A stretch of 64,000 bases of DNA, taken from IMG/VR virus record IMGVR_UViG_3300014968_000002, positions 673 to 64,672 of that record. One strand, given 5' to 3'. Made by a program: the position numbers and the translations under genes. Position 1 is the stretch's first letter. Every line of letters begins with the position of its first letter. This DNA comes from a virus (lineage: Duplodnaviria > Caudoviricetes). The notes beneath the pieces are model-generated. The model did not search any database. It had not been told where the DNA came from and saw only the letters and a program-made list of their open reading frames with translations. Shown piece after piece: positions 1-64,000 of the stretch.

Positions 1-2
1 AT

Positions 3-251
3 ATGGCTTCAGCAACTCCGCCGAGGCGCAGCGTTGAAGACGATGCCATTTTCGCCGGCTCGTCTTTGTCGCTTGGAACTTTGTTCGAGACCAGCAAGAG
101 CGATGACTTCCAAGGCGGCGGCGGAAACTTCGGCGGCGCTGGCGCATCTGGTAGCTGGGGTGACAGCTCAAGCAGTTCCTTGTCGTCATCCTACGACAGC
201 GGGTCGAGCAGCAGCAGCAGCGACTCAGGTTCAAGCGGAAGCAGCGATTAA
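3..251 (+). CDS. Partial ORF (5' truncated) with Gly/Ser-rich low-complexity C-terminus
   Basis: ORF runs off the left edge; GGGGNFGGAGASGSW motif followed by poly-Ser, as in TPM/YgcG-type tails. Confidence 0.55.
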   Translation: MASATPPRRSVEDDAIFAGSSLSLGTLFETSKSDDFQGGGGNFGGAGASGSWGDSSSSSLSSSYDSGSSSSSSDSGSSGSSD

Positions 252-279
252 TCAGTAGTGCAACTCAAGGGAGAAGTAA

Positions 280-831
280 ATGCCGAAAAAGCCTTTCAAC
301 GACTGCATGATCGATCTGGAAACCACCGGCCGCTCGGCAGGCTGCGGGATCCTCAGCATCGGCGCGGTCATGTTCAATAGCAGCGGCACAGGCGACACAT
401 TCTACAGTGTCATCTACCTGCCAAGCTGCGACCGCGCCGGGCTGGTGCCCAATCTGGAAACGATGGGCTGGTGGAATTCGCAAAGCGCCGAGGCCCGCAA
501 GGTGCTGGAAGAAGCCAAGAAGAAAAAATCCTCAGTGCCGCTGCATGACGCGCTATGCGCATTCTCTTCATGGCTGCCGCCTGCGTCGCGCGTGCATGGC
601 AATGGCGCTGACTTCGACCTGCCCATTCTCGGCTATGCATATGAAGCCGAGGGCTTGCCGCTGCCGTGGAAGCCTTTCAATGGCCGCTGCTTCCGCACGC
701 TGAAGAATCTCTATAAGGATGTCAAGCAGCCGAAGCGCGTCGGTACCCACCACAATGCGCTCGATGATGCAATCTTCCAGGCGAAGTACGCCATCGCCAT
801 TGTCAAGGCAAAGGGATTGGAGCTGGCCTAA
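280..831 (+). CDS. DEDDh 3'-5' exoribonuclease (Rv2179c/RNase T-like)
   Basis: ExoI MIDLETTG, ExoII HGNGADFDLPIL, ExoIII HHNALDDAIFQA; SD GGGAG upstream. Confidence 0.9.
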   Translation: MPKKPFNDCMIDLETTGRSAGCGILSIGAVMFNSSGTGDTFYSVIYLPSCDRAGLVPNLETMGWWNSQSAEARKVLEEAKKKKSSVPLHDALCAFSSWLPPASRVHGNGADFDLPILGYAYEAEGLPLPWKPFNGRCFRTLKNLYKDVKQPKRVGTHHNALDDAIFQAKYAIAIVKAKGLELA

Positions 832-977
832 GACCGGCTCAGGAGAAGATCAAGCCGCCAAAAGAGAAAGGTAAAGACCCTTCGCGTGAAATGCACGGGT
901 TAGTTGCTAGGCGGCAGCCCCCATCGGATAGGCTGATGGGGAGTGCCGGATTGGCCGACACACAACAGGAGAACGAA

Positions 978-1244
978 ATGGCAAGACCAGGAGACAGGGT
1001 TCAGGACAAGATAAGCGGTGCCAAGGGCATCGTCGTCGCGCGCACCGAATGGATTTACGGTTGCGTGCGCCTGTCAGTGCAGCCCGAAGACGTGAAGGAC
1101 GGCAAGCCGGCAGACTGCTTTGTCGTCGATGAGCCGCAGGCCACGGTGCTGACCAACCAGGCGCTGAAAGACTCCTCGCAAGAGCAAGCGCCTGCTGCAA
1201 GGAGCCATGGCGAGCGCAACGACGCATTGGCAACTAGCCGCTAA
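978..1244 (+). CDS. Hypothetical phage protein (SH3-like GDRVQD...G.VVART.W..GC.R family)
   Basis: SD AGGAG before ATG 978; common small phage protein pattern. Confidence 0.7.
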   Translation: MARPGDRVQDKISGAKGIVVARTEWIYGCVRLSVQPEDVKDGKPADCFVVDEPQATVLTNQALKDSSQEQAPAARSHGERNDALATSR

Positions 1245-1247
1245 GCC

Positions 1248-1475
1248 ATGGCCGCGCAGGAGTTCTATGTAAGGCAAGAGGACAGGCAGCCGCCGCGAGA
1301 CGGCACTGCCATCCTCGGTTTTTTCCCGCGCTTCTCCGGCTACGTTGCAAGGCAGGATGTGCGCATCGTGCACTGGTCAGGCTGGGGCGGCGGCTTCTGG
1401 GAGGATCAAGGCGGCAGCAAGATCAGCGATTCTGAAATGCGCGCATGGAGAGATGTGCCTTGGCCATCGATCTGA
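1248..1475 (+). CDS. Hypothetical protein
   Basis: Tightly packed after previous stop; Trp-rich phage-like ORF. Confidence 0.55.
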   Translation: MAAQEFYVRQEDRQPPRDGTAILGFFPRFSGYVARQDVRIVHWSGWGGGFWEDQGGSKISDSEMRAWRDVPWPSI

Positions 1476-1819
1476 AGAAGCTGCGCGCGGGAGCTGTGCT
1501 GCGCTGTCGTAGCTGGCCATTCGGCCGCGCGCTGGACCGCAAGGAGATGCCCGGCTGCGAGGTGAAGCTGATTGACTTCTCGCAGCCGGGCTATGGCCTG
1601 GGCCGCGTATGGACATGCGAGCGCGTCGGAAAGATTCCTCCGATGGGCGCATGGCTCGTGGTAGCAATCAGCGAGGGCGTGCTCTCGAAGCATTTTGTGG
1701 AGGTGACTGATGGTGACAAAGCAAAGCCTGGCCGCAGCAAACCTCAAGGAGGCAAAGCCGCCAAAGCCAAGAAGAAAGCAGCCAAAAAAGGAGGCAACGT
1801 GCGAGGGCGGAAGCGTTGA
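1445..1819 (+). CDS. Hypothetical protein with Lys/Ala-rich tail
   Basis: Fills the gap between flanking genes but overlaps VRR-NUC ORF by about 110 nt. Confidence 0.45.
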   Translation: MERCALAIDLKKLRAGAVLRCRSWPFGRALDRKEMPGCEVKLIDFSQPGYGLGRVWTCERVGKIPPMGAWLVVAISEGVLSKHFVEVTDGDKAKPGRSKPQGGKAAKAKKKAAKKGGNVRGRKR

Positions 1820-2078
1820 CTCTGCAAAAGAAAAAGGCTGGCGCTCGCGCAAGATGAACGGTCTGGGCTTCCGCGACTGGCCCGACCGCTTGTTCCTACC
1901 GCCGCATGGCAAGCGCTCAGGCCGCAGGTTTTGGGCTGAGTTCAAGCGCATAGGGCAGGACTTGACGCCAAGCCAAGAGGAAATGCATGCTGACCTCAAA
2001 GCACGCGGAGAAGAAGTCTACACAGTAAGGACCAGAGATGAATTTGAAAAGATCCTCAAGGCGCACTCCTCTTTCTAG
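1710..2078 (+). CDS. VRR-NUC domain nuclease
   Basis: KEATCE...KGW...G.PDRLFL...WAEFKR.G..LTPSQ pattern; GGAGGT SD before ATG; adjacent to SNF2 helicase. Confidence 0.85.
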   Translation: MVTKQSLAAANLKEAKPPKPRRKQPKKEATCEGGSVDSAKEKGWRSRKMNGLGFRDWPDRLFLPPHGKRSGRRFWAEFKRIGQDLTPSQEEMHADLKARGEEVYTVRTRDEFEKILKAHSSF

Positions 2079-3570
2079 CCGCAAGCCTAGCACGCGCAAC
2101 ACGCATCGGCCCCAGCTCAAGGGGCAGAAGTGGATGCCGACGCCTTACATGCGGAAGGGCGTCAAGTTCCTGCTCACCCGCGGAGCAGGCGGTCTGTTCT
2201 GGTCTCCAGGCTTGCGCAAGACCTCCGTCACGCTGGCAGCCATCAAGCTGCTGCGCGACGAGATACGCGGTGCGCCTTGGCTTATCATCGCTCCCGTCCG
2301 CGTATGCCATCTAGTATGGCCGAAGGAAATTCAGAAGTGGCAGGACTTCCAGGACCTGAGCGTTGAGGTGCTGCACGGGCCGGATAAAAATGCAGCGCTC
2401 CGCCGCAAGGCTGACGTCTACTGCATCAACCCGGAAGGACTGCCTTGGCTGCTTGAGCAATGGCGGCAAGGCAACATGCCCAAGTTCTTCGGGCTGGTGG
2501 TGGACGAGTCGACCGCATTCAAGAAGTCTAATACCGAGCGCTTCAAGAATCTGAAGGGCATGCTCAACATGTTCAAGCGGCGCTATATCCTGACAGGATC
2601 GCCTGCGCCCAACGGCTTGCTCGACCTGTTCGGCCAGATATTCATACTCGACCGCGGAGCAGCGTTGGGCGAGTACATCACCAAGTACAGGCTCGAGTTC
2701 TTCGATCCGACAGGATATGGAGGATATACTTGGGTGCCGAAGCCTGGCGCTAAGGTGCGCATCTACGAGCGTATTTCCGAGCTGGTGCTGCGCTTTGAGG
2801 ACAAGGATTATTTGGAACTGCCGCCGCTAATCGGTGCCATCGGCCAGAAAGAGCCGCCAAACATCATTGAGGTGGAACTGCCTAAGGTAGCACGCAAGAT
2901 CTACGATGACTTGGAAGAGCATCTGATCGCGGATATAGGCGAGCGCGTCATCGTGGCTGCCAACGTCGGCGTTGCTATTACCAAGTGTGCGCAAGTGGCC
3001 AACGGCGGACTGTACTCAAACGAGAGCCGCACGGCATGGAAGCTGATGCATGACGCCAAGACGGACGCAGCAGAGGAATTCGTCGACGAGCGCAATGGCG
3101 ACCCGACGCTGATCGCAGTGGATTACCACCATGATGCAGAGCGGCTAATCAAGCGCTTCGGAAAAGATACGCCTTACCTCGGTAAAGGCGTCAGCGTCAA
3201 AGAAGCGAAGCGCATAGAGTCAGCATGGAATGCAGGCGACTTGCGCGTGCTGCTCATGAGCGTGGCCACTCCGCATGGATTGAATATGCAGGAGCGCGGC
3301 CGGGCTGTGCTATACCACTCCATCACATATAATTGGGAGCACTACGATCAATTCTTTCGCCGCGTCTATCGCAGCGGCGTTGGAGGATCGATCATCATCG
3401 GCCATCTATCAGCGAGAGGCACAGTGGACGAGGCAAAAATAGCAGCCCTGCAGAGCAAGCACAAAGGCGAAGAAGCGATGCTAGACGCGCTCAAAGCCTA
3501 TGCTGTACAGCGCGGCTATGCACCAAAGCCTAAGCCATATGGCGGCCGCTATAGCTGGCGCAGAGCGTAA
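2038..3570 (+). CDS. SNF2-like superfamily 2 helicase
   Basis: SPGLRKT (Walker A variant), LIIAP, VVDEST, LTGSPAPNGLLDLFGQ, HGLNMQ; start uncertain (2038 or 2134). Confidence 0.9.
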   Translation: MNLKRSSRRTPLSSRKPSTRNTHRPQLKGQKWMPTPYMRKGVKFLLTRGAGGLFWSPGLRKTSVTLAAIKLLRDEIRGAPWLIIAPVRVCHLVWPKEIQKWQDFQDLSVEVLHGPDKNAALRRKADVYCINPEGLPWLLEQWRQGNMPKFFGLVVDESTAFKKSNTERFKNLKGMLNMFKRRYILTGSPAPNGLLDLFGQIFILDRGAALGEYITKYRLEFFDPTGYGGYTWVPKPGAKVRIYERISELVLRFEDKDYLELPPLIGAIGQKEPPNIIEVELPKVARKIYDDLEEHLIADIGERVIVAANVGVAITKCAQVANGGLYSNESRTAWKLMHDAKTDAAEEFVDERNGDPTLIAVDYHHDAERLIKRFGKDTPYLGKGVSVKEAKRIESAWNAGDLRVLLMSVATPHGLNMQERGRAVLYHSITYNWEHYDQFFRRVYRSGVGGSIIIGHLSARGTVDEAKIAALQSKHKGEEAMLDALKAYAVQRGYAPKPKPYGGRYSWRRA

Positions 3571-3622
3571 GTGCTTGATTTCTAATCCAATTGGAGCAAT
3601 TCAAATTGGTTAAATAAATATG

Positions 3623-3651
3623 TGTACAAGCGCCGCGGTTCTCAGTATTAT
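3623..3651 (+). promoter_or_regulatory. Putative sigma70-type early promoter
   Basis: TGTACA-N17-TATTAT in AT-rich intergenic 3571-3731 upstream of the small-gene operon. Confidence 0.55.
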
Positions 3652-3731
3652 CTATCTCACGTGCTGAGCAACAGAAAAGCACGCTGCAATAAATAAGGGA
3701 CGCTACCCAAACCAACTATCAGGAGATACAA

Positions 3732-4058
3732 ATGACTGTCGCAACCAAGAAGTCGAGCAAGAAGAACGTGAAAGCCGCGAGCAAGAAGAGCGCGAAGAAA
3801 GCGGCGGGCGGCAACGACGTCGAGCGCGCCAAGACGCTGGTGACCCAAGGCAAGGCCGCTCTGGCCGAGGTGAAGAAGAATCCCAAGGCCGACGTCGGCA
3901 AGGGCGCGCTGCAAGTCGGCCTTATCATGGAAGGCAAGACGCCCATCGACGAAATCGCGAAGAAGGCCAAGACCACGGACAAGTCCGTTTACTGGTACCG
4001 CTCTTTCCTCGGCCGCAACGGCGTGAAGGTGCCCGACTCGGTGCACGCGACCGCCTAA
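3732..4058 (+). CDS. Small basic Lys/Ala-rich putative DNA-binding protein
   Basis: AGGAG SD; KKSSKK/KKSAKK N-terminus; C-terminal HTH-like KTTDKSVYWYRSFL. Confidence 0.75.
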   Translation: MTVATKKSSKKNVKAASKKSAKKAAGGNDVERAKTLVTQGKAALAEVKKNPKADVGKGALQVGLIMEGKTPIDEIAKKAKTTDKSVYWYRSFLGRNGVKVPDSVHATA

Positions 4059-4084
4059 ACCAAGCCGCAAAAGCAGCACCAAAC

Positions 4085-4110
4085 CTCGGGCCGCCTTAGT
4101 GCGGCCCGAG
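4085..4110 (+). terminator. Stem-loop after 3732-4058 (weak terminator or processing site)
   Basis: CTCGGGCCGC-cttagt-GCGGCCCGAG 10-bp stem; no U-tract. Confidence 0.5.
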
Positions 4111-4161
4111 CTACATCTGACGCAGCAAAATCCATAACATAATATTTTTCGGGAGCATGCC

Positions 4162-4467
4162 ATGTCTTACGAGACAGAGTTTCCTTCGTTTCCCAAGCTG
4201 AGCAGCGAAGCGCTTGCAGCCATCGAGCAAGCCGGATTTTCCGATGCTTCATGGCACAACGATACTTGCCCCAGCTTTTCAAACATCGACCGCAATATGA
4301 TCCTTTTCGCGGATCATGCCGTCAAGTCTGAGCGCGAATTCGACGCGCCGCGCTTCACGCTGCACAAAGATGATGGCGGCATCGCGGAAGGGCCTGCTGT
4401 CTTTTCAGTCGAGACCGAAGCCGAGCTGATCGCCGAGCTGAGCAAGCTGGGAGGCAATCATGCTTGA
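4162..4467 (+). CDS. Hypothetical protein (SWHNDTCPSF family)
   Basis: GGGAG SD; motif common in phage early genes. Confidence 0.75.
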   Translation: MSYETEFPSFPKLSSEALAAIEQAGFSDASWHNDTCPSFSNIDRNMILFADHAVKSEREFDAPRFTLHKDDGGIAEGPAVFSVETEAELIAELSKLGGNHA

Positions 4468-4885
4468 ATACACAGTCGAGCGCATCAAAGGCAAGAAGAG
4501 CAAAGCGCAAATAATAGCCGGCCCATTCAATACCAAAGAAAAAGCGCTTGCCGCCATGATAGATGCTGAACGCAGCGGCAAAAGGGACTTGTATGTCTGC
4601 GAGCAAAAAGCATCGCCTACTTCTGCTGCATGGCACGGCACCTATCAAGTGCTGAGCATAACAACCATCGATGCGCGCGGCAGCCCCACTACAACTTCAT
4701 GCGAGACGCGCGGACTCGACTTGGGTCCGGCGCTTGAAATCGTGCAGGAGCATGTCCGCCGCGGCTTGACCAAAGGGCAGACGTTCTACCGCCCAGTCAT
4801 AGCCGCATTCATTTTCCATAATGGCACCGAGCAATTGCATGCATATGGAGTTGTCAAGGGCCGCATTGAGAAAATCGCCACATGA
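4460..4885 (+). CDS. Hypothetical protein
   Basis: GGAGG SD; overlap-coupled to neighbours. Confidence 0.7.
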   Translation: MLEYTVERIKGKKSKAQIIAGPFNTKEKALAAMIDAERSGKRDLYVCEQKASPTSAAWHGTYQVLSITTIDARGSPTTTSCETRGLDLGPALEIVQEHVRRGLTKGQTFYRPVIAAFIFHNGTEQLHAYGVVKGRIEKIAT

Positions 4886-5265
4886 AATCAATGACTCTAA
4901 GGCAGCGCTCGTCGGTCGCGGCAGCGCTGACGCTTTGGCGGCGCATGCTCAAAGCCGGCAACTTGCCCGTGGCAGCGCGCGAGGAAATGCGCATCGCTCA
5001 CACGCACGGCCCTGCATTGACTCCCCGCGAGCTGGACGAGCTATTGGCCCATATCAGCGTAGGCGGCGCTGATATCGTGGCGCTGGGAGCTGATCGCGTG
5101 GGCGCGCTGCGCGAAGCATCTATCCTTGCTGAAGATATGTCGCGCGGCTTCAAAGCGGCTGGTCAAAGCGCTGAGGCCGAAGGCGCATGGAAAGTGCACG
5201 TGATTTTGGAGTCGCGCATATCTGAAGCGCTGCAAGGCATTAAGCAGGCAGCAAGCAAGATCTAG
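4882..5265 (+). CDS. Hypothetical protein
   Basis: ATGA overlap with previous gene. Confidence 0.7.
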   Translation: MKSMTLRQRSSVAAALTLWRRMLKAGNLPVAAREEMRIAHTHGPALTPRELDELLAHISVGGADIVALGADRVGALREASILAEDMSRGFKAAGQSAEAEGAWKVHVILESRISEALQGIKQAASKI

Positions 5266-5272
5266 TGTTCAG

Positions 5273-5295
5273 CGAGCTGGGCGGGACCCAGCTCG
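5273..5295 (+). terminator. Intergenic hairpin
   Basis: CGAGCTGGG-cggga-CCCAGCTCG 9-bp stem after stop 5265. Confidence 0.5.
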
Positions 5296-5341
5296 GTGCG
5301 CTCTAGCGTGCCAACACCCATAATAAAGATAGGAGCAGCAA

Positions 5342-5791
5342 ATGAGAAACAAGAAAGCAGACGACTTGGCTTCACTGCAGGATCAGGCTTTGGATACGCT
5401 TGAATTGCAGCTATGCATCACCAAGACGAAAGGCGGTTTTATGGTGGTGTACCCGCAGGGCAGCGAGCCGGGCGCTGAGAAGCTCGCAAAGGCGCGTGCT
5501 ATTCCTGGGACGCACCTCTTCAAGAAAGAAGGCGACGCGCTGGACTTCATCCGCTTGGTGCGCTCTCTTCATAATGTGCTGCCCCATAGCGCGCAAGCGC
5601 TTCGCGACCGCAGCATGAAGGCGCAAGGCTTCACGCACAAGACGACGGCCTGGATTCATCCTGCCGAGGGCGGCGATGATTACATGATAATCGTCCACTC
5701 AAAAGGCGCGCTGAGCGATATAGAGGTGAAGCGCATGCTCAAGCGCCGCCGCTCGCAAGTGCTGGACGACTTCAAGACGGTGGAGCTGTAA
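5342..5791 (+). CDS. Hypothetical protein
   Basis: AGGAG SD; abuts next gene. Confidence 0.7.
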   Translation: MRNKKADDLASLQDQALDTLELQLCITKTKGGFMVVYPQGSEPGAEKLAKARAIPGTHLFKKEGDALDFIRLVRSLHNVLPHSAQALRDRSMKAQGFTHKTTAWIHPAEGGDDYMIIVHSKGALSDIEVKRMLKRRRSQVLDDFKTVEL

Positions 5792-6079
5792 ATGGCCGCC
5801 GCTCAGGGAGAAGTCATTAAGTACGGCCGCCGCTGGGACACGCGCAAGCAAGGCGAATCTCTGCGGCCATTCCGCATCTGGGATGCAAACAAAAAGCGCA
5901 ACGTGCGGTGGCGCTGCTATCTCGAGGTGCGCAATGCAGTCAAGGGCGTGATGGATGAACTGCGCTGGGCCAAGCCTGGAACTGCCTTCGAAGTGTACGA
6001 TATTCGCTCGGGCAAGCTGCACTCGCAATACGTGCGGCGCGAAGGCGCTATCCAGTTCAGCGGAAAGGAGGCCAAGTAA
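5792..6079 (+). CDS. Hypothetical protein
   Basis: TAA-ATG coupling with previous gene. Confidence 0.7.
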   Translation: MAAAQGEVIKYGRRWDTRKQGESLRPFRIWDANKKRNVRWRCYLEVRNAVKGVMDELRWAKPGTAFEVYDIRSGKLHSQYVRREGAIQFSGKEAK

Positions 6080-6080
6080 A

Positions 6081-6590
6081 ATGGCAGGCGACGAGACCGC
6101 TGAGGCCGTCGCCGCCCATGCTTCCATGCGCGGCCGCTTGCGCAATGCAGAGGACCTTAAGAGGTTCGCGCTTGCCGGCCGCGCAGTGCTGACGGTGCAG
6201 TCGACGGTGACCGACAAAAGGTTCACGCTGCGCCTCAGCACTCCGCATGGGAAAAAGGGCGAGGAGCGCATGCCGCTATTCGTGGCTCTGCTAACGGGCG
6301 ACGACAATTCCAATGCCTATTCTTTCATCGGCTCATGCTGGCCATGGGACGGCAAATGGGATATCAGGCCATCTCCTAGGAGCCGCGTCGCGATGACTGC
6401 GCCCGGCGCCAAAGCTGCGCAGTGGATGCTCAGAGGCTTGGGCAGCCCGCAGCCATGGCGCTTGATGCAGCAGGCGAGGTTCTGGCATGAAGGCAAGTGC
6501 GGGCGCTGCGGTCGCGCTCTTACTGTGCCCGAGTCCATTGAGCGCGGCATAGGGCCGGATTGTTGGGAACAAATGGGAGGTGCAGCATGA
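6081..6590 (+). CDS. Hypothetical protein with C-terminal DUF6011-like Zn finger
   Basis: GGAGG SD; GKCGRCGRALTVPESIERGIGPDC. Confidence 0.8.
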   Translation: MAGDETAEAVAAHASMRGRLRNAEDLKRFALAGRAVLTVQSTVTDKRFTLRLSTPHGKKGEERMPLFVALLTGDDNSNAYSFIGSCWPWDGKWDIRPSPRSRVAMTAPGAKAAQWMLRGLGSPQPWRLMQQARFWHEGKCGRCGRALTVPESIERGIGPDCWEQMGGAA

Positions 6591-6919
6591 AAGTCAAGGA
6601 GATGAATCACGTGCAGTTGAACAAAGCTGCATGGGAATTTTTGCTGGGCCTTAGCGCTTCAGGCGTGCTGGCAGATGCTCACCTGAATGCGCTTATTGCC
6701 CGCCGCGTGGCGCTGGATGAAGAGGATCCTCTCTTTGCCCAGCTCGCGCCGCCTGCGCCTAAGCAGAAGAAGGGCAGCGCTCCGCAAGAAGAAGCAAGGC
6801 AGTTCTGGAAAACGCCAGAGTGCAAGCATTGCGGCATGCCGCTTGACGAAGGCATGGAGTGCGGCGACAAGGTAAGCTGTGCGCAGCGCGTCCGCCATAT
6901 AGAGGAGCAGACGCGATGA
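6587..6919 (+). CDS. Hypothetical protein with CxxC motif
   Basis: ATGA overlap; CKHCG...CGDKVSC. Confidence 0.65.
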   Translation: MKVKEMNHVQLNKAAWEFLLGLSASGVLADAHLNALIARRVALDEEDPLFAQLAPPAPKQKKGSAPQEEARQFWKTPECKHCGMPLDEGMECGDKVSCAQRVRHIEEQTR

Positions 6920-7272
6920 GCTGGCGCTATCGCAAAACATTCAAGCTGCTCTCATGGCTGCGCCTGAACATCTCCAAGACGCGCGCGAGCCTCAGTATAG
7001 GGCCACGCTGGATAGGGCTGACTGTCGGGCTGACGGACAACAAGCAGGAGGTGCATGCAAGCTTGCCTGGAACCGGGCTGTCTTATCGCGCGCGGATGCC
7101 CAGCATAGCGCACAAGATATCTGCTGGCGCTTTTGCAATGCAGGCTGCTGAAGCAGAAAAAATGCGGAGCAGCGCAGAGACCCAAGCAATGCTTGATGGG
7201 TGGACGCTTATTCATGGAGACACTCTTATCAAGATTCCAGGAACAAACGTATTCAGATCAGGGAGAAAGTAA
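6916..7272 (+). CDS. DUF4236-like protein
   Basis: WRYRKTFKL...LRLNISKT..SLSIG...SLPGTGLSYR. Confidence 0.8.
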   Translation: MSWRYRKTFKLLSWLRLNISKTRASLSIGPRWIGLTVGLTDNKQEVHASLPGTGLSYRARMPSIAHKISAGAFAMQAAEAEKMRSSAETQAMLDGWTLIHGDTLIKIPGTNVFRSGRK

Positions 7273-7730
7273 TGGCCTACAAGATGGAAAGCAGAACAAC
7301 TACGATTGAAGCTGCAATAGGCGATGCCTACGGCGAGCTTCAAAGCTTGCGCGACGAAGTACGCGAGGTGGTGGACAACGCGAGCGGCACGCCTGCCGAG
7401 AATACGGGCCGCATTCAAACCATGGGCGATACGGCAGACTCGCTCGACAATTTTGTGGACGATGAGCCTGAGGTACCAGACGGAATAGGCGACCTGAAAG
7501 TCGATTACTCCGAGTCAGTCAATAAGGACAAGCGCCGCGGGCCGTCGCGCGCAGTGCGCTGCTCTAATGCCCAGAACATGCTGCAGGCTGCGGCCGAAGC
7601 GCTGCGCGCATGGGTGGAAGGCGACGGCGCGAAGCACGAGAACAAAAGCGATGCCGAGGAGCTGGCCGAGAAGCTGGACGAGCATGCAAGCGAATGCGAC
7701 TCGCTCGAGTTTCCTGGAATGATGGGATAG
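7272..7730 (+). CDS. Hypothetical acidic helical protein
   Basis: GGGAG SD; TAATG coupling. Confidence 0.75.
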   Translation: MAYKMESRTTTIEAAIGDAYGELQSLRDEVREVVDNASGTPAENTGRIQTMGDTADSLDNFVDDEPEVPDGIGDLKVDYSESVNKDKRRGPSRAVRCSNAQNMLQAAAEALRAWVEGDGAKHENKSDAEELAEKLDEHASECDSLEFPGMMG

Positions 7731-7733
7731 GCA

Positions 7734-8003
7734 ATGGCACGCAACAGGGAGGCGGGAATGCCGAAGAAAAAGCCGGGGCGGCCGTCATACGAGTCGCTCG
7801 GCGGTGCATTCCCTGGAAAGCTGTCTGAAAAAGTGCGCAAGCTGCGCTCGACGTCGATGGGCTACAACAGCGAGCTTCCGCTGTGCCCGTCGCCGCTGCC
7901 GCATGGCGTGCGCGTAATTGACCGCGGCAATGCCGCTGTCGGGCTGTGTTCGGAAGGGATCTACTTGGGTCTGTTCCGTTTACCTGGGAGAATGTCGAAG
8001 TGA
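7734..8003 (+). CDS. Hypothetical protein
   Basis: Operon packing; start 7734 or 7758. Confidence 0.5.
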   Translation: MARNREAGMPKKKPGRPSYESLGGAFPGKLSEKVRKLRSTSMGYNSELPLCPSPLPHGVRVIDRGNAAVGLCSEGIYLGLFRLPGRMSK

Positions 8004-8200
8004 ATACCATGGTCCTAGTCAGAGTAGTGTACTCGCAGGGCATGGTGCGCAGGTTTGCCGTGCAAAGCGAAATGTCCGTGCTCGACTTCGCGCGAGCTGT
8101 CGGGCAGCATGGCAAGGTCCGCTCGGTGAGCGGGCTGATAGAAGTAGGAGCGCAGTACGATGAGCCGGGGCTTACGCGGCTCGAACCCAAAAGCCGTTAA
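8000..8200 (+). CDS. Hypothetical protein
   Basis: GTGA overlap with previous stop; GGGAG SD. Confidence 0.5.
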   Translation: MNTMVLVRVVYSQGMVRRFAVQSEMSVLDFARAVGQHGKVRSVSGLIEVGAQYDEPGLTRLEPKSR

Positions 8201-8215
8201 TAAAGGAGCAATGCA

Positions 8216-9166
8216 ATGAGTAAGGGAAAACCTGCAGCAAAGAGCCGCAAGCCTCTGAAGCGCGCAGCGCAGAAGCTGAAGACGGTTTACTCGACCGGCC
8301 CTGAGCAAGGGGCAGAAGCAGTTGCGGAGATTACTCCTCAGCAAGATGCCGCGCTGGCAGCAGCGCAAGCTGCTGCCGACAGCAAGGCGCGCATCAATAC
8401 GCACGAGGGTCCTAAGCCGATCCCTGTGCGTGAAGGGCAGGCATTTGGCCTGGTTGAAATTCCTGTGGAGGGGACAAGCTTGACGCTGCTTGGTTTGCCG
8501 CCAGGCGCAGATCCAAAAATGCTGACGCTTGAGCAGCGCATCGACATTGCTCGGCGTCTCAACGAGGTAGGCCCAAGCCTACCCAAGTACAGGCCCAAGG
8601 GGAAATCGTTCCTCTCCGGCATGAAGTGGGATTCGTCAACCGCGGCAAAGGAGCCGCTTAATCAGGGAGTAACCATGCGTACTGAAGAGCAAGAGCAGTC
8701 GGAGTCAGCCGAGCAAGCAGATCCGCAAGCAGCACCCAAGAAGAGCAAGCGCAAGAGCAGCGGTGAGAAGGCCAGCCATCCGGCCGACCACGATCCTAAG
8801 ACCGAGAAAGCAATGGAAGACGCGCGGCAGAGCTTCGAGAAAGCACGCGCAGCCAAGAAGAAGTCCGGCGTGGCGCGCAGCGCCGATGAAGTGAAGAAGG
8901 CCGCCAAGGCTGCAACCAAGGCAGCCAAGACAAAGCCTGCTGCCAAGTCCGAGAAGCCGGCATCCAATGGCAAAGGCCGCGGCAGCGCAGGCGGCGGCAA
9001 GGGCAAGGGCATCGGTGCCTTCTGCTCCGACTTGCTGCTGAAGAACAAGACCACCGAGCAGATACTCGCCGCCGTCAAGGAGAAGTATCCAGACGCCAAG
9101 ACCTCGCCCGCTTCGATTGCATGGTACCGCAACAAGCTGCGCGAGGAAGGCAAGCTGAAGGACTAG
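8216..9166 (+). CDS. Lys/Ala-rich protein with C-terminal HTH-like domain
   Basis: AAGGAG SD; KKAAKAATKAAK region; KTSPASIAWYRNKL; possible internal start at 8676 (GGGAG SD, MRTEEQ). Confidence 0.75.
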   Translation: MSKGKPAAKSRKPLKRAAQKLKTVYSTGPEQGAEAVAEITPQQDAALAAAQAAADSKARINTHEGPKPIPVREGQAFGLVEIPVEGTSLTLLGLPPGADPKMLTLEQRIDIARRLNEVGPSLPKYRPKGKSFLSGMKWDSSTAAKEPLNQGVTMRTEEQEQSESAEQADPQAAPKKSKRKSSGEKASHPADHDPKTEKAMEDARQSFEKARAAKKKSGVARSADEVKKAAKAATKAAKTKPAAKSEKPASNGKGRGSAGGGKGKGIGAFCSDLLLKNKTTEQILAAVKEKYPDAKTSPASIAWYRNKLREEGKLKD

Positions 9167-9186
9167 GCTCAGCGAGCTGGGCGCAA

Positions 9187-9218
9187 GGCGCGGCGCTTTC
9201 GGGCGCTGCGCCGTTTTC
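9187..9218 (+). terminator. Rho-independent terminator
   Basis: GGCGCGGCGCT-ttcg-GGCGCTGCGCC followed by GTTTTC. Confidence 0.65.
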
Positions 9219-9247
9219 ATTTCCATAATCAGAACTAGGAGAGCAGC

Positions 9248-9625
9248 ATGAGCGACGGAATCAAGCGTATGCACGAGGACATGGAAGAACGCAATCACCA
9301 GATCGATATCCTGAAGCAGGCGCGCATCGAGGATATACTGGCCGAGCTGAAGAGCCGCGGCAGCAATCTAGGCCCGCTGGCCGAGGCCGGCCTGCTGGCA
9401 ATCAAGAAGGGCGGCGATTATAACGACGGCCATTCAAGGGACGAGTACTTTCCGCTCGGCTTGTCGTCCTATGCGCAGATGCTGCACATCAAGTGCACGC
9501 GCTTGTTGTCGTTTGCCCGCAATCCGCGTGAAGCAAACTTCGAGGGAGAGCGCGACACGCTGCTCGATCTTATCAATTATTCCAGCTTCGCCATCGACTG
9601 GCTTGATCGCTCGAAGAAAGGATAA
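9248..9625 (+). CDS. Nucleotide modification associated domain 1 (Nmad1/DUF1599)-like protein
   Basis: KKGGDYN...EYFP.G..SYAQM..IK..RL...NFEG.RDTLLDLINYS. Confidence 0.7.
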   Translation: MSDGIKRMHEDMEERNHQIDILKQARIEDILAELKSRGSNLGPLAEAGLLAIKKGGDYNDGHSRDEYFPLGLSSYAQMLHIKCTRLLSFARNPREANFEGERDTLLDLINYSSFAIDWLDRSKKG

Positions 9626-9628
9626 GGG

Positions 9629-9832
9629 ATGATTAGCTCGCATCAATCAGCGCGTCTTGAGGCGGCTAATATTCTACGGGAGATAATCGAGAAGCTGCAT
9701 CCTCTTAATTCTCTGATATGCATGTCTAGCGATGATAGGCAGCGCATCAACGATGCATATCGGAATTTGGATGCAGTCTTTCAGCGCGTTCTTCCGCCTA
9801 TCAAGACAAAACCAAACGGCGAAATACTCTAG
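9629..9832 (+). CDS. Hypothetical protein
   Basis: Operon packing; lower GC. Confidence 0.5.
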   Translation: MISSHQSARLEAANILREIIEKLHPLNSLICMSSDDRQRINDAYRNLDAVFQRVLPPIKTKPNGEIL

Positions 9833-9843
9833 GGAGAAAAGCA

Positions 9844-10731
9844 ATGAATCAATGGCATGCCCTGCTTGAGCAGGCAATGAAGAACGGATCAGCACGGCCT
9901 GACCGCACAGGAGTTGGAACGTGGTCTCTATTCGGAGTGCGCACTGAGTGGGACCTTGCAAAAGGATTCCCTGCTGTTACGACAAAGACTCTAGCCTTCA
10001 GCCAGATGGCTGCAGAGCTGGCCTGCTTCATCCGCGGGTACAATAGCCTGACTGACTTCAATCAGATGGGCTGCAAGATTTGGGATGGCAATGCCAAGCA
10101 AACCACCGGCAGCATGTTCCGCCCGCGCTTCGAAGGAGACCTGGGCCGTATCTACGGAGTGCAGTGGCGGCGCTGGCGCAGTGCGCATCATCTTGCATCA
10201 AGCAACACCATCATCATGGACGAGACAGACCAGCTTGCCAATCTGGTGGCCGGGCTGAGGCGTGATCCTTATGGCCGCCGCCATATCGTCAGTGCATGGA
10301 ACCCGGGCGAGCTGGCTGATATGTGCCTGCCGCCCTGCCATATGTTCTTCCAGTGCTATGCCGAGGATGACACGGCAATGGCCCAGGAAACATTCGGCGA
10401 GCAGCCGCATCTGCTCACTACGGCCGTCTATCTGCGCTCGCTGGACTTGTTCCTCGGCATGCCTTTCGACGTGGCATCTTATGCGCTGCTTACGCATCTG
10501 ATTGCCCGCGAGCTGGGCTGGGGAGTCGGCAGGCTTATCCTCGTGGCAGGCGACGCGCATGTGTACCGCAACCATGCCGATGCCGTGCGCGAGGTGCTGA
10601 GCCGCGAGCCGCTGCCGCCTTGCAGGCTGCAATTGGCCGATGGCACCGACCTCTTCAGCTTCATGCCGTCGGAAGCGCGCCTTGTTGAGTACAAGTCGCA
10701 TGGCCCGGTGGCAGCGCCGCTCAATCTCTAA
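9844..10731 (+). CDS. thyA: Thymidylate synthase family protein (Asp at the dUMP-specificity Asn position)
   Basis: RPDRTGVGT, LGRIYGVQWR, SAWNP, LPPCH, RSLDLFLGMPFDVASY, GDAHVY.NH. Confidence 0.92.
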   Translation: MNQWHALLEQAMKNGSARPDRTGVGTWSLFGVRTEWDLAKGFPAVTTKTLAFSQMAAELACFIRGYNSLTDFNQMGCKIWDGNAKQTTGSMFRPRFEGDLGRIYGVQWRRWRSAHHLASSNTIIMDETDQLANLVAGLRRDPYGRRHIVSAWNPGELADMCLPPCHMFFQCYAEDDTAMAQETFGEQPHLLTTAVYLRSLDLFLGMPFDVASYALLTHLIARELGWGVGRLILVAGDAHVYRNHADAVREVLSREPLPPCRLQLADGTDLFSFMPSEARLVEYKSHGPVAAPLNL

Positions 10732-10740
10732 GGAGGCAAC

Positions 10741-11328
10741 ATGGAAGAAGTGCTATGCACGCTCTGCGCTGAGCAGCAGGGCAGAAGCGGTACCAAGCTA
10801 TGCGACCGCTGCTGGGAGCTGAAAACCAGGATCGAGCGCGATCCGGCGCTCGCGCTAAAGGTCCTCTCGCGCAGCCAATCAGCCATGCCGCACTATGCCA
10901 GCAACTTCGGCGATGTGCTGGCCTTCCACCAGAAGATGGGCCTGCCGACATCGCTGATTCCGCGCATGCTTGACCAGGAGCAGTTCCTCTACCGGCTGCG
11001 CTTCAAGCGCGAGGAACTGCAGGAGCTGGAGGACTGGTTCTTCCAGCAGGACATGGTTAAGGTCGTCGACAGCCTGCTCGACCTTGCCTATGTCATCATG
11101 GGAACTGCCGTTGAAATGGGCGTGCCATGGAATTCTTGCTGGGCCCATGTGCATGCAGCTAACATGAAGAAGCAGCGCGACGGAGGCAGCGCGGATATGG
11201 GCTATGCAGGCCGCTACAAGAACCGCATCTTGAAGCCTGATGGCTGGGAGCCGCCTGACAACGAGATAGCGCGCGAGCTGATGCTGGCCGGCTACAACCC
11301 GCCTGAGTCAGAAGGAGGCACGCTGTAA
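10741..11328 (+). CDS. MazG-like/PRA-PH-type all-alpha NTP pyrophosphohydrolase
   Basis: DVLAFHQKMG...REELQEL...VDSLLDLAYV...VHAANMKK...ILKPDGWEPPD. Confidence 0.85.
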   Translation: MEEVLCTLCAEQQGRSGTKLCDRCWELKTRIERDPALALKVLSRSQSAMPHYASNFGDVLAFHQKMGLPTSLIPRMLDQEQFLYRLRFKREELQELEDWFFQQDMVKVVDSLLDLAYVIMGTAVEMGVPWNSCWAHVHAANMKKQRDGGSADMGYAGRYKNRILKPDGWEPPDNEIARELMLAGYNPPESEGGTL

Positions 11329-11795
11329 TGAACCGCCGTGGATTCTTGCGCGCAATGCTTGCGGCTGCCGCGGCACCTGCAATCGTGCGCGCAGAATCCA
11401 TCATGCGGGTGCGGCCGCTGAGAAGCCTGGCAGAAGAGCATGCGCTTGAGGTAGAGCGCGCGGTCATGTTCGGCGACTCGGCGATAGTTGATATCGACCA
11501 AGCTTTGAGAATGATATGGGATAGCTCAAAGCTGATGCCTACGCAGATTTATATTGCAGCATCGCAGGCCGAGCAAATAGGCCTGATATTTTCAGAGGGA
11601 GATACTTATGGAATCTATTCTGGTGAAGCTGAAGAGCGGAGAGCAATTGGAGGTTCGCGCCTCGTTCTACCCGCTTGGTACCAAGAACCTGGGCTGGGAA
11701 GCAATGGAGAGGGCGAGAGAAGCATTGGCAGACAGCCCGCATGTCCTGGAAGCGAAGATCATTACTGTAAAGGAGTAGACGATGGCAGCGACTAA
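11328..11795 (+). CDS. Hypothetical protein with twin-arginine-like leader
   Basis: MNRRGFLRAMLAAAAAPAIVRA; GGAGG SD. Confidence 0.6.
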   Translation: MNRRGFLRAMLAAAAAPAIVRAESIMRVRPLRSLAEEHALEVERAVMFGDSAIVDIDQALRMIWDSSKLMPTQIYIAASQAEQIGLIFSEGDTYGIYSGEAEERRAIGGSRLVLPAWYQEPGLGSNGEGERSIGRQPACPGSEDHYCKGVDDGSD

Positions 11796-12045
11796 AAAAG
11801 CCAAGAAGCCGGAGCAGCCTGCCGCCGACGACCGCCTGCACGTGCGCGAGCTGTATATCCGCCGCACGCTTGCATCGGATGCAGACAAGTCGCATATCAC
11901 GTGGCACATGGTATGGGACGCAGAGGCTTTCATGCAAAGCCAGCTCGACGAGGAGTGGAAGCGGCAGGACAAGAAGCAACCATTCTACGTGCTGTCGGTT
12001 GCAGACAAAGCCGACTACTACCAGCAGGTCAGGAGAAGCAAATGA
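11782..12045 (+). CDS. Hypothetical protein
   Basis: AGGAG SD; coupled to next gene. Confidence 0.7.
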   Translation: MAATKKAKKPEQPAADDRLHVRELYIRRTLASDADKSHITWHMVWDAEAFMQSQLDEEWKRQDKKQPFYVLSVADKADYYQQVRRSK

Positions 12046-12623
12046 GGCCTTCGATCGACGATACCATGATGGCGATTGCTATGGCGCTTTCCCTTCGCGC
12101 CACATGCTATAAGGCCAAGGTGGGCTGTGTGCTCTGCGACAAGCAAGGGCGGATCCTCTCGGCAGCCTACAATGGCGTGTCGCGCGGCGAGCCGCACTGC
12201 AACCACGAAACGCAATGGGCTCTTCCTCCAGGCTGGACTGAAGAGGAATCCTACGCAGCTTATCTGCGGCAGAAGTACGGGAAGCCGGTGATTGCCAAGG
12301 GCAAGGAAATAATCCAGTTTCCGTACGTCTGCGGAGGCGCAATTGCCCCGCCCGGTTCCGACCGCTGCGAGGCCGTGCATGCGGAGACCAATGCGCTCCT
12401 GCAATGCCGAGACCCGGACCTGATCTACAGCGCCTACTGCACGGCAGAGCCTTGCTTTCGCTGCACCAAGGAACTGCTCAATACCGGCTGCCGGCGGATC
12501 GTCTGGGCGCGCCCGTACGGGCCTGAGCCGCAGGCAGGCGAGCTATGGCAGCGGCGCGGCCGCGAATGGCTGCAATTGCAGGCCGAGCCGCCAGCCGCCC
12601 AGGCAGGCGCAGAAGAGGCCTAA
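12042..12623 (+). CDS. dCMP deaminase
   Basis: RATC.KAKVGCVL...AYNG, HAETNAL, EPCFRC Zn ligands. Confidence 0.92.
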   Translation: MRPSIDDTMMAIAMALSLRATCYKAKVGCVLCDKQGRILSAAYNGVSRGEPHCNHETQWALPPGWTEEESYAAYLRQKYGKPVIAKGKEIIQFPYVCGGAIAPPGSDRCEAVHAETNALLQCRDPDLIYSAYCTAEPCFRCTKELLNTGCRRIVWARPYGPEPQAGELWQRRGREWLQLQAEPPAAQAGAEEA

Positions 12624-12777
12624 AAAGCGCGGCAGCGGCTTTGATACAGCTCCACCATCGCGTTTCCAGCCGGCAGCCGCGGCGGGTATAGCCTGGAGGC
12701 CTTGCCAGAGCGCCTGGAAGGCCGATAGCCGACTGCTTTAGTCGGCAATTATTGCAGCGCAACAGAAGGGAGAAAGC

Positions 12778-13824
12778 ATGAGCATTAAAGTCCTGGTTCC
12801 TTGGGTGCCGCCCTTGGACCTCGTGGTACCGCGCATCGAGCGCGCATACAAGGCCAGATGGTATACAAACTTCGGCCAGCTCGTCGAGGAATTGGAAGCG
12901 CGCCTGGCCGAGAAGTTCTTTCCTGGAATGCATGTGGTGACGACTTCCTCAGGCACGTCTGCCCTGGAGCTGTCCTACCGGTTGCAGCGCGCCTACGGCA
13001 TCCATACGGCGCTCCTCAGCGCCTGGTCGTTTCCTGCCGCGGCCCTGGCTGCGCATGCCGCAGGGCTGCAAGTCAGGTTCCGCGACGTATCACCCAGCAC
13101 CTGGAGCGACGGCTCGGTGGCTGCCTTGGGCATTCCTGTCAGCAAGGACCTGGACGACCGGCCTTTCGTCGTCGATGCAGCCGCGGCGATAGGAATGCAA
13201 AAGGCGCTGCCTGAGGCGCTGCTCTGCTTCTCGATGCATGCAACAAAGCCGCTGCCTGCCATCGAGGGAGGATTCATCGTGACGGCTATGCAGGATGAAG
13301 CGCGCGAGCTGAGGCGCATGACCAACTTCGGATATGCAGAGCCGACGCGCACAGCGCACATATCGACAGGGCATGCCACGTCGATGGGCTGGGGAACCAA
13401 CGCCAAGCTATCGGAATTCCATGCAGCAGTGGCCCTGGCAGCGCTAGATCAATGGGAGCTGATCGAGCTAGGCTACCTGCGCCTCTTCGATCTTTACGAG
13501 AAGAACCTGCCGCCCGAGGTGTCTGTTGCTCCGGCCCGCAAGGTGCGCGGCATCTATCCGGTGCTGGGCGTGAAGCTGCCGCAGGGAATACGCGCATCGC
13601 GCATCTACCGCCATCTGAAGGCGGCAAACATCGAGACGCGGCGCTGGTACTCGCCTCCCATCTCAGGCCATATTTTGTTCCGTGCTCTTTGCAGTGAGTT
13701 CCCTGTAACAGACGAGCTGGCCGAGCACGTCATCGGATTGCCTTGGCACCTGTACCTGCAGGAAGGCGATATCAAGGAAGTCTGCTTCAATCTCGCAAGC
13801 GCTATTGGAAAGGAAATGAAATGA
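12778..13824 (+). CDS. DegT/DnrJ/EryC1/StrS (VioA-like) PLP-dependent NDP-sugar aminotransferase
   Basis: WYTNFG.LV.ELE, SSGTSALEL, VVDAA, FSMHATK (PLP Lys), EGGFI, GTNAKLSE..AA. Confidence 0.9.
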   Translation: MSIKVLVPWVPPLDLVVPRIERAYKARWYTNFGQLVEELEARLAEKFFPGMHVVTTSSGTSALELSYRLQRAYGIHTALLSAWSFPAAALAAHAAGLQVRFRDVSPSTWSDGSVAALGIPVSKDLDDRPFVVDAAAAIGMQKALPEALLCFSMHATKPLPAIEGGFIVTAMQDEARELRRMTNFGYAEPTRTAHISTGHATSMGWGTNAKLSEFHAAVALAALDQWELIELGYLRLFDLYEKNLPPEVSVAPARKVRGIYPVLGVKLPQGIRASRIYRHLKAANIETRRWYSPPISGHILFRALCSEFPVTDELAEHVIGLPWHLYLQEGDIKEVCFNLASAIGKEMK

Positions 13825-14519
13825 GACAGCAAGGACCGAGACTTTTTATTTTCGGGTGCGGCGGCTACGGCCGCGAAGTTATGGATATGACGCTGCGGCA
13901 CATGGCCCAGCTCGCGGCCAACAATATCCGTGTGCAGGCTGAATTCCTGGTCGACCAAGAAGGATCCATCCCGCCCAACCGCCTGGTCAACGGCCTGACG
14001 GTGCGCCATATCCGCGAGGTGATGGGCGACAAGACGCGCAGCATGGACGGCTACGTGGTGGCAGTCGGCGATCCTGCCGCGCGCAAGAAGATAGTGGAGA
14101 CAATCGAGAAGGCATGCATCGAGCTTGGTAATCCAGGCCGCTTGCAGCCCGACCGCGTGAAATCACCGACGGCAGTTGCCTCAGACGATTCGCAGGCCGG
14201 GCCTGGATCCATCCTCAGCGACTTCGCGCTGATTTCTCCCAATGCAAGCATTGGAACGCACTTTCACGCCAACATATATTCTTACGTCGCGCATGACTGC
14301 GTAGTCGGAAACTATGTGACGCTTGCGCCCAAGGCTGCAGTCAACGGCAATGTGCGGATAGGCGATGGCGTCTACATAGGCACCGGCGCTGTCATCAAGC
14401 CGGGAGTCAGCATCGGCAACGGCGCTGTGATCGGCATGGGCGCAATGGTCTTGCGCGACGTTGAAGACGGCGAGATCGTGGTGGGAAACCCGGCAAAGCC
14501 AATGAACAAGAAGCGCTAA
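13821..14519 (+). CDS. PglD/NeuD/VioB-like NDP-sugar acetyltransferase (hexapeptide repeat)
   Basis: IFGCGGYGREV, VVAVGDP..R, left-handed beta-helix repeats, HDCVVG, VVGNPAK. Confidence 0.9.
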   Translation: MRQQGPRLFIFGCGGYGREVMDMTLRHMAQLAANNIRVQAEFLVDQEGSIPPNRLVNGLTVRHIREVMGDKTRSMDGYVVAVGDPAARKKIVETIEKACIELGNPGRLQPDRVKSPTAVASDDSQAGPGSILSDFALISPNASIGTHFHANIYSYVAHDCVVGNYVTLAPKAAVNGNVRIGDGVYIGTGAVIKPGVSIGNGAVIGMGAMVLRDVEDGEIVVGNPAKPMNKKR

Positions 14520-14532
14520 CCAGGAGAAGCAA

Positions 14533-16548
14533 ATGGAAGAAGTAAAGGGAGAGGCACCGGCAGCCGTGGCTGACAAGCCTAAAGAGCCGGAGAAAGTCGC
14601 GCTGCACTCGGTGAACCTCGAGCAATTCGAGGAGCTGGTCTATCAGCGGCAGCACGTCCGCGGCATGAACGAGCTGGTAGCAATCCTCTTGAAGCTGCGC
14701 GCAGGAGCGGGCTTCATGAATCATCCGGTCATGCAAATGGAAGATCCAAAGATTGCGAGCGTGCTGTGCACCCGCCTTGCCGCAGCTATCACAGCGCTGC
14801 TTGTCGACGTGGGGACGACGATAGACGAGGACGAGTTCTCGCGCGTCGCTGTTCTGCAGCCTACGCTCGATACCGTGTTCTCGTTGTCTGCATTCCAGAA
14901 CAGCGACCACATCATGGCGCTGTTGTCTGATAACCCATCTGAGCGCGACCCGGCTAAGCGGCACTACAGCTCACAGCAGGCATTCGCCAAGGCGATGATG
15001 GTCTGGACAATGGACTCGAATATCGATATCGATTTCGAGGGCGCATTCGCCAATGCCAAGACCTTGCTATTCTCATGGTTCCTAGGCATGTCGTCACGCC
15101 TGCCTCCGCTGACGGCCCGGGCCTTCGACCGTTACCAGAAGATCATCGGCTACGGCGAAGCATTCGAGCAGGAGCATATGCGCGGCGACCTGCTGCCGGC
15201 GCTGGCCGATGCCAACATGCACTGCTCCTATGCCGTGCGGCCGGATAAGCACAAGCTAAAGCGTAGCGCATCGCGCATCCTAAAGAAGAACTGGGCATCG
15301 CTGATCGGAGCAGGCGTGGGCGATGCCCGCGATATCCGGCGCGAAGCGCGGCGGCCGCTGGGCGGGCAAGGCAGCGAGAAGCCAGTCATCCTGATGCCGA
15401 TCGAGTGGTGGACAAGTCACCATGCCATGTATCGCTGCTATGAGCCAGTGGTCGCGCAACTGCGCAAGGACTTCAGGCTAGTGGCCATGGCGCGCCCGGA
15501 TGCATACGATGAGGAGTCGGCCAAGTGCTTCGACGAAGTAATACCGCTCGGCTCCAAGACGCGCGCCATGGTGCTGCAGGAAATCGTGATGAACATCAAG
15601 CGCATCAAGCCGGATGTGATCTACTACCTGTCCGTCGGCATGGCGCAATGGTGGACAGCGCTGTCGGCCGTCAGGCTTGCGCCGATACAGCTCATGTCGC
15701 TTGGCCATCCTGCATCCTCAATGTCCGTCGAGATGGACTATGCTCTGGTCGAGCACGGCCTGGCGCTGGGGCCGGATACATTCCGCGAGACGATCTTGGA
15801 ATTGCCGGTCAATGCGCTGAAGTTCAAGAAGCGCGCCGACCACGATGAAGAGACTATCAAGAAGCTGCGCGAAGGGCGGCTGGCTGACAACGGCGTGGCA
15901 CGCGCACAAGGGCAATTCCACGTCGCCGTGCCGGCCATGGCAGCCAAGCTGAATTATCCCTTCATCAAGCTGTTGCAGGAGGCGCGCAACGAAGCAGCAC
16001 TGGAAGGAGTGACAATACATTATCACTTCTTCCCGAACCTGCTCGGCATGGGGCAGATGCTGTACAAGCGCCTGCTAACAGAGCTGTTACCGGGCAGCAT
16101 TATCAACGAGCGCTGCGGATACGACCTCTACCTGCTGAAGCTGTCGACCTGCGACGTGCACGCGTCGCCATTCCCGTTCGGCGGCACTAACTCTAACCTG
16201 GACTCGATGCAACTAGGCATGCCGGTCCTTGCTCTAGAAGGGCCGATGGAAGTGCACGAGCGCTACGATGCAGCAATGCTGAGGCGCGCAGGCTTGGCTG
16301 ACCTGATTGCCGGCGATGCCGATCATTACAAGAGCTTGCTGGTGAAGATGGCCACCGACGCCAAGTTCTTGGATGAGCAGAAGCAGAAGGCCATGGCACC
16401 GGATATCGATGCCATTTTCTACAGCGACCTCGCGCCTCCGGCCAAGGATGCCTTCGCGAACGCAATCAAGTACGTCTACCGCAACCATAGCAGGCTGAAA
16501 ACCGCCGGCCGCAAAATCAGATGGGAGGAGTACAGCAATGCAATATGA
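14533..16548 (+). CDS. HMW1C/NGT-like (GT41) cytoplasmic protein N-glycosyltransferase
   Basis: Full-length colinear resemblance to HMW1C/ApNGT: LEQFEELV, RLAAAITAL, YMHCSY-like NMHCSYA..PDKH.LK, KPV..M..EW.TSHHAMYR, SVGM...RLAPIQ..SLGHPAS, AKLNYPF, SPFPFGGTNSNLD, EVHE..D. Confidence 0.85.
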   Translation: MEEVKGEAPAAVADKPKEPEKVALHSVNLEQFEELVYQRQHVRGMNELVAILLKLRAGAGFMNHPVMQMEDPKIASVLCTRLAAAITALLVDVGTTIDEDEFSRVAVLQPTLDTVFSLSAFQNSDHIMALLSDNPSERDPAKRHYSSQQAFAKAMMVWTMDSNIDIDFEGAFANAKTLLFSWFLGMSSRLPPLTARAFDRYQKIIGYGEAFEQEHMRGDLLPALADANMHCSYAVRPDKHKLKRSASRILKKNWASLIGAGVGDARDIRREARRPLGGQGSEKPVILMPIEWWTSHHAMYRCYEPVVAQLRKDFRLVAMARPDAYDEESAKCFDEVIPLGSKTRAMVLQEIVMNIKRIKPDVIYYLSVGMAQWWTALSAVRLAPIQLMSLGHPASSMSVEMDYALVEHGLALGPDTFRETILELPVNALKFKKRADHDEETIKKLREGRLADNGVARAQGQFHVAVPAMAAKLNYPFIKLLQEARNEAALEGVTIHYHFFPNLLGMGQMLYKRLLTELLPGSIINERCGYDLYLLKLSTCDVHASPFPFGGTNSNLDSMQLGMPVLALEGPMEVHERYDAAMLRRAGLADLIAGDADHYKSLLVKMATDAKFLDEQKQKAMAPDIDAIFYSDLAPPAKDAFANAIKYVYRNHSRLKTAGRKIRWEEYSNAI

Positions 16549-17074
16549 AATCAACAAGGTCCGCGAGCAGCATGACAAGATAGGCCTGCCTACGCGGGAC
16601 AAAGCGCCGGCAGTCTTTCCTCCGGATGAGCGCCACGGCCGGGCACGCTCGGTCCGCATGGCAACTGACGGACTGATACGCCAGGGCATCAACAACCAGA
16701 ACATCATGGAAATTGCCGTCGGCGTGGCAGAGACCATGACCTCGGCTGCCGGCACCTGCATACAGTTCGGACTCGAGCCTGACCTGTCCGATGCCCTGGT
16801 CGCGGCGCGCGAGCTGATGGAGGACGCGCGCCTGGTGCTGGTCAATGGCCTTGCTGTCAGCGAGCATGCCCAGGTCCGCATCGGCGCATGCATGCTGGAG
16901 ATTGTCTGCGTGGGCATTGCGCAGTGCTTCGGCATTCCGTACAAGGCCATCTTCGACCTCGCGCATGCAGCTTATATGGAAGGCAAGGAGATAAGCCGCG
17001 AAGCCGTGCGCGTGGCCATAGAGGAGTCGCGGCAGAAGGTGCCTGCCGCAGCTAACGATGCAGGCGCGCCGTGA
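16538..17074 (+). CDS. Hypothetical protein, degenerate MazG/PRA-PH-like fold
   Basis: KVREQHDKIGLP start and FGIPYKAIFDLAHAAYM end echo gene 10741; acidic catalytic motif absent. Confidence 0.65.
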   Translation: MQYEINKVREQHDKIGLPTRDKAPAVFPPDERHGRARSVRMATDGLIRQGINNQNIMEIAVGVAETMTSAAGTCIQFGLEPDLSDALVAARELMEDARLVLVNGLAVSEHAQVRIGACMLEIVCVGIAQCFGIPYKAIFDLAHAAYMEGKEISREAVRVAIEESRQKVPAAANDAGAP

Positions 17075-17283
17075 GCCGCGGGGAGCTGAAATGGCTTGGC
17101 GCTGCGCTTCTTGCCGCGGCGCTGGGCGCAGGAATGCTGCTCGGCCGCGGCATGGGCCAGCTCAGCCGCGCGGTAGAAGTCGAGCAAGCGCTTAGAATAG
17201 GGAAGGCGCGGGCAGAAGCTGCGCACCGCGGCTGCTTCTTTGTGGTACCGAAGGGAAAGAGATGGGCGCTGGATCCAAGCTGA
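17071..17283 (+). CDS. Small protein with N-terminal hydrophobic helix
   Basis: GTGA overlap; WLGAALLAAALGAGMLLG. Confidence 0.55.
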   Translation: MSRGELKWLGAALLAAALGAGMLLGRGMGQLSRAVEVEQALRIGKARAEAAHRGCFFVVPKGKRWALDPS

Positions 17284-17585
17284 TGGACTTTACCCTGCTC
17301 ATGAGCATCCTCAGCCGTGCTCGCGTCAGGTGCATCAATGAGACGCAGAAGGATCCTGCTGCCTGGATCTTCACTCCGCCTGCCTGGACCATGGCAGTAA
17401 AGTCGGTGACTGAGTACGAGAGCAAGATGAAGAAGATCTTCTTCAGTGCGCCGCCTCTCGACAGCGGCATGAAAACAATGTACCTGCATCATATTGTCTG
17501 CTTGTGCATTGAAGGCGGCGCGCCGATCAAGATGCGGACACAGCTTGGCGATACAACCGTTGTTCTAGACGACTCGAAAAAATAG
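17262..17585 (+). CDS. Hypothetical protein
   Basis: Last gene of rightward block; start 17262 or 17282. Confidence 0.55.
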   Translation: MGAGSKLMDFTLLMSILSRARVRCINETQKDPAAWIFTPPAWTMAVKSVTEYESKMKKIFFSAPPLDSGMKTMYLHHIVCLCIEGGAPIKMRTQLGDTTVVLDDSKK

Positions 17586-17613
17586 GGCAGGGCCGTTTCC
17601 GGCTCTGCCCTTA
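17577..17613. terminator. Terminator between convergent blocks (U-tract on minus strand)
   Basis: A-run 17577-17582 then GGGCAGGGCC-gtttcc-GGCTCTGCCC hairpin. Confidence 0.7.
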
Positions 17614-17683
17614 AGGCGCATCCCAAAGGTAGGAGAAGTAGGACCCTCCAGGCGCGCACCTCGCCGCGAGGCAAGGATGCTTA

Positions 17684-18235
17684 TTAGTTTCCTGATACCG
17701 CCTGGATGGCTGCGCCTTGATTCTGCGCCAACTGCCTTGTGGTCTGGCCATGCTGCCATGCTGCCACGCCAGTGAAGGCCATGAGCATCAGCCATGCATT
17801 GGCAGGAACATCGGGCACCGGTACATGGGCAAGCGGCAAGCCGAAGTAAACGCATAGCACGGTAATGACCGAGAGCAGACACTCAATGCCATGGTGATTT
17901 CGCTGGAACCATCCTGATCCGCGCGCGTCTGCCTGGATCGTGGCATTGATGGTCTCGAGCTGTCGCTGCTCAGCATCGCGCGCCGACTTCTCAGCATCGA
18001 CCTGGATCTGGAGGATTGTTTCCTCGTGCTTCATCTCCAGCTCCTTGGCCTTGGCAAGCGCATCGGCATTCTGCGATAGCTGCGCCAGGATATCCTCAGG
18101 CTTCGCGCCTGGGTCGCCGGTGATCTTCGACGCCAGCAGTTGGCCCAAGGCCGCTCCGCCTGGAAGCGGGAGAGCGGCGCCGAGCAAAGGTAGGCCTATT
18201 CTTGCCAGCTCTTTTCCGAAGTCCATCAGATTCAT
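17684..18235 (-). CDS. Holin (DUF3154 / 3TM-holin-like)
   Basis: PLLGAALP.PGGAALG..LA..I N-terminus, coiled coil, SARDAE, two C-terminal TM segments; next to endolysin. Confidence 0.75.
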   Translation of the reverse strand: MNLMDFGKELARIGLPLLGAALPLPGGAALGQLLASKITGDPGAKPEDILAQLSQNADALAKAKELEMKHEETILQIQVDAEKSARDAEQRQLETINATIQADARGSGWFQRNHHGIECLLSVITVLCVYFGLPLAHVPVPDVPANAWLMLMAFTGVAAWQHGQTTRQLAQNQGAAIQAVSGN

Positions 18236-18669
18236 GCTACCACCTCCAGGTCAAAGAAGTCGCAGCCTTCTTGCGCCGCCATGAAGCGGTCGAAGGCCAC
18301 GCGCGTATTGGTGACGAGGTCGTGCACGCTGCCGCTGTCCTTCGGATCAGGTGCCTTGGCCAGCGCGTCGCCCGTGAGGATGCAGCCTTCGCTGTCGCGG
18401 TTCCAGTTGCCGTGATGGAAGAGGATGCCGCTGTGCCCGGGCACGCCTGTCACCTCGAATGTTTCGAACAGCTTTCCGTCATGCAGCGAGTGCTCGCCGC
18501 GTACGCAGCGATACACGCCTGGCTGCACCTTGGGCAGCCAGGCGAATTCAGGCAAGCCAGAAGGATAGGCATGCTCGAGAGTAGTGAGCAGCTTGCCGCC
18601 TTCCGGCGTGGTAACGTCGCTGATGATGCCGTCCTTTTCGTAGAGGCGGCGCTTGATCTTCAAGTTCAT
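18232..18669 (-). CDS. Putative endolysin, DUF5675 (L,D-transpeptidase-like)
   Basis: TLE...PGVY...VPGHSGILFHHGN...DSEGCILTG; AGGAG SD before ATG 18669. Confidence 0.8.
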   Translation of the reverse strand: MNLKIKRRLYEKDGIISDVTTPEGGKLLTTLEHAYPSGLPEFAWLPKVQPGVYRCVRGEHSLHDGKLFETFEVTGVPGHSGILFHHGNWNRDSEGCILTGDALAKAPDPKDSGSVHDLVTNTRVAFDRFMAAQEGCDFFDLEVVA

Positions 18670-18704
18670 TTGATTCTCCTGGTATAGTAATGGTTGAGGC
18701 CTGC

Positions 18705-19091
18705 TCAGTCTCCGCGTAAAAAGCCGGTGAGCTCTTTCCAAAACCCAGGCACTTGGCCATTGTGCGTGAGCATGTAGATGAGGACGCCTGCTCCTACAAT
18801 CGGCATCACCACCCATTTACCTATGAACGTGGCTGTCTTGCCCATCCATGCAAGAGTCCTGATAAATCCGCGCATGTTGGTAAGCCAATCAGCGAACCAC
18901 TTCATCAGCTCGTTGTTTTGAGCTGTCAAAGAATTATTCTGGGCAAGGCTGTCAGTAACTGCTGACAATTGGCCAGAGACAGCGGAAAGTTGATCGCCCA
19001 TTCTTTTGTGGCTTGCATTTAACTGAACTACCGTTCCATCGAGCTGTTGCATGCGAGCTTCCATTTGGTTGACCCTCTCTTCTAGTTCCAC
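18705..19091 (-). CDS. Coiled-coil protein with C-terminal membrane helix (lysis-associated)
   Basis: Heptad N-terminus then WVVMPIVGAGVLIYML; lysis-module position. Confidence 0.65.
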   Translation of the reverse strand: MELEERVNQMEARMQQLDGTVVQLNASHKRMGDQLSAVSGQLSAVTDSLAQNNSLTAQNNELMKWFADWLTNMRGFIRTLAWMGKTATFIGKWVVMPIVGAGVLIYMLTHNGQVPGFWKELTGFLRGD

Positions 19092-19112
19092 TTTACAACC
19101 CTCCCTGCAATT

Positions 19113-19331
19113 TCAAAAGTTCACGGTTCCTATCAGAGCCTGCACCTCCGATTTTTCGGAGTCAGTCATTTGCCTGCGTCCGTAGCCTATGCCGATAAAT
19201 TTATCTCCGTCGTCATCGTACCAGAACATGTCGCACTCAAAGCTAGTGGCCAGAGGCTGCTCGAATGATCCGCTGCGGTGGCCATTGTCGCAGAAGCCGC
19301 AGTGGTCTGAGGTGTGATAAGTCAACTTCAT
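19113..19331 (-). CDS. Hypothetical protein (tail fibre assembly-like)
   Basis: AGGAG SD; ATGA overlap; follows tail fibre genes. Confidence 0.6.
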   Translation of the reverse strand: MKLTYHTSDHCGFCDNGHRSGSFEQPLATSFECDMFWYDDDGDKFIGIGYGRRQMTDSEKSEVQALIGTVNF

Positions 19332-19681
19332 TGCTCTTCTCCTAGGTTGGTCGTCATGCGTATGCTGAGCATGATCGCCGTGCTGCCGTCGAATACTTCT
19401 CTCGCTGGGACCCAGCGCAGGTAATCTTCTTTGTCGACGCCGAATCCTTTGGCCCCTGCATAGAAGCCCCAGCGTCCGATGCGGATGCTGATGAATGGCA
19501 GCGGCAGGCGCGTATATCCGCGGTAGTACTCGCGCCATGGCGGAGAGTTGGAGAACCATCCGTCCGCTGACCAGTAGTCGAGCGGCTGCAGGATATCGCC
19601 TCTCCTCCATGAGAACGATATACCGCTGCTTTCGCGGAACGGCTTGGTGATGGGCAGCGCGCCCGTGCTAGTTGCTTTCAT
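19328..19681 (-). CDS. Hypothetical protein
   Basis: ATGA overlap with tail fibre stop. Confidence 0.6.
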   Translation of the reverse strand: MKATSTGALPITKPFRESSGISFSWRRGDILQPLDYWSADGWFSNSPPWREYYRGYTRLPLPFISIRIGRWGFYAGAKGFGVDKEDYLRWVPAREVFDGSTAIMLSIRMTTNLGEEQ

Positions 19682-21030
19682 CGCGTGTACTGGCGTCCGC
19701 GAAGGTAGTACAGGCGAGGACCGCCGCCGGCCGAGGTCTCTGTGTAAGCGCAAAGTCCCATTGCCGCGGTCGGCATATTAGTGGATGAATTGAAGCTACC
19801 GACATTGCTGCCGTCGATAAAGAAGTCAGCCTGCTGACCGCTTGCCGAAATAACTATCTTGAACACATGGTCAGTCGTTGTTGAGATAGCAATGCCTGTA
19901 TCATTGGAATACTTGTCGGCATTGCCCTTGCGAACTACAGCAAAATAGTTTCCTGAGTTGCCCCAGCGGAAGCCTACTCCATCGTTAGGGTCTGAGGCAA
20001 AGTGAACTCCTTCAGCCAGGCCTACCCAGCGCGAGGATGTGCCGCCGGATATGGTGCGGCCTTTGAAGGCGACAATAGGATTCTTGGACATGGTGAACGG
20101 CGTGGCAAGCGTGGTGCTGCCGGCTGATACCGCTGTTCCTAACCATGCCGAGTTGGTGCCATCCGACTGAATCTGTATGGTGCCGTCAGACTGGTAGTTG
20201 ATCGAGCCTGAAGTACCGGGCGTGCCGCCGAGCTGGAACGGCATTGCGCCGGACAACTGAAAGTCGTGGCCGATATCAATGGCATCGAAATCGTCATAGA
20301 AGCTGGTAGCACCTGAGCCTGATTGGTAAATGCCTAGCTGCGAGTCGCTGGCTGCTCCGCCACCTGCAAGGTTGGTCGCAGTGGTCGCAGTGGTCGCGCT
20401 GCCGACGGCAAGGGCGCTCTGCGCAGTCCAGCCAGGCGCAGCCGTGCCGCCGCCTGATGTGAGGACATTGCCTGAGGAGCCATTGGCCAGCTTCGCAGTG
20501 GTATTGGCTGCCGACTGATAGAGCACCTGCCCGCCAGAGCCGCTTGCCACGTTGGTCGCAAGTGCAGCCGTGCCGCTTATGCTGATGCCCCATGTACCGC
20601 TCGCGCCAGTGCCGGTCAGCGGAGCATACGTGGCGGCAGCATGCGCTGAGGTCTCGGCATCTGTTATGCCATAGCCTGAGAGAAGAGTCGGCGTGCCGGT
20701 GATCTTGCTCCAGGCAAGCGAGGTGATCCAGCCTGGATTGGCGTAGCTCCCTGTGGTGACAACGCCATTGGTTACTGTGGCAGCATTGCCGGTAATGTCA
20801 TAGGCAAGGCTGGTCGTATCCTTTGCCCATGTGCTGCCGTTATAGATTTCGTTGTACTTGTTAGCGCTGTTCCAGCGGCGGGCATTGGTGAACATGCCTG
20901 CAGGCGTGCCGCCGCCGTCGATGGTTGCAGGATCTAGACCCTGAACCAGTGCCTTGTAGTTGGCGATAATCTCGGACGACCAATTGGTGTAGGTGTCGCC
21001 CAGTACCGGTTTCGTGTAGTCGGCTGCCAT
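19678..21030 (-). CDS. Tail fibre / receptor-binding protein
   Basis: Gly/Ser/Thr-rich; WSKITGTPTLLSGYGITDA and GTWGISISG fibre motifs; C-terminal lectin-like beta domain. Confidence 0.85.
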   Translation of the reverse strand: MAADYTKPVLGDTYTNWSSEIIANYKALVQGLDPATIDGGGTPAGMFTNARRWNSANKYNEIYNGSTWAKDTTSLAYDITGNAATVTNGVVTTGSYANPGWITSLAWSKITGTPTLLSGYGITDAETSAHAAATYAPLTGTGASGTWGISISGTAALATNVASGSGGQVLYQSAANTTAKLANGSSGNVLTSGGGTAAPGWTAQSALAVGSATTATTATNLAGGGAASDSQLGIYQSGSGATSFYDDFDAIDIGHDFQLSGAMPFQLGGTPGTSGSINYQSDGTIQIQSDGTNSAWLGTAVSAGSTTLATPFTMSKNPIVAFKGRTISGGTSSRWVGLAEGVHFASDPNDGVGFRWGNSGNYFAVVRKGNADKYSNDTGIAISTTTDHVFKIVISASGQQADFFIDGSNVGSFNSSTNMPTAAMGLCAYTETSAGGGPRLYYLRGRQYTR

Positions 21031-21039
21031 GTCTGCTCC

Positions 21040-24000
21040 TTAGAATCCGCTCGCCTGCCACGCCACCGTGGCGCTCACGCGCGTGCCGCTGCTGTTATAG
21101 ACAAGTATCTTGAATGTGGTTGGATTAGCCGTCGATGGATCGAATGAAGTGACAGCCGTATAGTTGTTCGTGTTGTTGATGACCGTCAAGGTGATGCTGT
21201 TGACGGAGAAGAAAGGCAGATTGAAAGTGGCAGTGGTGCCGCCGACGTCGGTCGACACGCAAGCCTGGTTGCCTGCATCCTTCTGCTGCTGGATGGCAAT
21301 CTTGGTAATGATGCTCGAGATTGTTGAGAGGTCGCCTGTTCCGCCCGATGCAGTGACGCGGAATTTTATATACCTGAAGTTGGTCGCAAAAATCTGCGTA
21401 ACATTGGTGTTATTTGTATAGGTAATATTGTCAAGAGACGTTGCGATATCAACCTGGATCGTCGGGCTGCCTGCGACGACTTGCGTCGTTGGAGTAACAT
21501 TGATCTGCACTCCGCTCGTCACATTGGAGCCGGTATCGATTACTTCCTCATAATAGCCGGGCGAGAGCGCAGGCTCGATATAGATCGTATTGCCAGAGTT
21601 TACCTGATCCTGCGGAGTAGACCAACCATGGTTTACAAAGTGCTGCTGGAAAGTCTCAGTCGTGTTAACCGGCAGGATGAGCGTGCCATCTGCCTGCTTG
21701 AAGCAATTGCTCAGCGTGCCGCTGAATATGCTAGTGTACTGGTTCTTGAAGACAAAACCTGCCGGCCCTGCAACCTGAATGGTGACGCTTGCCGGCGTAC
21801 CGTAGTTTCCATTTGCATCGACAGCAGTGACCCAATAAGTATAGCTGCCTGCTGACTGCTCGGTATACGAAGTGAAGAGGCCGGTCTTTGTTCCTATCAG
21901 AGTTGATGCGCCATAAGTCGCGCCCTTGCGAACCTCGTACGTCAGGATAGGCAGCGCCGATGCAGGCTGCGTCCAGAACAGCAGCACTGTATTGACCAAG
22001 GCCTGATAGGTAACGCTTGGCGCGGCAGGCGCGGTAATGTTGACCGAGGCTGATCCTGCAGTGCTGGCATTGCCGGCTACGTCAATAGCTGCAACCCAAT
22101 AAGTGCGGCTGCCCAGATAATTGGCAGTGGTTGCAAAGCTTAGGCCTGAGCTGGTGCCAAGCACCGTTCCGCCTGCGAAGTTTGCGCCATAACGAATCTC
22201 GTAATGGTCGACTGGGAACATGCTGGTCACGGCTGGCCAGGTAATGCTGATCTGCCCTGCAGTGATTACAGCCGTTGCCGAAGGCTGGTTGGGCGCAGTA
22301 GCAACAAAGGTTGTTGAGACCGGCGTCAGCGAGTACTTGAATGAAGTGTCGCGCGCTGCAATCCAATAAGTATAGCTGCCTGCTGCCAGAGGCGGGATGC
22401 GGAACTGCGTTCCTTGTATGCGGCCGACAAGCGTGCCTGCCGCCCAGCTCGCGCCGACGCGTATCTCGTAATCCATTGCATTTGGATTAGCGACGCTGTT
22501 CCAGGTCAGCAGCGGACCGAGCACGTCGACTGCAGTGGTGAAGCCTGCCACGTTGTCAGGCGCGCCAAGCGGGCCGCCGATGACATAGGTGTACGCAGGC
22601 ACGCTGGCAACCGACTCGATCGCGCCGCCATAGATATTGAAGCTGGTGAACTTCAGATAAATGGTCTTGCCTACCCAGTTGGAAGGATAGGATGACTTGA
22701 CTATCTGGTCATCGATGCGGATGATAGGCGCGCCATTGATATGCGAGCTGATCGCAGTATTGAAGATGCCACGGCGGATATATGTTCCTAGGTTATACTT
22801 GTATTGCGAAGTCAGCGTGGCAGCCGAGTAAGACATGACCTCGCCGTCAACCATGATAAGCGTATTGTGGTTGTCTGCATCGGTCGATGTTCCTGCGATG
22901 AGCGAGCCGCGGCTCTGTGTCAGGTCGACAGCCAAAGTGTGCGTTGTGTCAGGATCGCTGCCGCTGGCAAACGAAGAAGTCAGCGAGCCATAACGCGAAG
23001 CGCCGTAGATAGTTCCTTGCAGAGCATAGCTGCTGCCGTCGGTGCTGGCCCAGACTTCGCACCCGCCCCATGTCGGGCTTGACGATCCTACGCCTGCCCA
23101 GACTTCAAAGCCGCCGGTGGTGAGGACGCCAGGCGCATCGAAGATGAGCGGGGTATTGATAGAGCCAGGCGCGACATTGTAGTTGGGAATATTGCCGCTC
23201 GAAGCTTGCGCGCCGTATTGCGCCGGCTGCGCCGGTCCAATAGGAACTTCCTCGGCATCGATGGTGAGCACGCCGTCTTTGTCCTCGCCATCGTCGATCT
23301 GGGTTATACGCGCTAGAACATTCGAGAGTCCTGCTTGAGTATCAGTAAGCGACACATAGTCGCCATGTTCAAGCAAGCAGAACGTTACCGGCAGGCTGAA
23401 CTGGAAAGTCCTGCGGACATAAAGCTGCTTGCGCCCGATGAGCTGGGCAGCAATGATTGCTATGGCCTGCGAGGTGTACTCGTGACCAGGCACTGAATTG
23501 GGAGAATTGATGAGGCCGAACTGGTCGATCGCTGCCTGGTCTTTCCATTCGACCGAGGCCACGTTGTAATCATTGCTCCGATCAACGCACTCAAGCGTCA
23601 TCCTGTTATATGCATCAGTCGGATCGCTGCGCTTGATTTTTACAGGCGGCTGCCCTTTCTTCTTGACGTAGTAGGAATCATCGGTAAGCGCATAGACCGG
23701 CGCAAGATTGGGAGTAAAGGTAACGCCGTTTCCCGTCGCTGTTTGCGTGCCGTAAGGCAGCACAGTCCACTTGCCAGGCGCGCGCCAAGCCATGGTGCTG
23801 TTGGTCAGTGCTGTCCACCTGTCTAGGATGGAGTTGGCAGCTTCTTGCGAATCGAGCACCGGGCTGAAGAAAAGGCCATTGGCCACGCAGTATTTGCTGT
23901 AGCTGTTGTTGGCCGTATACAGGTCATCCACATAGGACGACGACAGGCCGCAGGCATACTTGGAGTTGGTAAGGAAATCAACGATCACGTCTGCCGGATT

Positions 24001-24570
24001 GGCATCGACGATCCCGCCTCCGTACTGCAGGAACCCATTTATTTCCCAGCTGTATTGGGGCAGAGCAGGCGAGACTCCAAGCGGGAAAGCGGCAACAGAT
24101 GCATAGGCAAGGCCATTGTAATTGAGCGCAGCCGAAGGAAAGTTGGATGACCAGTAAGACCAAGGCGTCTGCGGATAGGTGCCGGTAAACGTGTTCATGC
24201 TAGCCGCGGCAGCCGTGGCGAACACGGATGAGTTGCCCCATACCTTGCCGACGCTGGCAATCGGCCCCTCGCACAAAGCGATAGCGAAGCTGGCTGAGTA
24301 AGTGACAGTCTGCGAACCTCCGCCCCCGCCCTTGCCTCCGCCTCCGCCTAGTGAGCCTTTGCCGCCGCCGCCGCCCTTGCCGCCTCCTCCGCCCGCCTGC
24401 GAGACGATGGCCTGGAATGCGCCGTACCAAAGCAGGTTGCCGCCGACGCGGTTAGCTCCCCATACAATTGGAATAGGCTTCGACTGGACGCTTGTCTGTA
24501 TGCGCAGGCCTTGCGCTATTTGCGGCTGCTCTGCCTGCGGCTGCTTGCCCGATCCGGTAAGAAAGCTCAC
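21040..24570 (-). CDS. Central tail tip / host-specificity protein (gpJ-like, FN3 repeats)
   Basis: PIPIVWG..RVGGNLLW, SFAIALCEGPI, ANPADVI.D.LT, DAYN, YEIR.G and YWVAA.D..GN FN3 repeats; GTG start overlapping upstream TGA. Confidence 0.9.
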   Translation of the reverse strand: MSFLTGSGKQPQAEQPQIAQGLRIQTSVQSKPIPIVWGANRVGGNLLWYGAFQAIVSQAGGGGGKGGGGGKGSLGGGGGKGGGGGSQTVTYSASFAIALCEGPIASVGKVWGNSSVFATAAAASMNTFTGTYPQTPWSYWSSNFPSAALNYNGLAYASVAAFPLGVSPALPQYSWEINGFLQYGGGIVDANPADVIVDFLTNSKYACGLSSSYVDDLYTANNSYSKYCVANGLFFSPVLDSQEAANSILDRWTALTNSTMAWRAPGKWTVLPYGTQTATGNGVTFTPNLAPVYALTDDSYYVKKKGQPPVKIKRSDPTDAYNRMTLECVDRSNDYNVASVEWKDQAAIDQFGLINSPNSVPGHEYTSQAIAIIAAQLIGRKQLYVRRTFQFSLPVTFCLLEHGDYVSLTDTQAGLSNVLARITQIDDGEDKDGVLTIDAEEVPIGPAQPAQYGAQASSGNIPNYNVAPGSINTPLIFDAPGVLTTGGFEVWAGVGSSSPTWGGCEVWASTDGSSYALQGTIYGASRYGSLTSSFASGSDPDTTHTLAVDLTQSRGSLIAGTSTDADNHNTLIMVDGEVMSYSAATLTSQYKYNLGTYIRRGIFNTAISSHINGAPIIRIDDQIVKSSYPSNWVGKTIYLKFTSFNIYGGAIESVASVPAYTYVIGGPLGAPDNVAGFTTAVDVLGPLLTWNSVANPNAMDYEIRVGASWAAGTLVGRIQGTQFRIPPLAAGSYTYWIAARDTSFKYSLTPVSTTFVATAPNQPSATAVITAGQISITWPAVTSMFPVDHYEIRYGANFAGGTVLGTSSGLSFATTANYLGSRTYWVAAIDVAGNASTAGSASVNITAPAAPSVTYQALVNTVLLFWTQPASALPILTYEVRKGATYGASTLIGTKTGLFTSYTEQSAGSYTYWVTAVDANGNYGTPASVTIQVAGPAGFVFKNQYTSIFSGTLSNCFKQADGTLILPVNTTETFQQHFVNHGWSTPQDQVNSGNTIYIEPALSPGYYEEVIDTGSNVTSGVQINVTPTTQVVAGSPTIQVDIATSLDNITYTNNTNVTQIFATNFRYIKFRVTASGGTGDLSTISSIITKIAIQQQKDAGNQACVSTDVGGTTATFNLPFFSVNSITLTVINNTNNYTAVTSFDPSTANPTTFKILVYNSSGTRVSATVAWQASGF

Positions 24571-25037
24571 TTGCGCTCTCCCCACAGAGAGAACAGCTTG
24601 CGCTCGCGAAGCTCGCCGCTATTGTGCTGGAACACCACGTCGCGGTTGGCATCGACATACTGGACATCCTGCCGCAGGACCGCATGCACGCAAAGCGGCC
24701 AGGCAACGACAATAGCGCCATGGCTGAAGGCACGCCCAAACTTCACCACCAGCACGTCGCCAGGCTGCGGATTGTCAAGCGGCACCTCGCAGGCATACTC
24801 GGAAAGTTTGGTAACATAGCGCTCTATGTCGCGATGCATATGCCAGTCTGGAGGATAGAAGTCAATATCGACGCTGCCCACCATGCCCGCTTCGCGGTAT
24901 ACCTCGCATAGAAGAGTAGCGCAATCGACGCCGCCTTGCTGTCCTTTAACGCGGGCTGCATGATGGTACGGCGTGCCCAGCCACTCGCGGGCAATGGCCG
25001 CGACGCGCTCGCGAAGCTCTTTCTCCTTGGCGTCCAT
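24567..25037 (-). CDS. NlpC/P60 tail-associated peptidase
   Basis: AREWLGTPYHH, GVDCA, PGDVL, SHGAIV. Confidence 0.9.
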   Translation of the reverse strand: MDAKEKELRERVAAIAREWLGTPYHHAARVKGQQGGVDCATLLCEVYREAGMVGSVDIDFYPPDWHMHRDIERYVTKLSEYACEVPLDNPQPGDVLVVKFGRAFSHGAIVVAWPLCVHAVLRQDVQYVDANRDVVFQHNSGELRERKLFSLWGERK

Positions 25038-25906
25038 TAGAATGCTGTCTCCGCAACGGGGATAAACGGATGCCCCTTGAAATTTGCCTGATTGGCGAAC
25101 TTGCCTAGGCAGTCGCCAGTGAATAGCTTATTGCAGCCTGGGTAGATGTTGAATGTGTCGCCTGCTGCCGGCGCATAAGAGAACGGATAAGCGACAGAGA
25201 CCTGACCGCTTGCGAGCAAGTAGCTGTCGACAGCTCGCGATGCTCCTGAGTTCTGTCCGCTGGTGAACTTGATGACGCCGAGATTGAAGTAAGAATCGGC
25301 TTGTACCAGGTTTGTTCCAAAGGTGCTGGCGCTGCCGCCTGCCAGCGCTGCGCCTGCAACTGTCTTGGCTGCCTTGTTGACGGTGCAGGCAGAGTCATAC
25401 AGCGTATTGATGCAAGTGACCTGGAACAAATTCTTCGGGTACTGCTGGTTAAGCAGGATGGCTGGGCTGTTGAGCGTGATAGTTGCCGACATGCGGTCCA
25501 TGTCGACTGCGCCGCAGAGGCCGAAGAAGTGGTAGATCTTCCCGCGCGAGGTGTCTGCCCAGTTGTCGGTTATGAAGCGCTCGATGAGCATAGTAGCTCC
25601 ATCGAGCGCGCCATTGGAAGCTGCCTGCAGCCAGGCAAGCGATGCAAGCTGGTCGGCGCTGCGGGGAGTAATTGTGACTTGCAAGGAGCTGGCTTCGGTG
25701 CCTAGCTTGTAGCTGGTAGAGCCGCGCTTGAACAGCGGCCCTTGCGCCCAGGTCACGCCAGATATGGTGATATCGCGGTCGGCACTGGTATAGCGAAGCA
25801 CCGTGCTATCGGCAAGCGTTAGCGTATACAGGTCAGCCTGCAGAAGCTTCTGCGCTGCTCCAGTACTCGTGAGCAGCGTTATCATCCCTGCGCTGGCGGG
25901 CTTCAA
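25037..25906 (-). CDS. Minor tail / hub protein (DUF2163-BR0599, GTA-like)
   Basis: LRYTSADRDI, GALDGA, C.N.LYD..C, GDTF.IYPGC.K...C..KF.N..NF.G.PFIP; TTG start with AGGAG SD. Confidence 0.88.
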   Translation of the reverse strand: MKPASAGMITLLTSTGAAQKLLQADLYTLTLADSTVLRYTSADRDITISGVTWAQGPLFKRGSTSYKLGTEASSLQVTITPRSADQLASLAWLQAASNGALDGATMLIERFITDNWADTSRGKIYHFFGLCGAVDMDRMSATITLNSPAILLNQQYPKNLFQVTCINTLYDSACTVNKAAKTVAGAALAGGSASTFGTNLVQADSYFNLGVIKFTSGQNSGASRAVDSYLLASGQVSVAYPFSYAPAAGDTFNIYPGCNKLFTGDCLGKFANQANFKGHPFIPVAETAF

Positions 25907-26532
25907 ATCTTTACTCCTAGTCCGCCATAGACGCGAACTTTCTTCGCTGTCCAAAGCTGCCAGTAGAATTCTTCGAAGTCCATCTCGTCATCCATATCGA
26001 AGCGGCAGCGATAGTAATAGGTGCCGGTCCAGGTCAATGCTGCGCCATTGGCCGGCGCTGCGGTGAATGTCACAAGCCCGGTAGAGCTGATGGTGAAGTC
26101 AACGCCCAGCGTCTTGGCAACTCCTGCGACCTTGACATTGGTCAGCGTATTCACGTTCATGACTGGATCAACGAAGCCGCCGGTATAGATGGTCCTGGTT
26201 AGCTGGAATGCAGTGGTCGATCCGTCGCCTGAACCGAATGCCATATCGGTGACCGAATCATCTGAGGGATCATCGAGCAGAAAATCGTCGAAGTCTCCCT
26301 TCATTGAATTGAAGAAGTCCATGAGCTGTTGAAGCTCGGTGTAAGGGTTGCCTGCTATCGTGCCTGAGCGCAATAGGTTATAGATGAATTGGAAGCGGTA
26401 GAGCGGGCTGCTGAAGAAGCCAAGCCGCACCTCGCGGCCGCTTGCCGTCTCCTGCTTTGCAGTGCTCCACTTGGGCGTCTTGATGACGCTCCAGCCGAGG
26501 CCTGCAAGAACAGGGTAAACTGAATTGCTCAT
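25903..26532 (-). CDS. Distal tail protein (DUF2460 / TIGR02217-like)
   Basis: P.WST....ASGRE.R, FG.GDGSTTAFQL, GLVTFTAAPANGA.LTW, CRFD. Confidence 0.88.
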   Translation of the reverse strand: MSNSVYPVLAGLGWSVIKTPKWSTAKQETASGREVRLGFFSSPLYRFQFIYNLLRSGTIAGNPYTELQQLMDFFNSMKGDFDDFLLDDPSDDSVTDMAFGSGDGSTTAFQLTRTIYTGGFVDPVMNVNTLTNVKVAGVAKTLGVDFTISSTGLVTFTAAPANGAALTWTGTYYYRCRFDMDDEMDFEEFYWQLWTAKKVRVYGGLGVKI

Positions 26533-26538
26533 TTCCTC

Positions 26539-29091
26539 TTACCTCCGTTTGCTCGACATTGCCAGGTCCTTGCTGCCAGTTCGCGCGCCTTTGCGCACGG
26601 CAGCAGTGACAGCAGACTCAAAGTCATCCATGCCGTAAACATCGCCATGCATGTGCACGTGAACCGCTCCACCTCCTCCGCCTCCTGCTGCCATGCCGCG
26701 GATGGTGTCGGCAAGATGAGCCGGCAAGATCATTTCCTTCTCGTGAGTCTGGACCATTGGGTTGATGCCGGCAGGAATATCGTAGCCGCCTGCTGCCGAG
26801 GTAACCGCGCTTGCTTCTCCTGCTACAAGCAGCGCCGCAGCCGGTGCAGCCGCGGCTGCCAAGAAAGGACCGATGATAGGAATGCCTGACAGCGCGGCGA
26901 ACACGCCTGAGAACGTAGTGGCCGCATTGTTCATGATGGTCTTGATGGCAGACATTGCCTGGGCTGCAAGTCCTTCATCGGCAGCAGCCTGCTCTGCAGC
27001 AGAGCGCGCTGCGGTTCCTACCAAGGTAGAAGAGGTCTTGGCTGTCTCTGCCTGCAGGTGTGCCGCGGCTGACAGGCGCTCAAGCTGAATCTCGGCCAGC
27101 TTGTTGACGAGCCATTGCTTGCCCATCTTGATGAGCATGTTTATGAACTCGCCCAGTATCGATTGCCAGATATTTGCAAGCGCTTTCTGAAAAGTGGTGG
27201 TGCCCATTATCATGCCCTTGATTGAAGTATCAAAAGCATTGCTGATAGACGAAAAAATATTGTCCCAATTCTTTTTGAGCGCTTCGCCTACCTTGACCTG
27301 ATTTTGTATCTGCTTCAGTGCATAGTCGTCATCGAGCTTAAGTAGTTCGTCCTTTGCTTCTTTGGTATCGAGCTTGTCTTTCTCGAGAAGAGCCAGCTTG
27401 TCCTCAAGAGCCTTGCGCTGAATGTCGTAAGTCTGCCGCGCGTTCTGCTGCTCATAGAGTGCAAAGGTCTGCTCGGTGATCTGGCCCATCGCCAGGCGGC
27501 CTTTTTGCCGCTCCATCTCCTGGGCAAGCAAAGCTGTATTGTGCTTGGCATTGCTGTCTATCTCAGATGCTTGAAGCTGAACTTTAAAATCATGCAGTGC
27601 CATCTCCGCCTGGGTCTTCTCGCGGATGGCCTGCTTGTATTCGGTGCTGTCCTCGCCGTAGATAGACTTCTGATGCTCAGCCCATTCTCCGGCGATCTTT
27701 ACCTTTTCCTCCTTTGAGGTGCGGGCCTCGGCCATCTGCTGTGCTTCGTCGGCCTTGGCATCAGCCTGCCCTTGCTGGGCCAGTTGCTTGGAAAGCGTGT
27801 AGATCTGCTGGCGAACGGCGAACCATTCCTTGCTCTTCTCCTTGAAATCGTGCAGGTGCGATTCCCAGAACGATTTGTCGGACTTGGCCGTGTTCTCGAG
27901 CAGGTTGGTATCTTCGAGGTGCTTGTTCATAAGCTCTTCTTTGAGCTTCTGAACCGCGCTCTCTTCTCCCTTGGCCTTGCCGGTATAGCTCTTGCCGCCC
28001 TTCTTGCCCTCGCTGCCCTCGGCGTGTATCTCGCCTTTGCGCAAAGGCTTGTCCCAGATATCGTCAACCTGCGCCTTGGTCTGCGAGGTGATGAGGACAA
28101 GCTCGTCCATGAATTTGCGCCAGCGCTGCTTTGCTGCATCGACCGGGTGAGGGCTGGCAATAGCCGCGGCCATTCCGCCGACTGCCTCAATCGTGGCGGT
28201 GATAATGCTGATGGTGGCAAGCAAGTAGGTTATGAGCGATTGCCACATCTTGGTAAGAACCTCGATGACTCCGCCCAGCCCTTTCAAAGCTCCTTCGAGA
28301 ATCTTGATTGCAGTAGGACCAACCTCGCGGAACCACAGCGCCATGGCTTCAAGCCGCGGCATCATGTACTCGGCGATAGCCTTTCCCATGCCTTGCAGCA
28401 CCAGCCCAACTTCTGCAGTGGCCGTATGGAAGCGGTGCATGTCATCGACGCCGGTCTTGGTGGTTGCCAGGCCAAGATCTTCAACGTCCTGCTTGGCGCG
28501 CGCCATCATCTCGCTATTGAGGCGAAGCAGCGGCAGCACAGCTCCCCATCCGCGGCCGAACAATTCGGTGGCAGCCAGGTTGCGGTCGGTTCCTTCTTTG
28601 AATTGCTGCAGAGCGCCCAAGGCATTCTGCATGATCTGCTGCCCATCGAGGAACTCGTTGTTGGCCCCTCGCGTGGCGACGCCTAGTGCGTTCAAGCGCT
28701 GCTCATTGTTGCGCACCTGCAGAGTCATGCGCTGCAGGAGTCCTTCATATTGCTCGGCTGAAACGCCGATAAGCTTCAGCGCCGCGACTTGCTCGGTTGC
28801 TTTTTCGGTGGTGGTGCCGAGCATCTCAGACATCTTGAATGATGCCTCGGTAAACTCATCAGCCTCCTTGATGATTTCGGCGAAGCTGCCGCCGGCAACC
28901 ATCGCCATGATCTGGCTTTTGACTTGATTGAACTTCTCGCCAACCGAGGTAAGCTTCTCGGTCAGCTCCTTGCTCTGCTCAGCCATGCTCTTCGAGAATT
29001 CCTCGAAGCGCTTGTTGAGCAGGTCGACGGCCTGTACTGCGCCGTCGGTGTCTGCTGTTACCGATATGCCTACCTCGTTCGGATCGCTCAC
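26539..29091 (-). CDS. Tape measure protein
   Basis: 850 aa helical Ala/Leu/Lys-rich; C-terminal AAGGYDIP...HEKEMILPA; follows chaperones. Confidence 0.9.
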   Translation of the reverse strand: MSDPNEVGISVTADTDGAVQAVDLLNKRFEEFSKSMAEQSKELTEKLTSVGEKFNQVKSQIMAMVAGGSFAEIIKEADEFTEASFKMSEMLGTTTEKATEQVAALKLIGVSAEQYEGLLQRMTLQVRNNEQRLNALGVATRGANNEFLDGQQIMQNALGALQQFKEGTDRNLAATELFGRGWGAVLPLLRLNSEMMARAKQDVEDLGLATTKTGVDDMHRFHTATAEVGLVLQGMGKAIAEYMMPRLEAMALWFREVGPTAIKILEGALKGLGGVIEVLTKMWQSLITYLLATISIITATIEAVGGMAAAIASPHPVDAAKQRWRKFMDELVLITSQTKAQVDDIWDKPLRKGEIHAEGSEGKKGGKSYTGKAKGEESAVQKLKEELMNKHLEDTNLLENTAKSDKSFWESHLHDFKEKSKEWFAVRQQIYTLSKQLAQQGQADAKADEAQQMAEARTSKEEKVKIAGEWAEHQKSIYGEDSTEYKQAIREKTQAEMALHDFKVQLQASEIDSNAKHNTALLAQEMERQKGRLAMGQITEQTFALYEQQNARQTYDIQRKALEDKLALLEKDKLDTKEAKDELLKLDDDYALKQIQNQVKVGEALKKNWDNIFSSISNAFDTSIKGMIMGTTTFQKALANIWQSILGEFINMLIKMGKQWLVNKLAEIQLERLSAAAHLQAETAKTSSTLVGTAARSAAEQAAADEGLAAQAMSAIKTIMNNAATTFSGVFAALSGIPIIGPFLAAAAAPAAALLVAGEASAVTSAAGGYDIPAGINPMVQTHEKEMILPAHLADTIRGMAAGGGGGGAVHVHMHGDVYGMDDFESAVTAAVRKGARTGSKDLAMSSKRR

Positions 29092-29369
29092 CTTACAGCT
29101 CCTTGATTAAGCGATGCAGCCTCGGCCCTTGCTTGCGCCAACAGAGCCGCATCGTTCTGTGCTGCATCAGTCTGCTTCAATTCAGCGCCCAATATCTGCG
29201 CTATTACAGAAACTGTCTCTCCAAGCGGTGGGACAGTCTTCCACCTTGCATTAAGGGCGGCAAGCTTTATGAGGTCCATCTCGTTGTCGATGTACTCATA
29301 AGTATAGCCGCACTCCACCATCAGCTTGCCGTAGAGTGCGTCCCAGTTCAGCTCGCCGCCTGAGCTTCC
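29088..29369 (-). CDS. Tail assembly chaperone GT C-terminal part (-1 frameshift product)
   Basis: Open -1 frame from slippery site reads GSSGGELNWDALYGKLMVECGYTYEYID. Confidence 0.7.
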   Translation of the reverse strand, partial: GSSGGELNWDALYGKLMVECGYTYEYIDNEMDLIKLAALNARWKTVPPLGETVSVIAQILGAELKQTDAAQNDAALLAQARAEAASLNQGAVR

Positions 29370-29713
29370 CCCGGCTTGTCCACCTTCTTCTCCAGGCCTG
29401 AGCCGATGATGACCGCCATGAACACGTCTTGGAAATTGCCCATGTCAATCATGTCTTCGAGCTGGTCCTTCTGCAGTGCAGGATAGTTGCGCTTGATGGC
29501 GGCATGCGTCACCTCGAGCATGATATCGATCTGATCGGAATTAGGAATGCCAACTGCCTGGATATCGTTGATCTTCCCGCGCAGCGCTTTCAGCGACCTG
29601 AAGTTGAGCGGCGCGATGAGGTATTCCTTCATGCCATCCAGCTTGACCCAGGTGCCGCTGCAGGTTTCATCCTTAGGCGGAACCCGGATCGGCTCTTGCT
29701 GTGCTTCTTCCAT
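29348..29713 (-). CDS. Tail assembly chaperone G
   Basis: Between tail tube and tape measure; ends KPGE over GGGGGAA. Confidence 0.8.
   Translation of the reverse strand: MEEAQQEPIRVPPKDETCSGTWVKLDGMKEYLIAPLNFRSLKALRGKINDIQAVGIPNSDQIDIMLEVTHAAIKRNYPALQKDQLEDMIDMGNFQDVFMAVIIGSGLEKKVDKPGEAQAAS
29366..29372 (-). promoter_or_regulatory. Programmed -1 frameshift slippery site GGGGGAA
   Basis: CCG GGG GAA in G frame; -1 shift joins the downstream ORF in frame. Confidence 0.75.
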
Positions 29714-29758
29714 GATCTTCTTCTCCTGTGGTTATAGATTTTTGTTTCCGAGCGGGCC

Positions 29759-30505
29759 TTACTCGGAGAAGCTGAACTGGCCCCAGTTGTTGGTCGCGTC
29801 GGTGAACGCCTGGAAGTCGAACTCCGGCAGCATGAAGTCCGACAGCTTGGTTGCCAATGTCAGCTTGGTGCTCATGCAGGCATTGAGCTTCAGCCGCATT
29901 GACTTGCCGCCAAGAGAGCCGGCCAGCACCATGAGGAACTGCGGCTGCGAACCGGTGAGCTGGTTGACGCCCGTGATGAGGGTGCCGCTGTTGGCCGCGC
30001 CATTGTAGTCGTAGCTGACTGCCACCTGCACGCCGTTCATGGCGCTGTTGAACGTGTAGACGCCGGTCGTTTCATTCACCGAGTAGTTGCCGGTTCCCGA
30101 AGGAGCGGCTGCCACGCGGCTCATGTTGATGCCCGTTGCCATGTTCAGAACGCCCAGGTCCTCCACGTAGGTGCCGTTGCCGTTGTTGGTGACGGTGACG
30201 TTGTTGGAGGCAACGGTCTGCACCTCGTCGATGGCCGTCAGCACAGGCTGCGTGCCGAGCGAGGACTCGCCGAAGAACAGATTGTTGAAAGCAGCGCCAA
30301 AGAGCTGGCCGAACTTGGCCTTGCCGCTGATCTTGCCCGGGCCGCGCGCGACGTACAGAGGGAACTGGTACTGACCGAACAGCTCCTTGTTCTCGAAAGA
30401 AATGTCGACCGATACGTCTTGGATTGCGCCGAAGCGAATGGGGGTCGGATTGTTAACCCCCGTCTGCCGACCGTAGACAGAGCCGGTACCGAAAAAGTAT
30501 TGCAT
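29759..30505 (-). CDS. Major tail tube protein
   Basis: FGAIQDVSVDISFE.KELFGQ.QFP..VARG..KISGKAK; LATKLSDF.LPEFDF.AF. Confidence 0.85.
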   Translation of the reverse strand: MQYFFGTGSVYGRQTGVNNPTPIRFGAIQDVSVDISFENKELFGQYQFPLYVARGPGKISGKAKFGQLFGAAFNNLFFGESSLGTQPVLTAIDEVQTVASNNVTVTNNGNGTYVEDLGVLNMATGINMSRVAAAPSGTGNYSVNETTGVYTFNSAMNGVQVAVSYDYNGAANSGTLITGVNQLTGSQPQFLMVLAGSLGGKSMRLKLNACMSTKLTLATKLSDFMLPEFDFQAFTDATNNWGQFSFSE

Positions 30506-30515
30506 GAATGACTCC

Positions 30516-30989
30516 TTAAAAGGGGACGATTATCTCGACGGGTATTACTAGAACTCCGAGATCGCCGAGATCTCCCTCGAAGTCCTTCACCTCGCCGACT
30601 ATTTTGCAGTCGTAGACCAGCTTGCCCAGCGTGCAGCGCTGCGGGTCTCCGTCGACAAAAGTCGGCTCCATCGCCGCCTGTATGGCGTCAAGGATTGGGT
30701 TCAATTGCTGCGTTGGAATAACTGACTGATCGGTGTTGGCCAGGTGCGCAACGTAGACGCGCAGTTCAACCATCAGCGTCCAGACAGGAGGCTTGCCTGG
30801 ATCGCGCTTCACGCGCTCGCTGACCTGTGTCTGGAACAATGCAGGCATATTGCCAGGCGGGACTTCAGCCCAGCCTTGCATCTTGCGCGATGCGCTTGCC
30901 CAGGTTGTTGCTCCGGAAATGGGTATGGCAGGCCATGTCGCCGCACTGATGCGGGCAAACAATGCAGCGTAGATATTTTCGCGATTCAC
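30516..30989 (-). CDS. Tail terminator / completion protein
   Basis: Position before tail tube; RE.IYAALF, LNPILDAI.AA, TLG.LV. Confidence 0.75.
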   Translation of the reverse strand: MNRENIYAALFARISAATWPAIPISGATTWASASRKMQGWAEVPPGNMPALFQTQVSERVKRDPGKPPVWTLMVELRVYVAHLANTDQSVIPTQQLNPILDAIQAAMEPTFVDGDPQRCTLGKLVYDCKIVGEVKDFEGDLGDLGVLVIPVEIIVPF

Positions 30990-31516
30990 TTTGCTGCCTC
31001 CAGTAAAGCAATGCGCAACAGCTCGCGCGCCTCTTCGATTGTCTCTTCAAGAGAAGGCCGCAAGAACGGCCGCTCTGGAATATTCATCTTCATGCTGTGG
31101 CCCTTGACCGTGGCCATGCCCTGGATATAGCGTGTGCGCTTGGAACCGATTGGGCCGATCTTGGCCTTTGCATAGGTAAGGCCTGTCTTGGCAGCAGTGG
31201 TGATGCGGCGGGTATGCTCGGGCACGAAGACCGTACCATGGTAGCCGTACTCATGCACGCCTGCATAAGGGACATTGGTGCCGACGATGCCCTGCACTTT
31301 GGTCGAGGAGATGGCCTGCACCTGCCGGTTGATAGAGCGGCGCAAGGTGCCGGTGCGGACATGCAGAACATTATCAGTGAGCTTTGCCTTGACTCGCGCC
31401 TGAAGGCGAATGGTGTAAACATCCATGGCCTGCTTGATCGATTCGAGCAGGCGGGTAGGATAGGCCGCGAGCATTCCAACGACCATATCGTCCTTGACAT
31501 GGATCTGGATATTCAC
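30986..31516 (-). CDS. Neck/tail completion protein (HK97 gp10 / virion morphogenesis-like)
   Basis: VRTGTLRRSI, VGTNVPYAGVHEYG, IPERPFLRPS. Confidence 0.85.
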   Translation of the reverse strand: MNIQIHVKDDMVVGMLAAYPTRLLESIKQAMDVYTIRLQARVKAKLTDNVLHVRTGTLRRSINRQVQAISSTKVQGIVGTNVPYAGVHEYGYHGTVFVPEHTRRITTAAKTGLTYAKAKIGPIGSKRTRYIQGMATVKGHSMKMNIPERPFLRPSLEETIEEARELLRIALLEAAK

Positions 31517-32358
31517 GGCTGCACCACCCAGCGGTAAGGCTGCAGGAGGTTCTGAGCCGACTTGCTCAGCGCCATATCGGAATAAGTGACTGTCTCCTGC
31601 CCGATGGTGCGCGAGCGAATACCGTAGTTCTGCTGGTTGCGCAGCTTCGCGCCAACCGTCTCGACCACTGCCAGCTCTACCGAAGCGGGCACGAAGTCGT
31701 AGCTCATTTTGACTTGCTTGCCATTGTCGACTTGGGCGAAAGTATAGACCCCATCGGAGAAGGCATACTGGCCTGTCGCAGGAGTGCCAGACACGAGAGT
31801 CAGCGCGACTCCAGTCGCAGTGAACACCACGCCCTTGTCTGCGAAGGCATAGCCTGCTGTCGACATGGGCTGGCCCTGCAGGTCAACCATGCTGCCCTGG
31901 CGCGGGATGATTGTCGCAGGGTTTGAATTGGGAATAGTTCCTGTCTCGCTCGTGGTGTAGCCAATGGTGAGCGAAGGAATCTGCACATTCTGGTAGCCCT
32001 GGCGAAAGATGCAGCCTCCGAACATGTACAGGAATTTGCGGTCCCAGCCATAGCCTGCCGCGGCAGTGTTGAAGCCGAAGCCGTTTGAATCAGTAGGTGC
32101 TTGTGAGTAGCTGTAGCCATCGACCAGGATAGGGCCGGTGACTGCGATGATTGGATTGGACGGCATCATCAGGCGCGAGGTGCCCGAGCCGTTCAAGAGC
32201 AAGTTGGCCATTGTCGCGCGCTGGAATGTGCGGGAGCAGAACTGCACCGCCGCATCGGAAGCCATCGCAATCAAGCCTTGTATCATTGGGTCGGCAGGAA
32301 TGGACCCCACTCCGCCGGAAAGCATTGCCTTGGCGCGTGCCAGAGTAGTGAGGTCCAT
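31513..32358 (-). CDS. Head-tail adaptor/connector with insertion
   Basis: DLTTLARAK..L, LIAMASDAAVQFC.R.F, P..VELAV.E.V, SRTIGQETVTY, LL.PY. Confidence 0.8.
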   Translation of the reverse strand: MDLTTLARAKAMLSGGVGSIPADPMIQGLIAMASDAAVQFCSRTFQRATMANLLLNGSGTSRLMMPSNPIIAVTGPILVDGYSYSQAPTDSNGFGFNTAAAGYGWDRKFLYMFGGCIFRQGYQNVQIPSLTIGYTTSETGTIPNSNPATIIPRQGSMVDLQGQPMSTAGYAFADKGVVFTATGVALTLVSGTPATGQYAFSDGVYTFAQVDNGKQVKMSYDFVPASVELAVVETVGAKLRNQQNYGIRSRTIGQETVTYSDMALSKSAQNLLQPYRWVVQP

Positions 32359-32383
32359 CTATGTCTCCTGTCGATGCGTCGGA

Positions 32384-32680
32384 TTAGCGGCGGGCGCTGC
32401 CTTGCTTGGCTGCGCGCTCTTTGGCGGCAGCTTGCTCGGCGCGGCTCAGGAAACCGAGCAGGTCGGAATCCTTTGCGGCTTCTTCAATGCGCTGCTCCGG
32501 CTTCAGGCTGGCAAGCCACTTCTCCACGCGCATGAAGCCGTGCGGCTCGATATCCTTCTCGAGGTCAGCCGGGCCTTCGATGTAGCCGTCCTCGGCTTCC
32601 AGGTTGATGCCGCGGACAGTGATATTGCCGGCCGCAAAGGTGTCGCGGAACATGACTTGCGTGTTCGGAAAACGTTTCAT
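32384..32680 (-). CDS. Hypothetical virion-module protein
   Basis: GGAGAG SD; between capsid and adaptor. Confidence 0.7.
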   Translation of the reverse strand: MKRFPNTQVMFRDTFAAGNITVRGINLEAEDGYIEGPADLEKDIEPHGFMRVEKWLASLKPEQRIEEAAKDSDLLGFLSRAEQAAAKERAAKQGSARR

Positions 32681-32712
32681 TTGATGCTCTCCTGAGATTT
32701 TATGGACTAGGT

Positions 32713-32745
32713 AAAAACCCGCCCGGACGTTGTAACCCGGGCGGG
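32713..32745 (-). terminator. Rho-independent terminator after major capsid gene
   Basis: CCCGCCCGG/CCGGGCGGG 9-bp stem followed by TTTTT on minus strand. Confidence 0.8.
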
Positions 32746-32770
32746 GTACTGGCTCGTCAGTCAGGCCCTG

Positions 32771-34324
32771 TTAGTTCAGGCCGTCAGCGATGTTGGTGAT
32801 GATGCCGAACGCCGGCGGGAAGTAGTTCTGCAGCACGCCGTCGAAGTACACGCCGAAGGGGTACTTGCGGGTGGTCACAGGCCACTCGATCTGCCAGTAG
32901 TCCTGACGCAGCAGCATCTGCTTGACATTGGCGACGTTGGACTGCGGGTAGGGCAGCTCGTCGGTGTCGAACAGGATGGTGCCTGCGGGCATGTTCGGGT
33001 GGATAAGGACCGGGATTTCCTGCCCGCCGTTCATGGTGTACTTGTTCAGGTAGCTCGCGATCTTGAAGCCGCCCGCGATCATGCCCGAATTGTCCACCAC
33101 GACGTTGAAGCGCTGCGCGCCGGTATTGGCATTCTTCAGCACCGCGTTGGTGATGTTCTTCATCTCTTGCGAGTTGACCCAGATGCGGGTCGGAGACAGC
33201 CGGAAGTTGTCCCAGAAGTACTTCAGCGCGGTGTCGATTTCCTTCACGCCGCCATAGCCGTCGGCAGTGAGCGGGGTGCCCACGCCGGCGTTGCCGGTTG
33301 CCATCACTTGCTGATAGCTGTTGAGCGAGGCATTGGCCGCAAAGGTCAGGATGCCGTCGAAGACCAGGCCATCGGTCGAGAAATCATTGGCAGTCAGCGC
33401 GGAGAAGTTCGCGGTACCGGGCGAGGTGGAAGTGCCGGTCGCGTTGGCCGTGATGACCACGCTGTTGATGGTGGTGATTGCGCCCAGCACCAGAGCGCTC
33501 GCCGCAGCAGCCCAGAACCAGGCATACGCGAATGCGCCGGCCTTGGCAGTCACGGTGGCATTGATGATGTGGAGGTTGGCGCCGTCGTTGGCCGTGGTGA
33601 TATTGGCCTGAGACGAAGGCGCTGCGGTGCCGCCATTGATGACGGTGGTGGTGCCATCCGCATTGGAGCGGGTGTACTGCTGCACGACGCCGCCTGCCAG
33701 CGCTGCGCGGCGGAAGCCGTCCAGCGTCAGGGCAACCACGCCCACGCCGTAGGCGGTATTGCCGAGCAGCGCGCCGCCGGAGTTGGCTTGGGTGAGGGTG
33801 GCATTGGCGGTGGTGCCGAGCGCGAGCGAGGTATTGCCGCCGAGCATGATGCGCTCTTCCTCGATCATGGTGGCCTTCAGCAGATTGGACACCGACAGCG
33901 CCTTCAGGTCTTCGAAGCCCACCGCGGCGCGGTCAGCCTTGAAGGTCACTGAGTCTTCCAGACCCAGTTCCTTGTAGATGGCGATGTAGTCGGTCGTCTG
34001 CGTGGTAGTCACGCCCGAGCGCTTGCCTTCTTCAACGCCGATACCCAGGTTCTGGGTATTCAGCGCGGTGACGGCGCGCCAGTTCGCTTGGATGCCGCCC
34101 TTGCCCGATACGCGCGGAATCATGTTGCGCAGCGGGGTGATGACGGGGAAGAGCAGTTTGGCCGGCGCTTCCAGGTCATAGGCGGTGATGCCGCTGGTTG
34201 CCGTGGCGGATTGCACCCAGCCTGCTTTCAGCAGTTCGGGATTGGCTGCGCCCAGCGCTGCCCGCATTTCCTCGCTCTTGGCCAGGGTCTGCAGGGTGAT
34301 TTCTTTGACGTCTGTGAGATTCAT
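32771..34324 (-). CDS. Major capsid protein with central Thr/Ala/Asn-rich insertion
   Basis: Follows protease; YDLEAPAKLLFPVITPLRN.IPRV, IEEE..MLGGN, IHP.MP.GTI; strong GC3 codon bias; followed by terminator. Confidence 0.88.
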   Translation of the reverse strand: MNLTDVKEITLQTLAKSEEMRAALGAANPELLKAGWVQSATATSGITAYDLEAPAKLLFPVITPLRNMIPRVSGKGGIQANWRAVTALNTQNLGIGVEEGKRSGVTTTQTTDYIAIYKELGLEDSVTFKADRAAVGFEDLKALSVSNLLKATMIEEERIMLGGNTSLALGTTANATLTQANSGGALLGNTAYGVGVVALTLDGFRRAALAGGVVQQYTRSNADGTTTVINGGTAAPSSQANITTANDGANLHIINATVTAKAGAFAYAWFWAAAASALVLGAITTINSVVITANATGTSTSPGTANFSALTANDFSTDGLVFDGILTFAANASLNSYQQVMATGNAGVGTPLTADGYGGVKEIDTALKYFWDNFRLSPTRIWVNSQEMKNITNAVLKNANTGAQRFNVVVDNSGMIAGGFKIASYLNKYTMNGGQEIPVLIHPNMPAGTILFDTDELPYPQSNVANVKQMLLRQDYWQIEWPVTTRKYPFGVYFDGVLQNYFPPAFGIITNIADGLN

Positions 34325-34388
34325 CTGTTACTCCGTTTGGTTGGTTGAGTTTGCTTCAGTTTTGATGCGGTTGAGGTTGACGTTCAGC

Positions 34389-36530
34389 CTACGGATTTAC
34401 CCGGCGGCCACCCAGTTTCTGCATGATCTTCACAGCAGTTGCAGCTTCGTCGATCTTGCCCATGTTATCCATCACGGGTTCGATGCCGGCTGCGATCTGC
34501 GCTGCCTTCTCCATGGCAGGGTCGGCATTGGTGCGGCTGCCATCCTGCTCCTTGGTCACTCCGGTCGGAACCACGCGCGCATGGATACGCGCGGGCATCG
34601 GCTGCTTCTCCACCTTGGCAAGGCGTGCCTGCAAGTCGCCGACGGTCTTGCGCAGCGTGGTGACTTCATCGCCGTCGGCCGGCGCTGCCTTCTGCAAAGT
34701 GGCCTGCTGCGAGAACAACTTCGAGAGCATGTTTGCTCCCTCGTCGGTCAAGCCGGGAATGACCATCTTGAGAGTGGCAACATCGGGCGAAGGATTGGCC
34801 GCGCCATTGGCTGCCGTCACCGTGATATCGCCGCCGGCGGCAGGAGAGCCGTTGCAGACAGCGCCCTTGGTGAGGGTGCGGTCATGCAGCTTCTGCATGT
34901 GGCTCGTTCCCATTGCTTTCATGAGCGGCTCGGCGCGCTTAGCCAGACCGGCCAGTGCTTGCGACATTGCCATGGCTGGCGCGACCGAGACCTCGTCGCC
35001 GTCGACTTCCTCCTTGATTTCCTCGTCGACCATGTCCTTCAGCGCTTCGCCCAGCTCGGCAATGAGGGCGTAGATGCGGTTGCACAGGTCGGAGCCGTCG
35101 CCTTCCATGGCCGCTTCCATTTCGCAGGCCTCGGCGATCTGGCAAAGCGAATTAATGGCATAGGCGAAGGAGGCGCAGGTGACGAGACCCTTGCGCAGGA
35201 AAGTATGCTCCAATGCTGCCGCGGCTTGCGCGTCGGTCTCCTCCGTGCCGGCAGTTGCATCGGCCTTGGCAAGCTTGGCCAGCGCAAGCGATACAGCTCC
35301 CCGCCGCTCTTCCATCGCCTTGCCGAACATGCCTTCCAGCTTGGCGGCATCGTCCTTGCTGATGCCCATCCGGTCAGCCGCCGCATGGATGGCCGCGCCG
35401 ATTTTCTCCTGCTCCTCGGCGCTGTAGCTGGAGCGGGACTTCTTCATGCCCCAGAACTTCAGCGCAGCCTGCACCTGCTCGCGCGTGTCGACCGGCCAGC
35501 GGCGGTTTGCGGGATCTGCAAAGGTGGCGCTGCCGTAGCCCTTGGCCAGCTTCTCGACCAGCTTGGTAGCATCGACCTTGGTCAGCTCGGCGCGTGCCTT
35601 CTCCAACCAGGGCTTGCGCTTCTCGTCATCGAGCTTGGCGAAGTCGGCCAGGCCGATCTTCTCCTCGTCGAAAGCCATCTGCGCCGCCTTGGCAAAGGTG
35701 TCGGCATCGGAGACCTCGATCACTTCTTCCTTTTCAGGAGGAGCGGCGCGCTTGCCGAGCAGTTCAGTTGCCTGAGCGATGGTGAGGCCTTGATCTGCCA
35801 GCGTCTTGGCGAATGCGCCCAGCTCCTCGGGCGTGCCTTGCACGTTGTAGACGAACTCAACCTCGGCAGTGTCGTCCTCGATCTTGTGGAGCAGGAATGC
35901 CTGGCCCTCGTGCTCGAATTCCTCGCCGACTTGCGGCAGCTTGGCGGACTTGACCATGATGCCGGTATCCTTGCCGCCTGCCATCAGCTTGACATCGAAG
36001 CCGGTGAATTCGCGGTTCTCCGTTGTGCCGTCTGCTTTGTGCACCTCGAAGAAGTTGGATGTCGGGCCGCAAGGCCGGTCGACCAGCGAGATTTCCGAAG
36101 GCTCTCCGGTATAGCGAGGGTTGCCTTCGCCGTCGGTCCACTTCTTGGCGTAGCGGCCGCCAATGGAGAAGCCGGTGTAGGTGCCGCTTTCCACCTTGGC
36201 CCATTCCTGGTCGTCGGTGACATGCGTGCAGATGTCGATTGCGCGCTCAGCATCATTGAAGACGATGCCTTCATCCGGCGTCAAGATGCCGGCAGCAATG
36301 TCCTTGTGCATGGCGCGCACGTTGCCCGCGCTTTTGCCGAGCGATGCCTGGCGCTGCGACTCGGACCATTTTTGGAAGAGCGGCTTCGACGTCTCGTAGT
36401 CGAAGATTTCGCCGGAGCGGTCCTTCACTTCCTGCGCCGCGCGGCCATACACAAGCCGCTTGGATTCGTCGATCTTGGTCAGCCGCGCAAATGCAATGCG
36501 GTCGACCTTCTGGGTTGCTGCTTGCGTCAT
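34389..36530 (-). CDS. Prohead protease (XkdF-like serine protease) fused to scaffold
   Basis: KIDE.KRLVYG.A..E..DRSGE, VRAMH, GTYTGFSIGG, ISLVDRP; internal FADP.N.RWPVDT...AA domain; coiled-coil C-terminus. Confidence 0.82.
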   Translation of the reverse strand: MTQAATQKVDRIAFARLTKIDESKRLVYGRAAQEVKDRSGEIFDYETSKPLFQKWSESQRQASLGKSAGNVRAMHKDIAAGILTPDEGIVFNDAERAIDICTHVTDDQEWAKVESGTYTGFSIGGRYAKKWTDGEGNPRYTGEPSEISLVDRPCGPTSNFFEVHKADGTTENREFTGFDVKLMAGGKDTGIMVKSAKLPQVGEEFEHEGQAFLLHKIEDDTAEVEFVYNVQGTPEELGAFAKTLADQGLTIAQATELLGKRAAPPEKEEVIEVSDADTFAKAAQMAFDEEKIGLADFAKLDDEKRKPWLEKARAELTKVDATKLVEKLAKGYGSATFADPANRRWPVDTREQVQAALKFWGMKKSRSSYSAEEQEKIGAAIHAAADRMGISKDDAAKLEGMFGKAMEERRGAVSLALAKLAKADATAGTEETDAQAAAALEHTFLRKGLVTCASFAYAINSLCQIAEACEMEAAMEGDGSDLCNRIYALIAELGEALKDMVDEEIKEEVDGDEVSVAPAMAMSQALAGLAKRAEPLMKAMGTSHMQKLHDRTLTKGAVCNGSPAAGGDITVTAANGAANPSPDVATLKMVIPGLTDEGANMLSKLFSQQATLQKAAPADGDEVTTLRKTVGDLQARLAKVEKQPMPARIHARVVPTGVTKEQDGSRTNADPAMEKAAQIAAGIEPVMDNMGKIDEAATAVKIMQKLGGRRVNP

Positions 36531-36781
36531 TATTTGCCTCCGTTGGTTTTCGGCGTGACAGCCTTCAGTCGCGCGCCGTCACGCCTGTCCGGCACGCCCA
36601 TCCACTCGTCGTCTAAAATCAATCCCTGCTCCTCTGCAAATTTGTACACAGGCAAGGTGCGAAAGTGATCGAGGTCAGGAAACATCTCCAAGAACTCGGT
36701 CGATTTATATGCGGGCAAGTCCCATGTCCTTTTGAGCCAGTCCTGGTTCTCGGGCTTGTCATCGATGCGGATAGTCCTCAT
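36530..36781 (-). CDS. Small hypothetical protein downstream of ART domain
   Basis: ATGA overlap with ART protein stop; TAATG coupling to protease. Confidence 0.7.
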   Translation of the reverse strand: MRTIRIDDKPENQDWLKRTWDLPAYKSTEFLEMFPDLDHFRTLPVYKFAEEQGLILDDEWMGVPDRRDGARLKAVTPKTNGGK

Positions 36782-39198
36782 GACACTCCCTTTCCGTTGA
36801 AGTAGCTCTTGACGCTGCCGGCCATTTCCTTTATTCCAGATGCGTCCTTGTAGCCGATGCGGACGGCGCGGAAGTTCTTGCCGCCTAGCAGCACTACCTC
36901 GAATTCATTCGAGCAGCCATAGCCTGTGCGATAGCTTCCAAGAACCTGCGTCGCCGGAACCTTGACAGCAAAAACGCTATGGCCGCCTGAGAAGCTGTGA
37001 GCAGTGCCATAGTTGTGCGAGAAAGAAGAAGCCGGCTGCATATTAAGACCGACCTCTTCGACTCCTGAGCCGTACATCTCTTTCATGCCGCGCACCAGCG
37101 CAACCTCTTTCAGCCCTGCATCCGCCAGGAATTTCTGAGTCACGTCGTACTGGGCGCGCTGGAAAGCCATTGCCCCGGCGCGAAACTCAGGCCCGGATAC
37201 TCCGTACTCCTTGCCTGCTGCCGCATAGATGCCAGACTCACCCAGCGAGTTAAGCTGCTGCGAAGCACGATTGAAGTTCACGCTGTCTTTATCCAGATTG
37301 AATTCGTCGCGCGCTGCAAGCTGCATGGCAATGGCCACGTTGTCGTGGTCATTCGACGTGCCGGCCCACTTGGCTACAAGTGCGCGCTCTGCGCTTGTCT
37401 TGTTGCCCTGCGCTTTTAAGCCGTTGCGCAGCTTCTGAAATGCTGCATTGCCATTGAGCTGTGCCTTGAGCTGTGACTCGACGGTTTTCTTGTTGGTAAC
37501 CGCGTCATCAGATTGCTTCTTGAAAGCCTGGCCGGTAGCAGTGAACAAAGTCTCGAAGTCGCTCTTTCCATCGCCGCTGAAATCCTTTGCTGAAATCTGG
37601 TTGGCTTCGGTCAGCGGCGGCAATGCCTCGCCCTTGGTGGTAGGCACTGGCTCTTCTTTGGCTGCAGGCTTGGCTGCCTCTACCTCAGGCTTCTTGCCGA
37701 GCGTGCCCATCTTCTCGGCTGCAGTGTCGTTCTTCCACTGCATCATTGCCTTATCCATTGGCATGCCCTCGGCAACGTTCTTTCCAAGGAGCTTGTCGGC
37801 TTCGTAGATATTCTGCGATTGCACCACTTGCGCTTCACCGGTGGTATTCGCTTTCCATTGCGCCAAGGCATCAGCCCGGCCTTCCTTGAATTCTTTCAGC
37901 GCATCAGCAATTTTCTGCTGATCGCCGTTTGCCAGAGAGATATTGTTCTTGAAGTTGAACTCATTGAGCTCTTTTTGACCTTTGTAGATTTCGTCTGCCT
38001 GCGCCTTGGTGGCAGGCGCGCCTTTATATTGGTTCCAAGGCTGCACGGTTTTTGAGCCGAAATTGGAGGCATACTTGATGCCGCCTTCGGTCTTGGTGCC
38101 GGCAGGAACTTCCTCGGCTGCTGCCGGCTTGGCCGCTGCGGCAGGCTCTGCCTTGTCGCCGGCAGGCGCTTTGAAACCAGGCTCAACCAGATAGTTGTCG
38201 CCAATCTTGACAATGGTGAGCGCGCCCTTTGGGCCAGCCCACTTAGGATTCTTCAGCTCGGATAGCGCATTCTTCAGCGCCTTCTCAGGCGGCTTGCCGC
38301 ATGCCTCATGCAGTTCCTGGAAAGTAAATTTGTGGCCAGACGACAGCAGGTCATGCACCTTACCCTTGACGCCTTTCTCGCTGGATGAAGTGGGCTTGGC
38401 ACCTGCAGGCTTTCCGCCTCCGATGCCGCCTGTCCATTGGTTGCCATGGAATTCATGGCCGACTTCATCCTTCTTCAGCTTGGCCTCTTCCTCGGCCAGC
38501 AGCCGCAGGAACCGGTCAGTCAGCTCCTTGTAAGGATCAACCGCTTTGAGCAGCGCTCCGCCTTGCTGTAGCTTGGCGGCAACAGTAGTATTGCCGCTCT
38601 TGAGCCATTGCTTGAACTCCTGCACTGAATAGCGCTTGATCGACGCCAGGCCATTCCAGTCAGGAGTGTAATTGTCCAAATATCCTTTGCGAGCCGCGGC
38701 CTCGGTGTACCATCCGATCATGACCTTATGCTCGTCGAACTTCCCGCTGACATTCTGGTTGATAACCCAGATGGGGCCGGAATAATCGCGAGGCGTGCCG
38801 GTATGCACAAAGCAGTCGACCGCATCGCCGTCTGCACCTTCGGTGCGCTTGATGTAGCCATAGTGCGACTTCATCTCAGGCCACTCAGGCCGGCGCTTTG
38901 AGCCTGCAGGATTCTCTATTGCAATCTCGATGCCTGCCACGCGGATGTGGCCCTTGGCATAGTTGCCTGCGCGGATCCTCGCAGCGCTAGGCAAAGGCTT
39001 GAGGTTGTAAGGCGAGGTGGCTGCCGTCGAGTGCGCGGCATTATCCACCGAGAGCGCCTTGGCAACGGCGGCAGGCATGGCCTTCAGCTTGGCGCGGCGC
39101 ATCTTGCGCGGCATGCGCTGCCCCTCCAAGGAATATCCCGCCAACCCGGTCGTTGCCGAGCCGGGCGATGAGAATTCCTTGGCGAGCAGTCGAGCCAT
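36778..39198 (-). CDS. Polyvalent head-module protein: InPase-like domain plus C-terminal R-S-E ADP-ribosyltransferase-like domain
   Basis: AGNYAKGH...IENPAGS.R...HYGYIKRTEGADGD.VD...DEHKVM; GHEFHGNQWT linker; LVRG...SSFS...NEFEVV. Confidence 0.75.
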   Translation of the reverse strand: MARLLAKEFSSPGSATTGLAGYSLEGQRMPRKMRRAKLKAMPAAVAKALSVDNAAHSTAATSPYNLKPLPSAARIRAGNYAKGHIRVAGIEIAIENPAGSKRRPEWPEMKSHYGYIKRTEGADGDAVDCFVHTGTPRDYSGPIWVINQNVSGKFDEHKVMIGWYTEAAARKGYLDNYTPDWNGLASIKRYSVQEFKQWLKSGNTTVAAKLQQGGALLKAVDPYKELTDRFLRLLAEEEAKLKKDEVGHEFHGNQWTGGIGGGKPAGAKPTSSSEKGVKGKVHDLLSSGHKFTFQELHEACGKPPEKALKNALSELKNPKWAGPKGALTIVKIGDNYLVEPGFKAPAGDKAEPAAAAKPAAAEEVPAGTKTEGGIKYASNFGSKTVQPWNQYKGAPATKAQADEIYKGQKELNEFNFKNNISLANGDQQKIADALKEFKEGRADALAQWKANTTGEAQVVQSQNIYEADKLLGKNVAEGMPMDKAMMQWKNDTAAEKMGTLGKKPEVEAAKPAAKEEPVPTTKGEALPPLTEANQISAKDFSGDGKSDFETLFTATGQAFKKQSDDAVTNKKTVESQLKAQLNGNAAFQKLRNGLKAQGNKTSAERALVAKWAGTSNDHDNVAIAMQLAARDEFNLDKDSVNFNRASQQLNSLGESGIYAAAGKEYGVSGPEFRAGAMAFQRAQYDVTQKFLADAGLKEVALVRGMKEMYGSGVEEVGLNMQPASSFSHNYGTAHSFSGGHSVFAVKVPATQVLGSYRTGYGCSNEFEVVLLGGKNFRAVRIGYKDASGIKEMAGSVKSYFNGKGVS

Positions 39199-39201
39199 GC
39201 T

Positions 39202-39624
39202 TTACCCCTTGCCGCCTTTGCCGCCGCCGCCCGATGCGGGCGCTTCGCTGGTTTCAGCCGGCTGGAATTTGCTTTCCAGTGCGGCTACCCTCTTCTCGAA
39301 TTCGGAAGTAACAGCTTCCAGGCGCGCCGTCATATCCGCCTGGACTTCCTCGCGGATTTTGGCCAGCTCGTCAGTGACCGACTTCTCGAATGCCTCGGCC
39401 TTGCTTTCGACGCCGGAGATGGCTTCGCGCAGCTTGGCCACTGCCTTGTCGCCAATCGCAGAGGCTTCTCCCTCGACCTGCTTCTGCAGTTCTTCCATGT
39501 GCAGCACGAGTCCGCCGAACAGGTCTTTGACCGCTTCAGCATCGCCATGGATTGCGCCGGTGCCATCGTGGTGCGAGAATGCAGCGCGGACCCTTGCAAG
39601 TCCGTCCCTCAGTTGTTGGAACAT
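39202..39624 (-). CDS. Coiled-coil hypothetical protein (scaffold-like)
   Basis: GAAGGA SD; Glu/Ala heptads. Confidence 0.7.
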   Translation of the reverse strand: MFQQLRDGLARVRAAFSHHDGTGAIHGDAEAVKDLFGGLVLHMEELQKQVEGEASAIGDKAVAKLREAISGVESKAEAFEKSVTDELAKIREEVQADMTARLEAVTSEFEKRVAALESKFQPAETSEAPASGGGGKGGKG

Positions 39625-39661
39625 TTCCTTCTTCTCCTGTGGTTGTACTGCGTTGATGAAG

Positions 39662-39892
39662 CTACTGCAAAACGTATCCGTGCAGGCCGGTGGCAGTGGT
39701 GCCCGTCGACCAGACGCGCTTGATGCGTACCGGGTAGATGAAGCCGGCAATGATTCCAATGGTGCTCTTCTTGCCGCGAGCATCGGTCACCGTGATATTG
39801 CCGGCCACATTGCAACTGATTCCCTGCACCCAAGGCGACAGGTCATTGTTATCGTCAGGAGTGATGGAGGTGATGCCGTCATAGGCTTGCAT
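39662..39892 (-). CDS. Small beta-rich virion protein (spike-base/decoration-like)
   Basis: AITP.D..DL-like start, GNITVTD..G, YPVRIKRV.STGTTAT. Confidence 0.7.
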   Translation of the reverse strand: MQAYDGITSITPDDNNDLSPWVQGISCNVAGNITVTDARGKKSTIGIIAGFIYPVRIKRVWSTGTTATGLHGYVLQ

Positions 39893-39894
39893 GG

Positions 39895-40749
39895 TTATTC
39901 CTCTTCTTGGTCAGATTGGTCGGAAGCCTCTTCTTTCAGGAGAGGCTCGATATCGCAACGGCAATTTGGGTGAAGCGGAGGCCCGTCGATCGGGCCGTCA
40001 TCGGTTTCAAAATCTTCATCGAGGTCAACAACAGCGCCGTCCATCTCGTCGCAATCTGAGCAGCAGCCGCCGCCCACGATCCAGCGCTTCTGCGACACAG
40101 CGCCGGTATCACGCCATCCTTGCAGGTTGCCTTGCACATGCGCCTCAGCCAGCTCGGTGCGGGCAATCGTCTCGGCGCGCTGCGGGGAGAAAGCAAACGA
40201 GTCTTCGATCTGGTCAGCGAGGTCGGCGGCAGACTGCCCTTCGCCGACGGATTCGGTGATGAGCGAGCGAAGATCCTCGCGCGTAGTATCGCTGATGCCT
40301 GCGATCTGGTCGGCAGCGCGCTCCTCCGCATACTTGATTGCCAGCTCATCTGCATGCTGCAAGGAATATCCAGATGAGTCGACGCCGACCGAGGCAACTG
40401 CCTGGGCATTGGCTTCGGCATAAACCTTGCGAATGGACGAGCTGATTTCATCCATTATCTCGACTGAGACGCCGTCTGCATCCAAGTCTTCCAGGATTTT
40501 GTCTATCTTCGCCTGGCTGACCTGCGCCTTTAGGACTTCCTTCGCCGAGCGCGCGGCTTTCCGCCCAGCCTTGCGCAGCACGGCAGCTATCAAAGAAGCG
40601 ACGCGCCGCTCGTTCTTCTTCAGCATGCCGTCTACATTGGTGCCCTTCCGCGCGCGTGCTTTTGACATCGCATCGCGTTGTTCCCGCCATGCGGACATAA
40701 CGGTACGAGCGTCGTCCAGGTTCCGAGGCCGGTTCAGATTGAAGATCAT
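39895..40749 (-). CDS. Head morphogenesis protein (SPP1 gp7 / Mu F)
   Basis: RAETIARTELAEA, K.W......C..C..MDG..V, PPLHPNCRC. Confidence 0.92.
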   Translation of the reverse strand: MIFNLNRPRNLDDARTVMSAWREQRDAMSKARARKGTNVDGMLKKNERRVASLIAAVLRKAGRKAARSAKEVLKAQVSQAKIDKILEDLDADGVSVEIMDEISSSIRKVYAEANAQAVASVGVDSSGYSLQHADELAIKYAEERAADQIAGISDTTREDLRSLITESVGEGQSAADLADQIEDSFAFSPQRAETIARTELAEAHVQGNLQGWRDTGAVSQKRWIVGGGCCSDCDEMDGAVVDLDEDFETDDGPIDGPPLHPNCRCDIEPLLKEEASDQSDQEEE

Positions 40750-41702
40750 GCCGCCTCCAGCATGAACATGAAGTCCTGCAGGTCAAGATCGACAACCTCT
40801 GTGGTTGAGTTCATTGTGCCTTGCCCTGATGCCGCGATCTTGGCAATCGGCAGCGCCAGCTCGAATGGGCGGATATGCATTGCGCCAGCCGCTGCCCGTG
40901 CATCAAGGAATACATTTCCGGACATACGCGGCAGGAGCAACTCAACTGGCGCGTACTCGACCGAGATATCAGCAGAGATTGAAGCCTCGGCATCGAGCAC
41001 GCAGATGAAGCCGCGCGCTGGGATGCTGATCGGCCTGCGGCTCTTGCGCTGATCGACGGCAAAGCCGTCCATAAACGCGCCTTGGCCGGCATTCTGCGAG
41101 ATGAGCTGGGCATCGCAGCTATCGGAAGCACCACCATTCTCAGAGCACGAGGTGGCTTGTGAGCCTCCTGCTGCAGTGCTGCTATCAGATGCCGTGCCAG
41201 ATTCGCTTTGAGATACGGACTGCGAACCGGTAGCGCTATTGGTATCTGATGCATTGCCGCTTTCGCTGCCAGTGCTCGCGAATACAGCAGACGACGAATT
41301 AGAATCCGCCGCACTGCCTGACTCGCCATTGGTGCCAGCAAAGGTGGCAACTGCAGAAGAAGAATCCGCAGCGCTGCCCGATTCAGTTGTGGTGCCTGCA
41401 GCGACATTGGTTGTATTGGTGGTATCGGCTGCGCTGACTGCCTCTGCGGTGGAAGCGCTGCTGATCTGCGCCGCTGCGGTCGTCTCTGCCGCGCTGCCTG
41501 CCTCAGCCGTTGCCGCATTGAAGATGGCTGAGGAGCTGGTGGTCTCTGCAGCGCTGCCCGATTCAGCCATGGCAGCATTGAAGACCGCGCTTGCGCTCTG
41601 CGTATCTGCAGCGCTGCCTGCCTCAATAACGGCAACAGCATTCCCAGTCGCGAGTTCGCCCGCGATAGGAGTGCTTGATAGTGGGCCGCGACCGAGTGCC
41701 AT
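40746..41702 (-). CDS. Ser/Ala/Thr-rich repeat protein (fibre-like)
   Basis: About 17-aa repeats with E(S/A)GSA(A/S)D/E core. Confidence 0.75.
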   Translation of the reverse strand: MALGRGPLSSTPIAGELATGNAVAVIEAGSAADTQSASAVFNAAMAESGSAAETTSSSAIFNAATAEAGSAAETTAAAQISSASTAEAVSAADTTNTTNVAAGTTTESGSAADSSSAVATFAGTNGESGSAADSNSSSAVFASTGSESGNASDTNSATGSQSVSQSESGTASDSSTAAGGSQATSCSENGGASDSCDAQLISQNAGQGAFMDGFAVDQRKSRRPISIPARGFICVLDAEASISADISVEYAPVELLLPRMSGNVFLDARAAAGAMHIRPFELALPIAKIAASGQGTMNSTTEVVDLDLQDFMFMLEAA

Positions 41703-41703
41703 A

Positions 41704-42639
41704 TCAGAACGCCGTTATGATGATTAGAGATGGGCCGCCGTCTCCGCCAGCGCCACCGGTTATTCCGCCGCCTCCGCCACCGCCTCCGCAACCAAGCCCA
41801 CCCTTGCCACCCTTGCCTCCTACCCCACCGCTGAAGTAAGACCCGCCACCACCGCCACCCGGAGCGCCGTAAATGGTCGGGCGATAGACCCCAAAGCCTG
41901 GGGTATTAGGAGGCGTAGTGCCTTCGGTTCCGTTGTTGCTGCCCGATGTTCCACCCGTTCCCCCGATGATGTTTTGCGGAATAGTCGGGATCGTATTGCA
42001 TCCGCCGCCAGAGAAACCATTACCGCCGTTGCCTATCGACCCGCCTCCACCACCGCCACTGTTTGCAAAGTTATTGAGGTTTAGAGTTGCGCCGTTGGCA
42101 TTGAAGCCTCCGGCTGTCCCGTTCTGCCCTGCGCCTGCCGTGCTCTGCGTCATGCCAGCCATTGCGCCGCTGTTCATTGAGCCGCTGCTACCGGCTGCCC
42201 CGCCAGCGCTGGCAGTCCCAGCACTGCCAGGACCAGCTGATGATCCCTGGTACACTAGGCTCGCCATAACATTGATGCGGTCCGGTGCCATGCTGACGTA
42301 GGTTGCAGTTGCAAAAGCTCCAGTGCTGCCTGCTGCGCCGCCTGCGCCAGGGATGCCTGGCATCACCCACAACATGTCTGGTATCAAGTATGCCGGGCAT
42401 ATCATTACGAGCGACGCACCAGCCCCTCCGCCTCCGCCTCCTCCTGCCGCACCACTGCTACCAGAGAATCCGCCTCCGCCGCCAGCTCCAGCGCCGATTG
42501 CCAGGATATGAATGAACGTGCAGCCGCGAGGCTTGTACCACGGCAAATAGCCTGCAATAGTCGGGGTGTTATTCCGGCTAGTGTAAACCTGCTGGTCAAT
42601 CGCGCTGTTGACCGGGGGGAGATGGAATAGGTCTAGCAT
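41704..42639 (-). CDS. Gly-rich fibre protein, paralogue 3
   Basis: MLDLFHLP...PWYKPRGCTFIHI..IGAGAGGGGG...GGGGITGGAGGDGGPSLIIITAF. Confidence 0.8.
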   Translation of the reverse strand: MLDLFHLPPVNSAIDQQVYTSRNNTPTIAGYLPWYKPRGCTFIHILAIGAGAGGGGGFSGSSGAAGGGGGGGAGASLVMICPAYLIPDMLWVMPGIPGAGGAAGSTGAFATATYVSMAPDRINVMASLVYQGSSAGPGSAGTASAGGAAGSSGSMNSGAMAGMTQSTAGAGQNGTAGGFNANGATLNLNNFANSGGGGGGSIGNGGNGFSGGGCNTIPTIPQNIIGGTGGTSGSNNGTEGTTPPNTPGFGVYRPTIYGAPGGGGGGSYFSGGVGGKGGKGGLGCGGGGGGGGITGGAGGDGGPSLIIITAF

Positions 42640-42640
42640 C

Positions 42641-43582
42641 TTACCAAGCAGTGATGATGATAAGGCTAGGGCCTCCGTCACCACCTTGGCCTCCGGTTAT
42701 TCCACCGCCTCCACCTCCGCCGCCGCAACCAGTGCCGCCGCGTCCCCCGCGTCCTCCTATGCCAGCGTTGAAGAACGAACCGCCGCCCCCGTTACCTCCT
42801 GAGAACACTAGCCAAGGGCGCTGTCCAGTACCGCCTGACGGCCACACAATCCCATCCGCACCATTCGCGCCATCTGTAGCACTGCCCCCTGCTGCCGCTG
42901 AATACTGCCACAGCCAGTTAGGATTTAGGTTCGTTGCAACACCGCCAGCCAGTCCAGCGCCCACGGAGCCTATTGACCCCCCGCCAGCGCCGCCTTGGCA
43001 TACGTTCTGCCCGATTGAGGTGCTTGCGCCAACTGCATTGAAACCGCCAGCCGCTGGAGCACCCCCTGTGTTCTGCGTCGTTAGCCACGACCCTTCGAGC
43101 ATGGCATTGGTTGACGAATTACCGTTTACGGTTCCGTTGCCGCCTGCTGCGCCACCGACCGAAGCTGTCCCAGCGTTGCCGCCAGTCGGAGTTCCGGTCT
43201 GCGCAATAAGCGCCAAGTTCAGGTTCGTTCCTGGTGCGGCGCTTACATACGAGGCAGTAGGTCCGGTGCCGCCTGAATTGGCTGCGCCCCCCTTGCCAGG
43301 TACTCCAGGCGAAACGTAGAGAACATCGGGCACCTGCATTGCGAGCGCCAGCATTGACCCGCTTGCCCCAGCGCCTCCACCGCCTCCGCCGCCTGCCGCT
43401 GACGCGGAACCAGAGCGACCGCCTCCACCACCGGCGCCAGCGCCATACAGAATAATATGGATAAGCGTAGCGCCGCGCGGCTTGTACCATGGCAAGAAGC
43501 CGCTTCCGCTTGCATCGCGAGAAGTGAACACGGCTTGGTCAAGAAAAGAACCGCGGCTAGGTAGGTCAAATAGATCGAGCAT
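42641..43582 (-). CDS. Gly-rich fibre protein, paralogue 2
   Basis: Same N- and C-terminal motifs as neighbours. Confidence 0.8.
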   Translation of the reverse strand: MLDLFDLPSRGSFLDQAVFTSRDASGSGFLPWYKPRGATLIHIILYGAGAGGGGGRSGSASAAGGGGGGGAGASGSMLALAMQVPDVLYVSPGVPGKGGAANSGGTGPTASYVSAAPGTNLNLALIAQTGTPTGGNAGTASVGGAAGGNGTVNGNSSTNAMLEGSWLTTQNTGGAPAAGGFNAVGASTSIGQNVCQGGAGGGSIGSVGAGLAGGVATNLNPNWLWQYSAAAGGSATDGANGADGIVWPSGGTGQRPWLVFSGGNGGGGSFFNAGIGGRGGRGGTGCGGGGGGGGITGGQGGDGGPSLIIITAW

Positions 43583-43584
43583 GG

Positions 43585-44547
43585 TCAGAATGCAGTGATG
43601 ATGATGAGCGCAGGCCCACCGTCACCGCCTGCACCTCCGGTTATGCCGCCGCCGCCGCCACCGCCACCACAGCCATATCCTCCGTTTCCGCCGCGTCCCC
43701 CTACACCGGCGTTGAACCACGATCCGCCACCGCCGCCTCCGCTCTTGAACGAGAGCAGCGGCCTTGCAACCTGGCAGCCGATTGGGTAGAACCCGCGAGC
43801 GCCGTCCTGCCCATTAGGGCTACCAGAAGATGAACCGCCACCGCCAACGTTGGCTTCTCCTGACTGTGTCCATACCGGCACTGGGTAGGAGCATTGAAGA
43901 CCTGTAAAGCCAGCACCAGTCGTGCCGATTGAGCCGCCTCCAATGCCCCCAAGAATCGGCCAGTTGTTTATGTTGCCGCCACCAGAGCTATTGCTGTTGA
44001 AGCCGCCCGTGCCAGCGCCATTGCCTGCCGCGCCGTTGTTGACGCTGGTCAACTCGAACATTGAATTGGTGCCGAATGCAATTGCTCCGGCTGTTCCGGC
44101 AGCACCGCCTGCTGCGCCAGTGCCAGCGCCACCGCCAGCTGGCAGGGTAGAGGTAACAAGATAGTTAACCCCGTTGTCGCTCGCACGGCTTACCTGCGGG
44201 AAAAGCTGGATGCTGGACCGCGCGGGCACAGAGCCAGCAGACCCAGACGAAGCTCCGCCAGCGCCACCAAGCGCCGGGCTTACATACAGCACGTCCGCGA
44301 CTTGCTGGGCGAGGTACAGTGCAACGCCAATTGCCCCTGCTCCGCCGCCGCCCCCGCCACCGGCAGCAGAGGCCGCACCGCTGAATCCAGCGCCACCGCC
44401 CGCTCCCGCGCCGATCATTAGGAAGTGAACGAACGTGCAGCCACGCGGCTTGTACCATGGTAGGTACTGGCCGTCAGCAGACGCCCGACCAGTGAAAATT
44501 TGCTGGTCAACGGCTGAAGCGCGCGGCAGGTCGTACAGGTCGAGCAT
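43585..44547 (-). CDS. Gly-rich fibre protein, paralogue 1
   Basis: Same N- and C-terminal motifs as neighbours. Confidence 0.8.
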   Translation of the reverse strand: MLDLYDLPRASAVDQQIFTGRASADGQYLPWYKPRGCTFVHFLMIGAGAGGGAGFSGAASAAGGGGGGGAGAIGVALYLAQQVADVLYVSPALGGAGGASSGSAGSVPARSSIQLFPQVSRASDNGVNYLVTSTLPAGGGAGTGAAGGAAGTAGAIAFGTNSMFELTSVNNGAAGNGAGTGGFNSNSSGGGNINNWPILGGIGGGSIGTTGAGFTGLQCSYPVPVWTQSGEANVGGGGSSSGSPNGQDGARGFYPIGCQVARPLLSFKSGGGGGGSWFNAGVGGRGGNGGYGCGGGGGGGGITGGAGGDGGPALIIITAF

Positions 44548-44706
44548 TTAGTCGGCGGCTTTGTATGAAAATCCAGGTGCATTTGGAACGACAGTGCCGT
44601 CCTCAAAGGTTACATTGATGAGCTCATGCGAGTCATCATCAACGTTCTGGTAGCCCGTGCGCCCCTCGTACTCGGGCGGCGACAGGAAAACGATTGCCTG
44701 TTGCAT
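44548..44706 (-). CDS. Small hypothetical protein (52 aa, not in ORF track)
   Basis: Hand-translated MQQAIVFLSPPEYEGRTGYQNVDDDSHELINVTFEDGTVVPNAPGFSYKAAD; fills the gap exactly. Confidence 0.65.
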   Translation of the reverse strand: MQQAIVFLSPPEYEGRTGYQNVDDDSHELINVTFEDGTVVPNAPGFSYKAAD

Positions 44707-44707
44707 G

Positions 44708-45163
44708 TCAGTACTTTCCCATTCGTACCACGGCCTTCCATTTTGTATTGGTGGCTGGAATGACGTGGTTGGTTACAAGGACCGTATAGCCAGGAGGAAG
44801 CGCCCTGTTGATAGGCACAACCACCGGGAACACAGGATTGGTCGAACTGTCGGCGGTCTGCGAAGCAAGCGACACCTCGCCCACCGGATGCGTATTGGCA
44901 GCACTGGTCGAAGTGTTCGCATTGGCCTGCGATGAGATGAACACGCGGCCAACAGTTGCAGTGGTTGCGGTAGCGTTGGCCGTGGCGGTCGGCCAGAATT
45001 CCACGGCCTGCACAAAGCCGCCATTGTTGGTGTCGACCTGAGCAGCCTGGAAGATATCCGTGCCGATGGTGCCTGAGCCATCGCTCTTGGTATTGCCGGC
45101 GGTGATTTCGACGCCTTGAACGTCTCCCGCGCGGGAGTAGATCGGGTCAATGTTAGCGGTCAT
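44708..45163 (-). CDS. Hypothetical virion protein
   Basis: ATGA overlap; Thr/Ala-rich beta-type sequence. Confidence 0.7.
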   Translation of the reverse strand: MTANIDPIYSRAGDVQGVEITAGNTKSDGSGTIGTDIFQAAQVDTNNGGFVQAVEFWPTATANATATTATVGRVFISSQANANTSTSAANTHPVGEVSLASQTADSSTNPVFPVVVPINRALPPGYTVLVTNHVIPATNTKWKAVVRMGKY

Positions 45164-45519
45164 GCTGTCCACCCTTGTCTTTGCATGGTCGCCAACTGCC
45201 GACCTAGGTTCACGTTACCAAGCGACACCGCTCCGATGTCGCACCAAATGTTCTTGCTGCCTGCGCTCCAGCTAACGGCATTGCCGCTGTTCGAGCTGTC
45301 GCGTATCTGGTCGCGGGTGATGCCTGTGCTGCCGTCGAAAGTGCCGATGCCCACTTCCCAGTTGCCCGCGCCGTCGCTGACCGCGTACTCGATGCTCTGC
45401 CCCGCGCTTAACTGCGAGGCAAAGGTGGAGTATCCAGTGACCGCAGAGCCGGAGGTTGTGTAGCTCCCCGTCCCTGTGGTCGTGGTCGTTTCCTGCACGC
45501 GGTCTTGACGAACGGGCAT
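45160..45519 (-). CDS. Fibre-base-like virion protein
   Basis: DRVQETTTTTGTG...GY.TF...WEVGIGT common phage fibre N-terminus. Confidence 0.75.
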   Translation of the reverse strand: MPVRQDRVQETTTTTGTGSYTTSGSAVTGYSTFASQLSAGQSIEYAVSDGAGNWEVGIGTFDGSTGITRDQIRDSSNSGNAVSWSAGSKNIWCDIGAVSLGNVNLGRQLATMQRQGWTA

Positions 45520-45526
45520 GGCTACC

Positions 45527-46282
45527 TCAAACGCTGATCGACCAGGACACGTTCAACTGGTCGGTGTTGGCCACGGTCTTGGAGCCGCCGGTGAAATCGC
45601 CTGCAGAGACCAAGGTGCCGGTCGTGTTGTCCTTGGTAGCGCTGCCTCCCTGTACGAAGCAGGATCCTGCCACGGTGCCGCCCGACGTGAACGTGAAGTT
45701 TTGGGCGGAGCTGATGGCCTTTGATCCTGCCGACGCAGCCGACCACGCGGGAGCTGGGCGGTTGCCGCTGTAGGCCGGCGCATTGGTGCCGCCCACTTCT
45801 GACCATCCTGCATGGGATGACATGGTATCGCCTGCGGCCGCGCTGCCCGTTCCCTTGAGGAACATGTTGAGCGCCGCGGTATAGGCCGAGCCGGCAAAGT
45901 ACTTGTCCAGCATTTCGTTCTTGCCGACGGTCGTGATGAGGTTCGGATAGGTATCCGCCCAGACCACGTCGAACGGCTCGACCGACAAGCGGCCAAGGCA
46001 GCCGCGCTGCACGCGCGTGAGGCGCTCTCGGATATTCAGCTCGATGCCGAGCAGCCTGCCATCCGCGGCGCGGCGGAGGAAGTTGTAGATGCCTAGGCGG
46101 TCGGCCTTCATGGCCAAGGAATGCAGCAGCCATGCCAGCTCAGCCTGGTACCACTCACGCCTGCGCGGGCTGCAGAGCGTGGCCTGGTAGACGCCGAATG
46201 CGACGCCTTTCTCGTGGCTTGCCGAGCCTGCCGCGATGATTGCCGCAGTGCCTTCGACCGCCTTCAGTGATTCCTTGTTCAT
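45527..46282 (-). CDS. Hypothetical virion protein
   Basis: NLITTVGKN.MLD..F, P.WSAA..G, TF..GGTVAG, SAGDF.GGS. Confidence 0.75.
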   Translation of the reverse strand: MNKESLKAVEGTAAIIAAGSASHEKGVAFGVYQATLCSPRRREWYQAELAWLLHSLAMKADRLGIYNFLRRAADGRLLGIELNIRERLTRVQRGCLGRLSVEPFDVVWADTYPNLITTVGKNEMLDKYFAGSAYTAALNMFLKGTGSAAAGDTMSSHAGWSEVGGTNAPAYSGNRPAPAWSAASAGSKAISSAQNFTFTSGGTVAGSCFVQGGSATKDNTTGTLVSAGDFTGGSKTVANTDQLNVSWSISV

Positions 46283-46575
46283 TTCGCCTCCTCGTGTTCT
46301 TGGCCCTGGGCCACGTCGCGCTCATGCTGCTCGGCCCTGCGCGCGAGGTGCTCCTCACGCAGGCGCTCGCGGCCGGCGTCGTCAGGCTGCTCCTCGGTCA
46401 GTTCCAGTTGCTCGCTGTTGAAGTGCCTGGTCCTGGTCTCGCCGGTGGCAGGATCGTCGTACTCCACCTCGTAATCCACAGATTCGCCGTCATCGGAAAG
46501 ATGGCCGGCAATAATGCGGCCCTCGATGACTGGCTGGATAAGCCTGACATGCGAGAAAGATTTGAAAGTCTTCAT
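46279..46575 (-). CDS. Hypothetical protein
   Basis: AAGGAG SD; ATGA overlap. Confidence 0.7.
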   Translation of the reverse strand: MKTFKSFSHVRLIQPVIEGRIIAGHLSDDGESVDYEVEYDDPATGETRTRHFNSEQLELTEEQPDDAGRERLREEHLARRAEQHERDVAQGQEHEEAK

Positions 46576-46584
46576 GACTTCTCC

Positions 46585-46947
46585 TTACTTGAACCGCAGT
46601 TGAAATTCAATTCCGCCCATGGTCACCTTCATGCCTTGGAACAGCTTGTCCGCCGGAATGGGCAAGTCGGCATCCTTGCCCGCAGTGCCGGTCATCAGGA
46701 CTTCCTTGCTTGCCTTCCGCAGCACGCGGAACGTGGCAGGCACGCCCATCTTGATGACCTGCTCGGAGCCTGGCGACTCAAAGGTGTACTTGGAGAGCGA
46801 GGCATCGACCTCCATTGACTCGGCCAGACCAAAGCGCACAAGGACGTCGCCGCTCTTGTCCAGTACCTCGAGCGTAGCGCCTTGCATTTCAGCGGCGACG
46901 GCCCGCGCTGCAATCTCTTCGGCCAGCTTGGTCAGGGTTTGCGCCAT
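46585..46947 (-). CDS. Hypothetical protein
   Basis: Directly after portal stop. Confidence 0.7.
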   Translation of the reverse strand: MAQTLTKLAEEIAARAVAAEMQGATLEVLDKSGDVLVRFGLAESMEVDASLSKYTFESPGSEQVIKMGVPATFRVLRKASKEVLMTGTAGKDADLPIPADKLFQGMKVTMGGIEFQLRFK

Positions 46948-46948
46948 G

Positions 46949-48940
46949 TTAGTCATCCTTGTCCATCTCGATGGTCACGCTCTTTTGCAGCCCAGTCTCG
47001 ACTTCGGTTACCTCACCGATAAGCTCGCCGGTCTTCTGGTCCCTGCGCGCCTTCACGATCTTCTTCATCGGGCGAGGATGCTGATCGGCATTGGCCTCCC
47101 GCCTGAGGTCAGCCTTCACGGTGAAGCCGCCCATCTTGACAGCTGGCGGATTGATACGCATGCCGCTCATATCCACGATCGGCGAGCCGACTTCCACGTA
47201 CAGGTCGCCGCCTCCTTCCAGCTTGGCCACGGGCTTCAGCCTGGCGACGCCTGGCTTCTGGCCTGGCTTGGCCTGGCCATCCTTGGCCGGATCGCCTGGC
47301 TTAGCGCCTGGCGCGGCAGCCTGGCCGCCGCCGCCTGGCTGCATGCCCATGACCGGAGGCGGCTCGGGCGGATTGACCGCATCCTGCCTGGCGCGCTCGA
47401 CGGTCTCCTTGAGCGGCACCGGTCCCGCGGCCGTCTCAACCAGGAGTTCGTCCATGCCGCGCGGCGACAGGCCTGCGTCGGACCGGGCTTCATCGGGCGA
47501 CATGATGCCGGCCTTGACATAGGCGACGTTGGTATCGGCCTTGACCTTCGGATCCACTTCCACGGCCAGCTTGAACGCGAACTTGACGTCCGGGCACATG
47601 AGCACATTGTTGGTGACCCAAGTCAGCTTGCCCTCCATCCAGCGGAGCAGCGGCATCAGGCCTTCTTCCTTGGCCGACTCGCTTGCCTGCTGCGCACTCG
47701 CGCGGTTCATCTGCTTGAGCAGCGCCTGCGGGCTGATAGAGAAGCAGAAGCAGATAACGCGGGCGAACCATTCATCGGTGCCGTCCGTCAGCGCGACCTC
47801 GTTGTCCTTCAAGTTGAAGATGGACTTCAGCTCGGGGATGAACTGCAGCCGGCGGCGCATCTTGGTATTGCCGGACAGGCGCGAATCGAATTGGTCCTGG
47901 AACTCGGCCGTCTGCTCGGGCGTCCAGGTCTCAGGCACGCCGAGCAGCGCATCGGGAATATTACCCTCGGTGTAATACTCCAACTGATAGGCCTGGCGGC
48001 GCATGGCGATGTTGACCGTCGTGATGACCTGCTCCACAGGCGAGTAGCCGTAGAGCTTGTTGGTGCGCTGGTTGCGCATCCAGTAGAGAAGCTGGTCGCC
48101 CTCGGCCCGCAGGTCGTCGCCCTTGGCAATGCCCATATAGTCTGCCGCAGGCACGCCCTTGATGATCTGCTGGTACGCAGGATCAGGCGGCATAGGGCGC
48201 ATGCCGCGCTCGTCAATAAGGAGCTTCACAGTTGCCACGTCGATGGGCACCAGCGAATGCAGGTCGCCTTTGCGGTCGGCGCGAGGATAGAGTGCCACGC
48301 CGTCGCAGACGAGGTGCTCGTCCATTAGCACGCGGGACCATTCGAGCCAGTCCTGGTCCGGCGTCGGTTGCTCGAAGAACTCCGATGCTTTCTTGATCTG
48401 GTCCTTGAAGTCATCCTTCTTCTTGGTCTGGTCCTTCGGCACAATCTCCCATTCGTAGGCGCACACTTGATCCTTGCGCGTCTCTATCACAAGCGAGAGC
48501 AGGTCGTAGTTCTCGCGCAAGGCGCGCAGCACCTGGAACGGCACGCCTGCGCCTGCCTCGCTCTTGGGCAGGAACTGTATGTTCTGGCCTTGCTGGAAGT
48601 CCCAGCGCCGGCCCTTCGCGCCCAGGTCGTCGCTCTGCGCATACGGCTGCAGAGGCTGCTGAGGTGAGAACCACGTCGTCGGCCTGATGCCGCTGATGAG
48701 GAACCGCATGCCTTCCTGTACGCGCTGCGAGAGCGGCACCTTGGTCATGCCTGTCTGCGACATGGCACGCGCCTGCTCGGCCAATGAATATGCACGCGCG
48801 CCCGCAGTCGGCGACACTTTGGCGAGGACTTCCATCAGCTCGACTGCGCCCCTGGCATTCGGGTCTCGGGCCAAGACCTTGGCCAATTCCATGCCCAGCT
48901 TGGGATCAATGATATCCCGCCCTGTGATTGCCTGGCTCAT
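46949..48940 (-). CDS. Portal protein (HK97-like) with extended termini
   Basis: After TerL; LSLVIETRKDQ, IDVATVKLLID.RG, YGYSPVEQ, YYTEGNIP, MSPDEARS..GL. Confidence 0.9.
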   Translation of the reverse strand: MSQAITGRDIIDPKLGMELAKVLARDPNARGAVELMEVLAKVSPTAGARAYSLAEQARAMSQTGMTKVPLSQRVQEGMRFLISGIRPTTWFSPQQPLQPYAQSDDLGAKGRRWDFQQGQNIQFLPKSEAGAGVPFQVLRALRENYDLLSLVIETRKDQVCAYEWEIVPKDQTKKKDDFKDQIKKASEFFEQPTPDQDWLEWSRVLMDEHLVCDGVALYPRADRKGDLHSLVPIDVATVKLLIDERGMRPMPPDPAYQQIIKGVPAADYMGIAKGDDLRAEGDQLLYWMRNQRTNKLYGYSPVEQVITTVNIAMRRQAYQLEYYTEGNIPDALLGVPETWTPEQTAEFQDQFDSRLSGNTKMRRRLQFIPELKSIFNLKDNEVALTDGTDEWFARVICFCFSISPQALLKQMNRASAQQASESAKEEGLMPLLRWMEGKLTWVTNNVLMCPDVKFAFKLAVEVDPKVKADTNVAYVKAGIMSPDEARSDAGLSPRGMDELLVETAAGPVPLKETVERARQDAVNPPEPPPVMGMQPGGGGQAAAPGAKPGDPAKDGQAKPGQKPGVARLKPVAKLEGGGDLYVEVGSPIVDMSGMRINPPAVKMGGFTVKADLRREANADQHPRPMKKIVKARRDQKTGELIGEVTEVETGLQKSVTIEMDKDD

Positions 48941-50592
48941 GCCTTAGCTCCTAGACGAATATGTCGGACTTCTTGATTTGGTTCGGGGCGGGACAGAGGC
49001 GGCTGCTTGGGCGCATCGTCGTGGAGGGTAGCCTCCACGTCGTAGCCCTGCGCTTCAGCTTGATCGAAGAACGAGGACCGCCGCTTAGCAGGCACAGGCG
49101 GAGGAGTGTCGCCTAGCTGCTTGCGTCCTGACCGGCCCTTCTTCTTCGCTGCCTTGGCAGCCGCGAACTGGTCTCGCAAGGCTGCCTTATCCGCCAAGGC
49201 TATGCGCGCAGCCGCCTCTTCCAGCATCACTTCCTCGACGGTCTTGCCTGGCGGGCGCTGCTGCACATCAGCGTCCTGCGTCTCAGGCGGCCTGTTCTTC
49301 TCATTCTCGCGCCGATAGAATTCGATGATGTTAGCTCCGCCGCCGATCTTGAGGCCTAGCTCCGTGATCGCCCATACAAGCGCATCGGCCCGGTCAGGCG
49401 AGCCTTCGCCCGAGTAGCCGTTGGTCGCCCAGGCTGCCATCTGATCCTCAAGGCGGTCGAGCCTGCCTACGTGATGGACGATGCCTTTCTCGTAGAGCGA
49501 AGAAACCGGCTCCGCGCGGGCGGTCTTGCCGCGAGACGCATTGACCAGCGTAACCGGGACATTCTTGTTCTGGGAGTTGATGACATAGCGGACCATCTCA
49601 CCGCCGAAGTTCTTTTCGGCCACGATCCTGTCGGCTTCGTAAGTGATGTATCCGTTGATGGCAGCGCGGCCCCATTTCGCAGGGCCAGCATTAAGGGACA
49701 AGTCGGCGAGGACATAGAGATGATCGTCAACGCCTTTGCCAGCAACCACGATCCCGATTTCGTCGTTATCATTTTCCTCGCCTTCCTTGGCATCGGCTGC
49801 GCCCGACGGGTCGACTGCGACCACAATGCGCTTCAGCTCTGGAACATTCTCTTTCTCCACGCGGCACTTCTCAATGACCTCATAAGGCCACAGAGCGCCG
49901 TCCACTTCATCGACGTACAAACCCTCGTAGAAGCGCTTGCGCTGGCGCTCGGGCATTCCTGCCAGCTCTGCGAGGTATTCCTGCGACAGATGCGGATTGT
50001 CGACAGGGTTCATGAAGATCCGGCCGTAATTCTGCGGGTTGGCCAGAGGCTGCCGCGTGCGAGGATCTTTCTTCTCGCCGAAGAGGACATTGGTCCAATG
50101 GCCCTTGCCCACTGGGTTAAGGTCGTAGAATGCGCGCTGCTTGATGGCAGGATGGACTTCGGCAAGGCGCGTCAATGCGATGAGCACGGAAGCATAGGCT
50201 ATCTGGCTGCACTCGTTGAAGAGGATCGTGGAGTACTCGTTACCGAGAATCTTCTCCACGCGCTCCTTGTCATCAAGACCTCCGATCCATATCTGCGAGC
50301 CGCAGTCGGGGATTTCGTAGAAGCCGTCCTGGCGGTGCTCGATGAGCGGGCAGCCGAGAATGCCTGCAATCTTGGGCAGCGTGCCGAGCGCAATGGACGT
50401 GCGGGCAGCATTGGCGCGCAGGCGGAATATCGCGTGCTTGGTGCCTGGCGCTTTCGTGGCGCGGGCGAGAATGCCGGCGATGAATCCTGAGGTCTTGGTC
50501 GAGCGCGAGCCGCCTACCGCGCAAAAGTGCCGCACCCTCGCGAAGCCTTTGGCCTGCTCAAGCTGCTTCGCGGTTGCGGTCCACTTTCCCAT
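48937..50592 (-). CDS. terL: Terminase large subunit
   Basis: GGSRSTKT Walker A, ILFNE Walker B, VAVDPSG, RIVAEKNFGG, RGKTARAEPV..LYE.G, SPDRADALVWA. Confidence 0.95.
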   Translation of the reverse strand: MGKWTATAKQLEQAKGFARVRHFCAVGGSRSTKTSGFIAGILARATKAPGTKHAIFRLRANAARTSIALGTLPKIAGILGCPLIEHRQDGFYEIPDCGSQIWIGGLDDKERVEKILGNEYSTILFNECSQIAYASVLIALTRLAEVHPAIKQRAFYDLNPVGKGHWTNVLFGEKKDPRTRQPLANPQNYGRIFMNPVDNPHLSQEYLAELAGMPERQRKRFYEGLYVDEVDGALWPYEVIEKCRVEKENVPELKRIVVAVDPSGAADAKEGEENDNDEIGIVVAGKGVDDHLYVLADLSLNAGPAKWGRAAINGYITYEADRIVAEKNFGGEMVRYVINSQNKNVPVTLVNASRGKTARAEPVSSLYEKGIVHHVGRLDRLEDQMAAWATNGYSGEGSPDRADALVWAITELGLKIGGGANIIEFYRRENEKNRPPETQDADVQQRPPGKTVEEVMLEEAAARIALADKAALRDQFAAAKAAKKKGRSGRKQLGDTPPPVPAKRRSSFFDQAEAQGYDVEATLHDDAPKQPPLSRPEPNQEVRHIRLGAKA

Positions 50593-51014
50593 CAGGCGTC
50601 CTTATACTCCTCGCCGAACTGCAGGACTATAGCCCCGCCGTTCTCGCCGCTGACCTGCATGGGAATCATCTTGCCGAAGAGCTGGGCCACTGCGCGCTTA
50701 TTCGCGGGGATCTTGCTCTTGCCCAGGGCGACAAAGAAGGCAGGACCGCCGAGGGCCTGGAACGCTTCCATCACGGCTTGCTTCATCGTGCCGGTGAATT
50801 TGTTGGGAGTGCCCTTCTGCCGGCCGCCGGTCTTTGCCTTGCCCTTCTGGAAGGGGCGGCCTGTCGCCTTGCGCTTGGGCTTGATGCCCAGCTCCTTGGC
50901 CATGGCCGGGGTAAGGATAACTGATTGCTTGATGCCAGAGTTGGGCGCTTTGCCCCGCGCCGCAGAACGCGGATCGCGGGACAAGCGCTTGCCTGGCGTG
51001 GTCTTGTTGACCAT
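50592..51014 (-). CDS. terS: Terminase small subunit
   Basis: F.KG..KTGGRQKGTPNK.T..MK, GENGGAI; immediately upstream of TerL. Confidence 0.85.
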   Translation of the reverse strand: MVNKTTPGKRLSRDPRSAARGKAPNSGIKQSVILTPAMAKELGIKPKRKATGRPFQKGKAKTGGRQKGTPNKFTGTMKQAVMEAFQALGGPAFFVALGKSKIPANKRAVAQLFGKMIPMQVSGENGGAIVLQFGEEYKDA

Positions 51015-51018
51015 GGCT

Positions 51019-51291
51019 TTAGGTCTCCGCCAGCTCCAGTTCTCCCAGCACGGTGATTTCCACCGAGAGGGTATTGCGCACGTCGCCCTCGGCCGCTTTC
51101 CACTGCGAGCCGCTCGCGCTGCACTTGACGCACAGTTGTTGGCCCATGCCTTCCAATGCTTTGTCCATCTGCAAGGCCACGGCCTGGCGAATGGACTCTT
51201 CCGGCTCGGTGCAGGGATTCTTGCCGAAGTCCTCAGCCAGACGACGCCTTACCGCTGCAGGCCGGCCGATTCGCATCACGCTCCAAGACAT
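51019..51291 (-). CDS. Hypothetical protein
   Basis: GGAGG SD; first gene of late block. Confidence 0.65.
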   Translation of the reverse strand: MSWSVMRIGRPAAVRRRLAEDFGKNPCTEPEESIRQAVALQMDKALEGMGQQLCVKCSASGSQWKAAEGDVRNTLSVEITVLGELELAET

Positions 51292-51409
51292 ATCACCTCC
51301 AATCAAAGTTACTGGGACTTTCCGCTCTACCTCCCCGCTCTAAAATCGAGCGGCTACGGCAGCAGCGCGCATTATGCGGCGGCAAATGGAGCACAATGCG
51401 CAGCCATGC

Positions 51410-51815
51410 GTCCTACACTTTTTGGGCGGGAAAATGTGTAGAAGCCGTTTTCATAGCGGGAATGGGGAGAAAAAGACTACAAAACAGGCCGTTTTTCAGA
51501 GGCGAAAATAATGTGTAGTAAAATGTGTAGTGCTCAGTTTCCGCTATGAAAAGGGCCTGTTTTTCTACGAATTACAAATTGGAAAGAGGTATTGTCGGTA
51601 AGTTTAGAAAATATATAATAATAATAACGAAGAAAATCTATATTTAAGCTTAGAACTAAAGTGTAGTAAGATTCGTAGTAAACCTCTGAAAGGCCTAAGT
51701 CCAACGGGCAAAGAGCCGCAGTCCGCTGTTCCGAAAGCCTTTTTCAGCCCACTTCTCCAATTGGTTTACGTCAAATTCCTCGCCGGACTACGATCTGCCC
51801 TCGCTGTTTTGTAGT
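51410..51815. repeat. AT-rich divergent intergenic region with (T/C)GTAG repeats and inverted repeats (candidate ori/pac)
   Basis: AATGTGTAG at 51433, 51510 and 51522; GTGTAGTA 51661; TTTTCATAGCGG/CCGCTATGAAAA 51448/51541; AAAACAGGCC/GGCCTGTTTT 51481/51554. Confidence 0.7.
51765..51794 (+). promoter_or_regulatory. Putative sigma70-like early promoter
   Basis: TTTACG-N18-TACGAT directly after CCAATTGG. Confidence 0.45.
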
Positions 51816-51840
51816 GCCGTCGGACAAAGGGAGAAGCACG

Positions 51841-52155
51841 ATGACTGGGAGTGAGGGGAGGGTGGGTGTGCTCGTGCACCTGCCGGCAGAGCTGTCTGCC
51901 AAGCTGGACGCGCTGCTGTCTGAGCGCAAAGCGCAGCGTCGCATAGGCACGCTGGCCAAGCGCATCACGCATGAAGAGGAGATGGAAGCGCGGCGCATCT
52001 CCAAGAAGAAAGGCGTGGATGCAGCCAACAAATATCTTCAAAGCCTGCAGGAGGCAAGGCCTGCGAGCGTGCACCGCGCCAGCACCAACAAGGCCGATCT
52101 GGTCGTGGAGCTGGTCGCCGTCGGTCTCCAATCAATGCGCAAGGCGCAAGCATGA
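51841..52155 (+). CDS. Hypothetical putative DNA-binding protein (RHH-like start)
   Basis: GGGAG SD; VLVHLPAELSAKLDALL. Confidence 0.65.
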   Translation: MTGSEGRVGVLVHLPAELSAKLDALLSERKAQRRIGTLAKRITHEEEMEARRISKKKGVDAANKYLQSLQEARPASVHRASTNKADLVVELVAVGLQSMRKAQA

Positions 52156-52373
52156 GCGGGCGCAAGTTCCCGCTCGTCAAGCCCGAAGATCTTCCAAAGC
52201 TGATCCAAGATGCAAGCCGCTATCGCGCCCATCGCGAGGTGGCCTGGGAAGCATTTTTAGTGGGCGGCGACCGCAAGAAGAAGGAATCCGTGCGCGAGGC
52301 ATGGGAGTTGAGCTACGACATGGCGTGGGACCAGCGTTACAACAGGGAGACTGGAAATGATAAACAAGGTTGA
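52152..52373 (+). CDS. Hypothetical protein
   Basis: ATGA overlap. Confidence 0.65.
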   Translation: MSGRKFPLVKPEDLPKLIQDASRYRAHREVAWEAFLVGGDRKKKESVREAWELSYDMAWDQRYNRETGNDKQG

Positions 52374-52899
52374 CGGCGAGGACCAGAGCGAATGGCGCTG
52401 CCCGCATTGCGGCTTAGCTGGCGGCTGGCGCACGGTGCAGGCGCATTGCCACGAGGAGCACAACGGGATTTTTGTGGCAGTGCGCATCGAGCGGCGGAAA
52501 ACATTGGAAGACCGCCGCAAGGAAGATATCCGCAAGGGCGTAACCGGCCGCGTGCCGGCCGAGCGCCCGTCGGACCGCAGGATCAATCATGAGTTCGCAT
52601 GGAAGTGCAGGCTCATTGAGAATGCCTTGCGCAAGGCAGGCGACAAGCATGTATTCATGCAGAGCAACCCGTCGAGCAACAGCGCTGTAATCCTGATCGG
52701 CGGCCCTTCTAATACAGATGAATTTGTTCCTACGCACCGGCATGCCGAGGGCGGCGAATACGAGTTCATTACAGTGCTCAGTCTGAAGCCGATGCCTGGA
52801 GCAAAATTCCTGCGCGGCGTCCTGTATCGTTCGGCCGACGGCACTCTGTACGTGCGCGAAGAGATGGACTTCCTCAATCGCTTCGAGGATATCAAATGA
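52357..52899 (+). CDS. Hypothetical protein with N-terminal CxxC and C-terminal DUF1653-like domain
   Basis: HRH.EGGEYE...VLYRSADG.LYVRE..DF..RFE. Confidence 0.75.
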   Translation: MINKVDGEDQSEWRCPHCGLAGGWRTVQAHCHEEHNGIFVAVRIERRKTLEDRRKEDIRKGVTGRVPAERPSDRRINHEFAWKCRLIENALRKAGDKHVFMQSNPSSNSAVILIGGPSNTDEFVPTHRHAEGGEYEFITVLSLKPMPGAKFLRGVLYRSADGTLYVREEMDFLNRFEDIK

Positions 52900-53222
52900 G
52901 AGTGACCTGCTGCAAGTGCTTCAAGGGAACTGTCATGCTTCAGTGCCCGCGCTGCGGCCATCGCATCTGCACCTCGTGCAGGATATTCTCGCCGCTCAAC
53001 TTCGCGGTGCTGGCCATGGCTGCGGCGCTATCTGCATGCACTCCCAGCGCGACCGAGGTCATCATGCCTGTGGTTCCTCCGGGACTGAAGGACTGCCAGT
53101 TCTACAATCTGAAAAACGGCTATGGCACTAATATGACCGTGGTGCGCTGCCCAAACAGCTCGACTACCATGCAGCAGAAGCGCGGCAAGACGACTGAAGA
53201 AACAGCGGTGGTGGAGCGATGA
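52896..53222 (+). CDS. Putative lipoprotein with N-terminal Cys cluster
   Basis: Lipobox-like LSAC after hydrophobic stretch; P.GLKDC.FY. Confidence 0.6.
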   Translation: MRVTCCKCFKGTVMLQCPRCGHRICTSCRIFSPLNFAVLAMAAALSACTPSATEVIMPVVPPGLKDCQFYNLKNGYGTNMTVVRCPNSSTTMQQKRGKTTEETAVVER

Positions 53223-53521
53223 GCGCGCCCGCATGGCAGCCCATGCAGGATCCTTCGGATATACGGCACCTGACCAAGCTGCTGGAGGAACTGGGCGAGC
53301 TGACGGCCGCAGCGTCAAGATGCCTGCACCAGGGCATGGATGGCAAGGAGCCGGTCACCGGCCGCGTCAACCGCCAGTGGCTTGAGGACGAGGCAGCCGA
53401 CGTGCGCGCCGTCATGATCGCGGTGCAAGGGCATTTCCATTTGGACAAAACGCAGATGGCCGAGCGCGTCATCTGGAAGTTCTCGAAGCTGCGCGAATGG
53501 TTGAACGGGAGGCCGGCATGA
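53219..53521 (+). CDS. MazG-like pyrophosphohydrolase domain protein
   Basis: KLLEELGEL..A...LEDEAADV. Confidence 0.75.
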   Translation: MSAPAWQPMQDPSDIRHLTKLLEELGELTAAASRCLHQGMDGKEPVTGRVNRQWLEDEAADVRAVMIAVQGHFHLDKTQMAERVIWKFSKLREWLNGRPA

Positions 53522-53814
53522 GCGAACGGAGAAAAGAGCAGAGGCGCAAGGGTCCGGTGCTGGCGCTGCCTCCAATGGCCGGGCAGATGTATCCCATTGC
53601 AGAGCGGCCGTCGGATCGCAGAGGCAGGCGCAAGGGGCCGACCGATCGCCGCTATGGCGCGCTGCTGCCTGAGGCCATGAACATCATCGCAGAGCTGTCC
53701 ATCAGGCTGGCGCGCACGGCAGACGAGCGCATGCCTTCGGGCGTCAAGCCGCTCTTGCCCGACGATCCGCTGTCGGTGCGCATCATGGCGCTATATGGCA
53801 AGGTAGGGCGATGA
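53518..53814 (+). CDS. Hypothetical Arg-rich protein
   Basis: GGAGG SD; ATGA overlaps. Confidence 0.6.
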   Translation: MSERRKEQRRKGPVLALPPMAGQMYPIAERPSDRRGRRKGPTDRRYGALLPEAMNIIAELSIRLARTADERMPSGVKPLLPDDPLSVRIMALYGKVGR

Positions 53815-54119
53815 ACCGCCGCGGCTTTCTCGGTGCTATGCTGGCTGCGCCTGCAATCGTGCATGCAAAGAACCTTATGCCTGGCCGCGGGAGAATCATT
53901 CTACCTGCAAGCAAGCAGTTGTTCGGCAGCAATACCGTTGTTATTGCAGAGTCAAATAGAGAAGCTTTCTTATCTGCTGACTTTGCAAGCTTTTCAATAC
54001 TGGCATACGACGCATTGGGAAATAGAATCTCTGTTCCTAAGCTTAGCAGAGTAATGATTTATGGTCCTGAACCTGGCAGCGCGGTAATAAAAACCTTTGA
54101 CGGCAAGGATTGGGTATGA
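53811..54119 (+). CDS. Hypothetical protein with twin-arginine-like leader
   Basis: MNRRGFLGAMLAAPAIVHA; paralogous leader to 11328. Confidence 0.6.
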   Translation: MNRRGFLGAMLAAPAIVHAKNLMPGRGRIILPASKQLFGSNTVVIAESNREAFLSADFASFSILAYDALGNRISVPKLSRVMIYGPEPGSAVIKTFDGKDWV

Positions 54120-54643
54120 GCAAGAAGCTGGCTGAGAAGAAGTGGGCAGAGCTGTCGCCGTGCGGAAAATACCGCTACGTCCTTGGCCGCGACTGGGCAG
54201 GCGGATCGCAGGAGCGGAAGCGCGTGCTGTTCGTCATGCTCAATCCGTCGACTGCCGACCACAATCTGGATGACCAGACGGTGCGCAAGTGCCGCGGCTT
54301 CGCGATGGAATGGCGGATGAACGGGTTCGAGGCAGTGAACCTCTTCGCGCTGCGCTCTACCGACAAGACGGAGCTGGTGCGCGCCTTGTATCCTGTCGAG
54401 CACCAGGCAAAGGCCAATATGCGCGCCCTGCAGAAGCGGCTAAGCGATGGGCGCATCAAGATTGTGTGCGTTGCCTGGGGCGATGAAGGATGGGCAGGCA
54501 TAGTTTCCCGTCGCGCAGCCATGTACAGGGAAATCATCGGCCGCCGCGCTGTGTGCTTGCGTGTGCTGTCGGACGGCATTTCGCCCATGCATCCGCTGAT
54601 GGCTGCATACGGGCCTTTCGTCAACTACAGGAGTCCGCTATGA
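54116..54643 (+). CDS. DUF1643 family protein
   Basis: S.CG.YRY.L.R.W, FVMLNPSTAD...DD.TV.KC..FA, VNLFA.RST, AWG, HPL. Confidence 0.9.
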   Translation: MSKKLAEKKWAELSPCGKYRYVLGRDWAGGSQERKRVLFVMLNPSTADHNLDDQTVRKCRGFAMEWRMNGFEAVNLFALRSTDKTELVRALYPVEHQAKANMRALQKRLSDGRIKIVCVAWGDEGWAGIVSRRAAMYREIIGRRAVCLRVLSDGISPMHPLMAAYGPFVNYRSPL

Positions 54644-54870
54644 AGCAGCTTGCTTATATTGCCAAAGTCATGGCAAAAAGCGAGCTTATCGAGGTTAGAG
54701 TGCTGCTTGATCCAGATATAAAGCTTGACGCGCGCGGTATCAGGCTGCTGACGGAAGGCGCAGATGCTAGGCTGCATAGCATTATCAATGCGGGCACTGA
54801 TGAAGAAGCGCGCTTGATCCATGAGCATGAATTAAAGAACGGAATTGTTAATCTGAGGAGTTCAATGTGA
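54640..54870 (+). CDS. Hypothetical protein
   Basis: AGGAG SD; ATGA/GTGA overlaps. Confidence 0.6.
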   Translation: MKQLAYIAKVMAKSELIEVRVLLDPDIKLDARGIRLLTEGADARLHSIINAGTDEEARLIHEHELKNGIVNLRSSM

Positions 54871-55808
54871 GCGCAATTATGAGCAGCCAAGAAGAAGCCC
54901 GCAGGAAAAATCTTCGTCGCATACACGCATGGGCAGGAGTCTACCGCAGACTTCCTGACCCTGGCATTCCAGATATTCCGTACGGCATGGCAAAAATCAT
55001 TGAGGATGACGCGCATGCCGCGCTGCTGCTGCCTGATCCAGAAGAAGCTGCATCGCGAAAAGAACTGCGCGATATAGTGGCAAAAATTTTGGAAGATTTT
55101 GAGCCAAATGAAGCCAAAGTGCTGCGCGCCAGGTTCGGCTTGGGAGCAGGCTTGGATAAAGAGACAGGCGAGACGCTTGAGGATGTAGCCGCAAGAATGG
55201 GCGTCACGCGAGAGCGCATCAGGCAAATAGAAGCCAAAGCCTTGCGCAAGCTGCGACATCCTTCAAGGAGTGATCTGCTGAGATGCTTCAGTGCTTATGC
55301 TACTGCTGAGCAAGAGCGGTACGAAGCCCGGCAAGCAGAGCGCGAAGCTGAAGCGCGCGAATTCGAGGCCAAGGCAAAAGAAGAGCGCTACAAGCAGCGC
55401 AAGCAGATACTCGAGCGGGAAGACAAAGAATCCGCGTATCGCAGGAGTGTTGCTGAGACGCAGGCGCGCCTTGATATGCTCAGGGAAATATCAAGCTTCT
55501 GGTGCATTGCCCGCAGGCAGCCTCTAGGGGCTTCAATTAGGATTTATCCTGTCCTAAAATCTCCCGGCGTTTTTCTTGTCCGCGCTCACAAGATAGAGCT
55601 GGGCAGGAATATGCAATTGAAGGATGCCGAGGAATGCGACACCATCAATGTCAAGGTTGAAATAGTGATGGGTGCATATGCAATTGCGTCGCACACTGCG
55701 CAAGACGAAATTCATACAGGATTGTTCGGAGTTTACGTCAAGCAGTACATAGGCGGCATACAGAATCTAGGATATGCTTTAGCCAGCGTTGAAGTGAGCA
55801 AGATATGA
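54867..55808 (+). CDS. Protein with RpoD-like sigma70 region 4 HTH and unknown C-terminal domain
   Basis: EAKVLRARFGL...TLEDVA.RMGVTRERIRQIEAKALRKLRHPSRS. Confidence 0.85.
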   Translation: MSAIMSSQEEARRKNLRRIHAWAGVYRRLPDPGIPDIPYGMAKIIEDDAHAALLLPDPEEAASRKELRDIVAKILEDFEPNEAKVLRARFGLGAGLDKETGETLEDVAARMGVTRERIRQIEAKALRKLRHPSRSDLLRCFSAYATAEQERYEARQAEREAEAREFEAKAKEERYKQRKQILEREDKESAYRRSVAETQARLDMLREISSFWCIARRQPLGASIRIYPVLKSPGVFLVRAHKIELGRNMQLKDAEECDTINVKVEIVMGAYAIASHTAQDEIHTGLFGVYVKQYIGGIQNLGYALASVEVSKI

Positions 55809-55909
55809 TCGGCCGCTACGATGGTTGGCTCATGCTCGGCGTGTACCTGCTGGCGCAGGGCCATTGGGCTACGGCCTGCGTCTGCGTAGTGATTGCATTC
55901 GCCCAGTGA
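55805..55909 (+). CDS. Small hydrophobic peptide (34 aa, not in ORF track)
   Basis: ATGA and GTGA overlaps at both ends; MIGRYDGWLMLGVYLLAQGHWATACVCVVIAFAQ. Confidence 0.5.
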   Translation: MIGRYDGWLMLGVYLLAQGHWATACVCVVIAFAQ

Positions 55910-56067
55910 CTGAAGAAACAGAAGTTTATTGGGCCGGATATGCCGCTGCAGTTGTAGATGGGCAGAGCAAGCCTAACCCTTACGAAGAGGGCACGCCGGA
56001 GCACGAGCAATGGTTCTGGGGAAGCCTGCTGGGAATGGACGATTGGTTTTACGCGCAGTACGTTTGA
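55906..56067 (+). CDS. Small hypothetical protein (NPY...W..G motif)
   Basis: GTG start overlapping previous stop; PNPYEEGTPEHEQW. Confidence 0.6.
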   Translation: MTEETEVYWAGYAAAVVDGQSKPNPYEEGTPEHEQWFWGSLLGMDDWFYAQYV

Positions 56068-56080
56068 GCAAGGAATAAGA

Positions 56081-58150
56081 ATGGCAAGCAAGGGAGAGCG
56101 GCCTGAGACACCTCAGGCGCTGATGAAAGCGAAGCTATTGTCCTCTGGGCTGCGTCCGGAGCTGGCAGGCAAGATGGGGATGACGCTGCTGTCCGCGGAA
56201 AAGACCGCAGCGCTAGGCGATGAGTTCAAGCGCTATCCGTCATTGCGCATCGGTTACTTCGATATCAACAACAAGCCGACGGGCTTCTACCGCATCCGCT
56301 ACCTGGGCGAGATGGAAGGCCTTGACGCACTGGCAGGAAAGCCGCAGCGCTATGCGCAGCCGCGCGACACCGATCCGGAAGTGTACTGGCCTAATGCAGT
56401 TCCATGGAAAGATATCTCGGCCAACCTGGCGGAGCCGGTTTACATCACGGAGGGCGAGCTGAAGGCGTGCAAGGGCTGCGCCGATGGCTTCGCCACGATC
56501 GGGCTGGGAGGCGTATGGTCGTGGCGCAGCAAGAAGAAAGGCGTCGGGCTGGTGCGCGACATTGCTGAGTTCGGATGGAAGGGCCGCGAGGTGCGGCTGG
56601 TATTCGACTCGGACTTCCGCACCAATCCTGATGTCATGCGGGCACTGGTCGCGCTATCGCGTGCCCTGCTGTCGAAAGGAGCGCGGCCGTTCTTGGTTAC
56701 GCTGCCGGAGGGTAAAGGCAACATGAAGCAGGGCCTTGATGATTTCCTCGTGGCTGAGGGGCCTGAGGATTTCAAGGCGCTGGCAGAGGAGGCCGAGCCA
56801 TTTGCCATGGCCGAGGAGCTATGGAGACTGAACACTGAAGTGGTGTACATTCGCGACCCAGGCTTGATCGTGGTCTTTGACGATAAGGACGGCAATCGCA
56901 AGATCACCGCATCATCGTTCAAAGAGCATGCATACTCAAACCGCTTCTTCGAGCAGACAACCTTCGATGCCAAGGGCAATGCACGCCTTGAGAAAAAGCC
57001 TGCAGCGCCAGCATGGCTGCAATGGGAGCATCGCGCAGAGCTGGCACGCCTGACCTACGCGCCTGGCCAACCGACCGTGACTAAGGAAGGCGCGCTTAAT
57101 GAATGGCCTGGCTGGGGGTGCGAGCCGAAGAAAGGCGACGTGTCTTTCTGGAAGAAGCTGCTTGACTTCATCTTCGGCGATGATGCCGTGGGCCGCAAGT
57201 GGTTCGAGCAATGGTGCGCATGGCCGCTGCAGAATCCAGGCGGAAAGATGTACAGCGCTGCCGTCATATGGGGCGTGGCGCAGGGAACAGGCAAGTCGCT
57301 TATCGGCTATTCGCTGGTGGAAATCTACGGAAAAAATGGCACTGAGATAGACGACCAGGACATGGAGGCAACTTACAACGAGTGGGCAGAGAATAAGCAA
57401 TTTGCGATGGGCGATGATGTGATGGGAGCAGAGCATCGCCGCAGGAATACTGAGCGCCTGAAGACGATGATTACCCGCCGCGAGCTACGCCTCAATCCAA
57501 AGTATATCCCGTCATACACCGTACCCGACTGCATCAATTATTATTTCACGTCGCAGCATCCAGATGCATTCTTCGTCGAGGATAAGGATCGCCGCTATTT
57601 CGTGCACGAGGCTCCGCCTGTCCCGATGGAGCGCGCATGGTACAACAAGTATGTAGACTGGCTGCGCGGCCCGGCTAATGGGAAAGCTGCGTTGTTCCAT
57701 TATTTGCTGAGGCTTGACCTTACCGGCTTCGATCCGCATGGCCCGCCGCCTGCCACTGCTGCCAAGCTGGCTATGGTCGCAGACTCGAAGTCCGACGTTG
57801 GCGCATGGTGCACGCGCCTGGCCGAGGACCCAGATTCAGTGCTGCGCCTGGGCGACATGAAGATGAGCGGCGACCTCTTCAATGCAGAGCAACTGCTCAG
57901 GCTCTACGATCCAGATGCATCGAAGAAGTTGACGGCCAACGGCATGAGCCGCGAAATGAAGCGCGCAGGCTTCAGGCATATCTACAAGGGAATGCCGGTC
58001 AGTACGGTCAAGGGGCAGATGCGTCTCTATGCCGTGCGCAACATAGAGCGCTGGCTGACGGCAAAGGGAGCGGAGTGCGCAGCGCATTGGAATGAGCACT
58101 TTGGCAAGGGAGCGAAAGCGGAAAAGAAAAGCAAAGGGGAGAAGTTCTAA
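56081..58150 (+). CDS. Primase-helicase (DUF3854 Toprim plus SF3/DUF5906 helicase)
   Basis: YITEGELKA, IGLGGVW, LVFDSD, GLDDFL; G.QGTGKS Walker A, FAMGDD, FTSQHPDAF...DRRYFV. Confidence 0.9.
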   Translation: MASKGERPETPQALMKAKLLSSGLRPELAGKMGMTLLSAEKTAALGDEFKRYPSLRIGYFDINNKPTGFYRIRYLGEMEGLDALAGKPQRYAQPRDTDPEVYWPNAVPWKDISANLAEPVYITEGELKACKGCADGFATIGLGGVWSWRSKKKGVGLVRDIAEFGWKGREVRLVFDSDFRTNPDVMRALVALSRALLSKGARPFLVTLPEGKGNMKQGLDDFLVAEGPEDFKALAEEAEPFAMAEELWRLNTEVVYIRDPGLIVVFDDKDGNRKITASSFKEHAYSNRFFEQTTFDAKGNARLEKKPAAPAWLQWEHRAELARLTYAPGQPTVTKEGALNEWPGWGCEPKKGDVSFWKKLLDFIFGDDAVGRKWFEQWCAWPLQNPGGKMYSAAVIWGVAQGTGKSLIGYSLVEIYGKNGTEIDDQDMEATYNEWAENKQFAMGDDVMGAEHRRRNTERLKTMITRRELRLNPKYIPSYTVPDCINYYFTSQHPDAFFVEDKDRRYFVHEAPPVPMERAWYNKYVDWLRGPANGKAALFHYLLRLDLTGFDPHGPPPATAAKLAMVADSKSDVGAWCTRLAEDPDSVLRLGDMKMSGDLFNAEQLLRLYDPDASKKLTANGMSREMKRAGFRHIYKGMPVSTVKGQMRLYAVRNIERWLTAKGAECAAHWNEHFGKGAKAEKKSKGEKF

Positions 58151-58459
58151 ATGCCGCGCGAAAGAAAGTACCACCTGAGTAAAGACAGAAAGCGTCCTGC
58201 TCGCTATGACAAGCTCGAAGGGCCGCGCCCAGGCGACAACTTGCCCAGTCCTGAGGATGTCTCGGCGAATCTGCGCAGGGGAATCAGCCGCGAGACATTC
58301 AATGAAGCTGCTGCGCATGCGGGATTCTATTATGCGCCCATGCACCATTTGCCGGGAGACGAGGGCCTTACGATCATGTACTGGCATTCGCTCCACGACT
58401 GGCTTGCGGCGCGCGGCCATGTTGCCCCGCGCATGCTGAAGAGGTATCACGCGAAGTGA
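58151..58459 (+). CDS. Hypothetical protein
   Basis: TAA-ATG coupling. Confidence 0.6.
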   Translation: MPRERKYHLSKDRKRPARYDKLEGPRPGDNLPSPEDVSANLRRGISRETFNEAAAHAGFYYAPMHHLPGDEGLTIMYWHSLHDWLAARGHVAPRMLKRYHAK

Positions 58460-58565
58460 CCCAATTGGGTAATGATTCTCCAACCCAACTGGTTTACTTT
58501 CTTTAACTGGACGGCACACAATTGTTTACGAAAAATTTGTGCTGGCCGACTACTGGGAGATAGGA

Positions 58566-59051
58566 ATGCCTGCAGCGAAGAAGAAGGCGGTTGTGCGCAA
58601 GGCGCAGCCGGAGAAGAAGGCCGCCGCGCCTGCGGCAAAGGCCAAGGGACCAAAGGTCAACATCAAAGTCCCTGCGTCGCTTGGCGAAGCCATTGACCTG
58701 CTGGACAAGCTGCGGGATGAGCGCCTTGAGCTGGGCGCAAAGCTGGCAGATGTCAAAGCGCGCGAGGACTTCATCGAGGGCGCGATTTTCAATCGCTTCG
58801 AGAAGTCGAAGCTGGAAGGCGGCCGCGGCAAAATCGCGCAGGCATCTATCTCCATGCAGGAAGTTCCGACTATCGAGGACTCGGATGCCTTCTACGGCTA
58901 TATCAAGAAGTCCGGCGAGCTGGACCTCCTGCAGCGGCGCGTGTCATCTACTGCCGTGCGCGAGCGCTGGAAGGCAGGCAAGGTCGTCCCCGGCGTCGGC
59001 AAGTTCACCAAGATCAGCCTGTCGCTCACCAAGCTGCGCAACAAAAAATGA
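58566..59051 (+). CDS. Gp157/Gam-like helical phage protein
   Basis: D.L..LR..R coiled coil; I.D.DAFY.YI...G..DLLQRRVS..A..E....G..VPGV. Confidence 0.7.
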   Translation: MPAAKKKAVVRKAQPEKKAAAPAAKAKGPKVNIKVPASLGEAIDLLDKLRDERLELGAKLADVKAREDFIEGAIFNRFEKSKLEGGRGKIAQASISMQEVPTIEDSDAFYGYIKKSGELDLLQRRVSSTAVRERWKAGKVVPGVGKFTKISLSLTKLRNKK

Positions 59052-59341
59052 TTATCAATCATGCCAGCAATAATCTGGTGCGCGTCAAGCTGCGGAAAGG
59101 CAGCAAGCTTGACCGCTTGTTCGGGAATGAGAAGGATCTCATTCTGATAGGCGGCGCGCTAACCACGCTTGAACGATTCAAGCGTTTTGAATGCAGCCTT
59201 GCGCATGCATACCCGGGCGGCGTCGTCGTCTGCTTTGGGCATAGCGTAGGAACCCACGACGACATTCAAGAGCTGTACGATATTCCAACAACTGAAGGGA
59301 GAAAAGATGGCAATCTACCGCGTCAAGAGCATTCCAGTTGA
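59048..59341 (+). CDS. Hypothetical protein
   Basis: ATGA overlap. Confidence 0.5.
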   Translation: MIINHASNNLVRVKLRKGSKLDRLFGNEKDLILIGGALTTLERFKRFECSLAHAYPGGVVVCFGHSVGTHDDIQELYDIPTTEGRKDGNLPRQEHSS

Positions 59342-59582
59342 CGGCGTTGTCCATGTGCGCTATGCAAGCAGCGACGCAGCCGCGCGCAAGGAGGCAACAG
59401 CAATTCGCGAAGCTCATAGCCTGGGCAAGAGCGACGTGACGACCGATACCGTGACGCCTGCCTCCGGCAAGGCAGGCTTAATCGACTGGCTGAACCGCGA
59501 GCACTCGCAATTGCCCGAGGGCTTCGTTGCCGAGAAGCCTGCCAAGCCGGCTAAAGCAGCCAAGGCGGGCAAGAAGAAGTAG
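59307..59582 (+). CDS. Hypothetical protein
   Basis: GGGAG SD; Lys/Ala tail. Confidence 0.7.
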   Translation: MAIYRVKSIPVDGVVHVRYASSDAAARKEATAIREAHSLGKSDVTTDTVTPASGKAGLIDWLNREHSQLPEGFVAEKPAKPAKAAKAGKKK

Positions 59583-59677
59583 GACCTAATACCTCAGGGA
59601 GAGGGAGCAGCGAACGCCGGCGCTAGGCGTGACACCCCGGAGAGCACGGGGATTCCTTTACATCACCAGGAGGCCAC

Positions 59678-60520
59678 ATGGCCGCAGCGAAGAAGGGGGG
59701 CGGCTTGCCCGCTGTTCACAAGCCGAATCTTCCAGTCGATTGGAAGGCGCAAATGCAGGCGCAAGCCCGCGCATACAAAGACGCGGAAGCGTCAACCGGA
59801 GGCGGGCAGTTCCTGTCAATCAGGAACGGCGTCATGAAGCTGGACGACAATCCGGTGAAAGACAACAAGTTCGGCGCATCCGTGGTGGGCTACTGCTTCG
59901 AGAATGCCTACTACGAAGGCGACTTCGATCCGAAGAATCCCACGTCGCCCGTGTGCTTCGCATTCGGCGAGGTGAAGATGGGCGAGGATGCAGCCTCCAC
60001 CGAGGCGCGCATGGCTCCACATCCGGATTCAGCCAAGCCGCAGTCCGAGAAGTGCAGTGACTGCAAGAAAAACCAGTTCGGCACCGCGGACAAGGGCAAG
60101 GGCAAGGCCTGCAAGAACGGCCGCCGCCTGGCGCTGCTGCACGAGGACTATATCAAGAAGCCCGGGGAAATCGCCGGCTCGCCGATCGTGTTCCTCAAGG
60201 TGCCGCCTACCTCCATCAAGCCGTTCTCCCGCCACGTCAAGACCATAGCCAACGTGCTGGAAGCGCCGCCATTCGCGGTTATTACCGAAGTCTCCTGCCG
60301 GCCCGATGACGACAAGCAAGTCGTGGTCGAGTTCGGCATGAAGGCCGAGGTGAAAAATGACGACGCCCTGGGCGCGCTGTTCGCCCGCTCGCAAAGCATC
60401 TACCCAGAGCTGGCCGTGCCCTATGGCAAGGACGGCGACGAGGGCAAGAGCAAGGGCGGCAGCAAGGGGCCGGCGAAGAAAGCGCCTGCGAAGAAAGCAG
60501 CCAAGAAAGCGAGGTTCTAG
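59678..60520 (+). CDS. Putative single-stranded DNA-binding/annealing protein
   Basis: AGGAGG SD; N.YYEG.FDP...PVCF, C.DC..NQFG...GKGKACKN.RRLALL, LKVPPTS. Confidence 0.75.
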   Translation: MAAAKKGGGLPAVHKPNLPVDWKAQMQAQARAYKDAEASTGGGQFLSIRNGVMKLDDNPVKDNKFGASVVGYCFENAYYEGDFDPKNPTSPVCFAFGEVKMGEDAASTEARMAPHPDSAKPQSEKCSDCKKNQFGTADKGKGKACKNGRRLALLHEDYIKKPGEIAGSPIVFLKVPPTSIKPFSRHVKTIANVLEAPPFAVITEVSCRPDDDKQVVVEFGMKAEVKNDDALGALFARSQSIYPELAVPYGKDGDEGKSKGGSKGPAKKAPAKKAAKKARF

Positions 60521-60523
60521 GCC

Positions 60524-60739
60524 ATGGCGGTGAGGCGTGGGTTCAAGGGCAACTGGGTAGACCTGCAGAAGTCCATCATGGCAATGGACGAGCGCAGCGT
60601 CGCCCGGCTGCTCGACGAAGAGAGGCGCTCAACCTCCCCGCGCCTTGCCATCATGCTCAGGCTGCACGCGCGGATGAATCGGCTGCGCACTGCGCGCGAG
60701 CGGAAGGAAATAGCAGCCGCGGCAAGCAAAGGGAAATGA
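60524..60739 (+). CDS. Hypothetical protein
   Basis: Operon packing; RLHARMNRLR..RER. Confidence 0.7.
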   Translation: MAVRRGFKGNWVDLQKSIMAMDERSVARLLDEERRSTSPRLAIMLRLHARMNRLRTARERKEIAAAASKGK

Positions 60740-60743
60740 GGGA

Positions 60744-60941
60744 ATGAACATGTTCAATACGGCAGAAGAACGGGCAGCCTTCACGATGGCCACTTCGGTG
60801 GCCATGATGCACGCGCTGATTACGTCGCGCGGCTACCATACTGCGGGCGCGCCCAGCAGCGACAAGCTGAAGGAGCTGGCCAAGGCATCGGTCGAGGGCG
60901 CTATCGCTTTGATGGAAGAAGTCGAAGCGGTGGGAAAATGA
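60744..60941 (+). CDS. Hypothetical protein
   Basis: GAGG SD. Confidence 0.6.
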   Translation: MNMFNTAEERAAFTMATSVAMMHALITSRGYHTAGAPSSDKLKELAKASVEGAIALMEEVEAVGK

Positions 60942-61192
60942 ACTGGGAAGATTTCAGGCGCAATGATGCCAAGGGCACCATCGACCTGCAGAAAGCCATG
61001 CAATGGTGGGAGGCTACGCATGGGCATACTGCAGTTCCGCGCGTCGCCATGATACCGGCATTGGCGCATCTGCGCACGATCGAGAGCATGCAGCCTGTTA
61101 CCAGCAGGCAAGTCGCCGCGGCTGCGCTGAGCGCAGCCATAGCGCTCGGCAAGTTGGTCAATATCGTCGACGCAGCAAGGATGGGCTTCTAA
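60938..61192 (+). CDS. Hypothetical protein
   Basis: ATGA overlap. Confidence 0.6.
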   Translation: MNWEDFRRNDAKGTIDLQKAMQWWEATHGHTAVPRVAMIPALAHLRTIESMQPVTSRQVAAAALSAAIALGKLVNIVDAARMGF

Positions 61193-61193
61193 C

Positions 61194-63164
61194 ATGAAAG
61201 CGCCTGAGGTAATAACAGTTGACTTCGAGACGAAGCCCATCGAGCAAAGGCCGAAGTATCCGCCCGAGCCGGTTGGCGTCGCCATCAAGGAACCAGGCAA
61301 GAAGCCTCTTTATCTTGCATGGGGCCACAAGATAGCCAACACTTGCGCAAAGGAGGACGCAAGGCGCGCATTGCTGAAGATCTGGAAGGATCCTCGGCCT
61401 AAGCTTTTCTGGAATGCAAAATTCGACTGCGACGTCGGCGAGGTGCATCTGGGCCTGCCGCGTCTTTCATGGCAGAAGATCCACGACGGCATGTTCCTGT
61501 CTTTCCTCTGCGACCCTGATCGCTGGTCGCAAGAGTTGAAAATGGTGGCAAAAGACCTGCTCGGCATTGAAGCCGTCGAGCGCGACGCGCTGAAGGAATG
61601 GATCTTCGCCAATATACAAGGGGCCAAGCAGCGCAAGAGCGAATGGGGCAAGTATATTTGGGAAGCGCCTGCATCGCTCGTGGCCAAGTACGCTGGGCAA
61701 GGCGATGCCGAGATGACTGCGCGCCTGTTTGCCAAGCTCTATCATGATGCAACTTCGCGCGGCATGTCGGAGGCCTATGACCGCGAGCGCCGCGTGATGT
61801 TCCCGCTTCTCGATGCAGAGGGCCGCGGGCTGCGCGTCGACGAGCGCAGGCTTGAGAAGGAGACGCCGTTCTATGAGCGGCTGCTCCAGGAGATAGACGA
61901 CAAGCTGCGCAAAATCCTCAAAGCGCCGCAACTGGACCTTGACAAGCGCGGGACACAACTGGCCGACGCGCTCGACAAGGCAGGCGTGATGGAGTCGTGG
62001 CAGATTTCCGAGAAGGGCAACCGCCTGACCAACAAGAAGGCGCTGATGGCAGGCCTGTCGGATCAGCGCATCATGGGCTTGCTGTTCTATCGCAGCGCTC
62101 TTGCAACATCGATCAGGACCTTTATGCTGCCGTGGCGGCTAGTCGCCCGCGAGTCAGGCGGAATGATCTTCACCAAGTGGAATCAAGTGCGGCAGGAATC
62201 AGGCGGCGACCCGACAGGCGCTCGCACCGGCCGGCTGTCATCATCGCCCAACTTCCAGAATATTCCCATCTATACGCGCTCGACGCTGATCCTGCCCAAG
62301 CTGTATGAGACCGGCATCAATCCGGTGTCTGCCCGCTTGCTGAAGGAATTTCCGTGGGCAGGGCAAGGCAAGCACTCATTCGAAATACCAGGCAAGGGCA
62401 AGGTGACAATCAACAATGTCTGCCCGCTGCCCATGATGAAGGGCATGGTCCTGCCATACCAGAAAGACCATGAGCTGATCGAGCGCGACTATTCGCAGCA
62501 GGAGTTCCGCATCCTGGCGCACTATGAGGATGGGCCGCTGCTGGAGAAGTACCAAGAGAATCCGCGCATCGACGTGCATGATGCAGCCCGCGACCTTATC
62601 TCCAGCATGACAGGCATGGTGCTCGACCGCCGGCCGGTTAAGGACGTTGGATTTTCGCTGATCTACGGAATGGGCCTGGCAGAGTTGGCACGCAAGACCG
62701 AGCAATCGATCGAGGTGGCCACTGCTCTGAAGAAGTCCTACCTCGCTGCCATGCCTGGTCTTGGCCACTTGCTCAAAGCGCTGAAGCTGCGCGCCGCAGA
62801 GCGCAAGCCGATCACCACGTGGGGCGGACGCCAGTACTTCTGCGAGAAGCCACGCATCATCAAAGGCCGCTTGCGTACCTTCGAGTACAAGCTTATCAAT
62901 CGCCTGGTGCAAGGCAGCGCGGCCGACTGCACAAAGGAATCAATTGCGCGTTACCACGAGCTACCGGAATCAAAGCGCTATGGCGGCCTGTTCCTGATGA
63001 CGGTGCACGACTCAAACGTCAACAGCGCGCCAAAGAAGCAATGGAGGCTTGCGGATGCAGCGCTGAAGAAAGTCATGGAGGAAATCGAGTTTGCCGTGCC
63101 GATGCTCACCGACGGCAAGCATGGATCCAAGTCCCTCGGTGAGCTTGTCGATACGGAGGACTGA
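61194..63164 (+). CDS. Family A DNA polymerase with 3'-5' exonuclease
   Basis: VDFET, WNAKFD; TGRLSSSPNFQNIP; motif A DYSQQEFRILAH; motif B RRPVKDVGFSLIYG; VQGSAAD; motif C TVHDS. Confidence 0.95.
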   Translation: MKAPEVITVDFETKPIEQRPKYPPEPVGVAIKEPGKKPLYLAWGHKIANTCAKEDARRALLKIWKDPRPKLFWNAKFDCDVGEVHLGLPRLSWQKIHDGMFLSFLCDPDRWSQELKMVAKDLLGIEAVERDALKEWIFANIQGAKQRKSEWGKYIWEAPASLVAKYAGQGDAEMTARLFAKLYHDATSRGMSEAYDRERRVMFPLLDAEGRGLRVDERRLEKETPFYERLLQEIDDKLRKILKAPQLDLDKRGTQLADALDKAGVMESWQISEKGNRLTNKKALMAGLSDQRIMGLLFYRSALATSIRTFMLPWRLVARESGGMIFTKWNQVRQESGGDPTGARTGRLSSSPNFQNIPIYTRSTLILPKLYETGINPVSARLLKEFPWAGQGKHSFEIPGKGKVTINNVCPLPMMKGMVLPYQKDHELIERDYSQQEFRILAHYEDGPLLEKYQENPRIDVHDAARDLISSMTGMVLDRRPVKDVGFSLIYGMGLAELARKTEQSIEVATALKKSYLAAMPGLGHLLKALKLRAAERKPITTWGGRQYFCEKPRIIKGRLRTFEYKLINRLVQGSAADCTKESIARYHELPESKRYGGLFLMTVHDSNVNSAPKKQWRLADAALKKVMEEIEFAVPMLTDGKHGSKSLGELVDTED

Positions 63165-63165
63165 G

Positions 63166-63378
63166 ATGATACGCTGCTTCTGCGATGCCTGCGGCAACGA
63201 ACTCACTGACAAGAACCGCCCGGGCGGTGCGCTAGGCCGCCTTACCAATCAAGTGGGAAAGAAAGCCGGCATGTACGTCGAGGTCATGACGGGAAAGGAT
63301 GGCGTCAGCAATGCCGGCAACTGGTGCAAGTATTGCATCATAGACGAAATCAACAAGCTGGACGACAGGGTCAAATGA
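63166..63378 (+). CDS. Small Zn-finger-like protein
   Basis: CFCDACG...WCKYC; GGAGG SD. Confidence 0.65.
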   Translation: MIRCFCDACGNELTDKNRPGGALGRLTNQVGKKAGMYVEVMTGKDGVSNAGNWCKYCIIDEINKLDDRVK

Positions 63379-63710
63379 GAAACCAAAGGGAGGTCATCGT
63401 GTGGTTGATTACCGGGCAACTGCAGAGCTGGGGAGGCGGCGCGCCATGCTGGTCGGTCGAAGCGCACTATACAAAGGACGCTGCCGAGCGGCGCTGCAAG
63501 GCGCTGGATGAAGCTGCGCGCTCTCTTCCAGGCAGCGCTGACCATCAGGCCTTTATTGCCGGCAGGATCACCTTCGAGGAGCTACAGCGCCGCATGCGCG
63601 AGTACGGAATCAAAGTCGGCGACAGGCAGATAAAGCCTAACGCCATTTACCAATGCGAGGAGGTGCTTCTTCGCAAACCAGAGGGAGAAGAAAGTGCCGA
63701 CCAAGCCTAA
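63375..63710 (+). CDS. Hypothetical protein
   Basis: ATGA overlap. Confidence 0.6.
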   Translation: MRNQREVIVWLITGQLQSWGGGAPCWSVEAHYTKDAAERRCKALDEAARSLPGSADHQAFIAGRITFEELQRRMREYGIKVGDRQIKPNAIYQCEEVLLRKPEGEESADQA

Positions 63711-64000
63711 GGTAACAGTAGAAAAAGGAAAGCCGCTCGTATCATCATGGTCCTGGAGCCGGTACCAGATTTACTGCGAGTGCCCATGCGCATTCAAGTT
63801 CCAGTTCATTGAGCGGAAGGAGAAGCCTGCCGGCCCTGCCATGGCTCGCGGCCGCGAGGTGCACAAGACGGCCGATGCCTACGTGCGCGCTCCTGCCACC
63901 GGCAAAGGCGCAGTGCCCAAGAAAATTCCTGATGTGCTGAAGAACTTCACGGAGGAATTCAAGATGCTGCGCAAGGTGAAGGCCATCACCGAGGATGACG
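63694..64000 (+). CDS. PD-(D/E)XK Cas4/RecB-like exonuclease, 3' truncated
   Basis: Hand-translated from GTG 63694: SWSWSRYQIYCECP..FKF...AMARG.EVHK. Confidence 0.8.
   Translation, partial: MPTKPKVTVEKGKPLVSSWSWSRYQIYCECPCAFKFQFIERKEKPAGPAMARGREVHKTADAYVRAPATGKGAVPKKIPDVLKNFTEEFKMLRKVKAITEDD

Follow-up and report, generated by a model that had tools for sequence, protein, structure and literature searches.

The closest known enzymes to the phage glycosyltransferase described here are HMW1C of H. influenzae, ApNGT of A. pleuropneumoniae (3q3e) and AaNGT of A. aphrophilus (8p0o), cytoplasmic N-glycosyltransferases of family GT41 (NF049992) that act on secreted adhesins. Residues with tested roles in nucleotide binding and in recognition of the acceptor Asn and of the +2 Ser/Thr have been described for ApNGT and AaNGT (PMC10466321, PMC10507012). 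Enterobacteriaceae flagellin islands also place GT41 genes beside those of DegT aminotransferases, acetyltransferases, fatty-acid synthesis and methyltransferases; these GT41 enzymes are described as being of the SPINDLY/OGT type, mostly fused to a methyltransferase, and act on flagellin, presumably by O-linkage (PMC4875605). A DegT aminotransferase followed by an N-acetyltransferase of the PglD fold is the pair found in the VioA/VioB (dTDP-Qui4NAc), PglE/PglD and WeeI (UDP-diNAcBac) and DesI pathways, and the known 4-amino-4,6-dideoxyhexose products feed lipid-linked O-antigen or oligosaccharyltransferase pathways. In phages, virion glycosylation is known from mycobacteriophages (Che8-type), where phage glycosyltransferases of other families decorate the siphophage capsid and tail tube inside the host, by O-linkage to C-terminal Ser/Thr-rich tails. 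T-even phages use alpha- and beta-glucosyltransferases to glucosylate 5-hydroxymethylcytosine in their DNA. To our knowledge, no Asn-glycosylation system with its own amino-sugar genes has been described for any phage.

Here, we analysed a 64,000-nt window of a complete tailed phage of 64.7 kb and found a cassette of four translationally coupled genes (12778-17074, + strand; Table 1). It lies on the early strand, outside the late operon and beside nucleotide-metabolism genes. The initial annotation had described three coupled open reading frames behind a gap of about 150 nt. The three frames were borne out in position and strand, as was their coupling, and the gap measures 154 nt; the count of three was too low, since a fourth gene belongs to the unit. 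The observation of a putative phage N-glycosylation cassette is confirmed as real and broader than first noted, and the interpretation given to it is supported in each part that computation could address. The gap lies between the dCMP deaminase gene and the cassette and contains an inverted repeat; a scan for consensus terminators left this repeat unflagged, and it is therefore no more than a possible boundary of the unit. A ribosome site (AAGGGAG, 12766-12772) precedes the DegT gene. For the acetyltransferase gene, the most likely start is the ATG at 13821, which overlaps the stop codon of the DegT gene (ATGA) and follows a GGAAAGGAAA ribosome site, and not the upstream TTG at 13743.

Table 1. 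Features of the glycosylation cassette and candidate acceptor proteins
Feature	Length	Position	Strand	Basis
Inverted repeat (GCCGACT / AGTCGGC, 5-nt loop), then AATTATT	7 bp	12728..12746	+	read from sequence
DegT/DnrJ/EryC1-family PLP sugar aminotransferase	348 aa	12778..13824	+	Pfam PF01041, E 2e-35
Left-handed beta-helix N-acetyltransferase, NeuD/PglB/VioB (PglD-like) family	232 aa	13821..14519	+	TIGR03570
HMW1C/NGT-like GT41 glycosyltransferase	671 aa	14533..16548	+	Pfam, NCBIfam and PDB alignments
All-helical protein, MazG/PRA-PH-like fold in N-terminal half	178 aa	16538..17074	+	predicted structure
Central tail-tip protein	1181 aa	21040..24585	-	PHROG tail protein match
Major tail (tube) protein	248 aa	29759..30505	-	fold match to the major tail proteins of YSD1 and Chi
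Major capsid protein	517 aa	32771..34324	-	major capsid annotation in distant phage matches

By its sequence, the transferase is a full-length HMW1C/NGT-type GT41 enzyme. Pfam HMW1C_N and Glyco_transf_41 both score over their cut-offs, the NCBIfam NGTferase model is matched from position 3 to 573 of 614 (E 3e-71), and ApNGT 3q3e is aligned over residues 27-611 (E 1.4e-54). The protein shares its length and three-domain build with HMW1C, ApNGT and AaNGT, at about 30% identity along residues 27-646, and the GHP, KLN, PFPFGGTN..D and EVHE motifs first read from the sequence are visible in the ApNGT alignment. A profile comparison of HMW1C-type against SPINDLY/OGT-type GT41, proposed as a check in the initial annotation, places the enzyme far closer to the NGT clade (ApNGT/AaNGT; E 5e-140 versus 3e-18) over its whole length. 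Unlike the GT41 enzymes of flagellin islands, it has the all-alpha N-terminal domain of the HMW1C type, and the phage carries no flagellin gene. Its score on the NCBIfam NGT equivalog model is 241 bits where the cut-off is 1000, and by this measure it does not qualify as an equivalog of the enzyme that uses UDP-glucose. No match to the GT2 or GT1 families was found in the whole phage genome, in contrast to mycobacteriophages, and the GT41 gene is its sole recognisable glycosyltransferase gene.

The ApNGT residues Asp215, Met218, Tyr222, His371, Lys441, Tyr501, Asn521 and Asp525 are retained as D226, M229, Y233, H392, K472, Y533, N553 and D557. This set covers nucleotide binding (Lys, Asn, Asp and Tyr), twisting of the acceptor Asn (a Tyr/His pair) and the reading of the +2 Ser/Thr by Asp215-x-x-Met218. 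Asp226 is kept throughout the DegT-linked phage clade and lost in other clades. Elsewhere the site is altered: R527 stands for His495, the Gln469 loop of the donor pocket is rebuilt as a shorter, hydrophobic FFPNxxG motif, and His214 is replaced by Ala. Arg177, on which AaNGT activity depends, has no clear counterpart, Arg189 being one position off and variable in relatives.

The two sugar genes are both of the 4-amino-4,6-dideoxyhexose type according to profiles and PDB relatives, as was first proposed from their likeness to DegT/VioA and PglD/VioB. The aminotransferase keeps the PLP-lysine motif HATKP and has 3ju7 and DesI (2po3) as PDB relatives. Its best NCBIfam model is the DesI-type dTDP-4-dehydro-6-deoxyglucose aminotransferase (4e-30, well under the cut-off of the model), but the protein is divergent and falls far under all curated equivalog cut-offs. 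It is predicted to convert an NDP-4-keto-6-deoxyhexose into an NDP-4-amino-4,6-dideoxyhexose. The acetyltransferase passes the NeuD/PglB/VioB model (169.3 bits, cut-off 160.8) and contains the Pfam PglD_N and Hexapep domains. Among solved structures it is nearest to 4-amino-4,6-dideoxyhexose N-acetyltransferases: WeeI 4m9c is the best (2e-38), together with 7l7y/7l7z, VioB 7txp (5e-24), PglB, PglD and PerB. Unlike the VioA/VioB, PglE/PglD, WeeI and DesI pathways, the phage does not encode the dehydratase. Indeed, a 4,6-dehydratase (SDR) was sought across the whole complete genome and not found, which extends the absence reported for the window. Four related cassettes do carry a dehydratase and it is RmlB (TIGR01181 equivalog, 352-377 bits with a cut-off of 365); therefore, the donor is probably a dTDP-4-acetamido-4,6-dideoxyhexose for which the host supplies the precursor. 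The earlier proposal of an acetamido-deoxy sugar derived from a host NDP-4-keto-6-deoxy precursor fits the gene types and the missing dehydratase, and its nucleotide can be narrowed, a dTDP-linked sugar being more likely.

We can propose the following scheme. The host would contribute dTDP-4-keto-6-deoxyglucose, an intermediate of its rhamnose pathway; the DegT enzyme would aminate C4 and the VioB/WeeI-like enzyme would N-acetylate the amine, giving dTDP-4-acetamido-4,6-dideoxyhexose (Qui4NAc or Fuc4NAc type, +187 Da). The HMW1C/NGT-like transferase would then place this sugar on the Asn amide nitrogen of N-X-S/T-like sites in folded or folding proteins, directly, without a lipid carrier or an oligosaccharyltransferase. 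The acceptors would most likely be virion proteins of the phage itself, modified on their outward-facing domains, with the tail tube ranking before the capsid and tail tip. This differs from the described HMW1C/NGT enzymes in that the transferase is phage-encoded within an operon bearing its own amino-sugar pathway, in its predicted donor, which is UDP-Glc for ApNGT, and in its presumed acceptors; it also departs from the known fates of 4-amino-4,6-dideoxyhexoses in using a soluble Asn transferase. The scheme as a whole, in which the four genes are expressed as a unit and glycosylate proteins, most likely those of the virion, on Asn in the cytoplasm of the infected cell, has, in our estimate, about an even chance of being right.

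The cassette is not confined to this phage. The transferase gene has a DegT gene as its neighbour at 12 or more viral loci and at about 19 bacterial ones, and the three genes first noted occur together in many viral loci as well as on an ordinary bacterial chromosome (L004), where the neighbourhood has no phage genes. In about 20 viral contigs, and also in some bacteria, the cassette comes with different sugar-tailoring genes, and the larger phage variants resemble the flagellin islands in gene content (PMC4875605). An acyl ligase, KAS III, an SDR, a Rieske oxygenase, a methyltransferase and a second, GT2 transferase are exchanged among related phages, and therefore the attached sugar seems to vary by lineage, as expected of an exposed surface mark under selection. 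Four complete relatives (G001-G004) have only virion genes and the cassette in common with this phage, except that G001 also matches it in a dCMP deaminase and, weakly, in a DNA polymerase. The cassette always adjoins tail and lysis genes and may therefore simply travel with them. The immediate neighbours of the transferase gene in a distinct group of phages are adaptor-like and tail-fibre genes.

The tail tube protein is the likely best candidate acceptor. Its five N-X-S/T sequons (N102, N110, N127, N140 and N144) all fall in the central beta domain, where the model is better (about residues 88-168). The N144 sequon is present in 25/25 distinct sequences of its clade versus 2/53 outside it, all carrier phages being inside, and this association amounts to one phylogenetic split. 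The site, located in the central (outer) domain of the YSD1/Chi-type tail protein, reads N-E/T-S/T with Ser and Thr interchangeable in 11/11 transferase-carrying phages, and is absent from five proviruses and from cultured phages without the transferase. Carrier-clade tail tubes are Asn-rich overall, with the reverse motif S/T-X-N up equally. The major capsid protein is a second candidate, with nine N-X-S/T sites, seven of them within residues 164-335; seven carrier phages have 7-9 such sites, as against 3 in the aligned region of Polewnik, a cultured Brevundimonas phage without the transferase. Local enrichment in the capsid is about 2-fold, and equal for the reverse motif. The central tail-tip protein is a weak third candidate, its last 210 residues holding 9 sites versus 5.0 expected from local shuffling (nominal p 0.04, in a stretch picked post hoc). 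In shuffling tests, N-X-S/T was enriched neither in individual proteins nor in the late genes taken together, control motifs behaving alike. The virion-protein target put forward in the initial annotation gains indirect support from the co-inheritance with the virion module and the conserved tail-tube sequon, with the qualification that sequons are not generally enriched. Virion proteins, tail tube and capsid foremost, are a likely target, though unproven because of that single split and of sequon counts otherwise not above chance.

With the same chemistry, the acceptor could instead belong to the host or be a phage protein outside the virion (for example a flagellin, pilin or adhesin receptor, or a target of defence or takeover), so as to exclude other phages or control the host. 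We consider this unlikely, although it is the alternative to be taken most seriously. The position of the cassette on the early strand, the bacterial gene set at L004 and the absence of general sequon enrichment in virion proteins favour it, as do the surface adhesins known as HMW1C/NGT substrates (PMC3012730, PMC10507012) and the enterobacterial flagellin islands (PMC4875605). Against a host acceptor, the cassette is inherited with the virion module while early genes are unrelated, the tail-tube sequon follows the presence of the transferase, tail genes flank the transferase in another group of phages, and no host target can be named.

A lower probability goes to a protein glycosyltransferase that would act by O-linkage on Ser/Thr, or on Asn in a relaxed context, like the OGT/SPINDLY GT41 enzymes and flagellin systems. 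The unconserved Arg177 and His214 of the peptide site, the rebuilt Gln469 loop, the missing Asp215 counterpart in a sister phage group and surface proteins of the carrier clade that are richer in Asn generally, not in sequons, all speak for such a specificity. Nonetheless, Asp226-x-x-Met229, Tyr233 and His392 stand exactly at the ApNGT positions that read the sequon and twist the Asn amide, the NGT match surpasses that to OGT/SPINDLY by more than 100 orders of magnitude, and the sole fully conserved tail-tube site retains its N and the S/T of position +2 while +1 varies. Transfer to Asn from host UDP-glucose, with sugar genes that would drain or alter the host dTDP-sugar pool for O-antigen or capsule, is more doubtful still. 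ApNGT-type enzymes do use UDP-Glc, most nucleotide-contact residues are retained, and bacterial relatives of the Roseomonas clade stand alone without sugar genes; yet the phage has no other transferase able to use the amino-sugar product, the cassette genes are translationally coupled, diverse sugar-tailoring genes flank the transferase across the phage clade, and the pocket is unlike that of ApNGT (His495 to Arg, Gln469 loop).

Least probable of all, and weakened by the comparisons, is a T-even-like system in which a ThyA-like enzyme would make 5-hydroxymethyl- or 5-methyl-dCMP and the transferase would glycosylate the modified base in phage DNA: GT41 enzymes and T4 DNA glucosyltransferases both have the GT-B fold, the cassette comes right after a ThyA homologue (PFDVASY, Asn177 to the dCMP-type Asp), a MazG-like pyrophosphatase and the dCMP deaminase, and varied sugars would be of use in an arms race against restriction, but no sequence relation to the DNA glucosyltransferases was seen, the ThyA-like, MazG and deaminase genes are absent within 10 kb of the transferase at about 100 other loci, 4/5 complete carrier phages have no thymidylate-synthase-family gene, carrier replication modules are unrelated, residues for the peptide Asn and +2 Ser/Thr are retained, and a matching cassette sits in an ordinary bacterial chromosome.

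Returning to the Asn-glycosylation cassette, its fourth gene shares 11 nt with the end of the transferase gene and may encode an accessory protein of MazG fold. The 178-aa product has no match in Pfam or PHROG. Its AlphaFold2 model (pLDDT 91) aligns to DR2231 in VIA-align with Z 10.1 and an rmsd of 1.8 A over 77 residues, further MazG/HisE entries also ranking near the top; Foldseek gives an E of only 0.04, and the Atlas lead points to PRA-PH/MazG clusters. Homologues follow the transferase in L002, L003, L006, L010, L011, L014 and L017, whereas in L007 the homologue comes immediately upstream, so that this protein stands beside the transferase in at least eight related phages.

The cassette is real and belongs to the HMW1C/NGT kind. 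The three ORFs of the initial annotation were present as described, and profile and PDB comparisons upheld the families to which they had been assigned: a DegT-family enzyme, an acetyltransferase and an HMW1C/NGT-like GT41 transferase. Their coupling, in a unit of its own behind a gap (154 nt), also held, but the unit counts four genes rather than three. Indeed, the most likely start codon of the acetyltransferase, ATG 13821, overlaps the DegT stop (ATGA) and has a good ribosome site upstream, the stop of this gene lies 13 nt before the transferase start, and a fourth ORF, encoding a 178-aa protein, overlaps the transferase stop by 11 nt; these overlaps and the short spacing argue for four coupled genes. 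The gap preceding them contains a small hairpin, and scans of 12400-17600 for consensus promoters and terminators yielded no hits beyond the chance level. New here are this fourth gene, a likely dTDP-linked donor, a conserved reader of the sequon (N-X-S/T), a concrete candidate acceptor site and a weakened case for DNA as the acceptor.

Positions of the cassette, of virion genes and of the other loci discussed
Feature	Position	Strand	Remark
DegT	12778-13824	+	
Acetyltransferase	13821-14519	+	
Transferase	14533-16548	+	671 aa
178-aa protein	16538-17074	+	
ThyA homologue, then MazG-like pyrophosphatase, 155-aa protein, dCMP deaminase	9844-12623	+	
Tail tip	21040-24585	-	
Tape measure	26539-29091	-	27 Asn
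Tail tube	29759-30505	-	248 aa
Capsid	32771-34324	-	
Portal	46949-48940	-	17 Asn
Late genes		-	large terminase, portal, capsid, tail tube, tape measure, tail tip
Early, replication and nucleotide genes	~51 kb across record ends to ~17 kb	+	
GT2-radical-SAM fusion, related locus L012	L012:10226-12403	+	726 aa; also L005, L007, L013
Transferase before SU10-adaptor-like and tail fibre genes, separate phage group	L019:19-7018	+	also L020-L022, L062

The transferase scores above the cut-off for both HMW1C_N (57 bits, cut-off 27) and Glyco_transf_41 (29 bits, cut-off 25), and has the full-length three-domain build of an all-alpha N-terminal domain and two Rossmann-like GT-B halves. ApNGT residues 27-611 align with it continuously (E 1.4e-54), and AaNGT also aligns in one piece. 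As had been claimed, it sides with HMW1C rather than with SPINDLY or OGT, a profile of 28 relatives giving 4.6e-140 against ApNGT, 3e-18 against SPINDLY and 1e-13 against OGT. At 240.9 bits it falls below the equivalog cut-off (1000 bits) of NF049992, the UDP-glucose:protein N-beta-glucosyltransferase model, of which it is a family relative and no equivalog.

We mapped the residue roles tested in ApNGT and AaNGT (PMC10466321, PMC10507012) onto this alignment and judged their conservation in 28 relatives. The nucleotide and catalytic residues Lys441, Tyr501, Asn521 and Asp525 are kept as K472, Y533, N553 and D557, K472 and D557 being invariant. Tyr222 and His371, the pair of residues at the acceptor Asn (PMC10466321), are kept as Y233 and H392, both also invariant. 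Asp215-x-x-Met218, which reads the Ser/Thr at +2, is kept as D226-A-N-M229, and the counterpart of Asp215 is retained in the DegT-linked phage clade and substituted in other clades. ApNGT His495, a UDP contact, is not conserved, and in its place lies Arg527; Arg is also the commonest residue there in the phage-linked clade. At the AaNGT peptide site, the only possible counterpart of Arg177 is Arg189, one column earlier in a poorly conserved loop where relatives have His, Thr or Ser, and His214 aligns to Ala225. The loop around Gln469, which touches both sugar and peptide, has one residue fewer, and its sequence is FFPNxxG in the whole clade. On this pattern of residues, we read the transferase as probably NGT-like on its acceptor side, with an altered donor side.

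The two genes upstream point to the sugar. DegT belongs to its family (PF01041, 122.9 bits, cut-off 19.8) and the lysine of its HATKP motif aligns with the PLP-binding lysine of 3ju7; the DegT equivalog models all score far under cut-off, the DesI model being the best. The acetyltransferase exceeds the cut-off of TIGR03570 (NeuD/PglB/VioB; 169.3 bits, cut-off 160.8) as well as those of PglD_N and Hexapep, and its YSYVAHDCV stretch is identical to that of WeeI. Its closest relatives, WeeI, two Psychrobacter-type enzymes, VioB, PglB, PglD and PerB, are all N-acetyltransferases of 4-amino-4,6-dideoxyhexoses. The reported absence of a dehydratase extends to the whole phage, in which we found no SDR-type epimerase or dehydratase, nor any GT2 or GT1 transferase. 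The extra dehydratase present in four related phage cassettes is RmlB, over the equivalog cut-off in three of them and just under it in the fourth. Because of the relatives of DegT and of the acetyltransferase, the lack of a phage dehydratase and the RmlB of related cassettes, the likeliest donor is a dTDP-4-acetamido-4,6-dideoxyhexose (Qui4NAc or Fuc4NAc type), which would be made from host dTDP-4-keto-6-deoxyglucose.

Homologues of the 178-aa protein adjoin the transferase in eight other phage loci. It has no Pfam match. Its predicted structure is confident (pLDDT 91) and all-helical, and the first 80 residues superpose on the MazG-like DR2231 with a Z of 10.1, a value reachable by chance for helical bundles (rmsd 1.8 A over 77 residues). 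Other MazG/HisE entries are among the top ranks of this superposition. Foldseek gives an E of only 0.04. Nine homologues share the invariant residues E4, P81, L93, R98, E121, G126 and Y135, which do not make up a full acidic cluster (EExxE ... ExxD).

A large protein database contained 52 relatives of the transferase, many of them on contigs of 59-68 kb, and scans for loci yielded 20 viral and 78 bacterial ones. In the tree, the phage transferases form one clade with a few bacterial members. The proposed co-occurrence of the three genes was borne out, since they are found together in relatives, but the form of the cassette varies. The window phage and its closest relative, L002, carry the minimal form; another form adds a Rieske oxygenase, a KAS III and an SDR, and a further one RmlB, an AMP-ligase, a GFO oxidoreductase, a carrier-protein-like ORF, a GT2-radical-SAM fusion and a methyltransferase. 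The larger cassettes suggest a second sugar and an unusual N-acyl group. In four of these loci, the fusion of a GT2 glycosyltransferase to a radical-SAM domain lies next to the AMP-ligase, carrier-protein-like, GFO oxidoreductase and methyltransferase genes. DegT, acetyltransferase and transferase also occur with an epimerase-like gene amid the housekeeping genes of a bacterial chromosome (L004). In a separate phage group, which includes a 61-kb record with terminal repeats, the transferase directly precedes SU10-adaptor-like and tail fibre genes and has Thr, Ala or Gly in place of the Asp215 counterpart. GT41 enzymes and similar sugar genes are also combined in enterobacterial flagellin islands (PMC4875605). 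In the literature that we searched, no virion system of a phage was described as using an NGT or GT41 enzyme.

The window lacks just 672 bases of its IMG/VR virus record, which is complete at 64,672 bp and carries direct terminal repeats, and the phage is a siphophage. Its nearest cultured phages are the Brevundimonas phages Polewnik and Strzyga (capsid identity 50%). Neither at the DNA nor at the protein level did 50,697 cultured phage records give a match to the cassette, so no cultured carrier of the transferase is at hand. With four complete relatives that carry it (G001-G004), the window phage shares the capsid, the tail tube and other virion genes together with DegT, the acetyltransferase, the transferase and the 178-aa gene. 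They have no replication genes in common, except that in G001 the deaminase is matched and the polymerase weakly so; the helicase, the primase and most other early genes tested have no detectable homologue in the four relatives. Mosaicism is strong, the shared virion proteins being 35-60% identical (loci L212-L227).

Are virion proteins the acceptors? Shuffling revealed no N-X-S/T enrichment in any of 88 ORFs. When early and late gene groups were compared using four control motifs, early genes were mildly depleted in sequons, a trend mirrored by the control Q-X-S/T. For the three sequon clusters noticed in the initial annotation, local tests gave a roughly 2-fold excess (nominal p 0.003-0.05) in windows chosen post hoc, and the reverse motif was equally enriched in two of the three. 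Capsids have 7-9 sequons in carriers and 1-8 in others, with relatedness and fragments of unknown status as confounders.

The comparative evidence for a virion target is better than that from shuffling. We compared 78 distinct tail-tube homologues, 25 in one clade and 53 outside it. At residue 144 (numbering of the window phage protein), N-E/T-S/T is present in 25/25 members of the clade (NET 15, NES 9, NTS 1) and in 2/53 outside. A second site, F-N-x-S/T, is found in 19/25 against 1/53, and a third in 16/25 against 1/53. All ten carriers in the compared set, as well as L002, fall inside the clade; outside it and without the sites are five proviruses long enough to judge and the transferase-free cultured phages of Brevundimonas and Acinetobacter. 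The clade is Asn-rich in general, the reverse motif rises too, and the link between sequons and transferase amounts to one evolutionary split. According to a middling model (pLDDT 66) used for domain limits and fold match only, the protein is a major tail protein of YSD1/Chi type whose central beta domain holds the sites. In YSD1/Chi phages, this central domain is the outer one. Most sequons of the phage are in outer proteins; the tape measure and the portal have none (3.1 and 1.4 expected, respectively), an absence that alone is not significant.

Alternatively, the sugar could be placed onto modified cytosine in the phage DNA. Indeed, the cassette follows a ThyA homologue with Asp for the dUMP-specifying Asn, a MazG-like enzyme and a dCMP deaminase. 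This homologue has a PFDVASY motif, and its C-terminus is full-length and TS-like. It could act on dCMP as a methylase or hydroxymethylase, or serve a route from dCMP through 5-methyl-dCMP to dTMP. However, hydroxymethyl-base enzymes do not co-occur with the transferase: the ThyA-like, MazG-like and deaminase genes lie near it in no other locus, and the thymidylate-synthase family PF00303 is missing in four of five complete carrier phages. Moreover, the transferase retains its peptide-reading residues and the cassette is also found in ordinary chromosomal settings in bacteria. We thus give DNA as acceptor a low probability.

Returning to protein as the acceptor, we can tentatively propose, while holding it somewhat less probable than its contrary, that a lineage of ~60-kb Proteobacteria siphophages coats its tail tube and capsid, on their outer domains, with N-acyl-4-amino-4,6-dideoxyhexoses linked to Asn. 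This would be done by a soluble NGT-type enzyme with a donor pocket rebuilt for a dTDP amino sugar, and the glycan coat of the virion would vary as lineages swap its acyl and tailoring chemistry. To our knowledge, the only cytoplasmic N-glycosyltransferases described so far come from a few adhesin systems of bacteria and transfer glucose or galactose; for glycoprotein production in E. coli, such enzymes are prized tools. If the proposal is true, it would give the cytoplasmic N-glycosylation route its first viral example, and NGTs their first natural member to transfer other than plain hexose. A phage NGT coupled with an amino-sugar pathway of its own would add bacteriophages to the viruses that encode N-glycosylation and supply natural enzymes that place bacillosamine-like acetamido sugars directly on Asn. 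It would also give a testable case of virion surface glycans varying between related phages, a matter relevant to receptor binding, to the stability of the particle and to evading recognition by the host or in the environment. Tail-tube N144 is a concrete first target for mass spectrometry.

An apparent neighbour family ('10') was discarded, its members being antisense ORFs over the transferase itself. Among the bacterial loci, a 509-kb contig of a Bordetella sp. MAG (L032, L029) carries tandem HMW1C-like paralogues, called as four or more ORFs of 640-840 aa, and genes resembling a dehydratase and an acetyltransferase lie close by. Finally, Roseomonas and related MAGs (L033-L048, L055, L077, L092) hold a clade of stand-alone transferases with no sugar genes, flanked in conserved synteny by thrS/infC and a DNA photolyase gene; in these transferases, the Asp215 position is occupied by Ala, Asn or Ser and that of Asn521 by His.
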